Assembly: GCA_963666425.2 (NCBI GenBank)
Contig: OY762825.2
Location: 160,001 to 224,000 of the forward strand
Length of the DNA stretch: 64,000 nt
Source: Bacillota bacterium
Lineage (GTDB): Bacteria > Bacillota > JAAYKD01
Direction: 5' to 3'
The position numbers and the translations under genes were made by a program. Positions 1 to 64,000 of the stretch are shown piece after piece (the first letter of the stretch is position 1; every line of letters starts with the position of its first letter). The notes under the pieces were generated by a model, which made no database searches, was not told the origin of the DNA, and saw nothing but the letters and a program-made list of their open reading frames with translations.

Positions 1-1
1 C

Positions 2-514
2 GCTTATGATGCACCCGAGGACGGCGTTGCTCCTTTGGCTCCCTTCGGTACTGGTTATCATTATCATGTTACCGGTCTGACTCATGACCGTACCGGCTTT
101 GCCACCACGAAAGCTCCGCAGGTCAATTATATGCTGCGCCGTCTGCACAATAAAATCGACCGCCATCTGGATGACATCCTGCAATGGGAAGAGCTTTTCT
201 GTGACGATGCCGAGATTATTCTCGTTGCGTATGGCTGCACCGCTCGTTCGGCCAAAGCGGCTTTGGAAGAAGCTCGTTTGGCGGGTTATAAGGTTGGTTT
301 ATTCCGTCCCATTACCATTTGGCCTTTCCCGGCAGACGCTTTGCTGCATGCCGCCAAAGGCAAAAAAGTAATCGTTCCGGAAATGAATTTGGGACAATTG
401 AGTTTGGAAGTAGAGCGAGTGCTCAAACAGGAAATCATTGGCGTCAACCGTGTCGACGGGGAACCGCTCAATCCACAAGAAATTATCGATGCAATTAAGG
501 GGGTGCAGGCATGA
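2..514 (+). CDS. korA: 2-oxoacid:ferredoxin oxidoreductase alpha subunit, C-terminal part (5' end outside window)
   Basis: Frame open from the window start; VTGLTHD, AYGCTARSA and VPEMNLGQL motifs; overlaps the beta subunit start. Confidence 0.9.
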   Translation, partial: AYDAPEDGVAPLAPFGTGYHYHVTGLTHDRTGFATTKAPQVNYMLRRLHNKIDRHLDDILQWEELFCDDAEIILVAYGCTARSAKAALEEARLAGYKVGLFRPITIWPFPADALLHAAKGKKVIVPEMNLGQLSLEVERVLKQEIIGVNRVDGEPLNPQEIIDAIKGVQA

Positions 515-1326
515 GTAACGGCAGAGAACTTCTTCGTGAAGATAAAATGCCTCACATTTGGTGCCCAGGCTGCGGCAATGGCATCATCATGCAGCAGGTG
601 CTGAGAGCAATTGAAGAATTGGGTTTAGATCGTGATAAAGTGGTGCTCGTCTCCGGTATTGGCTGTTCATCCCGCGCCACCGGTTACTTGGATTTCAATA
701 CACTGCATACAACACATGGCCGCGCACTGGCTTTTGCGACCGGCGTTAAATATGCAAATCCCGATTTGACAGTGATCGTCCTGACTGGCGACGGTGACTG
801 CACCGCCATTGGCGGCAACCATTTGATTCATGCCTGCCGCCGCAATATTGATTTGACCACCATCGTCTTTAATAACTCGATTTACGGTATGACCAGTGGT
901 CAATTTTCTCCGATGACACCGACCGGAAGCTATGCTACCACGGCACCTTATGGCAATATCGACCGCAATTTTGACATGTGTAAATTAGGTCAGGCTGCCG
1001 GTGCTACCTATGTCGCCCGTTCCACCACCTATCATGCCAATCAACTGAAGGATTTGATCAAGAGCGGCATTCAAAATAAAGGTTTTTCCTTGATTGAAGC
1101 CGTTTCAGCCTGCCCGACTTATTTTGGCCGCAAGAACAAAATGGGTGGTCCGGTGGAAATGCTGAATTGGCAAAAGGATCACGCCGTTCCGGTCAAAGCT
1201 GCCGAAAAAATGACTACGGAGCAACTGGACGATAAATTCCTGATCGGCGAGTTATACAACAAACCGGAACCGGAATACTGCGAGCAGTATGCCAAGACAA
1301 TCCTAACCGCGGAGGCGAGAAAATAA
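511..1326 (+). CDS. korB: 2-oxoacid:ferredoxin oxidoreductase beta (TPP-binding) subunit
   Basis: WCPGCG, SGIGCS, HTTHGRA, GDGD...NN TPP motif, YGMTSGQ. Confidence 0.93.
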   Translation: MSNGRELLREDKMPHIWCPGCGNGIIMQQVLRAIEELGLDRDKVVLVSGIGCSSRATGYLDFNTLHTTHGRALAFATGVKYANPDLTVIVLTGDGDCTAIGGNHLIHACRRNIDLTTIVFNNSIYGMTSGQFSPMTPTGSYATTAPYGNIDRNFDMCKLGQAAGATYVARSTTYHANQLKDLIKSGIQNKGFSLIEAVSACPTYFGRKNKMGGPVEMLNWQKDHAVPVKAAEKMTTEQLDDKFLIGELYNKPEPEYCEQYAKTILTAEARK

Positions 1327-1865
1327 TGAATAAACAAACTGAAATACGCTTGAGCGGTTCCGGCGGACAGGGAATTATTACGGCCGGAATTATTCTGGCG
1401 GAAGCCGCTCTGCTGGATGGTTTGAATGCGCTGCAAAGTCAGTCTTACGGTCCGGAAGCCCGCGGCGGCGCCAGCAAAGCAGAAGTTATTATTTCCGAAA
1501 AAGAAATCAATTACCCCAAAGTGACACAGCCGAATATTTTAGTCGCTTTAACCCAACAGGCGTATGATCTTTATAAAACCGGTTTAACGTCTGATTCCAT
1601 TGTGATGCTGGATGCCGGTATTGTGGTAGACAGTGACGCAGCTTATCGGGTCTACCAGGTAGCGGTGACGGAAATTGCTCGGACACAATTGCGTCCGGTT
1701 GTAGCGAATATCATCACCCTGGGCGCTTTGGTCACCTTGACTCAATGCGTTAGTTATGCGGCTTTAGAAGAAGCAGTGTTGGATCGCGTTCCGAAAGGGA
1801 CGGAAGAGTTGAATAAAAAAGCTCTGGCGGCCGGTGTTGCCGCAGCAAGACAATTAATTGCCTAG
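1326..1865 (+). CDS. korC: 2-oxoacid:ferredoxin oxidoreductase gamma subunit
   Basis: GSGGQG and QSYGPEARGG motifs; third gene of the operon. Confidence 0.9.
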   Translation: MNKQTEIRLSGSGGQGIITAGIILAEAALLDGLNALQSQSYGPEARGGASKAEVIISEKEINYPKVTQPNILVALTQQAYDLYKTGLTSDSIVMLDAGIVVDSDAAYRVYQVAVTEIARTQLRPVVANIITLGALVTLTQCVSYAALEEAVLDRVPKGTEELNKKALAAGVAAARQLIA

Positions 1866-2037
1866 TTATTTCTTTCTAGTCGGGTCAAAGCGGCAGAACA
1901 GATCCTGAATTTCAGCTATCTGTTTTTGCAGCTTCGGCCGACATGAAAGCAGGATACCCTCTCGAGGTTGCTATGCTTTGAGAGGGTAACTTGTACTTTT
2001 TATTAAATCTGAATCAATAAAATCGGAGGCGAACTGT

Positions 2038-3711
2038 ATGTCAAATAGCATGGAAGAAATCAGACAAAACGCAGAAGCCTGGGAGAAAGGTACTGTTGCT
2101 AAAACAATATCTCGTTTCCCGGAACGGAAGAATCCTTTTCAAAGCACTTCCGGCTTTGAAGTAAAACGTGCTTATACGCCCCTGGATGTGGAAGAGTTGG
2201 ATTACAACCGTGATCTGGGTATGCCGGGCGAATATCCCTATACCCGTGCGGTGCAGCCCACGCTCTATCGCGGACGTTTCTGGACCATGCGGCAATATGC
2301 CGGCTTTGGCAACGCGGAAGAATCTAATGAACGCTATAAATATCTGTTGAAGCAGGGTCAAACCGGTCTCTCCATCGCTTTCGATCTGCCGACGCAGATT
2401 GGCTACGACTCAGATCACGCATTGTCTCAAGGTGAAGTTGGCAAAGTTGGTGTTGCCATTGATTCTTTAGCCGATATGGAGATTCTATTCAACGGCATTC
2501 CTTTGGATAAAGTCAGCACTTCGATGACGATCAATGCACCGGCTGCCGTTTTACTGGCTATGTATATTGCCGTCGGTGAAAAACAAGGCGTAGCGGCCAA
2601 TAAATTGAATGGTACGATTCAAAATGATATTTTAAAGGAATATATTGCGCGTGGCACCTATATTTTCCCGCCGAAACCGTCGATGCGGTTGATTACCAAT
2701 ATTTTTGAATATTGCTACAAGGATGTACCGGAGTGGAATACCATCAGCATTTCCGGCTATCATATCCGGGAAGCGGGTTCCAATGCAGCCCAAGAAATCG
2801 CCTTCACCTTAGCCGATGGTATCGCTTACGTGGAAGCGGCGATCAAGGCCGGCATGGACGTAGACGAATTTGCTCCGCGCCTGTCTTTCTTTTTCAATGC
2901 GCACAACGATTTGTTTGAAGAAGTAGCGAAGTTCCGGGCAGCGCGCCGGCTCTGGGCGAAAATTATGAAGGAGCGCTTTGCTGCCAAAAAAGATAAATCT
3001 TTGATGCTGCGTTTCCATACGCAAACTGCCGGTTCCATGCTGACTGCTCAGCAACCGGATAATAACATTGTGCGGGTCACTTTGCAGGCTCTGGCAGCGG
3101 TTTTGGGTGGCACGCAGAGTCTGCATACCAATTCCCGTGACGAAGCCTTGGCCTTACCTACCGAGGATGCCGTGCGTATTGCTTTGCGGACCCAGCAGAT
3201 CATCGCTTACGAAAGCGGCGCCGGTGATACGATTGATCCTTTGGCCGGCTCTTATTATGTGGAATCGATGACCAATACGCTGGAAAAAGCAGCTGAAATT
3301 TATTTGAAGAAAATCGATGAGCTGGGCGGTTCCGTGATGGCCATCGAGAATGGTTATATGCAGCAGGAGATTCAAAACAGCGCTTATCGCTGGCAGCAGG
3401 AAATTGAAAAAGGCGAACGCATCGTTGTTGGTGTGAATAAATTCACCATCGAAGAAGGAGCCCCCAAAGGCTTATTGCGTGTTGATCCCAGCATCGGCGT
3501 CAAACAAGTGCAGAAACTTCAGGAATTGAAGGCAAAACGCGATCAGGCTGCTGTAACGGCTGCTCTTACCGAATTGCACCAAGCTGCGCAAGGCAGCGAT
3601 AATTTAATGCCCGTCATCCTGAAAGCAGTCAAAGTTTATGCCACTCTGGGTGAAATCTGTGATGTGTTAAGAGAAGTGTTCGGTGAATACCAGGCTTCTG
3701 TTACTATATAA
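2038..3711 (+). CDS. Methylmalonyl-CoA mutase, large (substrate-binding) subunit
   Basis: [10 protein letters not shown] (Tyr of MCM rather than Phe of isobutyryl-CoA mutase), [28 protein letters not shown]; GGAGG RBS. Confidence 0.95.
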
Positions 3712-3727
3712 GAAGGAGGTTGTTTGA

Positions 3728-4123
3728 ATGTCAAATCCTATTCGTGTTTTAATTGCAAAACCTGGCTTAGATGGACATGACCGCGGCGCTAAAGTAATTG
3801 CCCGCGCCTTCCGCGATGCCGGTATGGAAGTCATTTATACCGGCTTGCGCCAAACTCCTGAACAGATTGTAGAAACTGCGATTCAAGAAGACGTTGACCT
3901 GATCGGTTTGTCCTGTCTTTCCGGCGCTCATAATACTTTATTCCCCAGAATTGTCGAATTGCTGAAAGCAAAAGATGCGGCCGATATCAAAGTGATTGGC
4001 GGCGGTGTGATCCCCAGCGAAGATATTCCTTTCCTGAAGGAAAGCGGTATTCTGGAGATTTTCACTCCCGGTACCACAACCACGACCTGCATCGATTATG
4101 TTCTGAAAAATGTCCGAAAATAA
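3728..4123 (+). CDS. Methylmalonyl-CoA mutase small subunit, cobalamin-binding domain
   Basis: GLDGHDRG DxHxxG B12 motif, [15 protein letters not shown]. Confidence 0.95.
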
Positions 4124-5513
4124 GCTGACGGAAACAGAGAAGAGCTTGCTGACGGGGCTGAAGCAACAAAACCGGCGGGCTTTAGCCAAATCCATTACTT
4201 ATGTGGAAAATCATTATTTACAGGCGAGACCATTGATGGGTGAGATTCATCAAACCTGCAGTTTAGGTCATGCCGACATCATCGGTATTACCGGACCTCC
4301 CGGTGCCGGCAAGAGTACGTTAACCGGCAAATTAATCCAGGCTTTTCGCAAAACAAATCGCACCATCGGCGTCATTTTAATTGATCCGACTAGCCCCTAC
4401 AGCGGCGGAGCCATTTTAGGTGATCGCATCCGGATGAGTGAAAGTTTTACAGACAGCGGCGTTTACATCCGCAGCATGGGCTCGCGCGGACGTCTGGGTG
4501 GTTTATCCGCAGCGACGCAGGATGCGGTCAAACTTTTGGATGCTTTCGGTTTTGATTTGATTTTGGTCGAAACAGTTGGGATCGGACAGGCTGAAACAGA
4601 AATTGTGGAAGCCGCCGATATCACCGTTGTGGTTTCGGTCCCCGGTTTAGGCGATGATATTCAAATCATTAAAGCCGGTGTGATGGAAATCGGTGATATT
4701 TTTGTTGTGAATAAGGCAGACAGAGAAGGTGCTGAGCGGGTCGTCACAGAAATCAATATGATGCTTGATCTGGCACCGAAGGGGAGTCTGCGTCCACCGG
4801 TCTTGAAGACTGTTTCCACAACCGGCGTGGGAATTAACGAACTGGTCAGTGCAATGGAGAGTTTTAAAAACAGAGCCATACAAAGCGGAAAATGGCAGTT
4901 GAAACGAGAAGAGCGCTTATGGAAAGAGCTGGAGAGCAATGTCATTGCGCAGTGGCAGGCAAAACTTGAACAAAGCCCACTCTATTTGGAACGCACAGCG
5001 CTGCTGGCTGATTTGGCGGCGGGTAAAACCAATGCCTACACGGAGGCGAAGCGGATCTTAACTCAAATGCAATCGTCCGCCGGAAATGAGTCGATGCAAA
5101 GGAGGACAACCATGTTACAGAAAATTGATCATTTAGGGATTGCAGTGAACAATTTGCAGGAAGCGTTGAAATTCTATCACGACGTGATGGGGATGGAGTT
5201 GATTGGCACCGAAACGGTAGAAGAGCAAAAAGTCAATGTTGCCATGCTGAGAATTGGCGAAAGCAGAATTGAACTTTTAGAACCGACCTGCGCAGAGAGT
5301 CCGATTGCAAAAACAATTGAAAAACGCGGCGAAGGAATCGCTCATGTAGCTTATGCTGTCGACGATATCGAAGCAGCATTGGCGCAGCTGAAAGCCGGGG
5401 GAGCTCGTTTAATTGACGAGACACCCAGGATTGGTGCGGGAGGTTCCCGCGTTGCTTTCGTTCATCCCAAATCTACTTACGGTGTTTTGGTAGAATTGTG
5501 TGAAAAACACTAA
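4110..5513 (+). CDS. meaB: MeaB/ArgK G-protein chaperone fused in frame to methylmalonyl-CoA epimerase (epimerase has its own RBS and ATG at 5112)
   Basis: [36 protein letters not shown]; the C-terminal 133 aa IDHLGIAV...IELLEP...EGIAHVAY...FVHPKST.GVLVEL is an epimerase VOC domain. Confidence 0.9.
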
Positions 5514-5534
5514 AACCATCAGGAGGTACCACTT

Positions 5535-7079
5535 ATGTCGATTGAAAAAATCAATGAACTAATTCAAAAACGTGCCGAAGTAGCAGCCGGCGGCGGCGAA
5601 AAAAGAGTGCAGCGTCAGCATAGCAGCGGTAAGTTGACAGCCCGCGAACGTCTGGCAAAACTGTTTGATCCGGATAGCTTTGTTGAATTGGACGCTTTTG
5701 TCACCCATCGCTGCACTGCTTTCGGCATGGAAAAAACCGAAGCACCGGGAGAAGGCGTCGTTACCGGTTACGGCACGGTGGACGGACGGCTGGTCTATGC
5801 CGCGGCACAGGATTTCACTGTGATCGGCGGTTCTTTGGGCGAAATGCATGCAGGAAAAATCTGCAAAGCCATGGACCTGGCCGTTAAAATGGGAGCGCCT
5901 TTTGTTTCAGTCAATGACTCCGGCGGCGCCAGAATACAGGAAGGCGTCGATGCTTTGAAAGGTTACGGTGATATTTTCTATCGTAACACCATGGCGTCCG
6001 GTGTAATTCCGCAAATCTCCGTGATCATGGGACCTTGTGCCGGCGGCGCTGTTTATTCTCCCGCCCTAACAGATTTTATTTTTATGACCGAATACGCCAA
6101 TATGTTCATCACCGGACCGCAGGTCGTCAAATCCGTCACCGGAGAAGACGTGACCGCCGATCAACTGGGTGGTGCCGGCGTACATGCCTCCACCAGCGGT
6201 GTGGCGCACTTTGTTGCCAAAACAGACGAAGAATGCTTAAATCTGGTGCGGCGCCTGATTAGTTTCCTTCCTTCCAACAATCTGGAAACAACCCCGGTTG
6301 TACCAACTGAGGATCTTCCTACCCGGACGGACGAAGCTTTGCGCGATATCATTCCCGACAGCCCGAATCGTCCTTACGATATGCGCGATATCATTACCAA
6401 TGTGGTGGACGATCATGATTTCTTTGAAGTACAGCCCACTTATGCCGCCAATATCATCACCGCGTTTGGCCGTCTGAACGGCCGCAGTGTTGGCATCATT
6501 GCCAACCAACCGAAAGTGATGGCCGGCTGCCTGGATATTAACGCTTCCGATAAAGCCAGCCGCTTTATTCGCTTCTGTGATGCCTTCAATATTCCTTTGA
6601 TCACCTTTACCGATACGCCCGGTTATCTGCCCGGTGTTTCTCAAGAGCATGGTGGTGTGATTCGTCACGGCGCAAAATTGCTTTATGCTTATTCGGAAGC
6701 CAATGTAGCAAAGCTGACTTTGATCACCCGCAAGGCTTATGGCGGTGCATATATCGCTATGTGCAGTCATCATCTTGGCGCAGACATGGTTTTTGCTCTG
6801 CCCAACGCGGAAATTGCCGTGATGGGACCCGATGGCGCTGCGAATATTATTTTCAAAGATGCCATCAAGGATGCAGCAGATCCGCAAAGCATGCGTCAGG
6901 AAAAAATCGATGAATACCGCAACAAATTCGCCAATCCTTATGTAGCGGCAGCACGGGGGTTTGTTGACGATGTGATTGATCCGGCTGTGATCAGACCGAC
7001 TTTGATCAACGCTTTGGAAATGTGTATAACCAAACGGGAAGCGCGCCCGGCCAAAAAGCATGGCAACTTACCCGTTTAA
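5535..7079 (+). CDS. mmdA: Methylmalonyl-CoA decarboxylase alpha / acyl-CoA carboxyltransferase subunit
   Basis: GKLTARER, DSGGARIQEG, GPCAGGAVYSPA, RKAYGGAY, KKHGNLP. Confidence 0.92.
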   Translation: MSIEKINELIQKRAEVAAGGGEKRVQRQHSSGKLTARERLAKLFDPDSFVELDAFVTHRCTAFGMEKTEAPGEGVVTGYGTVDGRLVYAAAQDFTVIGGSLGEMHAGKICKAMDLAVKMGAPFVSVNDSGGARIQEGVDALKGYGDIFYRNTMASGVIPQISVIMGPCAGGAVYSPALTDFIFMTEYANMFITGPQVVKSVTGEDVTADQLGGAGVHASTSGVAHFVAKTDEECLNLVRRLISFLPSNNLETTPVVPTEDLPTRTDEALRDIIPDSPNRPYDMRDIITNVVDDHDFFEVQPTYAANIITAFGRLNGRSVGIIANQPKVMAGCLDINASDKASRFIRFCDAFNIPLITFTDTPGYLPGVSQEHGGVIRHGAKLLYAYSEANVAKLTLITRKAYGGAYIAMCSHHLGADMVFALPNAEIAVMGPDGAANIIFKDAIKDAADPQSMRQEKIDEYRNKFANPYVAAARGFVDDVIDPAVIRPTLINALEMCITKREARPAKKHGNLPV

Positions 7080-7091
7080 GGAGGCTATCCT

Positions 7092-7439
7092 ATGACGACA
7101 GATATGATCCTGAAATATGCCCTGCTGGCAGGTTTTGTCTTGTTTGGTTTGTTTTACTTTATGAGAGCCAAAAACAACACCCCTGCCGATTCGGCAGCGG
7201 AAGCAAACGAAGAAGCTCATGCTGAGCAAGAAGTGATGCAAGAGGAAACCGAATTGGGAGCTGCCGATGATTTCGCCTTGATTGCAGTCATCTCAGCAGC
7301 GCTGGCCGCTCATTTAGGCCAAGAAGCAAGCGGAATTAAGATCAGCAGTATCCATCGTATTGTACATTTAGATACCGGCTGGGCAGCGGCTGCCAGACAG
7401 GAAACGATAGCCAGCCGTCAAAATATCTACAATCTTTAA
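7092..7439 (+). CDS. mmdD: OadG/MmdD-like membrane-anchored delta subunit
   Basis: N-terminal TM helix, acidic linker, LIAVISAALAA and W...ARQE motifs; lies between mmdA and the biotin carrier. Confidence 0.75.
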   Translation: MTTDMILKYALLAGFVLFGLFYFMRAKNNTPADSAAEANEEAHAEQEVMQEETELGAADDFALIAVISAALAAHLGQEASGIKISSIHRIVHLDTGWAAAARQETIASRQNIYNL

Positions 7440-7467
7440 TGCAAGCAAAGTTTGGAGGAGTAATAAT

Positions 7468-7872
7468 ATGAAAACTTACCTGATTACAGTGAATGGTGTT
7501 TCCTATGAAGTAGCGGTTGAAGAAATGGCTGGATCAGCCACAGCGGCTCCGTCCGTCGCCGCACCGGTACTTACTGTACCAAAAGCGGTGGCCGCGCCGG
7601 TTGCCGTAGCACCGAAAACAGCACCTGTTGCTAAACCCACGGCTGCTCCCAGCGGCAGCGGAACGGTGATTGCAGCGCCGATTCCAGGCACGATTCTCGA
7701 TCTTAAAGTCCAGGTTGGCAGTACAGTCAAAGCCGGCGGCCTGATCTTGATTTTGGAAGCCATGAAGATGGAAAATGAAATCGTGGCAGAGAATGACTGC
7801 ACGGTTAAAGCGATTTTTGTCAATAAGGGCGACAGCGTAAATTCCGGTGATCCAATGGTAGAAGTTCAATAG
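7468..7872 (+). CDS. mmdC: Biotin carboxyl carrier protein (decarboxylase gamma subunit)
   Basis: Y.ITVNG.SYEV.VEE N-terminus, Ala/Pro linker, EAMKMENEI biotinylation motif. Confidence 0.9.
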   Translation: MKTYLITVNGVSYEVAVEEMAGSATAAPSVAAPVLTVPKAVAAPVAVAPKTAPVAKPTAAPSGSGTVIAAPIPGTILDLKVQVGSTVKAGGLILILEAMKMENEIVAENDCTVKAIFVNKGDSVNSGDPMVEVQ

Positions 7873-7887
7873 AGGGGGAAGACCAGC

Positions 7888-8466
7888 GTGAAAAACTTAG
7901 AAGTAGTCTGCGGTGTTTCGGCTCGCCATCTTCATCTTTCACAGAAAGATTTAATCACCTTATTCGGAGAAGACGCTTGTTTGAATTCTTTTAAAGCGTT
8001 GGGTCAACCGGGTCAATATGCCTGTGACGAAAAGGTCAACTTTGTTGGTCCGAAGAACACGATCAAAAATGTGCGCGTTCTTGGTCCGCTGCGCAAGCAA
8101 ACACAAATTGAAATCTCTCTGACCGATTGTATCACGCTTGGAATCCAAGCGCCGGTCCGCGACAGCGGTAATTTGACCGGATCTGCAGCCATTCTATTAG
8201 AAGGTCCCAAAGGCAGTGTTACCCTGACGGAAGGTGTCATTGTCGCGATGCGTCATGTCCACTTCCATCCGGATGATGCGGCGCCTTATGGCATCCAAGA
8301 CAAAGATATCATCAGTGTCAAGACCAGCGGTAATTCTCGCAGCCTGATTTTTGAAAATGTTTTGGCGAGGGTAGCACCTAATTTTGCCTTGGAATTCCAT
8401 GTCGATACAGACGAAGCCAATGCAGCCGGTTTAAAAAGTGGCGATATTGTAGAAATTTTGAAATAA
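7888..8466 (+). CDS. pduL: Phosphate propanoyltransferase PduL
   Basis: [40 protein letters not shown]. Confidence 0.92.
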
Positions 8467-8542
8467 GTTACTTCCAAAATACAAGACAGGGAACGCAATT
8501 CACTTTGCGCTCCCTGTGGAGAAAAAAGGAGGCATTTTTACT

Positions 8543-10522
8543 ATGCCCTATGAGTATATTGCGGCAGGTGTTGGCTTGATCGCCCTGCTTTACGCGTTTT
8601 ATCTTGCGCAAAACATTAGCAAACAGCCTGCTGGAAATGCCCGGATGCAGGAAATTGGCAATGCTATTCATGAAGGCGCCATGGCTTTTTTAGCTCGAGA
8701 GTATAAAACTCTGGTCTGGTTTATTCTTATTGTTTCATCGGCGATTGTTGCACTCGGTGTTTTTGCTCCGCAAATGATGAAACCGCAGACAGCGATTGCT
8801 TTTGTCTGCGGTTCTGTATGTTCTATCCTTTCTGGTTATTTCGGCATGATTGTCGCAACCAAGGCCAATGTGCGAACCGCTGAAGCAGCGAAGACGGGTC
8901 AAAGCAAAGCCCTGAAGATCGCCTTCAGCAGCGGAGCCGTGATGGGGATGTGCGTTGTGGGCCTGGGTTTACTCGGCGTTTCTATTCTTTATTTGATCTT
9001 CAAAGACCCGGATATTGTCAATGGTTTTGCTCTTGGCGCCAGCTCCATCGCGCTGTTTGCCCGCGTCGGCGGTGGTATTTATACCAAAGCGGCTGATGTC
9101 GGTGCCGATTTGGTGGGAAAAGTCGAAGCGGGAATTCCAGAGGATGACCCTCGTAACCCAGCAGTGATTGCTGATAACGTGGGCGATAATGTCGGCGATG
9201 TGGCCGGTATGGGTGCGGATCTTTTTGAATCGTTTGTCAGCTCCATTATTGCCGCCATATCGATTGCCTTCAGCAGCAAGTTAGGCAATCAGATGATTTT
9301 ATACCCACTCTTATTGGCTGCCATTGGGACTGCTGCTGCCATTATTGGCTCACGCTTTGTTACCTCCGGGGAAAGCAGCAATCCACAAAAAGCGCTCAAT
9401 CTGGGTTCATACGTTTCCGGTGGTTTGGTGATCATTGCTTCTGCCGTTTTTGCCTTGATCGGTTTGACGACCTGGAATATTTTCTTTGCAACCATTTCCG
9501 GCCTGATTGCCGGGATTGCCATCGGTTCAATCACTGAATATTATACTTCTTCTGAGTATAAACCGGTAAAAGGCGTGGCGGAAGCTTCTCAAACCGGCGC
9601 CGCTACCACCATTATCTCCGGTTTGGCTGTTGGTATGTATTCCACAGCGGCTCCTATTTTTCTGATCAGCATTGCTATATTAGTTGCTTATCATTTTGCC
9701 GGCTTGTTTGGCATTGCGCTCGCTGCAGTTGGTATGCTTTCGACGACCGGAATGACGGTTGCCGTCGATGCCTATGGTCCTGTCTCTGATAATGCCGGCG
9801 GGATTGCCGAAATGGCAGGCATGGACGAGAGTGTCCGTGCTATTACCGATCAATTGGACGCGGTTGGTAATACAACGGCTGCAATTGGCAAAGGCTTCGC
9901 CATCGGCTCTGCTGCCTTAACCGCTCTGTCTTTGGTCTCTGCTTTTGCAGCCAGCGTAAAACTGGATATGATCAATCTACTGGAACCCAATGTAATCGTC
10001 GGTTTATTTATTGGCGGTATGCTGCCGTTCTTGTTTGGCGCCCTGACCATGGAAGCAGTCAGCAAGGCTGCTCAGCAAATGATTATTGAGGTGCGCCGTC
10101 AGTTTAAGGAAATCCCCGGCATCATGGAAGGCAGCGGCAAACCGGATTATGCGCGCTGTGTCGATATTTCCACGACTGCTGCTTTGAAACAAATGGTTCT
10201 CCCCAGTTTGATTGCTGTCGTCAGTCCGATTGCTACCGGTCTTATTTTAGGTAAATACGCGGTAGCCGGCTTGCTGATGGGAGCTACCTTAACCGGCGTT
10301 TTACTGGCGATTCAGATGTCCAACTCAGGCGGTGCCTGGGATAATGCCAAGAAATTTATTGAAGGCGGCGCTTACGGCGGCAAAGGCACCCCTGCGCATG
10401 CAGCCGGTGTAGTCGGCGATACCGTTGGTGACCCTTTTAAAGATACCTCAGGTCCTTCGATGAATATTTTAATCAAGCTGATGTCGATCGTTGCTTTGAC
10501 CTTCAGCGGTATTTTCCTCTAG
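8543..10522 (+). CDS. hppA: Membrane-bound K+-dependent, probably Na+-translocating, pyrophosphatase
   Basis: [41 protein letters not shown] (Ala marks the K+-dependent class), [10 protein letters not shown]; AGGAGG RBS before ATG 8543. Confidence 0.93.
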
Positions 10523-10677
10523 TTTTTTCAAAAACCCGGATGTGCTCGATTTGAAACTTGAGCATCAGAAATTGCTCCTGTCTGCTTTAGTTCAGGAGCA
10601 ATTTCTTATTTCAAAGCGAGAATCCAATCTTTTTCTGCTCGGACTGCGATTTTTTATCCAAAGGAGTAAAGAACATC

Positions 10678-11910
10678 ATGAATCAAATCTTGGGTATTGC
10701 TGCAGCTTTCGTGTGTTTACCTTTCCTGACCCGGATTAAAAAACTCGGGTTTGGCGGCGCCTTAATGATCACCGGTTTGTTGATGAGTTTATTTGCCGGG
10801 ATTGATTTGGTCACCGTCAAAAATGCATTTCTTGGTGTGTTTACTTCCACCTCTCTGCAAAACAGTATGCTGGCCGTGATTATGATCGGGATGCTGGGAA
10901 CGATTCTCAAGCATTACGGTATCCTGGAGAAGATTGTACGCAACTTGGAAGTGATCATTCGCAACCCCAAAATCATCCTGATGATTCTGCCGGCTGTTTT
11001 AGGCATGCTGCCGGTTCCCGGAGGCGCCATGCTTTCCGCGCCTTTTGTCAAAGACATCGGAGACACACTGCATCTGCCGGCCAATCGCAGAACTGTGATC
11101 AATCTCTCTTTCCGTCATGTCGCCGCCATGTTTTTGGTACCCTTCAGTTCCAGCATGCTGCTGATTGATTCCATTTTACCGGAAATCGGTATTTATCATT
11201 TGATTCTCTTGAATATCCCGCTGGCGATTTTGTATGTTATTGCGGCTTATCAGCTTTTTTTACGCAGCGTGGCTTATGAACCCACAGTGCAGCAGGGTTC
11301 AGCGGTGGAAGCAGTGAAAAATTTAGTCATCAATTTTTTCCCGATCTATAGCATCGTTTTGATTAATATAATTTTTAGCTGCCCCATGTGGGTTTCTGTC
11401 TTGGTCAGTGTGATTTTGACCATTTTCTTGTGCGAAGAGAAAAGCACTTATTTGCAGACAGCTTGGAAAGGTGTTAACTTTAACACGCTCTATATGCTGA
11501 TTGGCGTCTACTTTGTTCAGAACCTGATTAAAAGTCAGGACGGTGTCATGAAGATGTGCGCCGATCTCTTTCTTGCCTCTTCCGGTTTTGGTGTGCTCCT
11601 GGTCATCATGCTGATTGCTGTTGTCTTAGGTTTGGCTACCGGCTTGAATCTGGTCAGCATGGGTATTCTGCTGCCTTTGATTCAGATGCTGCCGATCAGC
11701 GTGAATGAGAAACTGATCTACGTCTTCTTTGTCTGTGTTTGGGCGTTTATCGGCTATTACTATTCACCGCTGCATCTTTGCCAGATTTTGAGCAATTCTT
11801 ACATGGGCTGCAGTACGGGCGAAGCAACCAAGGAGAATATCAAACTGATGCCTGTCTTGGCGGTTGCCTCTTTTGCCTTGTTCTATTTCTATCGTTTGAT
11901 CCTGCTCTAG
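10678..11910 (+). CDS. DUF401-like multi-pass membrane protein (putative transporter)
   Basis: Hydrophobic throughout; PA..GMLPVPGGAMLSAP, FRH and SPLHLC motifs. Confidence 0.75.
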   Translation: MNQILGIAAAFVCLPFLTRIKKLGFGGALMITGLLMSLFAGIDLVTVKNAFLGVFTSTSLQNSMLAVIMIGMLGTILKHYGILEKIVRNLEVIIRNPKIILMILPAVLGMLPVPGGAMLSAPFVKDIGDTLHLPANRRTVINLSFRHVAAMFLVPFSSSMLLIDSILPEIGIYHLILLNIPLAILYVIAAYQLFLRSVAYEPTVQQGSAVEAVKNLVINFFPIYSIVLINIIFSCPMWVSVLVSVILTIFLCEEKSTYLQTAWKGVNFNTLYMLIGVYFVQNLIKSQDGVMKMCADLFLASSGFGVLLVIMLIAVVLGLATGLNLVSMGILLPLIQMLPISVNEKLIYVFFVCVWAFIGYYYSPLHLCQILSNSYMGCSTGEATKENIKLMPVLAVASFALFYFYRLILL

Positions 11911-11951
11911 CAGATCGTGTTTAATTTCTGCCCGAATTACTTTTAGTTCAT

Positions 11952-12024
11952 AAAAAAATGCCGGGTTGCCGGCAGTGCGGCTCTTTTATAAATGAGCTTG
12001 CACTGCCGATCACCCGGCTTTTTT
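11952..12024. terminator. Bidirectional intrinsic terminator with a long stem between convergent genes
   Basis: A-tract, GCCGGG..CGGCAGTGC.GCTC / GAGC.TGCACTGCCG..CCCGGC, T-tract. Confidence 0.8.
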
Positions 12025-12052
12025 ACTAAATAATCCAGTGTATTGCAGCTGT

Positions 12053-12685
12053 TTAAAGAGTACCGTAGAGACGATCACCGGCATCACCTAAACCAGGCAC
12101 AATATATCCGTTTTCATTCAAGCGTTCATCGATCGCACCGCAGATAATTTCTACATCCGGATGCGCTTTTTCTACAACAGCAATTCCTTCCGGTGCCGCT
12201 ATAATGCAAACGAGTTTAATTCTTTGTGCACCGTGTCGCTTCATTAATGTAATAGCAGCCGCGGAGCTGCCGCCGGTAGCCAGCATGGGATCCAGTAAAA
12301 GAACCTGACGTTCGGCGATATCCGGCGGCAGTTTACAGTAATATTCAACCGGTTCCAAGGTTTCGTGATTGCGGTAGAGACCAATGTGCCCGATTTTAGC
12401 CGCGGGAATCAGACTCATCATAGCATCGACCATGCCAAGACCGGCACGCAGAATCGGAACCAAAGCAACCTGTTTATCGATGAAATGGCCGGTAGTTTCG
12501 CAGATGGGTGTCGTGATTGCTTTTTCTACCAAGGTCAGGTCGCGGGTTGCTTCATAACCCAAGAGCAGAGCCACTTCGTAAACCAATTCGCGGAATTCTT
12601 TGACTGTGGTTGTTCTGTCACGCATCATGGAGATTTTGTGTTGAATCAATGGATGACTCATTTGGTGCACGTGATTGCAGATCAT
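12053..12685 (-). CDS. upp: Uracil phosphoribosyltransferase
   Basis: [43 protein letters not shown]. Confidence 0.97.
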
Positions 12686-12915
12686 TTTACTGATTACCCC
12701 TTTTCCTAAATTATATTATCCGGTAATTCAATGTTTGTCACATCTGCCGGAAAGAAAAACATGAGTGATGTTTTGAAAAATAATCTTCGACAGCAGTTTT
12801 TGCAATTCCTTTAAAATAAATAGTATGATTCAGCAAAGAAGAGGAGTGCAGTTGAATCTGACTGCTTCAGAAACCGTTAAGGCAGTACGGCAAATGAGTA
12901 TTTTCCCTTTATGGC

Positions 12916-12961
12916 AAAAGAAATACTGCGCTTACCAAAATATAAGCGCAGTATTTCTTTT
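12916..12961. terminator. Perfect inverted repeat terminator directly after the PBP1A stop
   Basis: AAAAGAAATACTGCGCTTA-8 nt-TAAGCGCAGTATTTCTTTT. Confidence 0.8.
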
Positions 12962-15384
12962 TAGTGTCCGCCTGGATTGGTTGGTTTTTCTGGTTTGGTG
13001 GGGTCTGTCACGGGGGGTTCTGTTACAACCGGATCGGCAGACGTAAACGTTTTTGGTACCTCCAAAGCAGCATCAGCAGGATAATTGCCATAGGGCAGGG
13101 GATACGGCAAGGGCTGCGGCCGCTGAATGAACACTTGTACTGAAACATATTTCGCTGGTGTGGAAGGTAAAGCCAATAACCCATTGCGCGTATCGATTTT
13201 AACCTGCACATGTGTGGAACAGATATCGTTGACGGCAGGGGCGCTGCCTTTGATAAAGATTTCCGTAACGATTTCATCAGCGGGGCAGATTGAGGAAGGC
13301 CGTTTTCCGGAAACACTGCAAACCTGAACTGTCTCAATTTCGCTGGGCGCGCTCCAATCACGCAGGGGAAGATTGGTGTGAATTGTCGCCATGAATTGTT
13401 GCCAAATCTTTGGCGCCAGACCGCTGCCGTATAAATCAGTCATCGGAGTTTGCTCATCATGACCAATCCAGACTGTGGCTGCGTAATCCTTGGTATAACC
13501 GCAGAACCAGAGATCGTTAAAATCGTCGGTTGTACCGGATTTGGCTGCCACAGCACGATCTCCCAAGCGACCGAGACGGCCGGTGCCGTAGGGCAGGGAA
13601 ACAACTGTTTTTAATAAGTCGGTCATGATATAAGCGGTTTTCTCATCCAGCACAGCAGTCCGATGCGCTGTGTTTTTATAAATTGTCACACCATTCTTAT
13701 CTTTGACTTCCAACACCGCAATTGGATCGGTTTTCACCCCATTGTTGGCGAAAGTGGCATAAGCAGTCGTCATTTCTAAAACATTGACACCGCTCGTTAA
13801 ACCGCCAATCGCGGCAGAGAGGGATTGATCGGCAGAAACCAAAGAGGTGAGGCCCATGCTTTTGGCAAAGGAGAGGCACTTATCGATACCGACCAGCTGC
13901 ATTGTTTTAATGGCAGGAATGTTCTCCGACCTGGCCAGTGCTTCCCGTACGGAGATCAAACCGAAATATAAATCATCAAAATTGGTAGGCTGCCAGGGTT
14001 CTCCTGTATAAGTGGGGTAGGAAGTAGGCACGTCGTCGAAAACAGTGGCTGCGGTAATCACACCGGCAGCAATACCGGGTGCATAGTCGATGATTGGTTT
14101 GATGGAGGAACCCGGTTGCCTGAGTGAATCGGTTGCTCTGTTCCAAGCACCGATGGTATTTTTAGGATATTCTCTGCCGCCGGACATGGCTACAATGTAG
14201 CCGGTTTCCGGTTCAATTACGACGGCTGCTGCCTGACGTTGATAAATCCCCTCTGCATTCTGCGCCGTATAGGGGCTGAGTTTATCGGCAATCGCCTGGT
14301 CCACGGCAGCCTGCGCATCGGCATCCAGGGTGGTATAAATTTTCAGACCGTAGGTTTGGATCGCTGTATTAGCATCTTTTTCGGAGCCGTAATAAGATTT
14401 GAGCAAAGAAGGCAATTCCTCCAAGACATAATCAGCAAAGTAGGTGGAAGTAAAAGCGGAAGAACGAACTTGTTCCAAGCCCGCTAATTTAATTTCATAC
14501 GCTTTGGCTTCCGCAGCTTCTTCTTTACTGATCGCACCTTCCTTCAGCATCAAATCCAGCAGCATTTCCTGCATAAATTTAGCGGTTTCATAATTATTAT
14601 AAGGCGAGTACTGATTGGGAGAGGGGATGATGGCAACCAACATGGCGGACTCAGCTAAATTCAAATCTTTGGCGTCTTTGCCAAAATAGAGCTGCGAACC
14701 CGCTTGCACTCCCTGCGCCCAATGGCCAAAGAAAATTTGATTCAAATAGAAACAAAGGATTTCATCTTTGGTGTAGAGGTTTTCTAATTTCAGCGCTAAA
14801 GCCATTTCGCGTAGTTTGCGAGCCATGCTGACATCTAAAGTCAGGTAAACATTTCGTGCCAACTGTTGAGTAATCGAGCTGCCGCCGCCTGCTTTACCAA
14901 GGGTAACAATTGCCCGCAACGTACCGGAGATATTGATGCCATGATGCTGATAGAAGGTCTTGTCTTCGGAAATGACGATCGCTTTTTTGATCCAAGGTGA
15001 GATCTGATCAAAATCAACAGGCAGTCGATAATCTTCTCCATCGAATAAGGAAAGCAGCACTTCGCCTTCAGAGTCGTAAATGGTGGAAGCTGCAGCCGGA
15101 TTGGCTAGCTTATCCGGATCCAGGGCTGGCAAATCCTGCAGCACAGCATAAGCCCAGCCCACACCGATGCCGCCTGCCAGACAAGCGACTAAAAGAAATG
15201 TAATGAAGATTTTTTTCAGCATCGAACCGTTGCGAAACTTTTTTGCCAGTGCACTACCTCGCACTTTTTCCAGAAAGGCAGACTTTTTCATGCTGTTCAA
15301 CCAAGAATTTTTTTGATCTTTCTGAGGTTTTTTCTTTTTGGCTAAAATGACCGTAGTTTTATCATTTACTTCGGAACTCATCAC
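12961..15384 (-). CDS. Class A penicillin-binding protein (PBP1A family)
   Basis: TM anchor, EDKTFYQHHG, GGSSITQQLARN, RKLRE, transpeptidase GSSIKP (SxxK), SEN, KSGT. Confidence 0.93.
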   Translation of the reverse strand: MMSSEVNDKTTVILAKKKKPQKDQKNSWLNSMKKSAFLEKVRGSALAKKFRNGSMLKKIFITFLLVACLAGGIGVGWAYAVLQDLPALDPDKLANPAAASTIYDSEGEVLLSLFDGEDYRLPVDFDQISPWIKKAIVISEDKTFYQHHGINISGTLRAIVTLGKAGGGSSITQQLARNVYLTLDVSMARKLREMALALKLENLYTKDEILCFYLNQIFFGHWAQGVQAGSQLYFGKDAKDLNLAESAMLVAIIPSPNQYSPYNNYETAKFMQEMLLDLMLKEGAISKEEAAEAKAYEIKLAGLEQVRSSAFTSTYFADYVLEELPSLLKSYYGSEKDANTAIQTYGLKIYTTLDADAQAAVDQAIADKLSPYTAQNAEGIYQRQAAAVVIEPETGYIVAMSGGREYPKNTIGAWNRATDSLRQPGSSIKPIIDYAPGIAAGVITAATVFDDVPTSYPTYTGEPWQPTNFDDLYFGLISVREALARSENIPAIKTMQLVGIDKCLSFAKSMGLTSLVSADQSLSAAIGGLTSGVNVLEMTTAYATFANNGVKTDPIAVLEVKDKNGVTIYKNTAHRTAVLDEKTAYIMTDLLKTVVSLPYGTGRLGRLGDRAVAAKSGTTDDFNDLWFCGYTKDYAATVWIGHDEQTPMTDLYGSGLAPKIWQQFMATIHTNLPLRDWSAPSEIETVQVCSVSGKRPSSICPADEIVTEIFIKGSAPAVNDICSTHVQVKIDTRNGLLALPSTPAKYVSVQVFIQRPQPLPYPLPYGNYPADAALEVPKTFTSADPVVTEPPVTDPTKPEKPTNPGGH

Positions 15385-15558
15385 AGTTTCCTCCTTTAGG
15401 AAGTAATCCTCATGATTATACCATAACAGGCGAAAAAGACCAAGCTGAAATTTTATTTTCGTAGGACTACTTATGCCCGCATTGAGAAGGAGTTTAGCGC
15501 TCTTTGCAGAATTTACACAGGTAAACCTTTGTTAAGATGATTTAGAGGAGTGAAATGA

Positions 15559-15903
15559 ATGAATCCCTATGATAAAGCCAATGAGTTAGCGGATGCGCTG
15601 CGCCAACAAGCGGATCTCCAGCAAATGAAAAAGCTTAAAATACGAATTCAGAATAATGCTGCCGCCAAAGCCATGATGGATGATTTCTTTGAGCGCCAAC
15701 AGACGTTGATGAAGTTATATCAATCCGGTGTCGTCCCCGACCAAGCCAAGATGGATGAAGTAGAAAAACTGATGCAGATTATGTCGGGTAATTCTTTATG
15801 TAAAGAATATATCGAATTAGAAATGCGGATCGCGCAAATGATGAACGAGATACAGAAAATTTTAGCCGAAGCAGTCAAAGAAGCGACTTGGATCAATCAA
15901 TAA
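15559..15903 (+). CDS. YlbF/YmcA family regulator
   Basis: MNPYDKANELADAL N-terminus, helical, 114 aa. Confidence 0.8.
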   Translation: MNPYDKANELADALRQQADLQQMKKLKIRIQNNAAAKAMMDDFFERQQTLMKLYQSGVVPDQAKMDEVEKLMQIMSGNSLCKEYIELEMRIAQMMNEIQKILAEAVKEATWINQ

Positions 15904-15921
15904 GAAAAGGGGATTTTTAAA

Positions 15922-16668
15922 ATGTCAGGACATTCGAAGTGGGCAACCATCAAACGGGCCAAAGGAAAAGTAGACGCAGCCAGAGGGAAAGCGTTTGCGG
16001 TCATCTCCAAAGAAATCATCGTGGCTGCCAGGACCGGCGGACCCAATCCGGAATTTAACGCAAGATTGAAAGTGCTGATTCAAAAGGCCAAAGAAAGCAA
16101 TATGCCGAATGATAACATACAGAGAGCGATCCTAAGAGGCAGTGGTCAGATCGACGGAGCCAATTACGAAGAGCTGACCTATGAAGGTTATGCCCCCGGT
16201 GGTGTCGCGATCATCGTGGAAGTTTTGACTGATAATCGTAACCGTGCTGCCGGTGATATCAGACATGTCTTTGATAAGTATGGCGGCAATATGGGTGAAA
16301 CCGGCAGCGTCAGTTGGATGTTTCAGAGAAAAGGTTTGCTGGTAATCGACCGTGAAGAATTCGAGCTCAGCGAAGATGAAATGCTGATGCAGGTATTGGA
16401 TGCCGGTGGCGACGATATGCAGACGACAGAGGATTCTTTCGAAGTTTATACAGCTCCCGATGATTTTGAACGGGTAAAAGAGGCGCTGGAAGCCGCTAAG
16501 TTCACGTTCCTGTTGGCCGAAATTACCCAGATTCCCAGCAGTAAAATTGAAATTGATGCAGAACAATTACCGAAATTAAAAAAACTGTTAGCGATGATGG
16601 AAGAATGTGACGATGTCCAGAATGTCTATGACAATGCTGATTACGAAGAGGAAGAAGAAGAGGAATAA
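15922..16668 (+). CDS. yebC: YebC/PmpR family protein
   Basis: MSGHSKWATIK, YEGYAPGGVA, TDNRNR, DDVQNVY. Confidence 0.95.
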   Translation: MSGHSKWATIKRAKGKVDAARGKAFAVISKEIIVAARTGGPNPEFNARLKVLIQKAKESNMPNDNIQRAILRGSGQIDGANYEELTYEGYAPGGVAIIVEVLTDNRNRAAGDIRHVFDKYGGNMGETGSVSWMFQRKGLLVIDREEFELSEDEMLMQVLDAGGDDMQTTEDSFEVYTAPDDFERVKEALEAAKFTFLLAEITQIPSSKIEIDAEQLPKLKKLLAMMEECDDVQNVYDNADYEEEEEEE

Positions 16669-16732
16669 TAAAGCAGCGGGGGAGATGGTTTAACCCACTC
16701 CCCTGTTGTTTCATTAAAAATGAGGAGTTTCT

Positions 16733-17224
16733 ATGATAGTATTAGGCATCGATCCCGGCATAGCCATTACCGGTTACGCTGTGCTGGAAGGGGACGAAGC
16801 ACAGATGAAACCTCTCTGTTACGGCAGTATCGAAACACCTTCCAGCCAATCTACTTCAGAACGCCTGGCGACGATCTACAGCGAAATCAATCGAATTATC
16901 CTGGCCTACCACCCGGTTGAAATTGCTGTCGAAGAACTTTTTTTTAGTCGGAATGTCACCACCGCGCTGATCGTAGGACAGGCTCGGGGGGTTGTTTTAT
17001 TGTCGGCACAACAGCAGGGACTGCGCCTGACGGAATATAAACCGATGGAGGTCAAGTTAGCGGTCAGCGGTTATGGCGCTGCCACAAAGCAGCAGGTCCA
17101 GCAAATGGTGAAACGTTTACTGGCGTTAAAGGAAATTCCAAAACCGGATGATACCGCCGACGCTCTGGCCATCGCGATCTGTCATTTGCAATCGCGCAAA
17201 TTGAAAAGCCTGGGAATGCGATAA
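16733..17224 (+). CDS. ruvC: Holliday junction resolvase RuvC
   Basis: LGIDPG, EELFF, GQARG, KPDDTADALAIA. Confidence 0.96.
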   Translation: MIVLGIDPGIAITGYAVLEGDEAQMKPLCYGSIETPSSQSTSERLATIYSEINRIILAYHPVEIAVEELFFSRNVTTALIVGQARGVVLLSAQQQGLRLTEYKPMEVKLAVSGYGAATKQQVQQMVKRLLALKEIPKPDDTADALAIAICHLQSRKLKSLGMR

Positions 17225-17245
17225 AACGGTAAGGAGGATAAAAGC

Positions 17246-17857
17246 ATGCTTGCTTACATCAGAGGAAAACTCATTGCATCTCAAAGCGGGACCTGTGTGG
17301 TTGAAGCAGGCGGATTTGGTTTACGCCTTTTTACACCGGTCACAGAGGATTATCAACGCTTGAAATGTAATGAAACGATTTTCTTGTATACGCATTTGCA
17401 TCAAAAAGAAGATGGTTCTTCGCTTTATGGCTTCCTGACGGAAGAAGAGCAGAAACTCTTTCTGCTGCTGATTTCGGTTGCCGGTATCGGTCCAAAAAAC
17501 GGTCTGAATATCCTGTCTTTTGCTGCTCCGTCGCAGATTTACTGGTGGCTGATCAATGAAGACGCTGCCCAGTTAAAAAAAGCGCCGGGGATCGGGGTCA
17601 AGACAGCGCAGCGCCTGATTTTAGAATTGAAGAACAAAGTCGGCAGCCTAAATCTCAGCCCGCAAGGGAAAAGCGCCGCTTTTACGGAAGGCAGCTTTGC
17701 AGAATCAGCGGCTGGTCAAGCCATTGAGGCGCTGATCACTTTAGGTTATGATCAAAGAGAAGCGACGAAACAAATAAATCTTGTTCTGGAGACAAAGCCG
17801 AATGCGCCAGTGGAAGCATTGATTAAAGACGCCTTGCGCTTACTGATGCGCTTTTAG
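17246..17857 (+). CDS. ruvA: Holliday junction branch migration protein RuvA
   Basis: LYGF, VAGIGPK, PGIGVKTAQRLILELK, EALITLGY. Confidence 0.95.
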   Translation: MLAYIRGKLIASQSGTCVVEAGGFGLRLFTPVTEDYQRLKCNETIFLYTHLHQKEDGSSLYGFLTEEEQKLFLLLISVAGIGPKNGLNILSFAAPSQIYWWLINEDAAQLKKAPGIGVKTAQRLILELKNKVGSLNLSPQGKSAAFTEGSFAESAAGQAIEALITLGYDQREATKQINLVLETKPNAPVEALIKDALRLLMRF

Positions 17858-17878
17858 CATGAGAGGGGAGGAATTGTT

Positions 17879-18934
17879 TTGTCAGAAGAACGCATTTTGA
17901 CAGCAAACGAATTACCGGAAGAAGAACTGATGGAAAAATCGCTGCGGCCGCGCTATCTGAAAGAATACATCGGCCAGAATAAAGCCAAGGACAATCTCTC
18001 CGTTTTCGTCAAAGCCGCTGTGCAGCGTAAAGAAGCACTGGATCATGTTCTGCTCTATGGGCCGCCGGGTTTGGGTAAAACGACGCTCGCTCATATCCTG
18101 GCCAATGAATTGGGTGTGAACCTGCGCATGACCTCCGGACCGGCGATTGAACGAGCGGGAGATTTGGCTGCTTTGCTGACGAACTTGGGACCATGCGATG
18201 TTTTTTTTATTGATGAAATTCATCGGCTCAATCATATCGCGGAAGAAGTGCTCTATTCCGCTATGGAAGATTACGCCATTGATATTGTAGTTGGCAAAGG
18301 GCCCAGCGCCCGTTCGATTCGAATTGATCTGCAGCCCTTTACACTGATTGGCGCCACTACACGCTTCGGTTTTCTTTCCCCGCCTCTGCGCGATCGCTTC
18401 GGTGTGATCTGCCGCATGGAATTTTATAATGAAGAACAGCTGCAGGAAGTTGTGCTGCGCTCCGCAAAAATCATGCAGGTTGACATTGACCTGCAGGGTG
18501 CCAAGGAAATTGCCCGCAGATCACGCGGTACCCCGCGGATCGCCAACCGCTTGCTGAAACGGGTGCGCGATTTTGCGCAGATTCAAGGCAATGGCTGCAT
18601 CACCCGTGAATTGGCGGATTATGCGCTGCGCATGCTGGAAGTAGACGACAAAGGTTTTGATCGGATTGACCGCATGTATTTGACTGCGGCAATTCAGCAT
18701 TATAACGGCGGACCGGTAGGCGTGGAAACACTGGCTGCCTCGATTCAGGAAGAAACGGAAACTTTGGAAGACGTCATTGAACCTTATCTGATGCAAATCG
18801 GCTATGTGCAGCGAACTCCGCGCGGCAGAGTCATCACCAAAGCGGCTTACGAATTTTTAGGCCTGGCTTACCACGAACCGGCTGACGCCGAGAAGGCAGA
18901 GACGCCCGAAGCAAGCCAAATTAAGCTTTTTTGA
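17879..18934 (+). CDS. ruvB: Holliday junction DNA helicase RuvB
   Basis: [36 protein letters not shown]. Confidence 0.97.
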
Positions 18935-18949
18935 GCAAAGGAGATTGGG

Positions 18950-19489
18950 ATGATTTTACTTCATGCCTGCTGTGCCCCCTGCAGTACTGTGGTGGCAGAG
19001 CATTTTCGCAGCGAACAGCGTCAGCCTTTGCTTTATTATTATAATCCCAATATCCAGTCCTATGCGGAGTACCAACTGCGGCGTGACGCCTTGCTGCAAT
19101 TTGCAGCAGCGGAGCAGTATCCGCTCTTACTGGACGAAAACTATCAGCCGCTTGACTTTTTACGTCATGTTTTGAATATGGAAGGCAATCGCTGCGCCTA
19201 TTGTTATGCGCTGCGCTTGGAAAAAGCTGCCCAAAAAGCCTGTGAATTGGGGATCCGGGAATTCAGTACAACCCTGTTTGTCAGTCCCTACCAGGATCGG
19301 GAAAAAATCATCAATATCGGCTGTTCACTCGCAGAGCAGTACCACCTGACTTTTTTGACACCGGATTTGCGTGCTCAGTATTATCGTTCCATTGCTTTGG
19401 CCAAATCCATGCAGCTCTACCGTCAAGGTTATTGTGGCTGCCTTTTGAGTGAATACGAACGCTATTTTCCCCGTCAAGAGAAGGAGTAG
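18950..19489 (+). CDS. queH: Epoxyqueuosine reductase QueH (DUF208)
   Basis: LLHACCAPCS, YNPNI, RC.YCY, YRQ.YCGC; near queA and tgt. Confidence 0.88.
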   Translation: MILLHACCAPCSTVVAEHFRSEQRQPLLYYYNPNIQSYAEYQLRRDALLQFAAAEQYPLLLDENYQPLDFLRHVLNMEGNRCAYCYALRLEKAAQKACELGIREFSTTLFVSPYQDREKIINIGCSLAEQYHLTFLTPDLRAQYYRSIALAKSMQLYRQGYCGCLLSEYERYFPRQEKE

Positions 19490-19493
19490 GTTA

Positions 19494-21051
19494 ATGAGAA
19501 GAACTTTCTTGTTTTTTTTGCTGCTGAGCTGTCTGTTCTTAGCTGACTCTTGTCTGGCGGCAGAGACGGCACCGACCGTTCCGGCCATGATTGCGGTTGG
19601 TCTGGATTACGGTGATGAGGCCTTGCCGGAAGTAAGACTTGGCTTTCAGTCCGGTGTGCGTTTATCCTGCAATAATCTGGAGATCTGGCATTCTGCTGAA
19701 CTGCGCTGTCTGCTGCTTACGCCTGAAAATGGCAACTACAGTCAATTAGCGGTCAGCTTTTCTACTTATGAGGCAGCAGCCGCTTATTTGGTGGAGTATG
19801 GTTACAACGCCGACGCAGCGCCGGCCTATACGCAGGAAGGTTGGAAAGTCTGGTTGGCGACAACCTATTGCGAAACATTGGCCATTCCGGCGACAAAAGC
19901 GGTCGTGAATAGCAGCTGTATCAGGGTCAGGGATGTGGGCGGATTGACCTTGCTTTTTTATCAGCCAACCGCCGGTGACTCAATCGATACGCTAAGAAGT
20001 CATATGGCAGTCTGGCAGGATTACACTGGCGGCGATCTGATCTATGGACCGAATCAGCGCTGTTATCCGGCGGAAATGCTGATTCAGCGCTATCATAGCT
20101 TTGGTTTGACGGTGATCAACAATCTGCCTTTTGAAGAATACATTGCCGCCGTCATTTCCCGCGAGATGTCGCCTTCCTGGCCGGTGGAGGCGCTGAAAGC
20201 CCAGGCGGTGGCCAGCCGCAGCTTTATTCTTACGACGCAATTCGGTACGGCCAGGTATTTGCAGTATGGTTTTGATATCAATACCTATCAACAGACTTAT
20301 ATCGGTATTGATTACGCCAGGGAGCCTTTCGTGCAACAGGCGATTCGTGAAACTGCCGGTGAAGTGATCTGGTATCTTGACAGCAGCGGCAGTCGAAAGA
20401 TGGCTGCTGCCTACTACCATGCAGATGCCGGCGGCAGCACCGAAAATTGTGAAAATGTTTTTGTGCAGGCTGTCTCTTATATTCGAGGGGTGAAAGAATT
20501 CTTCAAGACCGAAAGCCCGGATAACGTTTGGACACCTGTTCCCAGTCATGACCGCTGCAGCAATCCGGCAGAGTTTGCTGGAAGGATATGGTGATATCGG
20601 TGAAATTCGTTCTCTGCGGGTTACGAAAACCGGTGCATACGGGGCAGCGATTGAAATCGAAATTGCAGGCAGTCTGCAAACCATCGTTTTAAAAAAAGGT
20701 GAGGGACGTTATTACTTCGGCCTGAAAAGCTATAATTTCACCGTGACGAAACAATTGAATCTCGGCATCTTAAGTGCAGGCGGCAAGCTGACCAGCTTTG
20801 CCGGTGGCAGAACTGAAGTCATCACGGCGGAGGGCAGCAAAGAGTTAACGGTCAGTGATACGACGATGGTCATGACCGGACAGGGTCTGCAGCAGCTGCC
20901 GGGCAATGCTGAGGTTTATAGCTTCCCGGGTGGCGGCTACGGCCATAATCTGGGTATGTCGCAATATGGCGCTCAGGCGATGGCGAAACTGGGTTATAAT
21001 TACAGAGAAATCCTGCAATTTTATTATACGGGGGTTACGGTAGGAAAATGA
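19494..21051 (+). pseudogene. SpoIID/LytB domain protein split by a frameshift near 20535-20548 (pseudogene or sequence error)
   Basis: Signal peptide, EEYI..V..EMSPSWPVEALKAQAVASRS and YHA..GG.TE in ORF 19494-20594; GYGHNLGMSQYGA..MA..GYNYREILQFYYTG in the +1 frame ORF 20548-21051. Confidence 0.8.
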
Positions 21052-22115
21052 GCAACACGGAGCATGAATTATTGGTTTCACAATTTGACTATGACTTGCC
21101 GGAAAACCTGATTGCACAGAGTCCGCTGGATCGACGTTCCGATTCCCGTCTGATGATTATCGACAGGGAAAAAGGTTATTTAGCCGATACTTATTTTTAC
21201 CAATTGTCAGACTGGCTGCAGCCAGGCGATGTCTTGGTGATCAACGATACCAAAGTTATCCCAGCCAGACTGTTGGGGCACAAACCCAGCGGCGGCCAAG
21301 TGGAGTGTCTATTATTGGAACGATTGGATGACTGCCGTTGGAAAACCTTAGTCAAGCCCGGCCAGCGGCTGCAGCCCGGAGCAGAGATGATTTTTGGTGA
21401 CGGTGTCCTGACGGGTGTGATCGAGGAACGCAGAGAAATGGGAGAACGCATCGTGCGTTTTTCCTGGTCGGAAAAACGGCCTTTTGAAGAAGTTCTCGAC
21501 CAATTAGGAGAAATGCCGCTGCCGCCCTACATTCACCTGCCTTTAAAGGAAAAACAGCGCTATCAGACGGTCTATGCCGCGGCATCCGGTTCTGCCGCAG
21601 CGCCGACAGCCGGCCTGCATTTCACACCCGAGTTGATGCAGCAGCTGCAGCAGCAAGGAGTTGAATTTGTCTCGCTGACACTGCATGTTGGCATTGGCAC
21701 CTTCCGTCCCGTCAAGGTGAATCGCATCTCCGAGCATAAAATGCACTCGGAATATTATCAATTAACAAAAGAAGCCGCCGGACGGATCAATCAAGCCAAA
21801 GCCGACGGCCGTCGCATTCTGGCGGTGGGCACTACTTCCTGCCGGGTGCTGGAAACATTAGCCGATACCAACGGTCGTTTAGAGGCTGCCAGCGGATGGA
21901 CGGATATTTTTATTTATCCGGGCTACCATTTTAAACTGATCGATGGACTGATCACCAATTTTCACTTACCGAAGTCCACCCTGCTGATGTTGGTCAGCGC
22001 TTTTTCCAGCTGGGAAATCGTGAAACAGGCTTACCAGGAAGCCGTTCGACGAGAGTATCGTTTTTTTAGTTTTGGTGATGCCACTTTTTTTGCCATTCAC
22101 AAGAAAATCAACTAG
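21048..22115 (+). CDS. queA: S-adenosylmethionine:tRNA ribosyltransferase-isomerase
   Basis: FDYDLPE.LIAQ, NDTKVIPARL, PLPPYI, AAPTAGLHF, TNFHLPKSTL, YRFFSFGDA. Confidence 0.97.
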   Translation: MSNTEHELLVSQFDYDLPENLIAQSPLDRRSDSRLMIIDREKGYLADTYFYQLSDWLQPGDVLVINDTKVIPARLLGHKPSGGQVECLLLERLDDCRWKTLVKPGQRLQPGAEMIFGDGVLTGVIEERREMGERIVRFSWSEKRPFEEVLDQLGEMPLPPYIHLPLKEKQRYQTVYAAASGSAAAPTAGLHFTPELMQQLQQQGVEFVSLTLHVGIGTFRPVKVNRISEHKMHSEYYQLTKEAAGRINQAKADGRRILAVGTTSCRVLETLADTNGRLEAASGWTDIFIYPGYHFKLIDGLITNFHLPKSTLLMLVSAFSSWEIVKQAYQEAVRREYRFFSFGDATFFAIHKKIN

Positions 22116-22255
22116 ATTTCATTGACAGACCTAAGAGAAACCGTATTCCGCAGCAGCTCCGTTCTGAACGTGAGACTGCCCAGTGAGGATGCGGTTTTTT
22201 CTTCTCCCGCACTAAGAGCAGCTGAGTCAAGATTTGTGCAGAGAAAAGATAATGA

Positions 22256-22284
22256 TTGTCATTCGCCGCAAATATTGTTATAAT
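22256..22284 (+). promoter_or_regulatory. SigA-type promoter of tgt (extended -10)
   Basis: TTGTCA-17 bp-TATAAT with TG at -15/-14. Confidence 0.7.
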
Positions 22285-22327
22285 TATCGGTATAGTAAAA
22301 ATGAAGAATTGAAGCATTGAGGTTTAA

Positions 22328-23455
<1,128 letters not shown>

Positions 23456-23463
23456 GTGCGGCC

Positions 23464-25749
23464 ATGAAGAAAAACAATTTTTGGCGGGTTAAGTCTTTTC
23501 CAGTGGCAGAGGATGCGCTTATAGCAGAAAAATTGGGCATCAGCGCGGCTTATTCCGCTTTGCTGCGTTCGCGCGGCTATCGTGATGCAGCCGCCATGCA
23601 GACTTTTTTACATCCAGAGGATGAACAAATGCCGGATCCGTTTACTTTTCGGCAGATGCACCAGCTGGTTGAACGCTTATTGCAAGCGAAAGAGCTGCAA
23701 GAGCCCATCACAATTTACGGGGATTATGATGCAGATGGAGTCTCAGCGACTGCGGTGATGCTGCGCGGTCTGCAGGCTCTGGGCTTTACGAAACTGGATT
23801 CTTACATTCCCAGCCGTTTTGATGAAGGATATGGTTTGAATGCCGACGTGATTACGGAAATTGCCGCGCGCGGCAGCCGGGTTTTGCTGACTGTGGATTG
23901 CGGCATTTCTGCGGTTAGCGAAGCGGAGCTGCTGCAGCGTCTTGGTATTGATCTGCTGCTGACCGATCATCATCAGCCAGGCGATGTCTTACCTGCTGCT
24001 TACGCCATCATCAATCCGCATCTGAAAGAAGAAACCTATCCCTTCCGTCAATTGGCGGGGGTCGGCGTGGCTTTTGAAGTCATTCGCGCTTTGAGCCTGA
24101 CCTTACATCGGCCGGATCTTTTGGCCGCTTTGTTGCCCTATGTGGCAATCGGCACGATTGGCGATGTGGTGGCGTTAAAGGGAGTCAACCGCACTCTGGT
24201 TTACCGCGGTATTAACCAGATCAATCTCGGCAAATCTCCCGGTTTGAGCGCGTTAGCACAAATTGCCGGGATTGGCAGAATTACCTGCGCCTCTCAGATT
24301 GCTTTTCATCTCGTACCGAGGCTGAATGCCAGCGGACGCATGGGCAGAGCGGATACCGCTCTTTCTGCCTTACTCTCTGAGAGAGCAGAGTCTGACAATT
24401 GGGCAGCGAAATTAGAACGACTGAATCAGGACCGCAAGCGGATTGAACTGACCGTTCAAACAGAAGCACATGCTCAATATGCAGCTTTAAGTGAAGCGGA
24501 GAAACATGCTGATGCTTTTCTGTTCTATCAGGCAGACTGGCACAGCGGTGTTTTGGGGATTGTAGCAGCCCGGATGACGGACGAACTGCATGTTCCCGTC
24601 TTCATCTGCTGTCAGGACGGCAACAATATCAAAGGTTCGGGCAGAGCGCCACGCGGCTATGACTTGTATCAAATGTTGGATAGAATTTCGAATCTCTTGC
24701 TGCGCTTTGGCGGACATGCGCAAGCTGCCGGTATAACCTTTGCAGCGGAGCATATCTTGGAAGTGAAAACAGCTTTCTGCGCAGCTGCGAGCCGCGGTCA
24801 TCGTTTGGATTACGATGAGAATACCCTGGCTGCGGATATCGAACTGAATCCGGAAATTGATTTGGTGGAACAACAAACCTTATGGCGCAGTCTGGAACCT
24901 TGCGGTTGTGAAAACGAGGAACCGTTGGTTTTACTGCGCGGGGCAGAGGTTACCCAGGCCAAAACGATTTCACAGGGATTGCATATCAATGTCACGCTGC
25001 AGTATGGTACGCGGCGTTATAATTGTTTCGCTTGGCGCGTCGGTGAGAGGATTGCGGAATTCAGCGGCATTTTGGACGTCATGGTCCGGCTGCAAATCAG
25101 CAATTTTCATGGCAGCGAGAGCTTTCGCCTGGAATTGATCGATTGGCGGCCTTCCCGTCTGGAGGCCGGACCTCTCCTGCAAACACTGCGGCAATTGCCG
25201 CCGGACAGCAATTTCTTTTATACCGAGCCCAATTCAAGAGAAATTCTGGCGGAATCCGGTCTTATCAGCGCATTTCTGCCTCACACCGCTGTCACAGCAA
25301 CATTTCCCTATTTGCCTCTGACGCAGCAAATCGCTGCATCGGAGACCAGAACAATTTGCTTATTGGATCCCCTTTATGAGCTGCAGCTGCCGCAGCCCAA
25401 CCAACGGTTATTCGATGATTTTCAATTACAGCAATGGCGGCAATTGCTGCATTGGCTGCTGCCGGACCGTAAACATTTGAGTGAGTGTTATCGCTGGCTG
25501 CGCGAAGGCGGTTCTATTTTCGATGATGATGATTTAATCAATCGACATCCAGGCAACCTCAGCGGCTTTTATGCCCGTATTTGTGCAAAAAATGCACTGC
25601 ATATTTTTTTGCAGGCGTATTTAGCGACGGTCAGCAATAAAGATTATGATTTTCCCAAGCAAAATGGCAATAAAACAGATTTAGATCAACTGCCGGCCTT
25701 TCAAAAAGTGCAAGGATTGCGTCAGCAACTGCTGCAGCTATATATTTAA
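23464..25749 (+). CDS. recJ: Single-stranded-DNA exonuclease RecJ
   Basis: YGDYDADG, TVDCG, TDHH, PRLNASGRM, GGHAQAAG. Confidence 0.93.
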   Translation: MKKNNFWRVKSFPVAEDALIAEKLGISAAYSALLRSRGYRDAAAMQTFLHPEDEQMPDPFTFRQMHQLVERLLQAKELQEPITIYGDYDADGVSATAVMLRGLQALGFTKLDSYIPSRFDEGYGLNADVITEIAARGSRVLLTVDCGISAVSEAELLQRLGIDLLLTDHHQPGDVLPAAYAIINPHLKEETYPFRQLAGVGVAFEVIRALSLTLHRPDLLAALLPYVAIGTIGDVVALKGVNRTLVYRGINQINLGKSPGLSALAQIAGIGRITCASQIAFHLVPRLNASGRMGRADTALSALLSERAESDNWAAKLERLNQDRKRIELTVQTEAHAQYAALSEAEKHADAFLFYQADWHSGVLGIVAARMTDELHVPVFICCQDGNNIKGSGRAPRGYDLYQMLDRISNLLLRFGGHAQAAGITFAAEHILEVKTAFCAAASRGHRLDYDENTLAADIELNPEIDLVEQQTLWRSLEPCGCENEEPLVLLRGAEVTQAKTISQGLHINVTLQYGTRRYNCFAWRVGERIAEFSGILDVMVRLQISNFHGSESFRLELIDWRPSRLEAGPLLQTLRQLPPDSNFFYTEPNSREILAESGLISAFLPHTAVTATFPYLPLTQQIAASETRTICLLDPLYELQLPQPNQRLFDDFQLQQWRQLLHWLLPDRKHLSECYRWLREGGSIFDDDDLINRHPGNLSGFYARICAKNALHIFLQAYLATVSNKDYDFPKQNGNKTDLDQLPAFQKVQGLRQQLLQLYI

Positions 25750-25791
25750 TTTTTAAACAAGGGATTTACGATGGAAAGTGGGGTGATCGCG

Positions 25792-27993
25792 ATGATAACC
25801 TGGCAGGAATTGAAAACCGCTTTGTCAACTTATCTTCAGCCGGAGCAGATTCGCTGGATCGAAGAAGCTTATCTGACGGCTGAAAAGGCGCATGCCGGGC
25901 AAAAACGCATCTCTGGCGAACCGTATATCATCCATCCCTTGTCAGTTGCTTTTATTCTGGCGGAAAGTAAATTGGATCCGGTTTCCATCGCCGCTGCCTT
26001 GCTGCACGATACCGTGGAAGATACAGAGCTTTCCCTTGTCGATTTACAGGAAAAGTTCGGTACAGAAATCGCTCAAATCGTCGACGGTGTCACCAAATTG
26101 GATAAATTGGATTTCAGCAATCTTCTTGAACATCAAACAGAAAGCTATCGCAAACTTTTTTTGGCGATGGCGAAAGACATGCGTGTCATCCTGATTAAAC
26201 TGGCTGACCGCTTGCATAACATGCGCACCTTAAAAGTCAGAACCCTGGCAAAACAGCAAAGTATTGCCAAGGAAACGATGGATATTTATGCCCCCTTGGC
26301 AGGCCGACTCGGTATCAACTCAATCAAATGGGAATTGGAAGATCTGTCTTTCCGTTATTTAAAACCGGAGATGTACTATCAGACCGCAGAATTTGTTTCC
26401 AAAAAGCGCGAACAGCGGGAGGCAGAAGTAGAGCATGCCGTTGCGCTTTTACGGGAATGTCTCGCTGCCGAAGGACTGCAAGGCGAAGTCAGCGGGCGGC
26501 CAAAGCATCTTTACAGTATTTATCGTAAAATGGAAGAGAAGCAGTTGGACTTTTCCGAGATTTTTGATGTCTTGGCGATTCGTGTTCTAGTCAACACCGT
26601 ACGGGAATGTTATGATGTCTTGGGTTTAGTCCATGCCGAATGGCGTCCGATTCCTGGACGCTTCAAAGATTATATCGCTATGCCCAAAAGCAATAATTAT
26701 CAGTCTCTGCATACAACGGTTGCGCTGGAAGCCTCCGAACCTTTGGAGATTCAAATCCGCACCTATGAGATGCATGAAATCGCCGAATATGGTGTGGCGG
26801 CTCATTGGATCTATAAAGAAAAAGAGAAACCGAAAAGAACAGATGATTTTGAAAAAATGAAATGGCTGCATCAATTGGTTGATTTACAAAATCAACCCTC
26901 GGAAGCGGCAGAATATCTGCAGCAACTGCAGAAGAATTTTTTAATCGACGAAGTATTCGTCTTCACCCCCAAAGGAGATCTGTTTGAAATGCCGGCCGAT
27001 GCCACGCCGGTGGATTTTGCTTACCGCGTGCATACGAATATCGGTCATCATTGCGTAGGAGCCAAAATCAACGGCCGTATGGTGCAGCTGAACACAACCT
27101 TGGAGAACGGCGATGTCGTGGAAATCATTACTTCCAAACAAAGCGTCGGTCCCAGTCGGGACTGGTTGAATTTCATCAAAACCGCTTCAGCGCGCTCCCG
27201 TATCCGCCAATGGTTTAAGCATTTGGACAAAGACGAAAGTATTCTCAAGGGTTCGGAATTACTGGAGCGCGAATTTCACAAAGAACTGAAGAAAACCGAT
27301 ATGCCACAGGTAGAGAGTTGGAAATCGCTGCCCTTTGCGCTAATTTTGGAAGAATTCAATTATCCCAATCTGGAAGATTTGCTGGCTGCTATCGGTTATA
27401 CCGATGTCTCACCGCAGGTTGTCGTACATCGTCTGCTGGAAGAAATGCGTAAGCGTCTGCCGGAAAAACCGCTGCCCAATACCAAGGAATTGCTCGACAG
27501 TGTGATGATCGACAGCCGCAAAAAAGATTCCGCCGGAATCATTATTGACGATATCGATAATATCGCAGTTAAATTGGCACGTTGCTGCAACCCAATTCCG
27601 GGTGATCCCATTGTCGGTTACGTGACCAGAGGCCGCGGTGTTTCCATTCATCACAGAGACTGTGCCAATTTGGAAGCGTTAAAAGGGGAAGGCAGACTCC
27701 TGCCGGCCAAATGGGGAACGAAGAATTTGGGGCCGTTCGTTGTGCCTTTGACGGTGACAGCGTTGGATCATGACGGTTTACTGCAGCAGCTTTTAATCGC
27801 TTTATCGGAAGTGAAAGCATCTCTGCTGCAAGTGAAAGCGCGCTCCAATAAGAGCGGTCTGGCTGTGGTCGATCTCTATGTTGAAGTGCGGGATATTGAG
27901 CAGATGAATATCATTCATGATCGATTGTCAAAAGTCCCCGATGTCTACCATGTGGAACATTTGACTCATAAAAAAGAGAATAAAGGAGATTAA
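25792..27993 (+). CDS. relA: Bifunctional (p)ppGpp synthetase/hydrolase Rel
   Basis: HD hydrolase (LHDTVED), [26 protein letters not shown], zinc finger and ACT domains; GGGGTG RBS (alternative start 25771). Confidence 0.95.
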
Positions 27994-27997
27994 AGCC

Positions 27998-28441
27998 ATG
28001 CGGGCAGTTGTTCAACGGGTTAGTCAAGCCAGTGTGCAAGTGGAAGACAGTAAAATTGCTGAAATCGGACCGGGATTGCTGGTTCTATTGGGCGTCGGCA
28101 AAGAAGACGACAGCGCCGACTGCCGCTATTTAGCGGAGAAAATCGTTCATCTGCGCATTTTTGAAGATGAACAGGAGAAAATGAACCGCTCTCTCAAGGA
28201 AATCGGCGGACAATTGCTCTTGGTCTCTCAATTTACGCTCTTTGGTGATACCAAAAAAGGCCGCCGGCCGGGATTCAGCGATGCAGCACCGCCGGAGCAG
28301 GCCGATCTGCTTTATCTCGAGACAGCGGCGTGCATGCGTGCCGAAGGAATTGAAGTGCAAACCGGTCGTTTTCAGGCGCATATGCAGGTGACTTTATGCA
28401 ATGACGGTCCGGTTACCTTGCTGATCGACAGTAAAAAATAA
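27998..28441 (+). CDS. dtd: D-aminoacyl-tRNA deacylase
   Basis: [19 protein letters not shown]. Confidence 0.96.
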
Positions 28442-28448
28442 AGTTGAG

Positions 28449-29093
28449 GTGGGAAACGTGAATATCAAACGCTTTCGGGTCGGGTCGCTTGCATCTAATG
28501 CCTATCTGGTTTCCAATCAGCAGAAGCAGGCTTTTCTGGTGGATGCCGGCGGTGGTGCTCAAGAAATCTTAGCAGAAATCAGCTCAAAACAGCTGTCTCT
28601 GCTATATCTGATCAATACCCATGGACATTACGATCATATCGCGGATGATGCCGCCATTGTGGCAGCGACCGGCGCAAGACTGCTGATCCACCAGGCAGAC
28701 CTGCCTGCTCTGCAGGATACGGAGCTGAATCTGGCTGGCTACTTAGCTTCTCGTTTTACGCCTGTGCTGCACGGCGAAGCTTTGACAGGGGGAGACCGCA
28801 TTCCCTTTGGTGAAGCAGAGATCCAGGTGCTGCATACACCCGGCCACACGCCCGGCGGCATTTGTCTTTTGCTTGGCGAAGACGTTTTTACCGGCGATAC
28901 ACTGTTTGCCGGTTCGATTGGACGCAGTGATCTGATTGGCGGAGATTCTGCTGCTCTGATGGCTTCCCTCAAAAATGTGTTGAGTGTGCTGCCGGATCAG
29001 GTTGTTGTCCATCCCGGGCACAATCGGGAGACTACAATCGGAGAGGAAAAGGCGACAAATCCATGGCTGAAAATGGCGATGTCTGTCAACTGA
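28449..29093 (+). CDS. MBL-fold metallo-hydrolase (glyoxalase II-like)
   Basis: THGHYDH, TPGHTPGG, FTGDTLF, PGH; conserved position after dtd. Confidence 0.9.
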   Translation: MGNVNIKRFRVGSLASNAYLVSNQQKQAFLVDAGGGAQEILAEISSKQLSLLYLINTHGHYDHIADDAAIVAATGARLLIHQADLPALQDTELNLAGYLASRFTPVLHGEALTGGDRIPFGEAEIQVLHTPGHTPGGICLLLGEDVFTGDTLFAGSIGRSDLIGGDSAALMASLKNVLSVLPDQVVVHPGHNRETTIGEEKATNPWLKMAMSVN

Positions 29094-30280
29094 AACCTTG
29101 GGGGAAACTGAACGGGGTGCGTCCGGGTAAGATCGTGCATAAATTATGGCAGCAAGGTAAAACGGATGCAGAAATTTTACGATATCTGCAGGAAAACGAT
29201 CAGGTCAGCCTGGCCAAAAGCCTGCTGCTGCTGCGTGTCTGCCAGGAGGAAAGGCTCGCTTTTACGCCTGATTTGCCCGTAGAAAAGAAAATCGGTATTT
29301 ATCTGGGTATTCCGTTCTGTCCCAGCCGCTGTGTCTATTGCTCTTTTGCCTCGCATCCGATCAGCAAGGTGCAAGCCCTGGTGCAGCCATTTTGTGATCA
29401 GCTCCTGCGGGAGGTGGAAGCGACGGTCAGCGCTTTTCCGGAAATGTGTCAACTCACGGACCAAATTTACATTGGCGGCGGGACACCCGCTTGTCTTAGC
29501 GGTGAGCAGGTGGAAACGTTGCTGGACAGTCTGCAAAGAAATTTCCCTCGTGCAACGGAAATCACTTTTGAAGGCGGCAGACCGGAGTTGATGACCGAAG
29601 CGCTGCTGCAGCGCTTGCAGGGACGCGTTAATCGAATCTGTATCAATCCGCAGTCGCTGCAAACCAAGACACTGCAGCGCATTGGCCGTTTTCATACGGT
29701 GCGTCAAGTGGAGCAGGCGCTGAATACGGCGCGCCGCTTAGGCTTTCCCTGGATCAATATGGATTTGATTGCCGGTTTACCGGCGGAAAGTGCAGCGGAA
29801 TTTGACGATACCCTGCAGAAAATTATGCAGTGGCGGCCTGAAAATGTCACCATTCACGCTTTAGCCTTAAAACGTGCCTCCCGTCTGCATCAGGATCAAG
29901 CCATGCTGCGGCAATTGGATCATCAGGTTACGGCCAGAATGATTGAAGACTCGCAAAGTCTGCTTGCCAAGCACGGTTATTTGGCGTATTATTTATACCG
30001 ACAGCGGGATATTATGGCCGGGGCGGAGAATATCGGTTATACGCTGCCGGGTTTTGCTTCCCATTATAATATCCTGATGATTGCGGAACGCATGAATATC
30101 ATCGGATTTGGTGTGGGTGCCGCCTCCAAATTTCTTCTGCAGCAAGCCGGTGTGAGTAAACCCTATCGTGTCGCCAATCCCAAGGATGTTTATATTTATT
30201 TACAGCGCGGGGAAGAGAATGCCGTCAAGAAATTCGCTTTCCTGGAAAAAATACTGAGAGGTGATCAGCATGATGATTAA
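29063..30280 (+). CDS. hemZ: HemZ-like radical SAM protein
   Basis: PWG.L.GVRP.K, IPFCPSRCVYCSF, YIGGGTP, YYLYRQ, EN.GY. Confidence 0.82.
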   Translation: MAENGDVCQLKPWGKLNGVRPGKIVHKLWQQGKTDAEILRYLQENDQVSLAKSLLLLRVCQEERLAFTPDLPVEKKIGIYLGIPFCPSRCVYCSFASHPISKVQALVQPFCDQLLREVEATVSAFPEMCQLTDQIYIGGGTPACLSGEQVETLLDSLQRNFPRATEITFEGGRPELMTEALLQRLQGRVNRICINPQSLQTKTLQRIGRFHTVRQVEQALNTARRLGFPWINMDLIAGLPAESAAEFDDTLQKIMQWRPENVTIHALALKRASRLHQDQAMLRQLDHQVTARMIEDSQSLLAKHGYLAYYLYRQRDIMAGAENIGYTLPGFASHYNILMIAERMNIIGFGVGAASKFLLQQAGVSKPYRVANPKDVYIYLQRGEENAVKKFAFLEKILRGDQHDD

Positions 30281-31538
30281 TGCTCCACGCGGAACCATGG
30301 ATATTCTGCCGAAAGACAGTCGGGTTTGGCGTTATGTGGAAGGCGTTTTTGCCGATGTTTGTGACGCGTTTGGTTATGGTGAACTGCGTCTGCCAATTTT
30401 TGAACACAGTGAGCTCTATTTACGCGGGGTTGGTGAGACCACCGATATCGTCCAAAAAGAGATGTACACTTTTAGTGACCGCGGCTTACGCTCTGTCACT
30501 CTGCGTCCGGAAGGAACCGCCGGGGTGGTGCGCGCTTTCTTGGAGAATAAACTGCAGAATGAACCGCTGCCGGCCAAGCTCTATTACAACGGACCGATGT
30601 TCCGTTACGAACGGCCGGAAGCAGGCCGTTTTCGGCAATTCAGTCAATTAGGCATCGAAGCCATCGGCAGTCATGACCCGGCCATGGATGCGGAAATTAT
30701 CGCGCTGACCATGGAATTTTACCGCCGCCTGGGAATTGAGAAAGCCGATCTCTTAATCAACAGCGTCGGTTGTGCCAAATGCCGGCCGATTCATCGTCAG
30801 GCTTTGATCGACAGTGTCAGCAGCCGGCGGCAGGAACTCTGTCCCGACTGTCAAAGCCGCCTGGAGAAGAATCCGCTGCGGTTGTTCGACTGTAAGAATG
30901 AACACTGCCAGGAGATTTTGGCCGCTGCCCCCAGAATTACCGATTATTTGTGTGATGACTGCAGGCAGCATTTAGCGACGCTGCAAGCATATCTGCAGGC
31001 TTATGGGCTCGCGTATCGCATCGATCCCAATCTGGTGCGGGGTTTGGACTACTATACCCGAACCGTCTTTGAAGTCTATTATCCGGACAGAAGCGTACTC
31101 AGTTCGGCCATCGGAGCCGGCGGGCGTTATAACGGCTTGGTAGAAGAATTGGGTGGCAGTGATTTGCCGGGTGTGGGTGTTGCTTTGGGCGTCGATCGGG
31201 CGATCATGGTCTTACAGGCTGCCAAAACAAATCCTGTTCTCCAACCGCCTCTGCAGGTATTTTTTGCCGCGATCGGCCAGGAAGCGCATTTGCTCGCCAC
31301 CGGACTGATTGCCGAACTACGAAAGAATGGCATTTATTGCGATCAGGATTATCTCAACCGTGGCTTAAAAGCGCAGATGAAATATGCCGACAAGCTCGGT
31401 GCCCAAAACGTGGCCATCCTCGGGGAAGAGGAATTGAAGCGAGATATCCTGGTTTTGCGTGATATGGCGACGAAAGAGCAGACAGAAATGACCAAGGCAG
31501 CGCTGCTGACCCGTTTCCTAACGCAGCCAAAAAAATAG
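30270..31538 (+). CDS. hisS: Histidine--tRNA ligase
   Basis: APRGT.D, KEMYTF.DRG, LRPEGTA, FRYERP, LVRGLDYY, GGRY. Confidence 0.97.
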   Translation: MMINAPRGTMDILPKDSRVWRYVEGVFADVCDAFGYGELRLPIFEHSELYLRGVGETTDIVQKEMYTFSDRGLRSVTLRPEGTAGVVRAFLENKLQNEPLPAKLYYNGPMFRYERPEAGRFRQFSQLGIEAIGSHDPAMDAEIIALTMEFYRRLGIEKADLLINSVGCAKCRPIHRQALIDSVSSRRQELCPDCQSRLEKNPLRLFDCKNEHCQEILAAAPRITDYLCDDCRQHLATLQAYLQAYGLAYRIDPNLVRGLDYYTRTVFEVYYPDRSVLSSAIGAGGRYNGLVEELGGSDLPGVGVALGVDRAIMVLQAAKTNPVLQPPLQVFFAAIGQEAHLLATGLIAELRKNGIYCDQDYLNRGLKAQMKYADKLGAQNVAILGEEELKRDILVLRDMATKEQTEMTKAALLTRFLTQPKK

Positions 31539-31541
31539 CAC

Positions 31542-31570
31542 TTGCTTCACTCCGCGCTCTATGATACAAT
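31542..31570 (+). promoter_or_regulatory. SigA promoter of 6S RNA
   Basis: TTGCTT-17 bp-TACAAT with extended TG. Confidence 0.75.
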
Positions 31571-31576
31571 TAAATT

Positions 31577-31752
31577 AGTTCCTGCGGTGTTCGATCGGAT
31601 GATTCGTTTTGAGCCAACATCAAAACATAGGAGTTCTATATTTGCTCTAAGTCATGATACTCTTTTCCAAGAGGACTCAGCTTTTGGCGTGCGAACACCA
31701 CCCTGCCGTCAAAGCAGGTTCAAATAGTCATCCAAAACGGCATTGTGGGAAT
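31577..31752 (+). ncRNA. ssrS: 6S RNA
   Basis: About 175 nt rod: 5' TTCCTGCGGTGTT pairs with 3' GGCATTGTGGGAA, GGATGATT/AGTCATCC, TTTGAGCC/GGTTCAAA around a central bubble; own promoter and terminator; typical position downstream of hisS. Confidence 0.85.
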
Positions 31753-31754
31753 AG

Positions 31755-31778
31755 AAAACGGCGTAACAGCCGTTTTTT
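31755..31778 (+). terminator. Intrinsic terminator of 6S RNA
   Basis: AAAACGGC-GTAACA-GCCGTTTTTT. Confidence 0.8.
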
Positions 31779-31855
31779 ATTATCCCATTTTATAAAGGAA
31801 TATCTGATTCGAGAGTCGAAATAATGTTTTATAAAATGAGTCGGGAGGTAATTTC

Positions 31856-32890
31856 ATGAAGGTGCTTGATTTCCGTAGTGATACGATCACCAAACCCAGT
31901 CTGGCGATGCGGGCTGTCATGGCTGCCGCTGATGTGGGTGACGACGTCTATGGGGAAGACCCTACCATCAACAAATTGGAAGAACTGGCTGCTGAGATGA
32001 CCGGTTTTGAAGCCGCACTTTTTGCCACCAGCGGTACTCAGGGTAATTTATTGGCTTTGCTGAGTCATTGCCGTTCCGGCGATGAAGTCATTCTGGAAGA
32101 AGACAGTCATATTTTCGTCAATGAAGTCGGCGGCATGGCCGCTTTGGGCGGCATTCAGGCTAAAACACTGCGCGGCCCGCTTTCTGCTCAGGGGGCTCTT
32201 GATCCGGCGGCTGTGGAAGCGGCTATCCGGGCGGAAAATATCCATTATCCCGTGACGACTTTAGTCTGTTTGGAAAATACCCATAACAAAGGCGGCGGTG
32301 CCGCTTCTACTCCGGCTCAGATGCAGGCAGTGGCCAAGGTTGCCCATGCGCACGGCATGCAGATTCATCTGGATGGCGCGCGCGCCTTCAATGCGGCTGT
32401 GGCGCAGCAGCTCACGATCAAAACTCTTTTAGAGGGTTTGGATTCTGCCCAGCTCTGTTTGTCCAAAGGCTTAGGCGCTCCGGTCGGATCCGTCTTGGTG
32501 GGAGAACGTGATTTCATCAAACGTGCCAGAAAATGGCGCAAAATGATCGGCGGCGGTATGCGTCAGGCCGGCGTGATTGCTGCGGCCGGTTTATTTGCTT
32601 TGCAGAACAATATCCCGCAGCTGAGCGAAGATCACGCCAATGCCGCTTTGCTTGCCGATGCACTGGATCAAGTCAAGGGTCTGCAGGTAGTCAGACCGGA
32701 TATCATGACGAACTTAGTCGTGGTGAATACGGAAGCTTCCGGTAAAAAGGGTACGGAATGGGTAGCGATGATGGCCGAAAAGGGCATAAAAATCGGCGCC
32801 AACGGCCCCTTTAGCATCCGTTTTGCGACGCATTTGGATTTATCCCAGGCGGATATCAAAGAAGCCATCGAGCGAATCCATACTATTTAA
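31856..32890 (+). CDS. ltaE: Low-specificity L-threonine aldolase
   Basis: DFRSDT, GDDVYGEDP, SGTQGN, ENTHN, HLDGAR, CLSKGLGAPVGS. Confidence 0.93.
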   Translation: MKVLDFRSDTITKPSLAMRAVMAAADVGDDVYGEDPTINKLEELAAEMTGFEAALFATSGTQGNLLALLSHCRSGDEVILEEDSHIFVNEVGGMAALGGIQAKTLRGPLSAQGALDPAAVEAAIRAENIHYPVTTLVCLENTHNKGGGAASTPAQMQAVAKVAHAHGMQIHLDGARAFNAAVAQQLTIKTLLEGLDSAQLCLSKGLGAPVGSVLVGERDFIKRARKWRKMIGGGMRQAGVIAAAGLFALQNNIPQLSEDHANAALLADALDQVKGLQVVRPDIMTNLVVVNTEASGKKGTEWVAMMAEKGIKIGANGPFSIRFATHLDLSQADIKEAIERIHTI

Positions 32891-32907
32891 TAGGAGGAAT
32901 TGAGGAT

Positions 32908-34056
32908 ATGCTGGCATTTATCAATGCAGAGATCTGGACAGCAGCGAACGGTAAGCTTAAAAACGCTAAAATTCTGCTGCAGGATGGTAAAATTAGCGCG
33001 ATTGGTCAGGATATTGCCATTCCGGCGGCAGCAAAAGTGATTGACGCAGAGGGAAAGATCATCACACCCGGTTTGATTGACACGCACAGCCATGTTGGCG
33101 TGATGGAAGAATCGATCGGCTGGGCCGGTGACGATGTCAACGAGTGTACCGATCCCAATACGGCGCAGGTCAGAGCTTTGGACGGAATCAATCCTTATGA
33201 TCAGGGTTTTGAAGATTGTCTGGCCGGCGGTGTCACGACGGTACAGGTGGGACCCGGTTCCGGCAATGTGATCGGCGGTGAAATGGTTGTCCTAAAGACA
33301 GCCGGCAGCGTAGTGGATCAGATGGTGATTAAGCAATTATCCGGTATGAAGGCCGCCTTGGGTGAGAATCCCAAGAATGTCTATGGCAGTCAAAAAAAGA
33401 TGCCTTCTACCCGCATGGGATCCGCTGCGGTGCTGCGCACGGCCTTGCTGGACGCCAAGAATTATTTGTTGAAAAAAGAAGCCGGTAAAGAGCAGGCTTT
33501 TGACATGCGCAAGGAAAATCTGGGCAAAGTTTTGACGCGTGAAATTCCTTTGCGCATCCACGCGCATCGAGCCGACGATATTATGACCGCGCTGCGCATT
33601 GCCGAGGAATTCCAGATTGAAATTTCCTTGGAACACTGCACAGAGGGAGATAAAGTGGCGGAATTGATTGCCGCCAAGGGGATTTATGCCGCAGTTGGTC
33701 CGACCATGAGCGCAAAATCCAAAGTCGAGTTAAAGGATCTGGGTTATCATACCCCTGTGGCATTGGCCAAAGCCGGCGTAGCTTTTTCCATCATTTCGGA
33801 TCACCCGATTATTCCGGAAAAATATCTGCATATTTCCGCAGGGCTCGCCATTCGCGAAGGTTTGGATGAAGAAATTGCCTTCCAAGCCATCACCGAAATT
33901 CCGGCGAAAATGTTGGGTCTGTTTGATCGGATCGGTTCTCTGGAGGTCGGCAAAGATGCCGATTTGGTTGTCTGGAGCGAAGATCCCTTTGAGCTGATGG
34001 CGCAGGTTTGCTATACCGTGATTAACGGAACGATCGTCTGGCAGGGAGGGAAATAA
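32908..34056 (+). CDS. Metal-dependent amidohydrolase (paralog 1)
   Basis: PGLIDTHSH, PGSGNVIGG, KAALGENPK, HAHRADD, EH, SDHP, GSLEVGKDAD. Confidence 0.9.
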   Translation: MLAFINAEIWTAANGKLKNAKILLQDGKISAIGQDIAIPAAAKVIDAEGKIITPGLIDTHSHVGVMEESIGWAGDDVNECTDPNTAQVRALDGINPYDQGFEDCLAGGVTTVQVGPGSGNVIGGEMVVLKTAGSVVDQMVIKQLSGMKAALGENPKNVYGSQKKMPSTRMGSAAVLRTALLDAKNYLLKKEAGKEQAFDMRKENLGKVLTREIPLRIHAHRADDIMTALRIAEEFQIEISLEHCTEGDKVAELIAAKGIYAAVGPTMSAKSKVELKDLGYHTPVALAKAGVAFSIISDHPIIPEKYLHISAGLAIREGLDEEIAFQAITEIPAKMLGLFDRIGSLEVGKDADLVVWSEDPFELMAQVCYTVINGTIVWQGGK

Positions 34057-34058
34057 AG

Positions 34059-35219
34059 ATGCTGGCTATCATTAATGCTAACTTATATCCGATTTCTACT
34101 AGCAGGTTAACTGGTGCTACCATGCTGGTGGAAAACGGTAAAATCATCGCAGTCGGTCAAAATATTGCCATCCCAAATGATGCGGAAGTGATCGACGCTG
34201 CCTCTTACACGATTCTGCCCGGCTGGGTTGACGCGCATACCCACGTCGGTATCTGGGGTGAAGCTGAAGGTCATGCCAGTTATGACGGCAATGAAGGTTC
34301 TTCTCCCATCACACCGCAGGTGCGCGGCCTGGATGCTGTCAACCCGGCGCATCACAGTTTTGCCGATGCCAGAAGCATTGGCACCACAACCGTACAGACC
34401 GGTCCCGGTTCCGGCAATATCTTAGGCGGTGAAATGCTGACCATCAAGACAGCCGGCCATGTGATTGATCAGATGGTCTTAAGGGCTCCCAGTGGAATCA
34501 AATCGGCTTTGGGTGAAAACCCAAAACGCTTCCACGGTCAGGCCATGAAGCGGATGCCTTCCACCCGGATGGGCTCTGCCGCCATGCTGCGGGAATATCT
34601 GATCAAAGGCCGCGAATATATGGCGAAGCTCAAAGAGGGCAAAGCAGATTTTGATTTGGGTCTAGAGAATATCGCGAAAGTGCTGCGCCTGGAATTGCCG
34701 CTGCGTGTGCATGCGCACCGTGCCGATGATATTGTGACCGCCACCCGCATTGCCGATGAATTTCAGATTCAAATCTCCATCGAGCATTGCACAGAAGGTC
34801 ACCTGATTGCCGATTATCTGGCGGAAAAGGGTTTTCCCGCTTGTGTGGGACCAACGCTCGGTCATCGTTCCAAAGTAGAAACACAAAACTTAAGCTTTAC
34901 CACCCCGGCGATCCTGCATGCAGCCGGCGTGAAAATTGCTTTGATTACCGATCATCCCTTCGTGCCGATTCCTTTCTATAATGTGGTTGGCGCCTTGGCG
35001 ACGGCCAATGGCTTGCCGGAAGCGGCTACCCTGCGGGCGATGACTTTATCACCGGCGGAGATCCTCGGTGTGCAGGCGCGGGTTGGTTCCCTCGAAGTGG
35101 GCAAGGACGCCGATTTTGTTATTTGGTCCGGGCATCCTTTCAAAACCCGCTCTCAGGTCCTTGCCACCTATATTGAAGGAAAGCGAGTCTATCAAAGAGA
35201 AGATCATCGCAGCAAGTAA
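34059..35219 (+). CDS. Metal-dependent amidohydrolase (paralog 2)
   Basis: PGWVDAHTH, PGSGNILGG, KSALGENPK, HAHRADD, TDHP, GSLEVGKDAD. Confidence 0.9.
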   Translation: MLAIINANLYPISTSRLTGATMLVENGKIIAVGQNIAIPNDAEVIDAASYTILPGWVDAHTHVGIWGEAEGHASYDGNEGSSPITPQVRGLDAVNPAHHSFADARSIGTTTVQTGPGSGNILGGEMLTIKTAGHVIDQMVLRAPSGIKSALGENPKRFHGQAMKRMPSTRMGSAAMLREYLIKGREYMAKLKEGKADFDLGLENIAKVLRLELPLRVHAHRADDIVTATRIADEFQIQISIEHCTEGHLIADYLAEKGFPACVGPTLGHRSKVETQNLSFTTPAILHAAGVKIALITDHPFVPIPFYNVVGALATANGLPEAATLRAMTLSPAEILGVQARVGSLEVGKDADFVIWSGHPFKTRSQVLATYIEGKRVYQREDHRSK

Positions 35220-35284
35220 CGATTTTTGAACGTTTTTTTTAAAGAACAGGAATTGGGCATAGAATGGCTGATTCCTGTTCTTTG

Positions 35285-35313
35285 TTGCTTTCCACTCGAA
35301 AAAATGATATGAT
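35285..35313 (+). promoter_or_regulatory. SigA promoter of ptb-buk
   Basis: TTGCTT-17 bp-TATGAT with extended TG, just after the hairpin at 35241-35283. Confidence 0.65.
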
Positions 35314-35346
35314 TTGAGCAAAGAAACTCCGAAGGGGGAGAGTGCC

Positions 35347-36249
35347 TTGGCTTTCCAGACTTTTGACGAACTGATCCGCTTTGCCCGGGAAAGGCAGACA
35401 AAAAAGACGGTTGCTGCGGTTTGTCCGGATGACCCGGCTACCCTGCAGGCGATCTATGACTGCCAACAGCAGGGGTTGCTGCGGGCGCTGCTAATTGGTG
35501 AAGAAGCGAAAATCCGCAGTCTTTGGCTTGCTTTAGGTGGAAAAACAGCTGAACTTGAGATCATCGACGCGAAAGACAAAACACTTGCGGCCGCGAGAGC
35601 GGTTGCGGAAATTCGGGCCGGCCGAGCTGATTTTCTAATGAAAGGAAATCTCGATACCGCGGTTTTACTGAAAGCCGTTGTGGATAAAGAAAAGGGTTTG
35701 CGCAGCGGTAAACTAATTTCACACCTGGCTTTTTTGCAGATTCCGGGTTATCATAAGTTAATCGTCCTGACCGACAGCGGTATGGTGCTGAAACCGGACC
35801 TTACTCAAAAAAAAGCCATTCTGCTCAATGCAGTACTGGCATTGCAGGCTTTGGGTTATACATGTCCCAAAGTAGGCGTTTTAGCGGCGATAGAAAAAGT
35901 CAATCCGTCGATGCCGGAAACGATCGATGCGGCTGCCCTGACCGCCATGAATCGCAGCGGTGAACTGCCAGACTGCTGGGTGGAGGGACCGATCTCTTAT
36001 GATCTGCTGATGAGCCGGGATATCGCCGAAAAGAAAGGCTATAGCAGTCCGGTTGTAGAAGACGCGGATATCATGCTGGTCAGCGATCTGACCAGCGGCA
36101 ATCTTCTGGGTAAAGCATTGACGGTTTCGGCCCATGCCCAGATGGCCGGGCTGATCGTAGGAGCCAGCGTGCCGATCGCCCTGACATCCCGCGGCTCTCA
36201 CTTGACAGAAAAATTGAACTCTCTGATTTTAGCGGCTATCTGCTGCTGA
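35347..36249 (+). CDS. ptb: Phosphate butyryltransferase / phosphate acyltransferase
   Basis: LMKGNLDT, TDSGM...P, A.EKVNP.MP.T.DA, GPISYD, GN...K, LTSR; TTG start after GGGGGAG. Confidence 0.88.
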   Translation: MAFQTFDELIRFARERQTKKTVAAVCPDDPATLQAIYDCQQQGLLRALLIGEEAKIRSLWLALGGKTAELEIIDAKDKTLAAARAVAEIRAGRADFLMKGNLDTAVLLKAVVDKEKGLRSGKLISHLAFLQIPGYHKLIVLTDSGMVLKPDLTQKKAILLNAVLALQALGYTCPKVGVLAAIEKVNPSMPETIDAAALTAMNRSGELPDCWVEGPISYDLLMSRDIAEKKGYSSPVVEDADIMLVSDLTSGNLLGKALTVSAHAQMAGLIVGASVPIALTSRGSHLTEKLNSLILAAICC

Positions 36250-36258
36250 GGAGGCATC

Positions 36259-37329
36259 ATGCAGACCATCTTAGTGCTCAACCCCGGTTCCACTTCCACC
36301 AAAGTGGCGCTGTTTCAGGACAAAAACAAGCGGTATGAGTGTAATTTGCAGCATGCGTCCGCTGTTTTAAAACAATTTCCTCAGATCAATGATCAGATCG
36401 AACTGCGCAAAGCGGCGGTCTTAGCTTATTTACAAGAGATTGGTTTTGATGCCAAAGCGTTGACTGCCATCGCCGCCCGCGGCGGGGTGATCGGTCAATT
36501 GGAAAGCGGCGCATATCGGATTGATGCAGCCTTAGCCCAAGCTTCGCGACTTTCCCCGGCACCGCATGCCTCCAATTTGGCGCCGATTATCGCCTACGAA
36601 TTATCTGAGCAGTGGCAGCGGCCGGCCTATATCTATGATCCTGTCTGTGGCTGCGGCATACCTGAATCGCTCTATACGATTTCCGGGATCAAAGAACTGC
36701 CCAGACCGTTTTTAACCCATGTTCTGAACAGCAGAGCGGTTTGTTTTGAATATGCTGCCCGTGAAGGAATTGATGTCCTGCGCAGCAGTTTTATTGTGAC
36801 GCATCTGGGCGGCGGTATCACCAGCAATCTGATTCGCAACGGCAAAATTCTGGATTTGGTGGGAGACGATGAAGGCACTTTTTCACCGGAACGCTCCGGT
36901 GGTGTGCCTTGCCGTGCTTTGGTCAAATTATGTTATTCTGGCCGCTATACGGAAAGAGAAATGCAGACGCTGCTGAAAGGCAAAGGCGGTTTGGTCGCTT
37001 ACCTCGGCAGCAATGATTTTATCGAAGTGGAAAAGCGAGCCTATGATCAGCAAGACGCAGAAGCCTTGCTGCTGATCCAGGCGTTGGCACTGCAGATTGC
37101 CAAGGATATCGGTTCATTAGCGACCGTGGTCAACGGTGAGGTGGATGCGATCCTGCTGACGGGAGGTTTGGCGCATTCCGCCAGGCTTTGCGGCCTGATC
37201 ACGCAGAGAATTCGCTTTTTGGCTCCTGTTGCCGTGCTGGCCGGTTCGCGCGAAATGGAAGCCTTGGCTTTCGGTGTGCTGCGGGTTTTAAATGGTGAAG
37301 AAGCGGCACACACTTTTCAGGAGGCATGA
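36259..37329 (+). CDS. buk: Butyrate kinase
   Basis: NPGSTSTK, HASNL, H.LN.RAV, HLGGG, FSPERSG, LTGGLAHS, EMEAL. Confidence 0.92.
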   Translation: MQTILVLNPGSTSTKVALFQDKNKRYECNLQHASAVLKQFPQINDQIELRKAAVLAYLQEIGFDAKALTAIAARGGVIGQLESGAYRIDAALAQASRLSPAPHASNLAPIIAYELSEQWQRPAYIYDPVCGCGIPESLYTISGIKELPRPFLTHVLNSRAVCFEYAAREGIDVLRSSFIVTHLGGGITSNLIRNGKILDLVGDDEGTFSPERSGGVPCRALVKLCYSGRYTEREMQTLLKGKGGLVAYLGSNDFIEVEKRAYDQQDAEALLLIQALALQIAKDIGSLATVVNGEVDAILLTGGLAHSARLCGLITQRIRFLAPVAVLAGSREMEALAFGVLRVLNGEEAAHTFQEA

Positions 37330-37389
37330 AAGCTGCTGAAAACCGGCGAGTGGAGCTTGAGCAGAATGAACTGGGAGGGAGACCGAACC

Positions 37390-38721
37390 ATGGATCTTTT
37401 TGATTTGGCGGCTGCGGACGACAACAAACGCAGCGAGCCGCTGGCCTCGCGCATGCGGCCGCAGACTTTGGATGAAATCATCGGACAGGAAGCAATCATC
37501 GGCAAAGGAACCCAACTGCGCCGTGCGATCGAGGCGGACCGCATCGGTTCGATTATTTTCTACGGTCCGCCCGGCAGTGGGAAAACGACCATTGCCCGTC
37601 TGATTGCCCATTACACCAAAGCGGAATTTCATTCGCTTAGCGCGGTGTCTGCCGGCGTTGCCGATGTAAAAAAAGTGATCGCCGACGCGGCGGATTTTCG
37701 CAAAATGTACCGCAAAAAAACTATCCTCTTTGTGGATGAGATTCATCGCTTCAACAAGGCGCAGCAGGATGCTTTGCTCTCGGCGGTGGAAGAGGGGATC
37801 ATCGGCCTGATCGGCGCCACCACGGCCAATCCTTTTTTTGATGTCAACTCGGCGCTCCTGAGCCGAGCGCGAATTTATAAATTGAACCCTCTGACAGCGG
37901 TGAGTCTGGAAACCATCCTGCGGCAGGCAATGAGCGATAAAGAACGCGGTTTGGGCGAACTGCCTTTAGAAATTGAAACGGAAGCGATGCAGCACCTGAT
38001 CAACAGCGCCAACGGCGATGCCCGCAAAGCGCTCAATGGTTTGGAACTGGCAGCGCTGACGACAGCACCGGGAGGGAACGGTAAAATCCAACTGACACTG
38101 GAGATCATCGCGGAAGCGATGCAGAGCAAAGCCTTACGCTATGATAAAGACGGCGATCAGCATTATGACATTATTTCGGCTTTTATCAAATCGATGCGCG
38201 GCAGTGATCCGGATGCGGCTTTGTTTTGGCTGGCTGCCATGCTGGCAGCGGGGGAGAGCCCCCGTTTTATCGCCCGACGCGTGGTGATCTGTGCCAGTGA
38301 AGATGTCGGTAATGCCGACCCCATGGCTTTGTTGGTAGCCAATGCCGCTGCGCAGGCGGTTGAGTTGATCGGTCTGCCGGAAGCACGCATTAATCTGGCG
38401 CAGGCCGTTTCTTATGTCGCCTCGGCTGCCAAAAGCAACGCCTCTTACAAAGCCTATGAAGCGGCTGCTGCCGCAGTCGAACAGGCGGAAAACATTGAAG
38501 TACCGCTGCATCTGCGCGACGCCAGTTATCAAGGGGCAAAATCGTTCGGCCACGGCCAGGGTTATCAGTATGCGCATGATTATCCGGAGCACTTTGTCAA
38601 ACAGCAGTACTTACCGACTGCGCTGCAGGAAGCTAGTTTCTACCAACCGACAGAAAACGGTCAGGAAGCTAAGATTAAAGCGCGCTTACGGCGGCTTTGG
38701 AGAGATCGTTATGATTTTTGA
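37390..38721 (+). CDS. rarA: Replication-associated recombination protein A
   Basis: [46 protein letters not shown]. Confidence 0.95.
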
Positions 38722-39334
38722 GTATTTTGTGCCCGATCATCCCGCCTCCGTGAAAATTGCTGTGGGGCTCTGCCGTTTCATAGGTAATGCAGCCGAAGTA
38801 GAGAAGGAAGCAGATATAAAAAATTTCCTGGAGGAAATGAAAAGAAAATATCCGGACGCTTCGCATCACTGTTGGGCCTACCGGCTCGGTTATGACAATC
38901 GCGCCACCTTTCGTTACAGCGATGACGGTGAGCCGTCACAAACGGCAGGTGCTCCGATTCTGACCGCCATCGACCATCTCAAGCTGACCAATACAATGGT
39001 GATTGTCACACGTTATTATGGCGGCGTCAATCAGGGGGTCGGCGGCTTGATCCGGGCATACCATGCGGCGGCAGCCGCTGTGCTGCAGGAAGCCGGCTGC
39101 AAGACTGTAACGATCCTTACCGAAATTAGAATTCCCTGCCGTTATGATCAAATCGGTTTGGTCACACGGGAATTGGAAGCGATCCATGCCGGCATTGTTG
39201 CCACAGAATATCAAATGGAAGTGTTGGTACAGGCAAAAATCCGTCCGGTGGACCTGGCACGCTTCTCGGCGCGCCTGTTTGATTTATCCAGCGGCACCAT
39301 TCAAGTAATAAGAACAGAGGAAGAAGCAGAGTGA
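38711..39334 (+). CDS. YigZ/IMPACT family protein
   Basis: ASHHCWAY, SDDGEPSQTAG.P, VTRYYGG...G.GGL.RAY; ATG 38711 overlaps the rarA end. Confidence 0.88.
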   Translation: MIFEYFVPDHPASVKIAVGLCRFIGNAAEVEKEADIKNFLEEMKRKYPDASHHCWAYRLGYDNRATFRYSDDGEPSQTAGAPILTAIDHLKLTNTMVIVTRYYGGVNQGVGGLIRAYHAAAAAVLQEAGCKTVTILTEIRIPCRYDQIGLVTRELEAIHAGIVATEYQMEVLVQAKIRPVDLARFSARLFDLSSGTIQVIRTEEEAE

Positions 39335-40437
39335 TGAAAAAACAACGGGTACTGATGGCGATGAGCGGCGGTGTGGACAGTTCCTTAGCCGCTTGTTTAT
39401 TGCAGGAGCAAGGTTATGAAGTGATTGGAGCGACAATTCGCAATTGGACCCCACCCGGATGGGAAGAATTGACCGCTGAGGTGGGCGGCTGCTGTTCACT
39501 TTCCACGGTAGAGGATGCCAGACGAGTGGCGTTTCAGCTGGGGATTCCTTTTTATGTGCTGAATTTCGCCGATGCTTTTGAGAATGAAGTAGTCAAGCCT
39601 TTTGCCGCAGCCTATCTGGCGGGGGAAACCCCGAATCCTTGCGTGCTCTGTAATAAGACCATGCGTTTTGGTTTGCTTTATCATAAAGCGAGAGAATTGG
39701 AAGCCGATTTTGTTGCCACCGGTCATTATGCCCGTGTGCACTATGCCGACGAGCGTTATCATTTGCTGAAAGGGCTCGATGCCAAAAAAGATCAAAGTTA
39801 TATGCTCTATACCGCAACGCAGCAGGCTCTGGCCATGACACTGTATCCGCTTGGCGCTTACAACAAGGAACAGACCCGACAAATGGCACGTGAGAGGGGT
39901 TTGGCGGTCGCGGGGAAACCGGACAGCCAGGATGTCTGCTTTATCCCGGATGGCAACATCGAAGGATTCCTTGCTGCTTATCGACCCGGCAATTATGCGG
40001 GTGAGATCGTTTACCGTGACGGACGGATTCTGGGCAGACATACAGGCTATCAGCAGTTTACGATCGGACAAAGAAAAGGGCTTGGTCTTGCCTGGCCGCA
40101 GCCGCTCTATGTACTGAAGATTGATGCCGTCAGCAAAAGGGTCATCGTTGCTGAAAAAGAATTCCTCTACAGCAACCGCTTACAGGCCGATCAGCTGAAT
40201 TGGATTGCCTTTGATGCGCTGCAGGAACCCTTGCAGGTATCAGCCAAAATTCGTTATGCGGCAAAGCCGGTGGATGTGCTGATCAGTCCGTCTTGCGACG
40301 GCAACTGCAGCGTTGAATTTAAAGAAGAGCAGCGGTCGGTTACGCCCGGTCAGGCCATTGTATTTTATAAAGGCGACGAGGTGCTCGGCGGCGGCAGGAT
40401 TCGTCAAATATTCGGTGAAGAGGAGAGAGAAGCATGA
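39331..40437 (+). CDS. mnmA: tRNA 2-thiouridylase MnmA
   Basis: AMSGGVDSS, TPNPCVLCN, ATGHY, KDQSY, TIGQRKGL, TPGQ. Confidence 0.96.
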   Translation: MMKKQRVLMAMSGGVDSSLAACLLQEQGYEVIGATIRNWTPPGWEELTAEVGGCCSLSTVEDARRVAFQLGIPFYVLNFADAFENEVVKPFAAAYLAGETPNPCVLCNKTMRFGLLYHKARELEADFVATGHYARVHYADERYHLLKGLDAKKDQSYMLYTATQQALAMTLYPLGAYNKEQTRQMARERGLAVAGKPDSQDVCFIPDGNIEGFLAAYRPGNYAGEIVYRDGRILGRHTGYQQFTIGQRKGLGLAWPQPLYVLKIDAVSKRVIVAEKEFLYSNRLQADQLNWIAFDALQEPLQVSAKIRYAAKPVDVLISPSCDGNCSVEFKEEQRSVTPGQAIVFYKGDEVLGGGRIRQIFGEEEREA

Positions 40438-40700
40438 TAGAGACACAAACGATTGATTTTTGTGAAGATAACTTACGTTCAGTGGCAGGCGCTGCCGAAA
40501 CGGCAGAAAAAATCAAAGCAGCGCTGCGGGATACACCGCTGCGTTTTTATACGCAGCGGTGTATCAATGCCTGCCGACCGTGCCATCGCAGCAGTTTAAT
40601 CTTAAGATTAAACGATGAATTGATCGAAGCTGAAACAAACGAAGAAATCATGGAAAAAATACTAAAAAAATTCAACCAAAGCGCTTGCGAAAATAGTTAG
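40434..40700 (+). CDS. DUF1450/YuzB-like small Cys-containing protein
   Basis: IDFC..NL and CxxxCxxC...LN.E.IEA.T.EE pattern. Confidence 0.6.
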   Translation: MIETQTIDFCEDNLRSVAGAAETAEKIKAALRDTPLRFYTQRCINACRPCHRSSLILRLNDELIEAETNEEIMEKILKKFNQSACENS

Positions 40701-40713
40701 AATGTGTTATATT
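40685..40713 (+). promoter_or_regulatory. SigA promoter of tRNA-Leu
   Basis: TTGCGA-17 bp-TATATT with extended TG. Confidence 0.65.
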
Positions 40714-40734
40714 CTTGATGCGCCAGAAAAACAT

Positions 40735-40820
40735 GCCGGAGTGGCGGAATGGCAGACGCACTTGACTCAAAATCAAGCGTATTTACGTACATGCCGGTTC
40801 AAGTCCGGCCTTCGGCACCA
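40735..40820 (+). tRNA. tRNA-Leu(CAA)
   Basis: GCCGGAG acceptor stem, D-loop GGAATGGCAGAC, anticodon arm CTTGA-CTCAAAA-TCAAG, long variable arm, GGTTCAAGTCC T-arm, encoded CCA. Confidence 0.96.
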
Positions 40821-40821
40821 T

Positions 40822-40872
40822 AACAGTTAAGGCAACTGATACAATCGTATCAGTTGCCTTAACTGTTTTTTA
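40822..40872 (+). terminator. Perfect 21-bp hairpin terminator after the tRNA
   Basis: AACAGTTAAGGCAACTGATAC-AATC-GTATCAGTTGCCTTAACTGTT followed by a T-tract. Confidence 0.85.
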
Positions 40873-40919
40873 TGCCCCCCGAAATGAATGGAAAGCAGAA
40901 GCTTATTACAGCGAACAAA

Positions 40920-41225
40920 AAGTGGCTTAAACCTCTTACCTCTATGGCAGGATATCTCACCTGTTCGCTTAAAAAAATGTCGTTCAACTTGGCGATATTT
41001 GACCGAAACGCTGCAAACAAGGTTTCTGACGAGTTGCCTGATATTAAAAATAAATACATAGGTGGTCATTCGAGGGGGGGAATGGCAAGCAGTTATGCTG
41101 CAAATAATAAAGATAAGATCAAAGGTAATATTTTTCTCGTCGATAAGCAGAGAAGACCAACAGGATATAGCAGTAAAAGTGATTTTAGACTCCATACAGG
41201 AGAAATACAAAGAATGATGTTTTGA
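40920..41225 (+). pseudogene. Degraded alpha/beta hydrolase remnant
   Basis: M.FNLAIFD.NAA...YIGGHSRGG (GxSxG)...DKIKG.IFL, then a C-terminal ISREDQQDIAV segment in another frame; no proper start and an internal deletion. Confidence 0.6.
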
Positions 41226-41591
41226 TGTCACTTCATCATAAACAATATTGTAATTAGACAAGTGAAAAGAGGATCAATAGGAAAGCTGCACTTATTTATT
41301 TTTCAATTGAAGGTAACACGAAATATGTCGCAGAATAAATAGTAAAAGTATTAGATGCAGACATGATACAGAGGATGCCGGCAAAGAAATATCCAACGGG
41401 TAAAGTCAGAAAATTTTTAGGGTGTGAGAAAAGTGCTGCTTTTAAAGAAAAATGCATGCCTTTCTGTTGATTATCTATAGCGGAGTTTTCAGCAACGATG
41501 TTCTTTGATGATATAATAACTGCATCGCGGCAAGAGTCTAAAAAGGGTACCAATCAAGAAATTTAGAACAAAACGGAAGGAGGATTTTTAA

Positions 41592-42383
41592 ATGGAACTA
41601 GATCAATTTGCACGATTACGCAGGTTTAATTTGATTATGGGGGCGTTGCACTTTGTTCAGGGACTGGCGATGCTTTTTCTTGCAACTTCGGTTATTCAGA
41701 ATATTGCTGAGTTCAAGCCGACAATTATTCAGTTTTATCTGACGTTTGATCCGCAATCCCAATCACTTGTTTCTGCTTCGAGAACACTTTTTGATTTGCC
41801 GTTTGGTATTTTAGTGGCGATTTTTCTTTTGCTATCGGCCTTCTTTCACGGACTGATTGCTTTACCAAAAGGGATGAATGCGATCTATAACAGAGATTTG
41901 GCAAAGGGTATTAATAAATTCCGCTGGTTTGAATACTCTCTTAGCTCATCCATAATGATCGTTTTGATTTCCACTCTATTTGGCATATATGATATTGCTA
42001 CCTTATTATTGATTTTTATCGTCAATGCTTCCATGAATCTGTTTGGTTTGGTTATGGAACAATTGAACGAAGGCAGCAACAAAGACAATGTGCGATGGGG
42101 ACCTTTTATCTGGGGTTCGCTTGCAGGGATTGCTCCCTGGATAACGATTTTGTTATATATGTTTGGTACGGGTGAATTCAGTCGGGTTCCTTGGTTTGTC
42201 TGGGCTATCGTCGGAACCTATTTCGTTGCATTCAACACGTTCCCTGTTAACATGATCCTGCAGTACAAGAGAATCGGGAAATGGAGCAACTACCTTTATG
42301 GAGAAAGAACGTACATTGTTCTAAGTCTTGTAGCCAAATCGATTCTGGCCTGGCTGGTTCTGTTTGGTGCAATGCAGCCATGA
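41592..42383 (+). CDS. Heliorhodopsin
   Basis: LRRFN..MG.LH..Q, SAFFH, N.FRWFEYSLSSS.M, GL.ME, YGER.Y..LSLVAKS.LAW (retinal-binding Lys); AAGGAGG RBS; extended -10 TGATATAAT at 41509-41517. Confidence 0.95.
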   Translation: MELDQFARLRRFNLIMGALHFVQGLAMLFLATSVIQNIAEFKPTIIQFYLTFDPQSQSLVSASRTLFDLPFGILVAIFLLLSAFFHGLIALPKGMNAIYNRDLAKGINKFRWFEYSLSSSIMIVLISTLFGIYDIATLLLIFIVNASMNLFGLVMEQLNEGSNKDNVRWGPFIWGSLAGIAPWITILLYMFGTGEFSRVPWFVWAIVGTYFVAFNTFPVNMILQYKRIGKWSNYLYGERTYIVLSLVAKSILAWLVLFGAMQP

Positions 42384-42432
42384 TTGGAGTGCCGGAGCGG
42401 TCATATGAGTTAATGGGCAGGAGGGCACATCA

Positions 42433-42828
42433 ATGAACCAATGGTATGAAAAACTAGCGAAACCCTCCTGGTCTCCTCCCGCCCGTCTTTTTGGCCCAGT
42501 ATGGACGGTGCTCTATATTGGCATTGTGTTCACATATGGTGTAGTAACGGTTATGTTTGCGAAATCGCAAATATCATGGTTTGTTATATTGCCATTTCTG
42601 GTAAATATATTGTTTAACTTTGCTTTTACACCTTTGCAATTTAAGCTTAGAAATAATAATCTCGCTCTTATCGATATTATTCTGGTACTTATCACGCTGA
42701 TTTGGGCTTTGCTAGCAATATTTCCGTTTGCTCCTTGGATTTCATGGGTAAACATTCCCTATCTGCTATGGGTTACCTTTGCCACAGTACTGCAATCAAG
42801 TATTACCTGGCTGAATAGATCAATATGA
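42433..42828 (+). CDS. tspO: TspO/MBR family tryptophan-rich sensory protein (short form)
   Basis: WY..L.KPSWSPP..LFGPVWTVLY, N..FT, LALIDI, PYLLWV.FA; AGGAGG RBS. Confidence 0.9.
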   Translation: MNQWYEKLAKPSWSPPARLFGPVWTVLYIGIVFTYGVVTVMFAKSQISWFVILPFLVNILFNFAFTPLQFKLRNNNLALIDIILVLITLIWALLAIFPFAPWISWVNIPYLLWVTFATVLQSSITWLNRSI

Positions 42829-42889
42829 GATGACTGCCTAATCGGTTACATACATAGAAGGGATCGGCACAGATCCAGAAGGAGTCGAG

Positions 42890-43216
42890 ATGAATAGAAG
42901 AATGAAACGAGCGCTCATTGGCGGGGCACTGCTGGGACTTGTCTGTGTGGTGGGAGCATATGTTAGGTCTGGGTTTACCGCTTCTCCGATATTTGTGTTC
43001 TCACTCTGGTACAACCGGGTTATCCTCGGTCTGGTCGTAGGTGCCCCCTGGATTGTTATGGTCCGAAGTAAGGCATTGTTACGTGGCGCTGTTCTTGGGC
43101 TTATGGTTTCCTTTGCATTCTAAAGTTCTACCGGATTTCAAGATCATATAAGTTTTGTAGCAGGAATTTTGTATGGCGTGATACTGGAAGGATGGCTTAG
43201 CCGACCTGAAAAATAA
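42890..43216 (+). pseudogene. Small multi-TM membrane protein interrupted by an in-frame TAA at 43121
   Basis: AAGGAG RBS; the same frame continues after the stop as SSTGFQDHISFVAGILYGVILEGWLSRPEK*, adding one more TM segment. Confidence 0.65.
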
Positions 43217-43365
43217 ATGGAATAGAGAAAAAGTATAAAGCTTATTAGTTGGAGTGCTACGATAAAAGTAGAGTCTGAATCGCGGGGAGATGCTATACTA
43301 AAAAGTATACGTATAAGGAGAGCGATAGAGGATGTTGTTGCGTCCAAGTAGCTTTGGCTGCAAAC

Positions 43366-44324
43366 TGACAAGAACTTTTGACCGCATTTTTACAGCAACC
43401 ATGACCGCTTTTTGCGAAGCTCTTAACTCATTTCACCTTCAATCACCAGACGAACCATATGGTCATCAATAATTCGGTGTTTACCAGTTGCGCCATACAA
43501 TAAGCAATTGGTGCAGAGCTTGTTAATCAGGTGCGGGATACCGGTAGAATAAAGATAGATTTCCTGAATCGCCGCATCGGTAAAGAGATCGCGCTCCACT
43601 CCTGCATAGCGTAACTGGCTTTGGATAAACGCAGCTGTTTCAGCTTTATCCAAGGACTGTAATCGGTATAGAATATCAATGCGCTGCCGGACGGACGGCC
43701 ACTTCTTCGGCTTTTTGCGATTGCAGTATTGAGGTTCACTCCTTCTGTTTTACTCTTAACAGAAGAATACCTTATCCCTTAAACAAGCAGCAATACCGAA
43801 CGGGTCTGTGGCAGTAAATTTGAATTGTGCACAATGGATTCTATAGTGCAGCTGCAGTGCCGCCGATAAGGAACGATGCAAGCCGGTAATTCATGATAAA
43901 TCTTGGCGCAGTCTCTACATTGCAGCCGCCGGATGATCAGGATGATTCGTTCACCGCTTGACTTAATCAACTTTCGCTTACGACTCCCGATTACTTTTAT
44001 AGTTCCTCCGCAAACGGGGGAGGCACTTTCTTCTTTGCTTCTTACATAAAAATTGCTTCGTTTTCACTCTTGCGCTCAAGGGAAAAATTTGATACAAGTA
44101 TTATGCTTTTGATGAGACACCCCTTGGGCTCTTGTGCTGGTTACACATTGAGCTCCTTGTTGAGGGGTGTCTTTTCCTTTCTCTTTTTGGCCATCATACC
44201 AAACAACTCTCGGTCAGGCAATCTTAGCATTTTGCGGCCTGTTTGAGCTGGCTATAACAATCAGACCACAATATGATGCGATTATTATGGTCAAAGTATC
44301 TCTCTAACCACTATGTTACTGTCA
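43366..44324 (-). mobile_element. Internally deleted transposon/IS remnant (DUF6431-like Zn protein, start of a DDE transposase, C-terminus of an ExeA-like AAA ATPase)
   Basis: TGACA at 43366 and TGTCA at 44320 with repeated TGACC motifs; fragments PVCGG..VIGSRKR..IRRLQC..C..HELP (about 43800-44050) and RQRID...FTDAAI..I...STGIP..INKLC (43423-43690). Confidence 0.7.
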
Positions 44325-44499
44325 GAACCTTTTTAATCTGCATTGAGAAAAATGACAGCATCAATTATCCTACGCTGCATAAGCTGCTCGGTGTATCACC
44401 GGAAATTTGGCTTCCGTTCTTAAAATATGCTGAATTATCCCAGAACCTAAAAACCAAACTTAATGAGTCGAGTGTAAAACTGGGAAAGCTTAATCCTCT

Positions 44500-45693
44500 T
44501 TATGGCAGATAGAAAGCGTCCATATCGTTTTCCCATCCGTTGACGCAACTTGATAAAAACCGTACCGCATTGTTAAGAACATCCATATCAATATGTTCTG
44601 TAGTATCATCAGAGGAATGGAGAACGGTATCGAGCAGACCAAATATGTTACTCGCAGTAATGGCGACGGTGGGTACACCATAGGTGGCGAATATCATATG
44701 ATCGCCCATCGGCCATGGCTTAATTCGTTCTATGTCTGTTATTTTTTTTGCACGCTCCATAATCCTATTCTCGATTTTTTTTGAACACGAATAGAACGAA
44801 ACAGATGTGGCGCTGTTCTTTAACCCGATACCGTCCACATTTATAGCCAAGATGTATTCCGTCGAAAGATAGCCCATAAATGCCATTTCTCCGGGATTGG
44901 AATAGTAGTCCTCCCCGTTAAATAGAACGATTTCGATTTGGAAAGGATAGTGCGTGCCCGAAAGAGATTCCGCGAAAGCCAGTAGAGCGGACACGCCGGA
45001 AGCGTCGTCAAGAGCGCCGGGGGTCGCCGGTTTTGTGTCAATATGCGCCGAAAAACACACCTTGTCATGTTTCGTCCCATAACTAGCAATCACGTTATGT
45101 GCCTTTACCGGAATACGCTCGGTGTGGATGGTCAGCTTCGCCCGCCTGTCAGAACTTTGCGAAAAGACATCCAGCATATCCGAGCATACTACAGCGCACG
45201 GAATGTTAAAATCCCCGTCCTGTATAATGTGTTCTTTACCCGAAATAGCCGTAATGATAGCAATTGGATTCTTTTCTTCCAGCAACGCTATGATTTGCTT
45301 GTGTTCGTCAGGGTTATAAAACTCAAAATTTTTCGGCATAAAGGGTTCTTTGCACAAATCGCCATGTAAGACCGCTATTTTTTCCGTTAGCTCCGCGTTC
45401 CGGAGTGCGTCCACCGTGTCAATACAAATAAACTCCGCAGCAACATCGCATGGCAGAGAATATTCCGCTGGTTCCACCGGTATTTCCCGATTGTCAACCA
45501 GCAGCGCGGCACCGGAGTTTATCCAATCCATGCAGTCAAACTCTTGTTTTCGTACCTGGAGCCCGCATTTTTGGAAGGCCTCAAAAGTGTACTCAACAGC
45601 AGCTTTATTCTTCGCAGAGCCGGTTGGCCTTGCCCCGATGGTTTTACAGAGCATCTCCATGTTGCTCTGTAATGAAATAACGTGATTCTTCAA
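44500..45693 (-). CDS. M28 family metallopeptidase with PA-like insert, no signal peptide
   Basis: RPTGS..N, SAHIDTK..TPGA.DDASG, FNGEDY, N.DG.G, GDH, H...D; TTG start after AAGGGGTG (track start 45702). Confidence 0.85.
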   Translation of the reverse strand: MKNHVISLQSNMEMLCKTIGARPTGSAKNKAAVEYTFEAFQKCGLQVRKQEFDCMDWINSGAALLVDNREIPVEPAEYSLPCDVAAEFICIDTVDALRNAELTEKIAVLHGDLCKEPFMPKNFEFYNPDEHKQIIALLEEKNPIAIITAISGKEHIIQDGDFNIPCAVVCSDMLDVFSQSSDRRAKLTIHTERIPVKAHNVIASYGTKHDKVCFSAHIDTKPATPGALDDASGVSALLAFAESLSGTHYPFQIEIVLFNGEDYYSNPGEMAFMGYLSTEYILAINVDGIGLKNSATSVSFYSCSKKIENRIMERAKKITDIERIKPWPMGDHMIFATYGVPTVAITASNIFGLLDTVLHSSDDTTEHIDMDVLNNAVRFLSSCVNGWENDMDAFYLP

Positions 45694-45779
45694 ATAAAAC
45701 ACCCCTTTGTAAAATTAGTGATTCCAGTACAAATCCTCATCCGGCTAAATTCTTGACCAAAATTGCAAATATCAAAACC

Positions 45780-45941
45780 TCAGCCGCTCGTCTTGGCGGC
45801 ATTTCTCCGGGGAATAGTGAAGAAGCTCAATAGCAGAAGCAGAATCCCGCATACGCGAATCACATGCTGAATCTTTACCGCATCGACAAGCGGCCCGAAC
45901 AACGCCATGCCAAGCGACAGGAATCCGCTCTACATCACCCC
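45780..45941 (-). pseudogene. C-terminal relic of a Mef-like MFS efflux transporter
   Basis: Reads GVM*SGFLSLGMALFGPLVDAVKIQHVIRVCGILLLLLSFF, resembling the last two TM helices of Mef-type MFS proteins; not in the ORF track. Confidence 0.6.
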
Positions 45942-45983
45942 GTTTGCAGAAATTCATTATTGACTTTCTTTGCGAAAAATCGC

Positions 45984-48530
45984 TCAAGCATTTATCAGCG
46001 CGCATAGACACGCACCCGTTTGAGAACGGGCTGTTTTTGCCACCGTTTCCGGCGTACCCTGCACGATAATCTCGCCACCGGCGTCGCCGCCCTCCGGCCC
46101 GAAATCAACCACCCAATCGGACATGGCAATGACATCGAGATTGTGTTCTACGCAAATCACGGTGTTGCCAAGCTCTACCAATTCATTCAATAGCGCAACC
46201 AGCTTTTTGACGTCGTGGGGATGAAGCCCCGTAGTCGGTTCATCCAAAAGATACAGCGAATACCCGCTTGTGCGCTTTCCCAGTTCCTTTGCCAGCTTTA
46301 TGCGCTGCGCTTCGCCGCCCGATAAGGTCGTGGCGGACTGTCCAAGGCTCAAATATCCAAGGCCGACTTTCTGCAAAACGGACAGCCGATCCAAAATGGG
46401 GGGTACGTCGCAGAACACAGCGGCAGCCTCCGCAATGGTCATTTGTAAAATGTCGGAAATGCTGAATCCTTTGTACTCTACTTCTAAAATGCTTTTCTGG
46501 TACCGTCGCCCGTGGCAGGCGGGGCATTTAACCTGAACATCCGGCAGGAAATGCATAGATATGGTAAGTTCACCGCTCCCCTCGCATTTTTCACATCTGC
46601 CTCCCGGAACATTAAAGGAGAAATGTTTTGGCAGCAGTTTTTTCTTTTTGGATTCATCCAAAGAGGCATATAAATCTCTGATGTAGGAAAAAACATCAGT
46701 ATAGGTCGCAGCGTTGGAGCGGCTTGTTCTTCCAATGGGCGATTGGTCGATGGTGATAATATCGCTGACATTCTCTAATCCAGAAATTTCTAGGTGGTCG
46801 GGCTTTTCTTTGGAATGACCGAAATAAATCTCAGCTTCGCAGCCAAGAATATCGAACAGCAGTGTGGATTTCCCGCTGCCGGATACCCCGGCCAGAGAGA
46901 CGAGCATTCCCAAGGGTAAGTCCACATCAATGTCTTTCAAATTGTGTTTATGTGCGTTAGATATTGAAATGCTTTTTCCGTTGCCGGTTCTTCTTTTCGT
47001 GGGAATATTGATTTTATCCATACCAGAAAGACAACGTCCCGTATCTGAATATTCACAGGCTGCGATTTCATCAGGTGTTCCTGCGGCGACAATCTCACCG
47101 CCGCCCTTACCGGCTTCTGGGCCAAAATCGACAATATAGTCGGCAGCTTGAATAATCTCAATATCATGCTCAATAACCAATACCGTGTTGCCCAAATCCC
47201 GCAGTTTCTTCAAAACTTCAATCAGTCTTTTCGTATCGCGGGCATGGAGTCCGACAGTCGGTTCATCAAGTACATATAAAACCCCTGTCAGACCGCTGCC
47301 CAAAAGAGAGGCCAGTCTAAGCCGCTGGGCTTCACCCGCCGACAATGTGACGGCGGCGCGTTCCATGTTCAAGTATCCCACACCGACATCCAAAAGCCTC
47401 TTGATTCGCTGTTCTAAATCGTCAATCACCGGTTTTGCGATCAGCAAAGCCTCCTGGGTTGTGAATGAGGGCAAATTCTTGACCCAGTCTAAAACATCGT
47501 CTAATGATTTTTTGGACAGTTCAATAATACTGATTTCCCCAACTGTTACGGCTATGCTTTCTTTTCGTAAGCGTACTCCACCACATTCAGGGCAAACCTC
47601 TTCATGGAATAAACCACCTAATTTTTCCTTTGAACCGCTCCCCATCTCAGAATGCCGCCTTACGAGATTGGTAACAACGCCCTCAAACCGCCCCTCTGGA
47701 ACTGTTTTGGGTGGTTTGACACCGGGGAAATGCCTGCAAAATTGCGGGCTTAATACACCGTACAAAAGATAGTCCATCTGTATCTGCCCATAATTTTTCA
47801 GCGGCTGATTGATACTGATAGGAAACCCGTAGAAGCTGCCCGCGTTTTCAATAGCCTCCGAATATCGGTCAATGTGAAACTTATCCCAAATGCGAACCCC
47901 ACCGTCGCGAATACTCAAATCAGTATTTATAATCCGTTCAAGGTCGGGTGTATTTACAACCCCAAGCCCCCTGCATGCCGGGCAAGCTCCCTCTGGTTTG
48001 TTAAAGGAAAAATGGCTCATTAACAGTTCAGGGAGCTTTTCACCGCAGGAGGGACAAACGATCATGTTTTCATCCACATCGGAGTTGCCGGTACTGTCTT
48101 CCAACGGTTCATCCCACTGCATGGAATCTGTTTCCATTTCCATTTCAAAGGGTTGGCGTATCAGTTCACCGCAACGAGGGCATTTTCTAACGCCGAGTTT
48201 AGCAAACAGTATCCGCAGATAAGTGAAAACCTCCGTGACGGTGCCTACCGTAGAACGGGGATTGCGGTTACTATTTCTTTGGTCAATGCTGATGGATGGG
48301 GACAAGCCGATAATGGCGTCAACCTTTGGTTTGCTGATGAAATCTGTTACCATCCCCATGGATTCCATATATTGCCTTTGACATTCTTTTTGAAGGGTAT
48401 CCAATGCAAGCGTTGATTTACCGCTTCCCGAAAGACCGGTAAATACCACCAGCTTGTTTTTGGGAATCCGCAGCGAGATGTTTTTGAGGTTATTTTCCCT
48501 CGCTCCCTTTATTTCAATATACGTATCCAT
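45984..48530 (-). CDS. Class II UvrA-like ABC ATPase (DrrC/Ecm16-like)
   Basis: Two ABC modules (GLSGSGKS...LSAGEAQR; GVSGSGKS...LSGGEAQR), Zn fingers, only about 40 aa between CPRC and CPSC where the UvrB-binding domain would lie; GGAGG RBS. Confidence 0.88.
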
Positions 48531-48581
48531 TTGATTTCCTCCCAATATTTTTCTTATGGCACATAACATTATTCGCTCTTC

Positions 48582-48623
48582 ATTATAGAGAAAAACGCGA
48601 CAGGTTCTTGACTTTCCTTGCGA
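48582..48623 (-). promoter_or_regulatory. Activator-dependent promoter of the uvrA-like gene
   Basis: TCGCA-N7-TCAAGA in the -35 position, 18 bp, TATAAT; the same site occurs at 45751, 45958 and 49646. Confidence 0.65.
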
Positions 48624-48688
48624 TTTTTCTGCGTGAAAAATGACGCCCGGATAAACCGAGCGCCATATTATGACGACACACAGGTTTT

Positions 48689-49597
48689 CTATTTGTTTAT
48701 TTGGCGAACCGGGCGCGCTTCAATGCAGCCTCGATACCCCTGTGGCTCCATCTGAAACCGTGGCGCATCCTCGTTGGCCCATTCAAAACCGTATAGTTCA
48801 GGTGAGTAGTTTTTCATCACTTCCCACAAATCCGCAATCGCCTCATCAAAATGCTCGTCCTCAAAGGGCTGCCCTTGAAAAACTATCATTTTGCATGGGG
48901 GTAATGGTATAAGCTCGAAGCCATCCGGCACAACACCGGTATAGTCGGCGGGGACTTCGACGCCCTGTGCGTAAGTGGAGGATCCGGGTGTGCGAAAATT
49001 GTCCGGCAGCCACACGCCGATTGGTTCATATAACGCTTCTTTTACGCTGCACAGCAATCCCCAATTATCACACCCGACTTCCTCACAATACTCAAAATAA
49101 TCCTTGGCGTTCGTACCTCTTTTCAATATCAGATTTCTTGCCGGCCGATCGATAACTTGAATAAAAACTGTTTGATTTGCCTGTCTTCTTTTCATTTGAT
49201 ACTCTCCTTTCAAAAAGTAGAGATACCGTTCACGAATAGAGTTGGGCATAAACAGATAGATAGGAGTAGGGTTTTTGCTGTACTTATGTGGCGTTACGCC
49301 AAACTCTTTTGAAAACGCTCTCGTAAATCCCTCGTGAGAATCGAACACGAAATCGAGTGCCACATCAATGACCTTGACCTTTTCGTCCCTTAACTTCAAA
49401 GCGGCGCGGGTAAGCCTGAGTGTACGTATGTAGTCAAAAGGAGATTTTCCGACAAACTCCCTAAAAAGCCTTGCGCAATGAAAAGGAGAATAGCCTGCAC
49501 TTTTTGATAAATCATGTAAGGTGATAGAGCTTTGGAGGTTCTGTTCAATATAGTCCTGCATTCTTTGTACAGCTTCAATATTACCTAATTTTTCCAT
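48689..49597 (-). CDS. AraC family transcriptional regulator with C-terminal effector-binding (GyrI-like) domain
   Basis: N-terminal double HTH (YIEQNL..ITL..L...GYS; VALD..FDSHEGFTRAF...FG.TP..Y); C-terminal DYFEYCEEVGCD.WG...PRFQ.EP.G.RG. Confidence 0.88.
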   Translation of the reverse strand: MEKLGNIEAVQRMQDYIEQNLQSSITLHDLSKSAGYSPFHCARLFREFVGKSPFDYIRTLRLTRAALKLRDEKVKVIDVALDFVFDSHEGFTRAFSKEFGVTPHKYSKNPTPIYLFMPNSIRERYLYFLKGEYQMKRRQANQTVFIQVIDRPARNLILKRGTNAKDYFEYCEEVGCDNWGLLCSVKEALYEPIGVWLPDNFRTPGSSTYAQGVEVPADYTGVVPDGFELIPLPPCKMIVFQGQPFEDEHFDEAIADLWEVMKNYSPELYGFEWANEDAPRFQMEPQGYRGCIEARPVRQINK

Positions 49598-49764
49598 CTG
49601 CTCACCCCGTCAGTATAAAGAATGATAGCACAGCGCAAAGATAAATCTTGATTTGGACTGCGATAATTATTTATTTTCTTGCTTCATAAGGACAGAAAAC
49701 GCATCTCACTGGTGGAAATTTGATTGCACTGACAATGCCAGTTGCATTATTTTAAGTAATGGCT

Positions 49765-52700
49765 TTAGTCAATTGAGCAAACTAAGGGTAATGATAAAGG
49801 TGTTATCGTATCTGCTATTTCCAGAATGAAAATTTTTAGATTGTAACCAAGCTCAGTGGCATCACTTACCGAGACATTATTAAAATCAATCGTATTATCA
49901 CCAATTTGCAAGATACCGGCATGTGAGGTTAGGGAAACAAGCTTGTTATTACTACTATAAATGGCTAAAAACACATTTACGGTGGAAGAAGAATCTTTAT
50001 GATTATAAATGTATACGTGAGCATCGCCCGATAAAGAATTGATTGAGCGTGCGAGATTATTATTGATCATAGCTGTATATAAATAATCGGAAGAATCTGT
50101 AGTATATCCAGACCAGGATGCCGTATCAAATCCTGTTGATTTTTGCAGATAATGAATCACAAACTCAGTTGATAAATTATCAAACACAGATGTCCCTAAA
50201 CTGGGTGCATTACCGTAGAAATACATCGAGTTTAATTTGCTACAATTAAAGAACGCATTATTATCAATACTCGTAACATTCTTGGGGATGCATAGAACTT
50301 CTAAGCTGCTGCAATTGTAAAAGGCATAAGCAGCAATGCTGACTAAACTTTCAGGAAGAGTAACACCTGTTAAGCCAGTACAATGACTGAAAGCGTATGT
50401 ACCTATTTTTGTTACAGCGATATCATTGATCGTAATCGGTATGACTACAGCAGCGTCAGAGCCGATATAATCAAGAATTGTTCCCGCATCCGGATCAAAT
50501 CTAAAATTCATTGTTTCTATGATAGCAGATGCAGAGCTTGGAGCATACACTGCGTGTGAATAAGCACTCAAAATGGAGGTTGTAAAGCCAAGAGCATTTT
50601 CCTGGTAATAGAGTATAAAGCTCTCATTCGTATCATAGCGAACATCACCAAATGTAAATAAACCAAGGTTAGCTGGTACATCACCTTCAAAATAGGCAGC
50701 CACTAAATTTCTGCACCTGCGAAACGCGTCATCTTCCAGATTAGTAAGACTGCTTGGCAGTGTTATCCTGCTTAAGCTATCGCAATAACTAAAAGCTCCA
50801 ATTTCAATGTCTGTTACGCCATTTGCGATCGTTACGCTTCTTAATTTCGAGCAATCGGCAAAAGCCCCTTGGCCGATATTTGATACACTTCCGGGTATGT
50901 TTACAGATACTAAATTTTGGCAATTATAAAACGCCTCGGTTTCGATACACTTTACTCCATTTGCTATTATGATTGTTGTCAAATTGATGCAATCATAAAA
51001 CATTCTCTCACTAATACTTTCCAAACTGCCAACGATGTATGCGCTTCTTAAATTATCACAGCCTGAAAATGCAAAACTACCAACATAGGTTACCTTGCTT
51101 GGTATCGTGATACTCGTTAAATAAATACAACTGCTAAACGCTCCTTCACCAATGCTTTCCAAGTTGGCGGATAGGTTTACCGCTGTTAGCCCGCAGAAAC
51201 CCGAAAAAGCATTTTTCCCTATCGTAATCACGCTATTCGGTATGACGATATCGGATAAAAGAAGGCACCCAGAAAATGCATAGTCCCCTATGCTGATTAT
51301 TTTATCCTGCAGGTCGACGTGAGTTAATTTGCTGCAGCCGGAGAACATAGAATTACCGATGTTTGTTAAATTAGCCGGCAGCACGATACTGACCAAATTC
51401 GTGCAATTCTCAAATACACCGTTACCGAAGTTTGTCAAACTGGCAGGCAGTGTGATCTCGCTTAAACTGCTACAGTTAGAAAAGGCCATATTACTGATTA
51501 AGGTAACTCTACTCGGTATGTTTACTTCGTTAAGGTTAGTACAAAAAGCAAAAGTGCTTGATTTTATCTCTGTTATGTTATTGGAGAAAACGATATTTAT
51601 TAAGTCGCTGCAGCCAAAAAAAGCTCCTTTATCAATGCTTGTTATGCTGTCTGGCAGGGTTAGGTTTGTTAATCCAATACAACCGTAAAAAGCATAGGCG
51701 CCGATTGCTTCTACGCCGTTGGATATCCTAAGATCAGTCAAGCCACTGCAAAAAAAAGCATCAGAGCCAATTGTTTTGATATTTCCTGCCAGGATGACAC
51801 TGGCTAAACTTGCACAGGAAGAAAACGCTTTTGCACCAATGCTTGTAATCCCATCTGGAAGGCTAATCGAGCCTAAGCTGTAGCAATTTTGAAACATGCT
51901 CTCGGTGATGGCGGTGAGATTGCTGGGAAGTGTTACGGATCCTAGATTGATGCAGTCTTGAAAGGTGCAACTACCAATGAAGGTGAGACTGTTTGGCAGC
52001 GTCACTGCTGTTAAACTGCTGCAGCCTTGAAAAATGTTACTACCGATGCTGATTAAGCGATCTGGCAGGGTAATTGACATGAGATTGCTGCAGCCTTGAA
52101 ATACAGCATTCGCAAAACAGCTTATACTGTTAGGAATAGAGATCGACAATAAACTGCTGCAGTCTTGAAAGACACTCTCTTCCAGGCTGGTTAGGTTATT
52201 TGGAAGATTGATCGAGATTAATCGATTGCAGTTTTGAAAGGCATATTTACCGATAATGGTGACACTGTCCGGGATACTGATTGAGGTTAGGTTGAGGCAG
52301 TTCCGAAGAGCACCTTCGCTGATCGTATTTACGCCATTTGGTACTGTATAAGCACCACTCAAGGTAGTGGGAACGATCAGCAGTACTGACAGTTCTTTAT
52401 TAAAAAGTACACCGTTCAAGCTGGCGAAATACAAATTTCCGGCCTCCACTTCGATGGATTGTAAGCCGCTGCAATCCAAAAACGCACCACCACCCAGGCT
52501 GCTGAGACTGCTTGGCAGTGTGATGGAGGTTAACTGGCTGCAGCCTTGAAATGCGCAGCTGCCTATATTGATCAGACTATCGGGCAGGCTGACCGTACTT
52601 AAATTACTGCATAGATAAAAACTAAACATACCGATGCTGGTAACACCATTTGGGATGCTGACGGAGGTGAGATTCGTGCGCCAGCGAAAGGTATAATCAG

Positions 52701-52974
52701 CAATTTGTGTTACATTGACATTGTCTATCACACTGGGGATGACAATCGAACTATCGGAACCGTAATAAGCCGAGATGGTGCCGGTTGTTGGATCAAAAGC
52801 AAAATCAGCAGGATCCGTTACAGAAGCTTCGACAGACATGGAAGCAAGCAATTCAGGCCGAATTTGTGGTTTTTCAATTTGTTCTGCCAATACCATTGAA
52901 AAAGGAACCGTGATATAAAATAGCATACCAACTGCAAGAGCTATGACAAATGTCAATTTAGGTATTCTAAACAT
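49765..52974 (-). CDS. Secreted BspA/TpLRR-type leucine-rich repeat protein
   Basis: Signal peptide, many 22-23 aa repeats L.S..LP..LT.IG..AF..C..L, two F.FDP..GTI..Y.GSD..VVIP cap modules; GGAGGG RBS. Confidence 0.9.
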   Translation of the reverse strand: MFRIPKLTFVIALAVGMLFYITVPFSMVLAEQIEKPQIRPELLASMSVEASVTDPADFAFDPTTGTISAYYGSDSSIVIPSVIDNVNVTQIADYTFRWRTNLTSVSIPNGVTSIGMFSFYLCSNLSTVSLPDSLINIGSCAFQGCSQLTSITLPSSLSSLGGGAFLDCSGLQSIEVEAGNLYFASLNGVLFNKELSVLLIVPTTLSGAYTVPNGVNTISEGALRNCLNLTSISIPDSVTIIGKYAFQNCNRLISINLPNNLTSLEESVFQDCSSLLSISIPNSISCFANAVFQGCSNLMSITLPDRLISIGSNIFQGCSSLTAVTLPNSLTFIGSCTFQDCINLGSVTLPSNLTAITESMFQNCYSLGSISLPDGITSIGAKAFSSCASLASVILAGNIKTIGSDAFFCSGLTDLRISNGVEAIGAYAFYGCIGLTNLTLPDSITSIDKGAFFGCSDLINIVFSNNITEIKSSTFAFCTNLNEVNIPSRVTLISNMAFSNCSSLSEITLPASLTNFGNGVFENCTNLVSIVLPANLTNIGNSMFSGCSKLTHVDLQDKIISIGDYAFSGCLLLSDIVIPNSVITIGKNAFSGFCGLTAVNLSANLESIGEGAFSSCIYLTSITIPSKVTYVGSFAFSGCDNLRSAYIVGSLESISERMFYDCINLTTIIIANGVKCIETEAFYNCQNLVSVNIPGSVSNIGQGAFADCSKLRSVTIANGVTDIEIGAFSYCDSLSRITLPSSLTNLEDDAFRRCRNLVAAYFEGDVPANLGLFTFGDVRYDTNESFILYYQENALGFTTSILSAYSHAVYAPSSASAIIETMNFRFDPDAGTILDYIGSDAAVVIPITINDIAVTKIGTYAFSHCTGLTGVTLPESLVSIAAYAFYNCSSLEVLCIPKNVTSIDNNAFFNCSKLNSMYFYGNAPSLGTSVFDNLSTEFVIHYLQKSTGFDTASWSGYTTDSSDYLYTAMINNNLARSINSLSGDAHVYIYNHKDSSSTVNVFLAIYSSNNKLVSLTSHAGILQIGDNTIDFNNVSVSDATELGYNLKIFILEIADTITPLSLPLVCSID

Positions 52975-53151
52975 AACAATCCCCTCCATCAAATTGATTA
53001 GAACCAATTAGGAATAATATACCATTTGTATCGATTAAAAGCAATATAATTTTACCAATATTATGCATAAAATATCGTAATCTGATGGAACAGTTGGAGA
53101 GAACACTATGTTAAAAGTATGAATATTAGTTTCTGAGGGTATTTCACTTGG

Positions 53152-53180
53152 TTGAAAAGTTAGCCATTACATAGTATAAT
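53152..53180 (+). promoter_or_regulatory. SigA-type promoter upstream of the flavoprotein pair
   Basis: TTGAAA-17 bp-TATAAT. Confidence 0.6.
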
Positions 53181-53402
53181 AAAGCAATCGTTCGGACCTT
53201 TGCTTTCTTTGTTTTCAAAAAAAACTGAAGTAAAAGATATAGCTGCAGGGAAGCATGATGCTGCAATATTCGCTTCTCCTACTTGTGACGATTTCCACCC
53301 TTGGCTGACACCAACGTAATCGAAAGAAGATTTGGTTTTATAAAACTGCCGCCATACACAGCAATAAGAAAATCTCTCCCGAGAAGAAAAGGAAGGTTAC
53401 CC

Positions 53403-54989
53403 ATGGCATTTCTTGTGCAAAGTCTTCGCATCCCCTTAGAAGAGCGGGGTCGGGTTCTGCCGTACTTAGCGGAACGCATCGGTTGTCCAATCAGCGAGAT
53501 AGAGAACCTGCAGATCGTTCATGAAGCCATCGATGCCAGGCGCAGCCAGATTAATTTTGTTTATCACCTCGAGTTTGAGCTCAAACAACCGCAAAAATGG
53601 CTGCAGCGTTCGCGCATCCCCCTGCTGCCGGCGCCGGTTCGCGAGTATGTCTCACCGCATCCCGGCAGCTTGAAATTGGCGCATGCGCCGGTGATTGTGG
53701 GAGCAGGACCTGCCGGCTTATTTGCCGCCTTGCTTTTTGCGGAAAACGGTTATCAACCGCTTTTATTGGAAAGGGGAGGCCCAATTGAAGAACGCGTCAA
53801 AGCGGTCGAACAATTCTGGCAGAGCGGAACGCTTGATCCGCAAAGCAACGTGCAATTCGGCGAAGGCGGAGCCGGTACCTTCTCGGACGGAAAACTGACC
53901 ACGCAGATTCGCGATCCGCGTATCTTTCAGGTTTTAAAGCAATTTGTGGCTGCCGGCGCACCGGCGGATATTCTTTACAGTCATAAACCGCATATCGGGA
54001 CAGATCGTCTGCGCCAAATCATGATCCGCATGCGGCAGCGAATCCTTGCCTTAGGCGGACAAATCCATTTCTATGCCTGTTTGGATCATTTGTTCCTGGC
54101 AGAGGATCGCCTGCAAGGAATCCGCCTGACTGACGGCAATGAAATTGCCGCAGAAGCTCTGATCTTGGCCATCGGGCACAGTGCCAGAGACACCTTTGCC
54201 AATCTCTTTGCACAAAACCTGGCGATGGAAAGCAAAGCGTTTTCTTTGGGCGTGCGCATCGAACACCTGCAAAGCTGGATTGATGCAGCGCAATATGGCA
54301 GTTTAGCCGGACACCCAAAGCTTGATGCTGCCGATTATAAATTGGTCTACCATGCCAAGAGCGGCAGAACTGTCTATAGCTTTTGTATGTGCCCCGGCGG
54401 GCAGGTGGTTGCCTCCGCCAGTGAGCCGGGATATTTGGTCACCAACGGCATGAGCTACCATGCCAGAGACGGCAAAAACGCCAACAGCGGTCTGTTGGTG
54501 GCTGTTTCACCGCAGGATTATGGCTCCGATGCTCCTTTGGCGGGTATGGAATTCCAAAGGAAATGGGAAGCGTTGGCGTACGCTGCCGGCGGAGCTGCTT
54601 TTCGCGCGCCGCTGCAGCGTCTGGATGATTTCCTGTTGGGAACCGTGACTAAGGAGCCCAAGGCAGTGTTGCCAACTTACCGCCCCGGTGTGGAAATTGC
54701 CGATCTGAATCGCTGTCTGCCGGAATATGTCAGTGAGGCTTTACGGGAAGCAATCCCGGCTTTGGCTCGGAAACTCAAAGGATTTGATCAGCCAGAGGCA
54801 ATCCTAACCGGCATTGAAACACGCAGTTCATCGCCTTTGCGTATTTTACGCAATGAAAACGGTGAAAGCTCGATCAAAGGCCTTTACCCTGCGGGAGAAG
54901 GAGCCGGTTATGCCGGTGGCATCGTTTCTTCCGCAGTGGACGGATTAAGAGCTGCCGAACAGATTATCCAGCAATATGCTCCGAGGTGA
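53403..54989 (+). CDS. FAD-dependent oxidoreductase (COG2509-like)
   Basis: VGAGPAGLFAA, FGEGGAGTFSDGKL, FCMCPGG, GEGAGYAGGI.S.AVDG. Confidence 0.85.
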   Translation: MAFLVQSLRIPLEERGRVLPYLAERIGCPISEIENLQIVHEAIDARRSQINFVYHLEFELKQPQKWLQRSRIPLLPAPVREYVSPHPGSLKLAHAPVIVGAGPAGLFAALLFAENGYQPLLLERGGPIEERVKAVEQFWQSGTLDPQSNVQFGEGGAGTFSDGKLTTQIRDPRIFQVLKQFVAAGAPADILYSHKPHIGTDRLRQIMIRMRQRILALGGQIHFYACLDHLFLAEDRLQGIRLTDGNEIAAEALILAIGHSARDTFANLFAQNLAMESKAFSLGVRIEHLQSWIDAAQYGSLAGHPKLDAADYKLVYHAKSGRTVYSFCMCPGGQVVASASEPGYLVTNGMSYHARDGKNANSGLLVAVSPQDYGSDAPLAGMEFQRKWEALAYAAGGAAFRAPLQRLDDFLLGTVTKEPKAVLPTYRPGVEIADLNRCLPEYVSEALREAIPALARKLKGFDQPEAILTGIETRSSSPLRILRNENGESSIKGLYPAGEGAGYAGGIVSSAVDGLRAAEQIIQQYAPR

Positions 54990-54993
54990 CAGC

Positions 54994-56247
54994 ATGGCAA
55001 ACGAGCAAAAAAATTACGATATCGCGGTTTTAGGTGGCGGAGCGGCCGGAATGATGGCCGCTATTGCGGCTCATCGCACCAATCCGCTGCTGAAAATATT
55101 GATCTTGGATAAGAACGATCAATTGGGGCGTAAATTACTGGCTACCGGCAACGGGCGATGCAATTTCAGCAATGCCGATCAATCGCTGCAGAATTATCGC
55201 AGCAACGACCCGCAGATTGTCAGACAAGTGCTGCAGAATTTTGGTTTAGAGCAGACGCTGGACTTTTTCCATCGGCTCGGTCTGCACTTGCATTGTGAAG
55301 AAACACGTTATTATCCACGCAGCAATCAAGGAAAAATCGTTCGTGAGCTTTTGAAAAACGAGATTGACAGTTACCCCCTAACGCAGCTGTTAAACACGCC
55401 TGTGCGTGAAATCGAGGCATTAGCACAGGGTTTCCGTTTGTCGTCGGTAAATGGAACGCTTGGCACTGCCCGCAAACTGATTCTATGCAGCGGTGGCGCG
55501 GCGGCGCCGCAATTAGGAACGAGCGGTGATTTTTATGCTTGGCTGCAAAAGATGAATCATCGTGTTCTTGCGCCGGTCCCCGCTTTGATGCCCCTGCATT
55601 TAGAAATGAATCACTTGAAAAAGCTTGCCGGGATTCGTTTTGAGGGTAAAGCGAGCTTACTGATCGATGGCGAAAAGACAGTCCAATCGGAAGGGGAGTT
55701 CCTCTGGACTAATTATGGAATTTCCGGCATTCCAACGCTGGAACTCAGCCGGTTTGCCTCAAGAGCGCTTTACGAAAAAAAAGCGCTGCAGCTGCAGCTG
55801 GATTTTTTACCGGAATTTAACCTTCAAGCAGCACAAAATCTGGTATTCGACTGGCTGATGCAGGACGCCAGTCAAGTCACTGTCTCACTGAGCGGTTTGC
55901 TGCACAGCGATCTGGCAGCTTTCTTGGTCGGGAAGGTGGAGCAGCAAATTGGCGCAATTCGCTTCCTGCATCCCGGGCAAGCCGGTTTTTTAGCAAACCT
56001 GCTGAAAGAGTATACGGTCAGTGTCAGCGGCTGTAAAGACTGGTCGAATGCTCAGACTACCTGCGGCGGCGTGCTTTTGAGTGAAATAAATCCTACAACT
56101 ATGGAATCAAAACGGCAAGAGAATTTGTTCCTTGCCGGAGAAGTCCTTGATGTGGATGGAAACTGTGGTGGGTATAATTTACAATGGGCTTGGTCATCCG
56201 GCTTTCTGGCTGGCAGAGGCGCCGCACTGGTCAGCCGGGAGAAGTAA
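54994..56247 (+). CDS. HI0933/BaiN-like flavoprotein
   Basis: GGGAAGMMAA, GRKLLATGNGRCN.SN, T.GGV, GE.LDVDG.CGGYNLQWAWSSG. Confidence 0.88.
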   Translation: MANEQKNYDIAVLGGGAAGMMAAIAAHRTNPLLKILILDKNDQLGRKLLATGNGRCNFSNADQSLQNYRSNDPQIVRQVLQNFGLEQTLDFFHRLGLHLHCEETRYYPRSNQGKIVRELLKNEIDSYPLTQLLNTPVREIEALAQGFRLSSVNGTLGTARKLILCSGGAAAPQLGTSGDFYAWLQKMNHRVLAPVPALMPLHLEMNHLKKLAGIRFEGKASLLIDGEKTVQSEGEFLWTNYGISGIPTLELSRFASRALYEKKALQLQLDFLPEFNLQAAQNLVFDWLMQDASQVTVSLSGLLHSDLAAFLVGKVEQQIGAIRFLHPGQAGFLANLLKEYTVSVSGCKDWSNAQTTCGGVLLSEINPTTMESKRQENLFLAGEVLDVDGNCGGYNLQWAWSSGFLAGRGAALVSREK

Positions 56248-56260
56248 TTTCTGCGTTTAA

Positions 56261-56338
56261 AAAGCCTGAGTCAGTGTCTTTTTTGACAACTCCGTTTTTT
56301 AGTGGAGCTTGTCTCTTTCAGACACTGACTCAGGCTTT
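56261..56338. terminator. Long bidirectional hairpin between convergent genes
   Basis: Perfect 19-bp arms AAAGCCTGAGTCAGTGTCT / AGACACTGACTCAGGCTTT enclosing an inner stem. Confidence 0.75.
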
Positions 56339-56398
56339 CCGCTATGCAGTTTTTTTATGTTATCATCTCATTTCCATTCGTTGTCTATTTCTTTAAGA

Positions 56399-57598
56399 TT
56401 ATGATAGTTTTGTGAAAACTGTTTCGATGCGCTCTAAAGCCCAATCGAGTTCCGGTTTGCTGATGATCAGAGGCGGGGTGAAGCGGATGGTGGTGGCATG
56501 TGTCTCTTTGCAGAGCAGACCTTCTGCCATCAGCGCTTCACAGTATTTGCGGGCATTGCCGTATTCCGGTTTGATTTCCACGCCGATCATCAATCCTTTG
56601 CAGCGAATTTCTTTTACGGCAGGACAGACAATTGCTTTAAGCCTTTCGGAGAAATAGTCACCCATTTCGGCAGCACGAGCCGGCAGATCCTCCTCGATCA
56701 AAACATCCAAAGCAGCGATGCCGATGGCCGCGGCCAAAGGATTGCCACCGAAGGTGGAACCATGATCGCCAGGTGAAAAGACGGACATGATAGCGCGATC
56801 AGCTAAAACCACCGAGATCGGATAAACGCCGCCGCCCAGGGCTTTGGCTAAAATCAAGAGATCCGGTTTGACATTCTCATGTTCAAAACAGAACATTTTG
56901 CCGGTGCGGCCTAAGCCGACCTGAATTTCATCAAAAATCAGCAGAACATGATGTTGATCCGCGATTCGGCGGAGCTGCTGCAAATACCCTTGCGGCGGGA
57001 TAATCACACCGCCTTCTCCCTGAATCGGTTCCACTAAAATAGCGCAGGTGTTCTGATCAATCAACTGCTCGATCGCCTGACTGTCGCCATAAGCTGCAAC
57101 GCGAAAACCGGGTGTGAAGGGACCGAAACCATCCTGATATTGTTCTTCGGTCGAAAAGGAAATCACGGTTACGGTACGGCCGTGGAAGTTATTAGCGCAG
57201 ACAATGATGTTGCATTGATTCTTGGCAATGCCCTTGACTTTTTCTCCCCATTTGCGGGCGATTTTGATGGCTGATTCCACTGCTTCCGCACCGGTATTCA
57301 TGGGCAGCGCTTGCTCATAACCGGCCAGATCCGCAATCTTTTTCAAAAATAACCCCATTTGGTTATTAACAAAAGCGCGGGACGTGATCGTGATTTTACC
57401 CATTTGCTCGATCGCTGCTTTGATGATTCTTGGATGACAATGTCCTTGATTGACGGCAGAATAGGAAGCCAGCATATCGAGATATTTTCTGCCTTCCGTA
57501 TCCCATACCCAGCATCCCTGACCTTGTTCGATCACAACGGGCAGCGGCTTATAGTTGTGTGCGCCGTATTGATCTTCTAATTTTAAGTACTCCTGCAT
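56399..57598 (-). CDS. rocD: Ornithine--oxo-acid aminotransferase
   Basis: GAHNYKPLPVV, YSAVNQGHCHP, MNTGAEAVE, EPIQGE, DEIQ.GLGRTG, HGSTFGGNPL. Confidence 0.93.
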   Translation of the reverse strand: MQEYLKLEDQYGAHNYKPLPVVIEQGQGCWVWDTEGRKYLDMLASYSAVNQGHCHPRIIKAAIEQMGKITITSRAFVNNQMGLFLKKIADLAGYEQALPMNTGAEAVESAIKIARKWGEKVKGIAKNQCNIIVCANNFHGRTVTVISFSTEEQYQDGFGPFTPGFRVAAYGDSQAIEQLIDQNTCAILVEPIQGEGGVIIPPQGYLQQLRRIADQHHVLLIFDEIQVGLGRTGKMFCFEHENVKPDLLILAKALGGGVYPISVVLADRAIMSVFSPGDHGSTFGGNPLAAAIGIAALDVLIEEDLPARAAEMGDYFSERLKAIVCPAVKEIRCKGLMIGVEIKPEYGNARKYCEALMAEGLLCKETHATTIRFTPPLIISKPELDWALERIETVFTKLS

Positions 57599-57739
57599 AG
57601 CATCCTTCCTTTCCTGCAATTTGGCACAGTTCCTTAATATAACTCGGTGTAATCGAATCAAACATGGAACCAAAACGAAGAATAGTGTATAAAAATACTA
57701 TGAATTGATTTGATATACACGGATATTATATTATTCTAT

Positions 57740-57768
57740 ATCATATCAGCCCAAATGCTGTATGTCAA
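57740..57768 (-). promoter_or_regulatory. SigA promoter of rocD
   Basis: TTGACA-17 bp-TATGAT with extended TG on the minus strand. Confidence 0.75.
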
Positions 57769-57880
57769 GCCGGAGACTACAGATTATTCAACGGAAGCAC
57801 TTATTGTGCTTTAACGGCAAATGTGATATGATTATTTTGTTACAGTGCAAACTTATAAAAGTAGAGAAGGAGTGTTTTTA

Positions 57881-59125
57881 ATGGACAGAAATACATTATT
57901 GAACGAAGGTATTCTGGCGAAATTTCTCCGTTACGTGGAAATGGATTCACAATCCCGCGATGGCAGCACGACAGTCCCCAGCTCCGACTGCCAGCTCAAA
58001 TTGGCAGCAGTATTAAAAGAGGAATTACTTACTTTGGGTTTAAAAGATGCGATTGTCGATGAGTTCGGAATTGTTACTGCCACGCTGCCGGCAACCGCGG
58101 GCAAAGAAAACACACCGGCGATTGGCTATTTAGCCCATATGGATACGGTTCCGGCTGTGCCTGCTTCTAATGTCAAACCTCAGGTAATTCACAATTATGA
58201 TGGCGGTAAAATTGTGCTCGCTTCCGGTGACGTAATTGATCCGGACGTTTGTAAAGAATTGAAACTGGCAGTCGGGCATGATCTGGTTACTTCCGATGGC
58301 AGTACTTTGCTTGGTGCTGACGATAAGAGCGGTATTGCAGCAATCATGGAAGCAATCTGCCGGATGCTGAAAGACGACAAGCTGGTCCATGGACCTTTTA
58401 AAGTAGGATTTACCGTTGACGAAGAGATAGGCTCCGGCATACAGCATTTTAATGTCAAACGTTTTGGAGCAGAAGTTGCATATACGCTCGATGGCGGCAC
58501 GATCGGCGATTATCAGGATGAAACCTTTAATGCTTACAATGTGAAAGTTCATATCACCGGACGCAGCAGCCATACCGGCACTGCCAAAGGTGTGATGATC
58601 AATGCCATGCATATGGCAGCCCAGCTCTGCGCCGCGATCCCGGCCAATATGCGCCCGGAAACGACGGACGGTTATGATGGATTTGTGCATCCCAATACGA
58701 TTAGCGGCACCTTTGAAACCATCACGATGAGCATGATTCTGCGTGATTTTAACGCGGAAGGTTTAAAGCATAAAGTAGCTTGGCTGGAAGCGCAATGTGC
58801 GGCTTTACAGGCAGCTTATCCGGGCTCTTTGGTGCAAATTGTGCACACCGGCGGTTACCGCAATATGAATGAAGTACTGAAAGATCAGAAAGAAATCGTC
58901 GAGATTGCCCGTACGGCCATGATCAATTGCCAAGTGGAACCGAAGAAATCGATCGTCCGCGGCGGTACCGACGGCTCTCAATTGACCTTCATGGGTTTGC
59001 CGACCCCCAATCTGTTTTACGGTGGCTGCAACGCGCATTCCCGTGCCGAGTGGGCTTCGGTACAGTTTATGGAGAAAGCAACCGATGTGATCGTGGAAAT
59101 TGCCCGTTTATGGAGTAATCAATAG
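57881..59125 (+). CDS. pepT: Peptidase T (tripeptide aminopeptidase)
   Basis: AHMDT, LLGADDKSG, DEEIG, YTLDG, RGGTDG, GLPTPN. Confidence 0.92.
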   Translation: MDRNTLLNEGILAKFLRYVEMDSQSRDGSTTVPSSDCQLKLAAVLKEELLTLGLKDAIVDEFGIVTATLPATAGKENTPAIGYLAHMDTVPAVPASNVKPQVIHNYDGGKIVLASGDVIDPDVCKELKLAVGHDLVTSDGSTLLGADDKSGIAAIMEAICRMLKDDKLVHGPFKVGFTVDEEIGSGIQHFNVKRFGAEVAYTLDGGTIGDYQDETFNAYNVKVHITGRSSHTGTAKGVMINAMHMAAQLCAAIPANMRPETTDGYDGFVHPNTISGTFETITMSMILRDFNAEGLKHKVAWLEAQCAALQAAYPGSLVQIVHTGGYRNMNEVLKDQKEIVEIARTAMINCQVEPKKSIVRGGTDGSQLTFMGLPTPNLFYGGCNAHSRAEWASVQFMEKATDVIVEIARLWSNQ

Positions 59126-59872
59126 ATGGCAAGTAAACCGGAGCGCCTCGACAAGATCCTGGTGCACATGAACATCGGCTCCCGCAGCGATATCAAAAAA
59201 ATGGCTCGTCAGGGTATGATTGAAGTGAATGGTGAGATCGTCCGCGATAGCTCCCTGCATTTCAATGCCGAGGAAGTCAGCATCAAAGTAGAGGGTAAAC
59301 CAATCAAATATAGCCGCTTCGTCTACTGGCTGATGAATAAACCGCAGGGCGTGATTACGGCAACCCGTGACGGACGCGAACGGACGGTCTGCAATTTGCT
59401 CAGTGAAGAAGATTTTCTGTTTGAACCATTCCCCATTGGGCGACTGGATCGAGACACGGAAGGATTTCTGCTGCTGACCAATGACGGGGAATTATCCCAT
59501 TTTTTGCTTTCACCCAAGTTTCATGTGCCGAAAACCTATTACCTGGAGGTAAAAGGTCTTCTGAACGAAGAGTCCGTTGCTGCCTGCAAGCTGGGGGTTA
59601 CACTTGACGATGGTTACAAAACCATGCCAGCCGAATTAAAACTGCTTTCAATGGATGCAGCAGCTTCCACTGCGGAATTAACCATTCACGAGGGAAAGTA
59701 TCACCAAGTGAAACGGATGATGGAAGCATTGGGCTGCGAAGTGACCTATCTGAAACGCATTTCTTTTGGTCCGCTGCAGATGGATGCCAATTTGCCGCTG
59801 GGGGCTTATCGCCCTTTGAGCGAAGCTGAAATCGCTGCACTGCGCAAAGCGGTAGGGCAGGACGAGAAATAA
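59126..59872 (+). CDS. rsuA: RsuA family rRNA pseudouridine synthase
   Basis: S4 domain, NKPQG, GRLDRDTEG.LLLTNDG, EGKYHQVKRM. Confidence 0.88.
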   Translation: MASKPERLDKILVHMNIGSRSDIKKMARQGMIEVNGEIVRDSSLHFNAEEVSIKVEGKPIKYSRFVYWLMNKPQGVITATRDGRERTVCNLLSEEDFLFEPFPIGRLDRDTEGFLLLTNDGELSHFLLSPKFHVPKTYYLEVKGLLNEESVAACKLGVTLDDGYKTMPAELKLLSMDAAASTAELTIHEGKYHQVKRMMEALGCEVTYLKRISFGPLQMDANLPLGAYRPLSEAEIAALRKAVGQDEK

Positions 59873-59987
59873 AAAACTGAAACCATCCGAAAAGTAAAGC
59901 TGAATGAATCGCCTTTCGGATGGTTTTGTTATGATCGCGCAGGAAATTTTCCAGCCGCTGCGGAATGATCAAGTGAGGTGATTCTAT

Positions 59988-60494
59988 ATGCAGGACGAAA
60001 TTTTAGTGGTTCATCCCTTACAGCCGATTTATGATCAAAAATCCAAAGTCTTAATTTTGGGAACGATGCCGTCACCGGTTTCCCGGCAGGTCTTATTTTA
60101 TTATGGCCATCCGCAAAACCGATTTTGGTCGGTGATGGCAGCGATTTGCGGCGAATCTTTGCCAACGGATCAGGAAGGCAAGAAGAGTTTGGCTCTGCGG
60201 CATGGCTTTGCTCTATGGGATGTCCTGCATAGCTGTAGCATCCGCGGCGCTGAGGATACGACGATTCGCAATCCCGTGGCCAACGATTTCACCGAAGTTT
60301 TGCATTCAAGTGAGATCAGCCACATCTTTACGACCGGACTGCAGGCAACGCGGCTTTATCAGAAGCTCTGTCTAGCGCAGACTGGCATGCCGTCGGTTTA
60401 TTTGCCTTCCACCAGCGCGGCCAATAGAGGGAACTATCCTCTGCAGGAATTGCTGCAATATTATACAAAAGAATTGCAGGGATTTTTACGATGA
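59988..60494 (+). CDS. DNA-deoxyinosine (hypoxanthine) glycosylase, UDG superfamily
   Basis: LILGTMPS..S, YY.HPQNRFW, LWDV..SC, LPSTS.AN. Confidence 0.85.
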   Translation: MQDEILVVHPLQPIYDQKSKVLILGTMPSPVSRQVLFYYGHPQNRFWSVMAAICGESLPTDQEGKKSLALRHGFALWDVLHSCSIRGAEDTTIRNPVANDFTEVLHSSEISHIFTTGLQATRLYQKLCLAQTGMPSVYLPSTSAANRGNYPLQELLQYYTKELQGFLR

Positions 60495-61606
60495 ACAATG
60501 GCTGGAGTGACAAACAGGTATTGCAGCTGGCAGAGCCAGGACTGCTGACGGATTTTTGCTTTCCTACGCAAGGATTGCTCGCCTGGTATGGCAAAAATGC
60601 CCGTGCTTTGCCCTGGCGGCAGCAACCGAGTGCTTATCATACCTGGATCTCGGAAATCATGCTGCAGCAAACGAGGGTAGAAACAGTGATACCCTATTAT
60701 CTGCGTTTCCTTGAGGCTTTTCCCACGGTTCAGGCATTGGCCGAAGCGGAAGAAGACCGCTTATTGAAGCTCTGGCAGGGACTTGGTTATTATAACAGAG
60801 TACGGAATATGCAAAAAGCAGCGCAGCTTCTGATGCAGAAGCAAAACAGTGATCTGCCTTCTTCGCCCGAAGAGTTGCTAAAGCTGGCCGGGATCGGTGA
60901 TTATACGGCTGCAGCCATTGCCTCGATTGCTTTCAGCGTGGTGATTCCTGTCTTGGATGGTAACGTATTGCGGGTGATGGCGCGAGTACTGGCAGTAGAA
61001 GCAGAAATAGAAACGGCTGCCGTGAAAAAAACTTTGCAGCAAATTGCCTTTACCTGGATCAGTAAAGCAATGCCGGGAGATTATAACCAGGCGATGATGG
61101 ATTTGGGTGCGACCATTTGCCTGCCGAACGGTGCTCCGCTCTGCCTAGTCTGTCCATGTCAATCTGTTTGTTTAGCCTTTCGATTGAACCGCAGCGATCT
61201 GCCAAAGCGCAAAGTCAAGACAGAACGAAAAAAACAGGCACTGACCGTCTTGTTGTTACAATCCGAAGATCACTTCCTGCTGCGTCGGCGCAGCAGCAAA
61301 GGGCTCTTAGCTAACTTGTGGGAGTTTCCCAATTTTCCGGGTCACTTAGAGGAAAACGAAATCAAACAACTGCTGCGAAATTTACAAACCCCCTTGCTTG
61401 CGATCAAACAGCTGCCAAAGGGCAGACATATCTTTACTCATATCGAGTGGGAAATGACTGCCTGGAACATCGAAATAGCCAAAGAAAATCCATTTCTTGA
61501 TGGCGTTTGGGTCACAAAAGAGGAAATGGCCAATGAATATGCCATTCCCAACGCCTTTTCCTTTCTGCTGGAACCATTATTACTGCTGAAAGAAGAGAAA
61601 CCATGA
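60491..61606 (+). CDS. mutY: A/G-specific adenine glycosylase MutY
   Basis: WISEIMLQQTRV, WQGLGYY.R, GIG.YTA, DGNV.RV, C-x-P.C..CP...C Fe-S site, C-terminal NUDIX-like domain. Confidence 0.93.
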   Translation: MNNGWSDKQVLQLAEPGLLTDFCFPTQGLLAWYGKNARALPWRQQPSAYHTWISEIMLQQTRVETVIPYYLRFLEAFPTVQALAEAEEDRLLKLWQGLGYYNRVRNMQKAAQLLMQKQNSDLPSSPEELLKLAGIGDYTAAAIASIAFSVVIPVLDGNVLRVMARVLAVEAEIETAAVKKTLQQIAFTWISKAMPGDYNQAMMDLGATICLPNGAPLCLVCPCQSVCLAFRLNRSDLPKRKVKTERKKQALTVLLLQSEDHFLLRRRSSKGLLANLWEFPNFPGHLEENEIKQLLRNLQTPLLAIKQLPKGRHIFTHIEWEMTAWNIEIAKENPFLDGVWVTKEEMANEYAIPNAFSFLLEPLLLLKEEKP

Positions 61607-63537
61607 TCAATATCGGAATTGTAGCGCATGTGGATGCTGGGAAAACCAGTCTGACTGAAAATTTACTCTATGTGAGCGGCAAGATTCGCCAAAAAGGCAG
61701 TGTTGATCAAGGAACAGCGCAGACAGACCGGTTGGACATCGAGCGGCAGCGAGGCATATCCATACGGACAGCTTCTGCGACGCTGACTTGGCAGGACATT
61801 CGGATCAATCTGTTGGATACACCGGGACATGTTGATTTTATGGGTGAAGTTGAGCGCTGTTTTGCGGCACTGGATGCAGCAGTTCTTGTCATATCAGCGG
61901 TGGAAGGGATTCAATCTCATACCGAATACTTATGGCAGACCTTACGGGAATTAAAAATTCCATGCTTGATTTTCATTAACAAAATTGATCGTGCCGGCTC
62001 GCAAATCGAGGCAATTTTGTTGGAAATGCAACAAAGGTGGCAGATACAGCCTTGTTTGATGAGCGAGGTCAGCAGGGAAGGCGATAAAAGCTGCGACAGC
62101 CATAGTAAACCTTTGCGTGAGGTGTTTTCCGAGCAGTTGATCGAGCTGGATGATACGCTGCTGGAACAGTATTTAAGCGGTAGAACCATCAAGGATGCAG
62201 ATTATGCAGTCGTTTTTCGCAGACTAGTCGCGGACTTAACGCTGGTGCTGGTTTACTGCGGCAGCATGGCCATGGGTTTGGGGGCGGAAGAGCTGTTGGA
62301 TGCAATCGTCCAATGGCTGCCGGAATCATCCACCGATTGTGAAGCACCTTTGAGCGGTATCGTTTATAAAGTAGAGCATGATACCGCCTTAGGACGTGTG
62401 GCGCATGTGCGTCTCTTTAGCGGCAGTCTGCAAAACAGAGATGAAATCATTCTGCCAAGAGAGCAGGAGAAACGCAAGATTTTCCAGATCAGACAATTCA
62501 ATGGTGCAAAACAAGAAGACAGCGGAATGCTCAAAGCGGGTGAGATTGGAGCCGTTTATGGGCTCAGCAGCATCCGGGTTGGCGATATTTTGGGAAGTGT
62601 TGATCAGCCAGACCAAAACCGGAGCTATACACATCCTTTTTTGAGCGTGCAAATTCAAGCTCTGCAAACTGCTCAAGATCCATTGCTGATGCAGGCGCTG
62701 CAGGAATTGTCAGCGGAAGATCCCTTGCTGCAGGCAGAATGGAGAAAAGAATCGCGGGCGGCTCAAGTCAAAATTACCGGAACCATTCAATTGGAGATTA
62801 TTCAAGCCCTATTGCAAACACGCTTTCATTTGCAGGTCCGATTATTTTCACCGGAAGTAGTTTATTATGAAACACCCATTCGCTCAGGAATCGGTTTTGA
62901 GGAATATACGATGCCAAAGCCCTGCTGGGCTATATTGAAATTACAAATTGAACCGGGAGAGCGGGGGAGCGGATATCAATTTTCTTCCATCGTCTCCAAT
63001 GATAAACTTTATTATCGTTATCAGAGACATATTGAACAATCCCTGCAAAACTGTTTGAAACAAGGCATTTATGGCTGGCCGGTGACGGATTTGAAAATCA
63101 CTCTCATTGATGGAGAACATCATATTGTGCATACCCATGCCTTAGATTTTTTTGTGGCGACGCCGATGGCTTTTCTAAAGGGGATGCAAAACTGCGGCAG
63201 TAGTTTATTGGAACCGATTTTGTCTTATCATTTCGAAGGGCCGTCGAACTATGCCAATAAAATCGCAGGCGATATCATGAAGATGCGCGGACGTTTTCGT
63301 GGACCGTATATTTTCGATGGGCAATTCACCTTAGAAGCGGAAATTCCTGCAGCAACTTCCATGAACTATCAGCTGACGCTGAGTCGGCTCAGCGATGGCA
63401 GGTGTCGGATGAGTAGCCGTTTTTACGCTTACGAACCCTGTGCTTTAGAGGATGGTAAGATCACGGATCGGATAGGTATTTCACCTCTAGATCGGGAAAA
63501 ATGGATTCTACAGGCGCGTAATGCCTTATCATCATAG
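61603..63537 (+). CDS. TetM/TetO-like (ribosomal protection protein-like) translational GTPase, divergent
   Basis: NIGIVAHVDAGKT, G.VD.G...TD...ER.RGISI, DTPGHVDF..EV, NKID, YGW.VTD.KI; 644 aa. Confidence 0.8.
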   Translation: MINIGIVAHVDAGKTSLTENLLYVSGKIRQKGSVDQGTAQTDRLDIERQRGISIRTASATLTWQDIRINLLDTPGHVDFMGEVERCFAALDAAVLVISAVEGIQSHTEYLWQTLRELKIPCLIFINKIDRAGSQIEAILLEMQQRWQIQPCLMSEVSREGDKSCDSHSKPLREVFSEQLIELDDTLLEQYLSGRTIKDADYAVVFRRLVADLTLVLVYCGSMAMGLGAEELLDAIVQWLPESSTDCEAPLSGIVYKVEHDTALGRVAHVRLFSGSLQNRDEIILPREQEKRKIFQIRQFNGAKQEDSGMLKAGEIGAVYGLSSIRVGDILGSVDQPDQNRSYTHPFLSVQIQALQTAQDPLLMQALQELSAEDPLLQAEWRKESRAAQVKITGTIQLEIIQALLQTRFHLQVRLFSPEVVYYETPIRSGIGFEEYTMPKPCWAILKLQIEPGERGSGYQFSSIVSNDKLYYRYQRHIEQSLQNCLKQGIYGWPVTDLKITLIDGEHHIVHTHALDFFVATPMAFLKGMQNCGSSLLEPILSYHFEGPSNYANKIAGDIMKMRGRFRGPYIFDGQFTLEAEIPAATSMNYQLTLSRLSDGRCRMSSRFYAYEPCALEDGKITDRIGISPLDREKWILQARNALSS

Positions 63538-63642
63538 AATATGTGCAGGCTATTTTTAATCAGCACTGAACGGTATCGGTCATAAGAAGGATGCTTATTG
63601 CGCTGTACGCTTCAAAATTGAAATCTAAAAGGAAGCTAGCTT

Positions 63643-63849
63643 ATGAATGGGAGACTTGAGAAAGAAATTCGTGCGACAAAAAATATGACTGTAAGAATAG
63701 AAGACAGTGGCTCTGAAGACGAGAAGAAGAACGATTACAGGCTCATTACTGAACCTAAAATGCAAAACTCCCAACTTCTCAAAATACTAATTTTGAGAAG
63801 TTGGGAGGATAGGATAAAGAGGTTTTTACGTTTTCTAAGCCTCTTCTGA
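63643..63849 (+). CDS. Hypothetical small ORF or gene fragment
   Basis: ATG preceded by AAGGAAG; no recognisable motif. Confidence 0.25.
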   Translation: MNGRLEKEIRATKNMTVRIEDSGSEDEKKNDYRLITEPKMQNSQLLKILILRSWEDRIKRFLRFLSLF

Positions 63850-64000
63850 AATCGGGTCTATTTCGGTTCCCATGCCATTAGCAGCAAACCTTTTGGCACA
63901 GTTCAACAGTTTGCTTTACTTATAAGCTGCTTTCTTGAAATCACAAGGTTACTGTGTAATTAGGTTACGGTGTACTGAAGCATCTCTACTGTCGCTATTG

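Follow-up and report, generated by a model that had tools for sequence, protein, structure and literature searches.

We found that an intact heliorhodopsin (HeR) gene and an intact gene for a short TspO-family protein, which lacks the first transmembrane helix (TM1), travel together among unrelated hosts as a 1.25-kb two-gene cassette, and that the gene that follows them in our window (the whole stretch of 64,000 nucleotides analyzed) is the usual partner gene of this TspO clade, just inactivated here by one nonsense codon. The array, all of it on the forward strand, unites two recurrent pairs, HeR with TspO and TspO with this third gene (g3). The reading that we hold, tentatively but as one that may well be right, is of a composite light-stress gene array that was gained by horizontal transfer, is mobile and is decaying, and in which HeR would modulate the short TspO.

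The HeR gene (41592-42383, 263 amino acids) had been called intact in a first-pass annotation on the basis of its RWFEYS and SLVAK motifs and both conserved histidines, and profile searches and residue alignment agreed with this call. The protein scored 327.9 bits against PF18761 (cut-off 26.7), covering profile positions 1-242, and 301 bits against NF038020 (cut-off 100). In an alignment with TaHeR (6is6), RWFEYS (E114), SLVAK (K249), H20 and H86 matched the equivalent residues, and the counterion Glu in helix 3, the Schiff-base Lys in helix 7 and the two His were invariant across 41 aligned HeRs. The suspicion that HeR and TspO are both under selection also proved correct, and the selection is purifying, with dN/dS values of 0.04-0.06 for HeR relative to its nearest relatives and 0.10-0.145 for TspO.

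The TspO gene (42433-42828, 131 amino acids) begins with an ATG 49 bp past the HeR stop codon, as first annotated, and its product exceeded the cut-off of PF03073 (97.5 bits; cut-off 24). The protein matched profile positions 21-145 only, aligned to residues 28-147 of RsTSPO and 32-155 of mouse TSPO, and scored 62.7 bits against the NCBIfam equivalog NF047825, under the 180-bit cut-off. Similar to the canonical five-helix proteins (RsTSPO, 4uc1 and 8e7x; BcTSPO, 4ryi; mouse TSPO, 2mgy), it has the WY..L.KP.W.PP loop, in which W4, K10, P11, W13 and P15 are invariant (62 sequences), and it has helices 2-5. In contrast to these proteins and to the five helices that define the TspO/MBR family, TM1 is missing and the protein begins at the loop motif. 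An AF2 model predicted four long helices (pLDDT 91), and in a Foldseek search the model resembled RsTSPO (8e7z) and BcTSPO (4ryi) with a probability of 1.00, a TMq of 0.83-0.85 and an rmsd of 2.3 Å. We ruled out a local truncation, since the homologues begin at the same motif and the upstream frame is closed at 42406. The TM1-less proteins form a large natural subfamily: of the 75 full-length representatives in the best 150, 48 are short. A literature search by phrase found no publication on a four-helix TspO.

We surveyed the loci of the best 80 of 337 HeR relatives and of the best 80 of 280 TspO relatives. Recurrence of the gene neighborhood, on which the first-pass annotation had staked its proposal, was evident for HeR and TspO, which are adjacent at 4 of the 80 nearest HeR loci (two intact and two decayed) and at 1 of the 80 TspO loci; the three-gene order HeR-TspO-g3 did not recur, and among the loci surveyed was found in the window only. 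The HeR-TspO adjacency is narrow. One decayed locus (L010) retains an 82-nt TspO relic, while in the other (L041) the TspO has an internal TGA and is only 57% identical to ours, yet adjoins HeR. A TGA that seemed to break another TspO (genome G005) was dismissed as a lesion, as it lies upstream of the start and the gene is intact.

Same-strand HeR-TspO pairs were present in L008, L009 and L110, as well as in contigs of run X3, which comes from another study. Nucleotide homology of the window to L008, L009 and L110 is continuous over the HeR-TspO spacer and ends at the cassette edges, and the run X3 contigs diverge from the window at 41565 and 42817. Moreover, while the HeRs of three genomes (G061, G062 and G063) are 92%, 91% and 95% identical to ours, the flanking housekeeping protein MnmA is only 38%, 42% and 48% identical in the same genomes. 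The HeR-TspO junction is also kept in a second strain, ~8% divergent, from the same sample. Three HeR genomes of the same family (HeR 56% identical) have no TspO beside HeR. In a TspO tree, of which only 4 of 36 branches were well supported, the window's TspO stood apart from the other HeR-linked TspOs.

TspO and g3 form an older conserved unit. Of the 12 metagenome loci in which TspO is at least 68% identical to ours, 8 have g3 close to TspO, without HeR, and none of the 68 others does; homology covers the TspO-g3 junction in five loci (L112, L208, L094, L113 and L116). The gene adjoins HeR in L042 and is absent after TspO in L008, L009 and L110. The first-pass annotation had listed a third, small membrane protein gene, and we can assign it to an unnamed family of four-helix membrane proteins, but the gene is broken here. 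It starts at 42890, 61 bp past the TspO stop codon, and comprises 108 codons (42890-43216), but reading ends after 77 codons at a TAA in codon 78 (43121-43123), beyond which the same frame continues to 43216. We detected 694 homologues, mostly of 106-113 amino acids and with 76-87% identity (among the 120 matches listed); the intact 108-amino-acid ones have Tyr at codon 78. Since the 30 codons past the TAA are still 27-28/30 identical to the homologues, the nonsense mutation is very recent. No difference at the TAA site was seen in the Logan contigs that span it, from runs X1 and X2 (one sample). Recoding of TAA was ruled out, as the final stop codon of g3 itself is TAA (43214-43216), and those of HeR and TspO are TGA.

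We also asked what g3 resembles. AF2 predicted four helices for an intact homologue (pLDDT 92), a fold search for g3 gave no PDB match at E <= 0.001, and the ESM Atlas returned for g3 "hypothetical protein" clusters only, without a Pfam family. DUF2177 (PF09945) is described as a characteristic HeR neighbor in the parts of two sources considered here (bioRxiv 10.1101/2021.02.16.431466; PMC11109279), and, like g3, its members are small, have several membrane helices and tend to occur in genomes with HeR, with a weak and local resemblance between the two. However, g3 is probably not a DUF2177 member: its score of 17.8 bits is below the gathering cut-off of 26.9, the profile-profile match is weak (hhalign probability 23.7%, E 8.5e-4, just 38 columns), and a search with PF09945 recovers the g3 loci with no better than E 8e-4 to 7e-3. 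Furthermore, in 32 of 50 HeR genomes, genuine DUF2177 genes are found at other places, and the host genome has none.

The array is part of a 12.5-kb accessory island with low GC content, the tRNA-linked island that the first-pass annotation had proposed, which we bounded at 40827-53374 by comparison with a genome of the same genus (G001) that lacks it. Synteny to G001 breaks off at 40826, beside a forward-strand tRNA-Leu gene (anticodon CAA; 40735-40820; ARAGORN) that forms the left anchor of the island, and the two alignment blocks (window 37027-40826 and 53375-61609) are separated by ~200 bp in G001, where the site is empty and HeR, TspO and g3 are missing. A terminator-like hairpin of 20 pairs with a T run (40822-40867, forward strand) lies immediately 3' of the tRNA gene. 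GC content is 35-45% over 40800-45000 and 46-52% over 45000-49000, where our profile ends, compared to 50-55% in the left-hand DNA.

Thus, in its insertion directly 3' of a tRNA gene, low GC content, absence from a same-genus genome and mobile relics, the region is like other tRNA-linked genomic islands, and it shows presence and absence between relatives, sharp borders at the tRNA gene and deviant composition. It differs from such islands in that no integrase domain was found in those island ORFs that were scanned against Pfam (a subset of the ORFs), and no att-type direct repeat of the tRNA end occurs at the right border; the integrase and att repeats may have been lost through decay. The relics suspected in the flanking DNA were found on both sides, as an alpha/beta-hydrolase fragment (40872-41225, forward strand; PF12695 profile positions 17-88 of 164 only) and as short ORF fragments of mobile elements (43423-43970, reverse strand) that include a DUF6431 fragment (43779-43970). 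The stretch 43250-43400 recurs on several further contigs (Logan, runs X1-X4). The island as a whole is a mosaic with transposon relics.

With respect to expression, good ribosome-binding sites had been noted for all three genes, and GGAGG-type sites, read by eye, do precede the starts of HeR, TspO and g3. The noncoding gaps that separate the three genes contain no terminator-like site. The single extended -10 promoter proposed for the array fared less well: the motif TGATATAAT is present at 41509-41517 (forward strand), ~75 nt upstream of the HeR start, as a consensus match only, but a consensus promoter scan listed nothing upstream of HeR, because the -35 of the motif is poor. The 11 promoter-like sites of the region are no higher than in shuffles (7.8, sd 3.2). 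A search for RNA records covering the stretch listed none.

To examine co-occurrence, we sampled 401 genomes evenly across the host phylum, 22 of them with HeR; the phylum was used because the class holds just 10 genomes. The g3 family was present in 7 of 22 genomes with HeR, compared to 3 of 379 without, and short TspO in 5 of 22 compared to 2 of 379, counts in which related genomes are not independent. In 150 Chloroflexota, we observed no association of HeR with g3 or TspO: g3 occurred in 0 of 20 genomes with HeR, and TspO in 1 of 20 with HeR compared to 16 of 130 without. A common habitat and mobile gene pool could explain the co-occurrence seen in the first phylum. Only 6 of 50 genomes of the HeR clade had a strong TspO match (E 2e-27 or better), which was of the short type in 4.

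These data bear on the alternative that HeR, short TspO and g3 are separate light/oxidative-stress genes, each working alone, which are often in the same genomes and sometimes adjacent because they share a mobile pool and habitats. We think this somewhat unlikely. It would fit the lack of association in Chloroflexota, the location of the three genes on separate contigs in G004, the minority state of each pairwise adjacency, the independent loss of each gene, the flanks that differ host by host and the mosaic island with its transposon relics. However, the 49-bp HeR-TspO spacer is terminator-free and is conserved along with both genes across hosts, and in genomes of ~3000 genes it is very unlikely that two single-copy genes become neighbors by chance, yet the adjacency recurs (L041).

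The first-pass annotation had seen no retinal synthesis gene in the window, and our profile search concurred. The search of the genome for blh and crt genes that it suggested has now been run: in the 98.5%-complete host genome, as in the window, there was neither phytoene synthase (PF00494) nor RPE65-type oxygenase (PF03055), and Blh (PF15461) gave zero matches in the host, but its control was also silent. Nor were hemB and hemC found in the host genome (controls positive in 11 of 14 genomes). Tetrapyrroles are the known ligands of the TspO family, and since hemB and hemC are missing, the host does not itself produce the classical TspO ligand; the earlier suggestion that the module handles porphyrins or corrinoids of the host's own making is therefore unlikely. 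Because neither retinal or carotenoid genes nor hemB or hemC turned up in the host, it would have to obtain both usual ligands from outside.

The missing retinal and tetrapyrrole pathway genes would also agree with a silent relic, an array brought in by the island and now being lost like its neighbors, with low dN/dS values left by selection in earlier hosts, as would the very recent nonsense codon in g3, the gene fragments on both flanks and the disappearance of TspO or g3 from sister cassettes. We regard this as improbable, since HeR and TspO are free of lesions and keep all checked residues and good ribosome-binding sites, and since the ~8% divergent strain from the same sample retains the HeR-TspO junction. 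We give little credence to a further version, in which the TM1-less TspO is a subunit that borrows a fifth helix from, or closes its ligand pocket against, g3 or HeR, forming a light-gated pigment-handling complex. A prediction of the HeR-TspO complex from our own alignments scored 0.00, compared to a mark of 0.32, and weighs on neither side with respect to binding. Finally, that the short TspO, normally with g3, captures retinal or carotenoid from the surroundings and hands it to HeR is hardly credible: although the host has no phytoene synthase or RPE65-type oxygenase (nor Blh, with its silent control), TspO proteins bind hydrophobic ligands (family knowledge and PDB titles) and, in the phylum sample, short TspO and g3 are more frequent in genomes with HeR, we know of no TspO that binds retinal, most HeR genomes of the clade have no short TspO, and HeR remains intact even as g3 and TspO disappear.

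If HeR does modulate the short TspO in a light-stress array, as we tentatively propose, then HeR would take up scavenged retinal and sense light, and might act on the TspO within the membrane by analogy with characterized HeRs, which act on the products of neighboring genes. The TspO in turn would bind or help destroy photosensitizing hydrophobic pigments. Both retinal and pigment ligands would be supplied from outside the host, and the module would be optional and decay piecemeal across hosts. In the best 80 of the 337 HeR relatives, photolyase was the commonest neighbor (16/80), and MsrAB, old-yellow-enzyme and a tocopherol-cyclase-like gene were found at 5 loci each; these neighbors fit a photodamage theme, which we counted in favor of this proposal. 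Counted against it were the rare adjacency, the same-family HeR genomes with no TspO next to HeR, the triad confined to the window, the broken g3, the weakly supported placement of our TspO apart from other HeR-linked ones, the null result in Chloroflexota, the missing hemB and hemC and the consensus-only promoter.

To our knowledge, the few HeR functions solved so far were all derived from a neighboring gene. As described in the parts of the sources considered here, the HeR of Trichococcus flocculiformis (TfHeR, locus L022), to which ours is 77% identical, helps its operon photolyase (PMC9769723), and other HeRs with an operon-encoded partner are AbHeR, with glutamine synthetase (PMC9529153), and OcHeR, with the OmrDE ABC transporter (PMC11109279). 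Judged by those parts, our locus is similar to these systems in that an intact HeR and a non-rhodopsin gene share one orientation and are separated by a short spacer, but differs in that the neighbor, a putative partner, is a TspO-family membrane protein. It differs from the TfHeR-photolyase system as described there in that the host genome has no photolyase. TspO is outside the ten neighbor groups in the part of PMC11109279 considered. Among the papers searched, none mentions both heliorhodopsin and TspO.

The locus thus offers a concrete triad that can be tested at the bench: a HeR, a four-helix TspO and an unnamed four-helix protein, with pairwise adjacencies that are all present somewhere and a co-occurrence that is strong in one phylum sample. 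Since the linkage is narrow, decaying in several hosts and absent in a second phylum, and since the ligand pathways were not found, we treat it as a lead and not as a rule. The TM1-less subfamily bears on how the ligand pocket of TspO is constructed. If the complex did exist, it would give heliorhodopsin its first membrane-embedded ligand-handling partner and TspO its first defined bacterial partner. The grouping of these genes is a modest, testable clue to the role of heliorhodopsin.

The first gene of the array (41592-42383, + strand) encodes a 263-aa protein that matches the heliorhodopsin (HeR) profiles PF18761 (327.9 bits; cut-off 26.7) and NCBIfam equivalog NF038020 (301 bits; cut-off 100). 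In an alignment to the solved structure of TaHeR, its counterion Glu E114 (RWFEYS), its Schiff-base Lys K249 (SLVAK), H20 and H86 all match the equivalent residues, and none of the four varies across 41 aligned HeRs. Thus, HeR is intact, with counterion, retinal lysine and both histidines, as the first-pass annotation had claimed. The TspO-family gene (42433-42828, + strand; 131 aa, PF03073) begins 49 bp past the HeR stop, and a third ORF, g3 (42890-43216), begins 61 bp beyond TspO. GGAGG-type ribosome-binding sites precede all three start codons, as proposed, and we found no terminator-like sites outside coding sequence between the genes. The promoter that had also been proposed was recovered only in part: the TGATATAAT motif is present at 41509-41517, 5' of HeR, but a consensus scan called no promoter there, and regional matches were not above those in shuffles.

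TspO scored 97.5 bits on PF03073 (cut-off 24) and covers profile positions 21-145 only. Its alignments to RsTSPO and mouse TSPO begin at their residues 28 and 32, respectively, and the reading frame 5' of its start is closed at 42406. An AlphaFold2 model (pLDDT 91.1) has a short N-terminal helix and four long helices, and superposes onto RsTSPO and BcTSPO with a TMq of 0.83-0.85 and an rmsd of 2.3 Å. Judged from model and alignment, the window TspO is a predicted four-helix form, without TM1 (short TspO). We rejected a local truncation, since most of the nearest 120 homologues have a length of 129-136 aa. Among the best 150 TspO representatives (50% identity), 75 align over the full query length, namely 48 short forms (123-147 aa, with no more than 15 residues ahead of the loop motif), 19 with the canonical N-terminal overhang and 8 that are longer or fused. 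Our literature search found no description of a four-helix TspO form. Tandem or fused relatives occur among P0252, P0245 and P0277, one of 239 aa with two TspO stretches; other fused relatives (271-290 aa) have the short-TspO part C-terminal. Many HeR-clade and Chloroflexota genomes (e.g., G103:C8:332431-332784) also hold 250-290-aa ORFs with a weak TspO match (profile positions 22/32-144 only; E 1e-5 to 1e-12), none near HeR, which may be a separate TspO-related family.

The small membrane protein gene that had been proposed as third member is present 3' of TspO but is not whole: a TAA at 43121-43123 ends g3 after 77 codons, and the frame itself runs on to 43216. Most of the 694 homologues of g3 have 106-113 aa (76-87% identity to the 120 homologues listed), and codon 78 is Tyr in 13/13 aligned homologues. 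The lesion is recent, because 27-28 of the 30 codons past the stop are still identical to homologues. Logan contigs from two runs of one sample, which may be the source sample, show no difference at the stop site (depth ~6). We rejected recoding, since TAA is also the normal stop of g3. In a model of an intact homologue (four helices, pLDDT 92), codon 78 falls in helix 3, and thus the truncated product is predicted to lack helix 4.

No solved structure matched g3 at E ≤ 0.001, no Pfam family passed its cut-off, and the Atlas places it in unnamed clusters only. We considered DUF2177, which bioRxiv 10.1101/2021.02.16.431466 and PMC11109279 report to be characteristic of HeR neighbourhoods, but the likeness is too weak to place g3 in that family (17.8 bits, below the cut-off of 26.9; hhalign probability 23.7%, 38 columns). 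Genuine DUF2177 genes lie elsewhere in the genome in 32 of 50 HeR genomes; none was found in the window's own genome, G000. In three Proteiniclasticum-type loci (L097-L099, about 3986-6068 each), an ECF sigma factor gene, a zf-HC2 anti-sigma gene and g3 follow one another on one strand, and an aldo/keto reductase gene adjoins g3 in 5/20 g3 loci; these neighbours hint at a stress regulon. Directly behind the broken g3, short stretches of 43250-43400 recur on several longer contigs of sequencing runs X1-X4, with loose ends on both sides, and resemble the terminus of a repeated mobile element.

Genome G001, of the same genus, aligns to window positions 37027-40826 and then 53375-61609, with ~200 bp between the blocks in G001; thus, 40827-53374 (12.5 kb) is inserted immediately 3' of tRNA-Leu(CAA). 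GC falls there from 50-55% to 35-45%, and the insertion holds an alpha/beta-hydrolase fragment, a DUF6431 fragment with other short relics, an M28 peptidase and, within 45984-53007, a UvrA-like double-ABC ATPase (861 aa), an AraC-type regulator (302 aa) and a BspA-type LRR protein (1080 aa, internal 69-nt periodic repeats). The tRNA, the G001 alignment, the GC drop and the gene fragments together confirm the suspected tRNA-linked island with relics. We found no integrase domain in the island ORFs scanned, and no att repeat.

We surveyed the best 80 of 337 HeR-relative loci, one genome per species. HeR-TspO adjacency, intact or decayed, occurs in 4/80: TspO 3' of HeR is intact in L008 and L009, an 82-nt relic in L010 and interrupted by an internal TGA in L041. 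g3 adjoins HeR in 1/80 (L042). Within 3.5 kb of HeR, genes for photolyase (16 loci) and ABC transporters (11) are the most common, followed by tocopherol-cyclase-like, old-yellow-enzyme and MsrAB genes (5 each); a tocopherol-cyclase-like gene (PF14249) lies directly 3' of HeR in L020, L021, L040, L054 (6838-7812) and L064. No TspO lies within 1.5 kb of the three same-family HeRs. From the TspO side (best 80 of 280 metagenome loci, 60 with at least 850 nt upstream), HeR lies upstream in one, L110, and g3 lies near TspO in 8, each belonging to the 12 loci with a TspO identity of 68% or more, and directly 3' in 5 of those (L111, L112, L113, L116, L117). Genomes G073 and G163 carry a TspO-g3 pair far from HeR, and G098 carries TspO and a fragment of g3.

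Nucleotide homology to the window extends without a break through the HeR-TspO spacer in L008, L009 and L110, and through the TspO-g3 spacer in L112, L208, L094, L113 and L116. L105 has lost HeR, yet retains its final 15 nt and the spacer, with homology unbroken into TspO. Thus, the window joins two recurrent pairs, HeR-TspO and TspO-g3. The anticipated linkage therefore recurs for HeR-TspO, but the three-gene order was found only in the window; related loci have lost g3 (L008, L009, L110), TspO (L010, L041) or HeR (L105), and support in the TspO tree is too low for origins to be counted. HeR-TspO is also present on contigs of run X3 (a different study), which part from the window at 41565 and 42817. 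X1 and X2 hold a second, lower-depth version of the junction (42350-42669; 27 differences in 320 nt); the sample thus contains another, related strain or species that has the pair.

Across 401 genomes sampled evenly from the phylum, with G000 among them, g3 occurs in 10 genomes (7/22 HeR+; 3/379 HeR-; odds ratio ~58, Fisher p 6e-8) and short-type TspO (profile match beginning at or after position 12) in 7 (5/22; 2/379; odds ratio ~55, p 6e-6), p-values that overstate the association because related genomes are not independent. TspO at E ≤ 1e-10 occurs in 35 (8/22; 27/379). The short-type profile starts are 12 in G000 and at least 17 in the other six, and 2/7 genes are broken. At genus level, the counts in the g3 table are 6, 7, 3, 262; 26 of 50 genomes, from the 80 HeR-clade genomes, carry g3. 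In 150 Chloroflexota, with the centre genome left out, g3 occurs in 0/20 HeR+ and 1/130 HeR- genomes, and TspO in 1/20 and 16/130. Thus, the HeR link is not a general property of heliorhodopsins.

Gene identities point to horizontal transfer. HeR is 92, 91 and 95% identical to that of the window in G061, G062 and G063, where MnmA is 38, 42 and 48% identical; the values are 56 and 65% in same-family G002, and G001 has no HeR found and an 89% identical MnmA. The dN/dS against the nearest cassettes (HeR-TspO units) is 0.04-0.06 for HeR and 0.10-0.145 for TspO, which bears out the suspected selection on both. G000 (98.5% complete, 6.85% contamination; its class has only 10 species genomes in the collection used) gave no hit for phytoene synthase, RPE65-type oxygenase or photolyase (positive controls gave signal for all three), for hemB or hemC (controls positive in 11/14 genomes), or for Blh (control also silent). 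With no retinal or tetrapyrrole pathway genes matched, both ligands would come from outside. Three rival explanations were weighed: the genes may be fellow travellers that share a mobile gene pool, the partners may supply HeR with its pigment, or the array may be a silent relic.

HeR may directly regulate TspO, a proposal whose sole basis is analogy with TfHeR-photolyase, AbHeR-GS and OcHeR-OmrDE. Our literature search found no paper that names heliorhodopsin together with TspO or, among the matches listed, with its synonyms, and the main text, as available, of Bulzu et al. (PMC8612252), bioRxiv 10.1101/2021.02.16.431466 and PMC11109279 does not name TspO. This analysis adds the short-TspO subfamily, the TspO-g3 unit, the co-occurrence counts and the lack of association in a second phylum (Chloroflexota), and we regard the HeR-TspO linkage as a modest, lineage-limited lead. 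In the best-supported reading, HeR and short TspO were co-transferred and selected together, with g3 the usual partner of this TspO clade, and the array would be a mobile, optional light-stress module.
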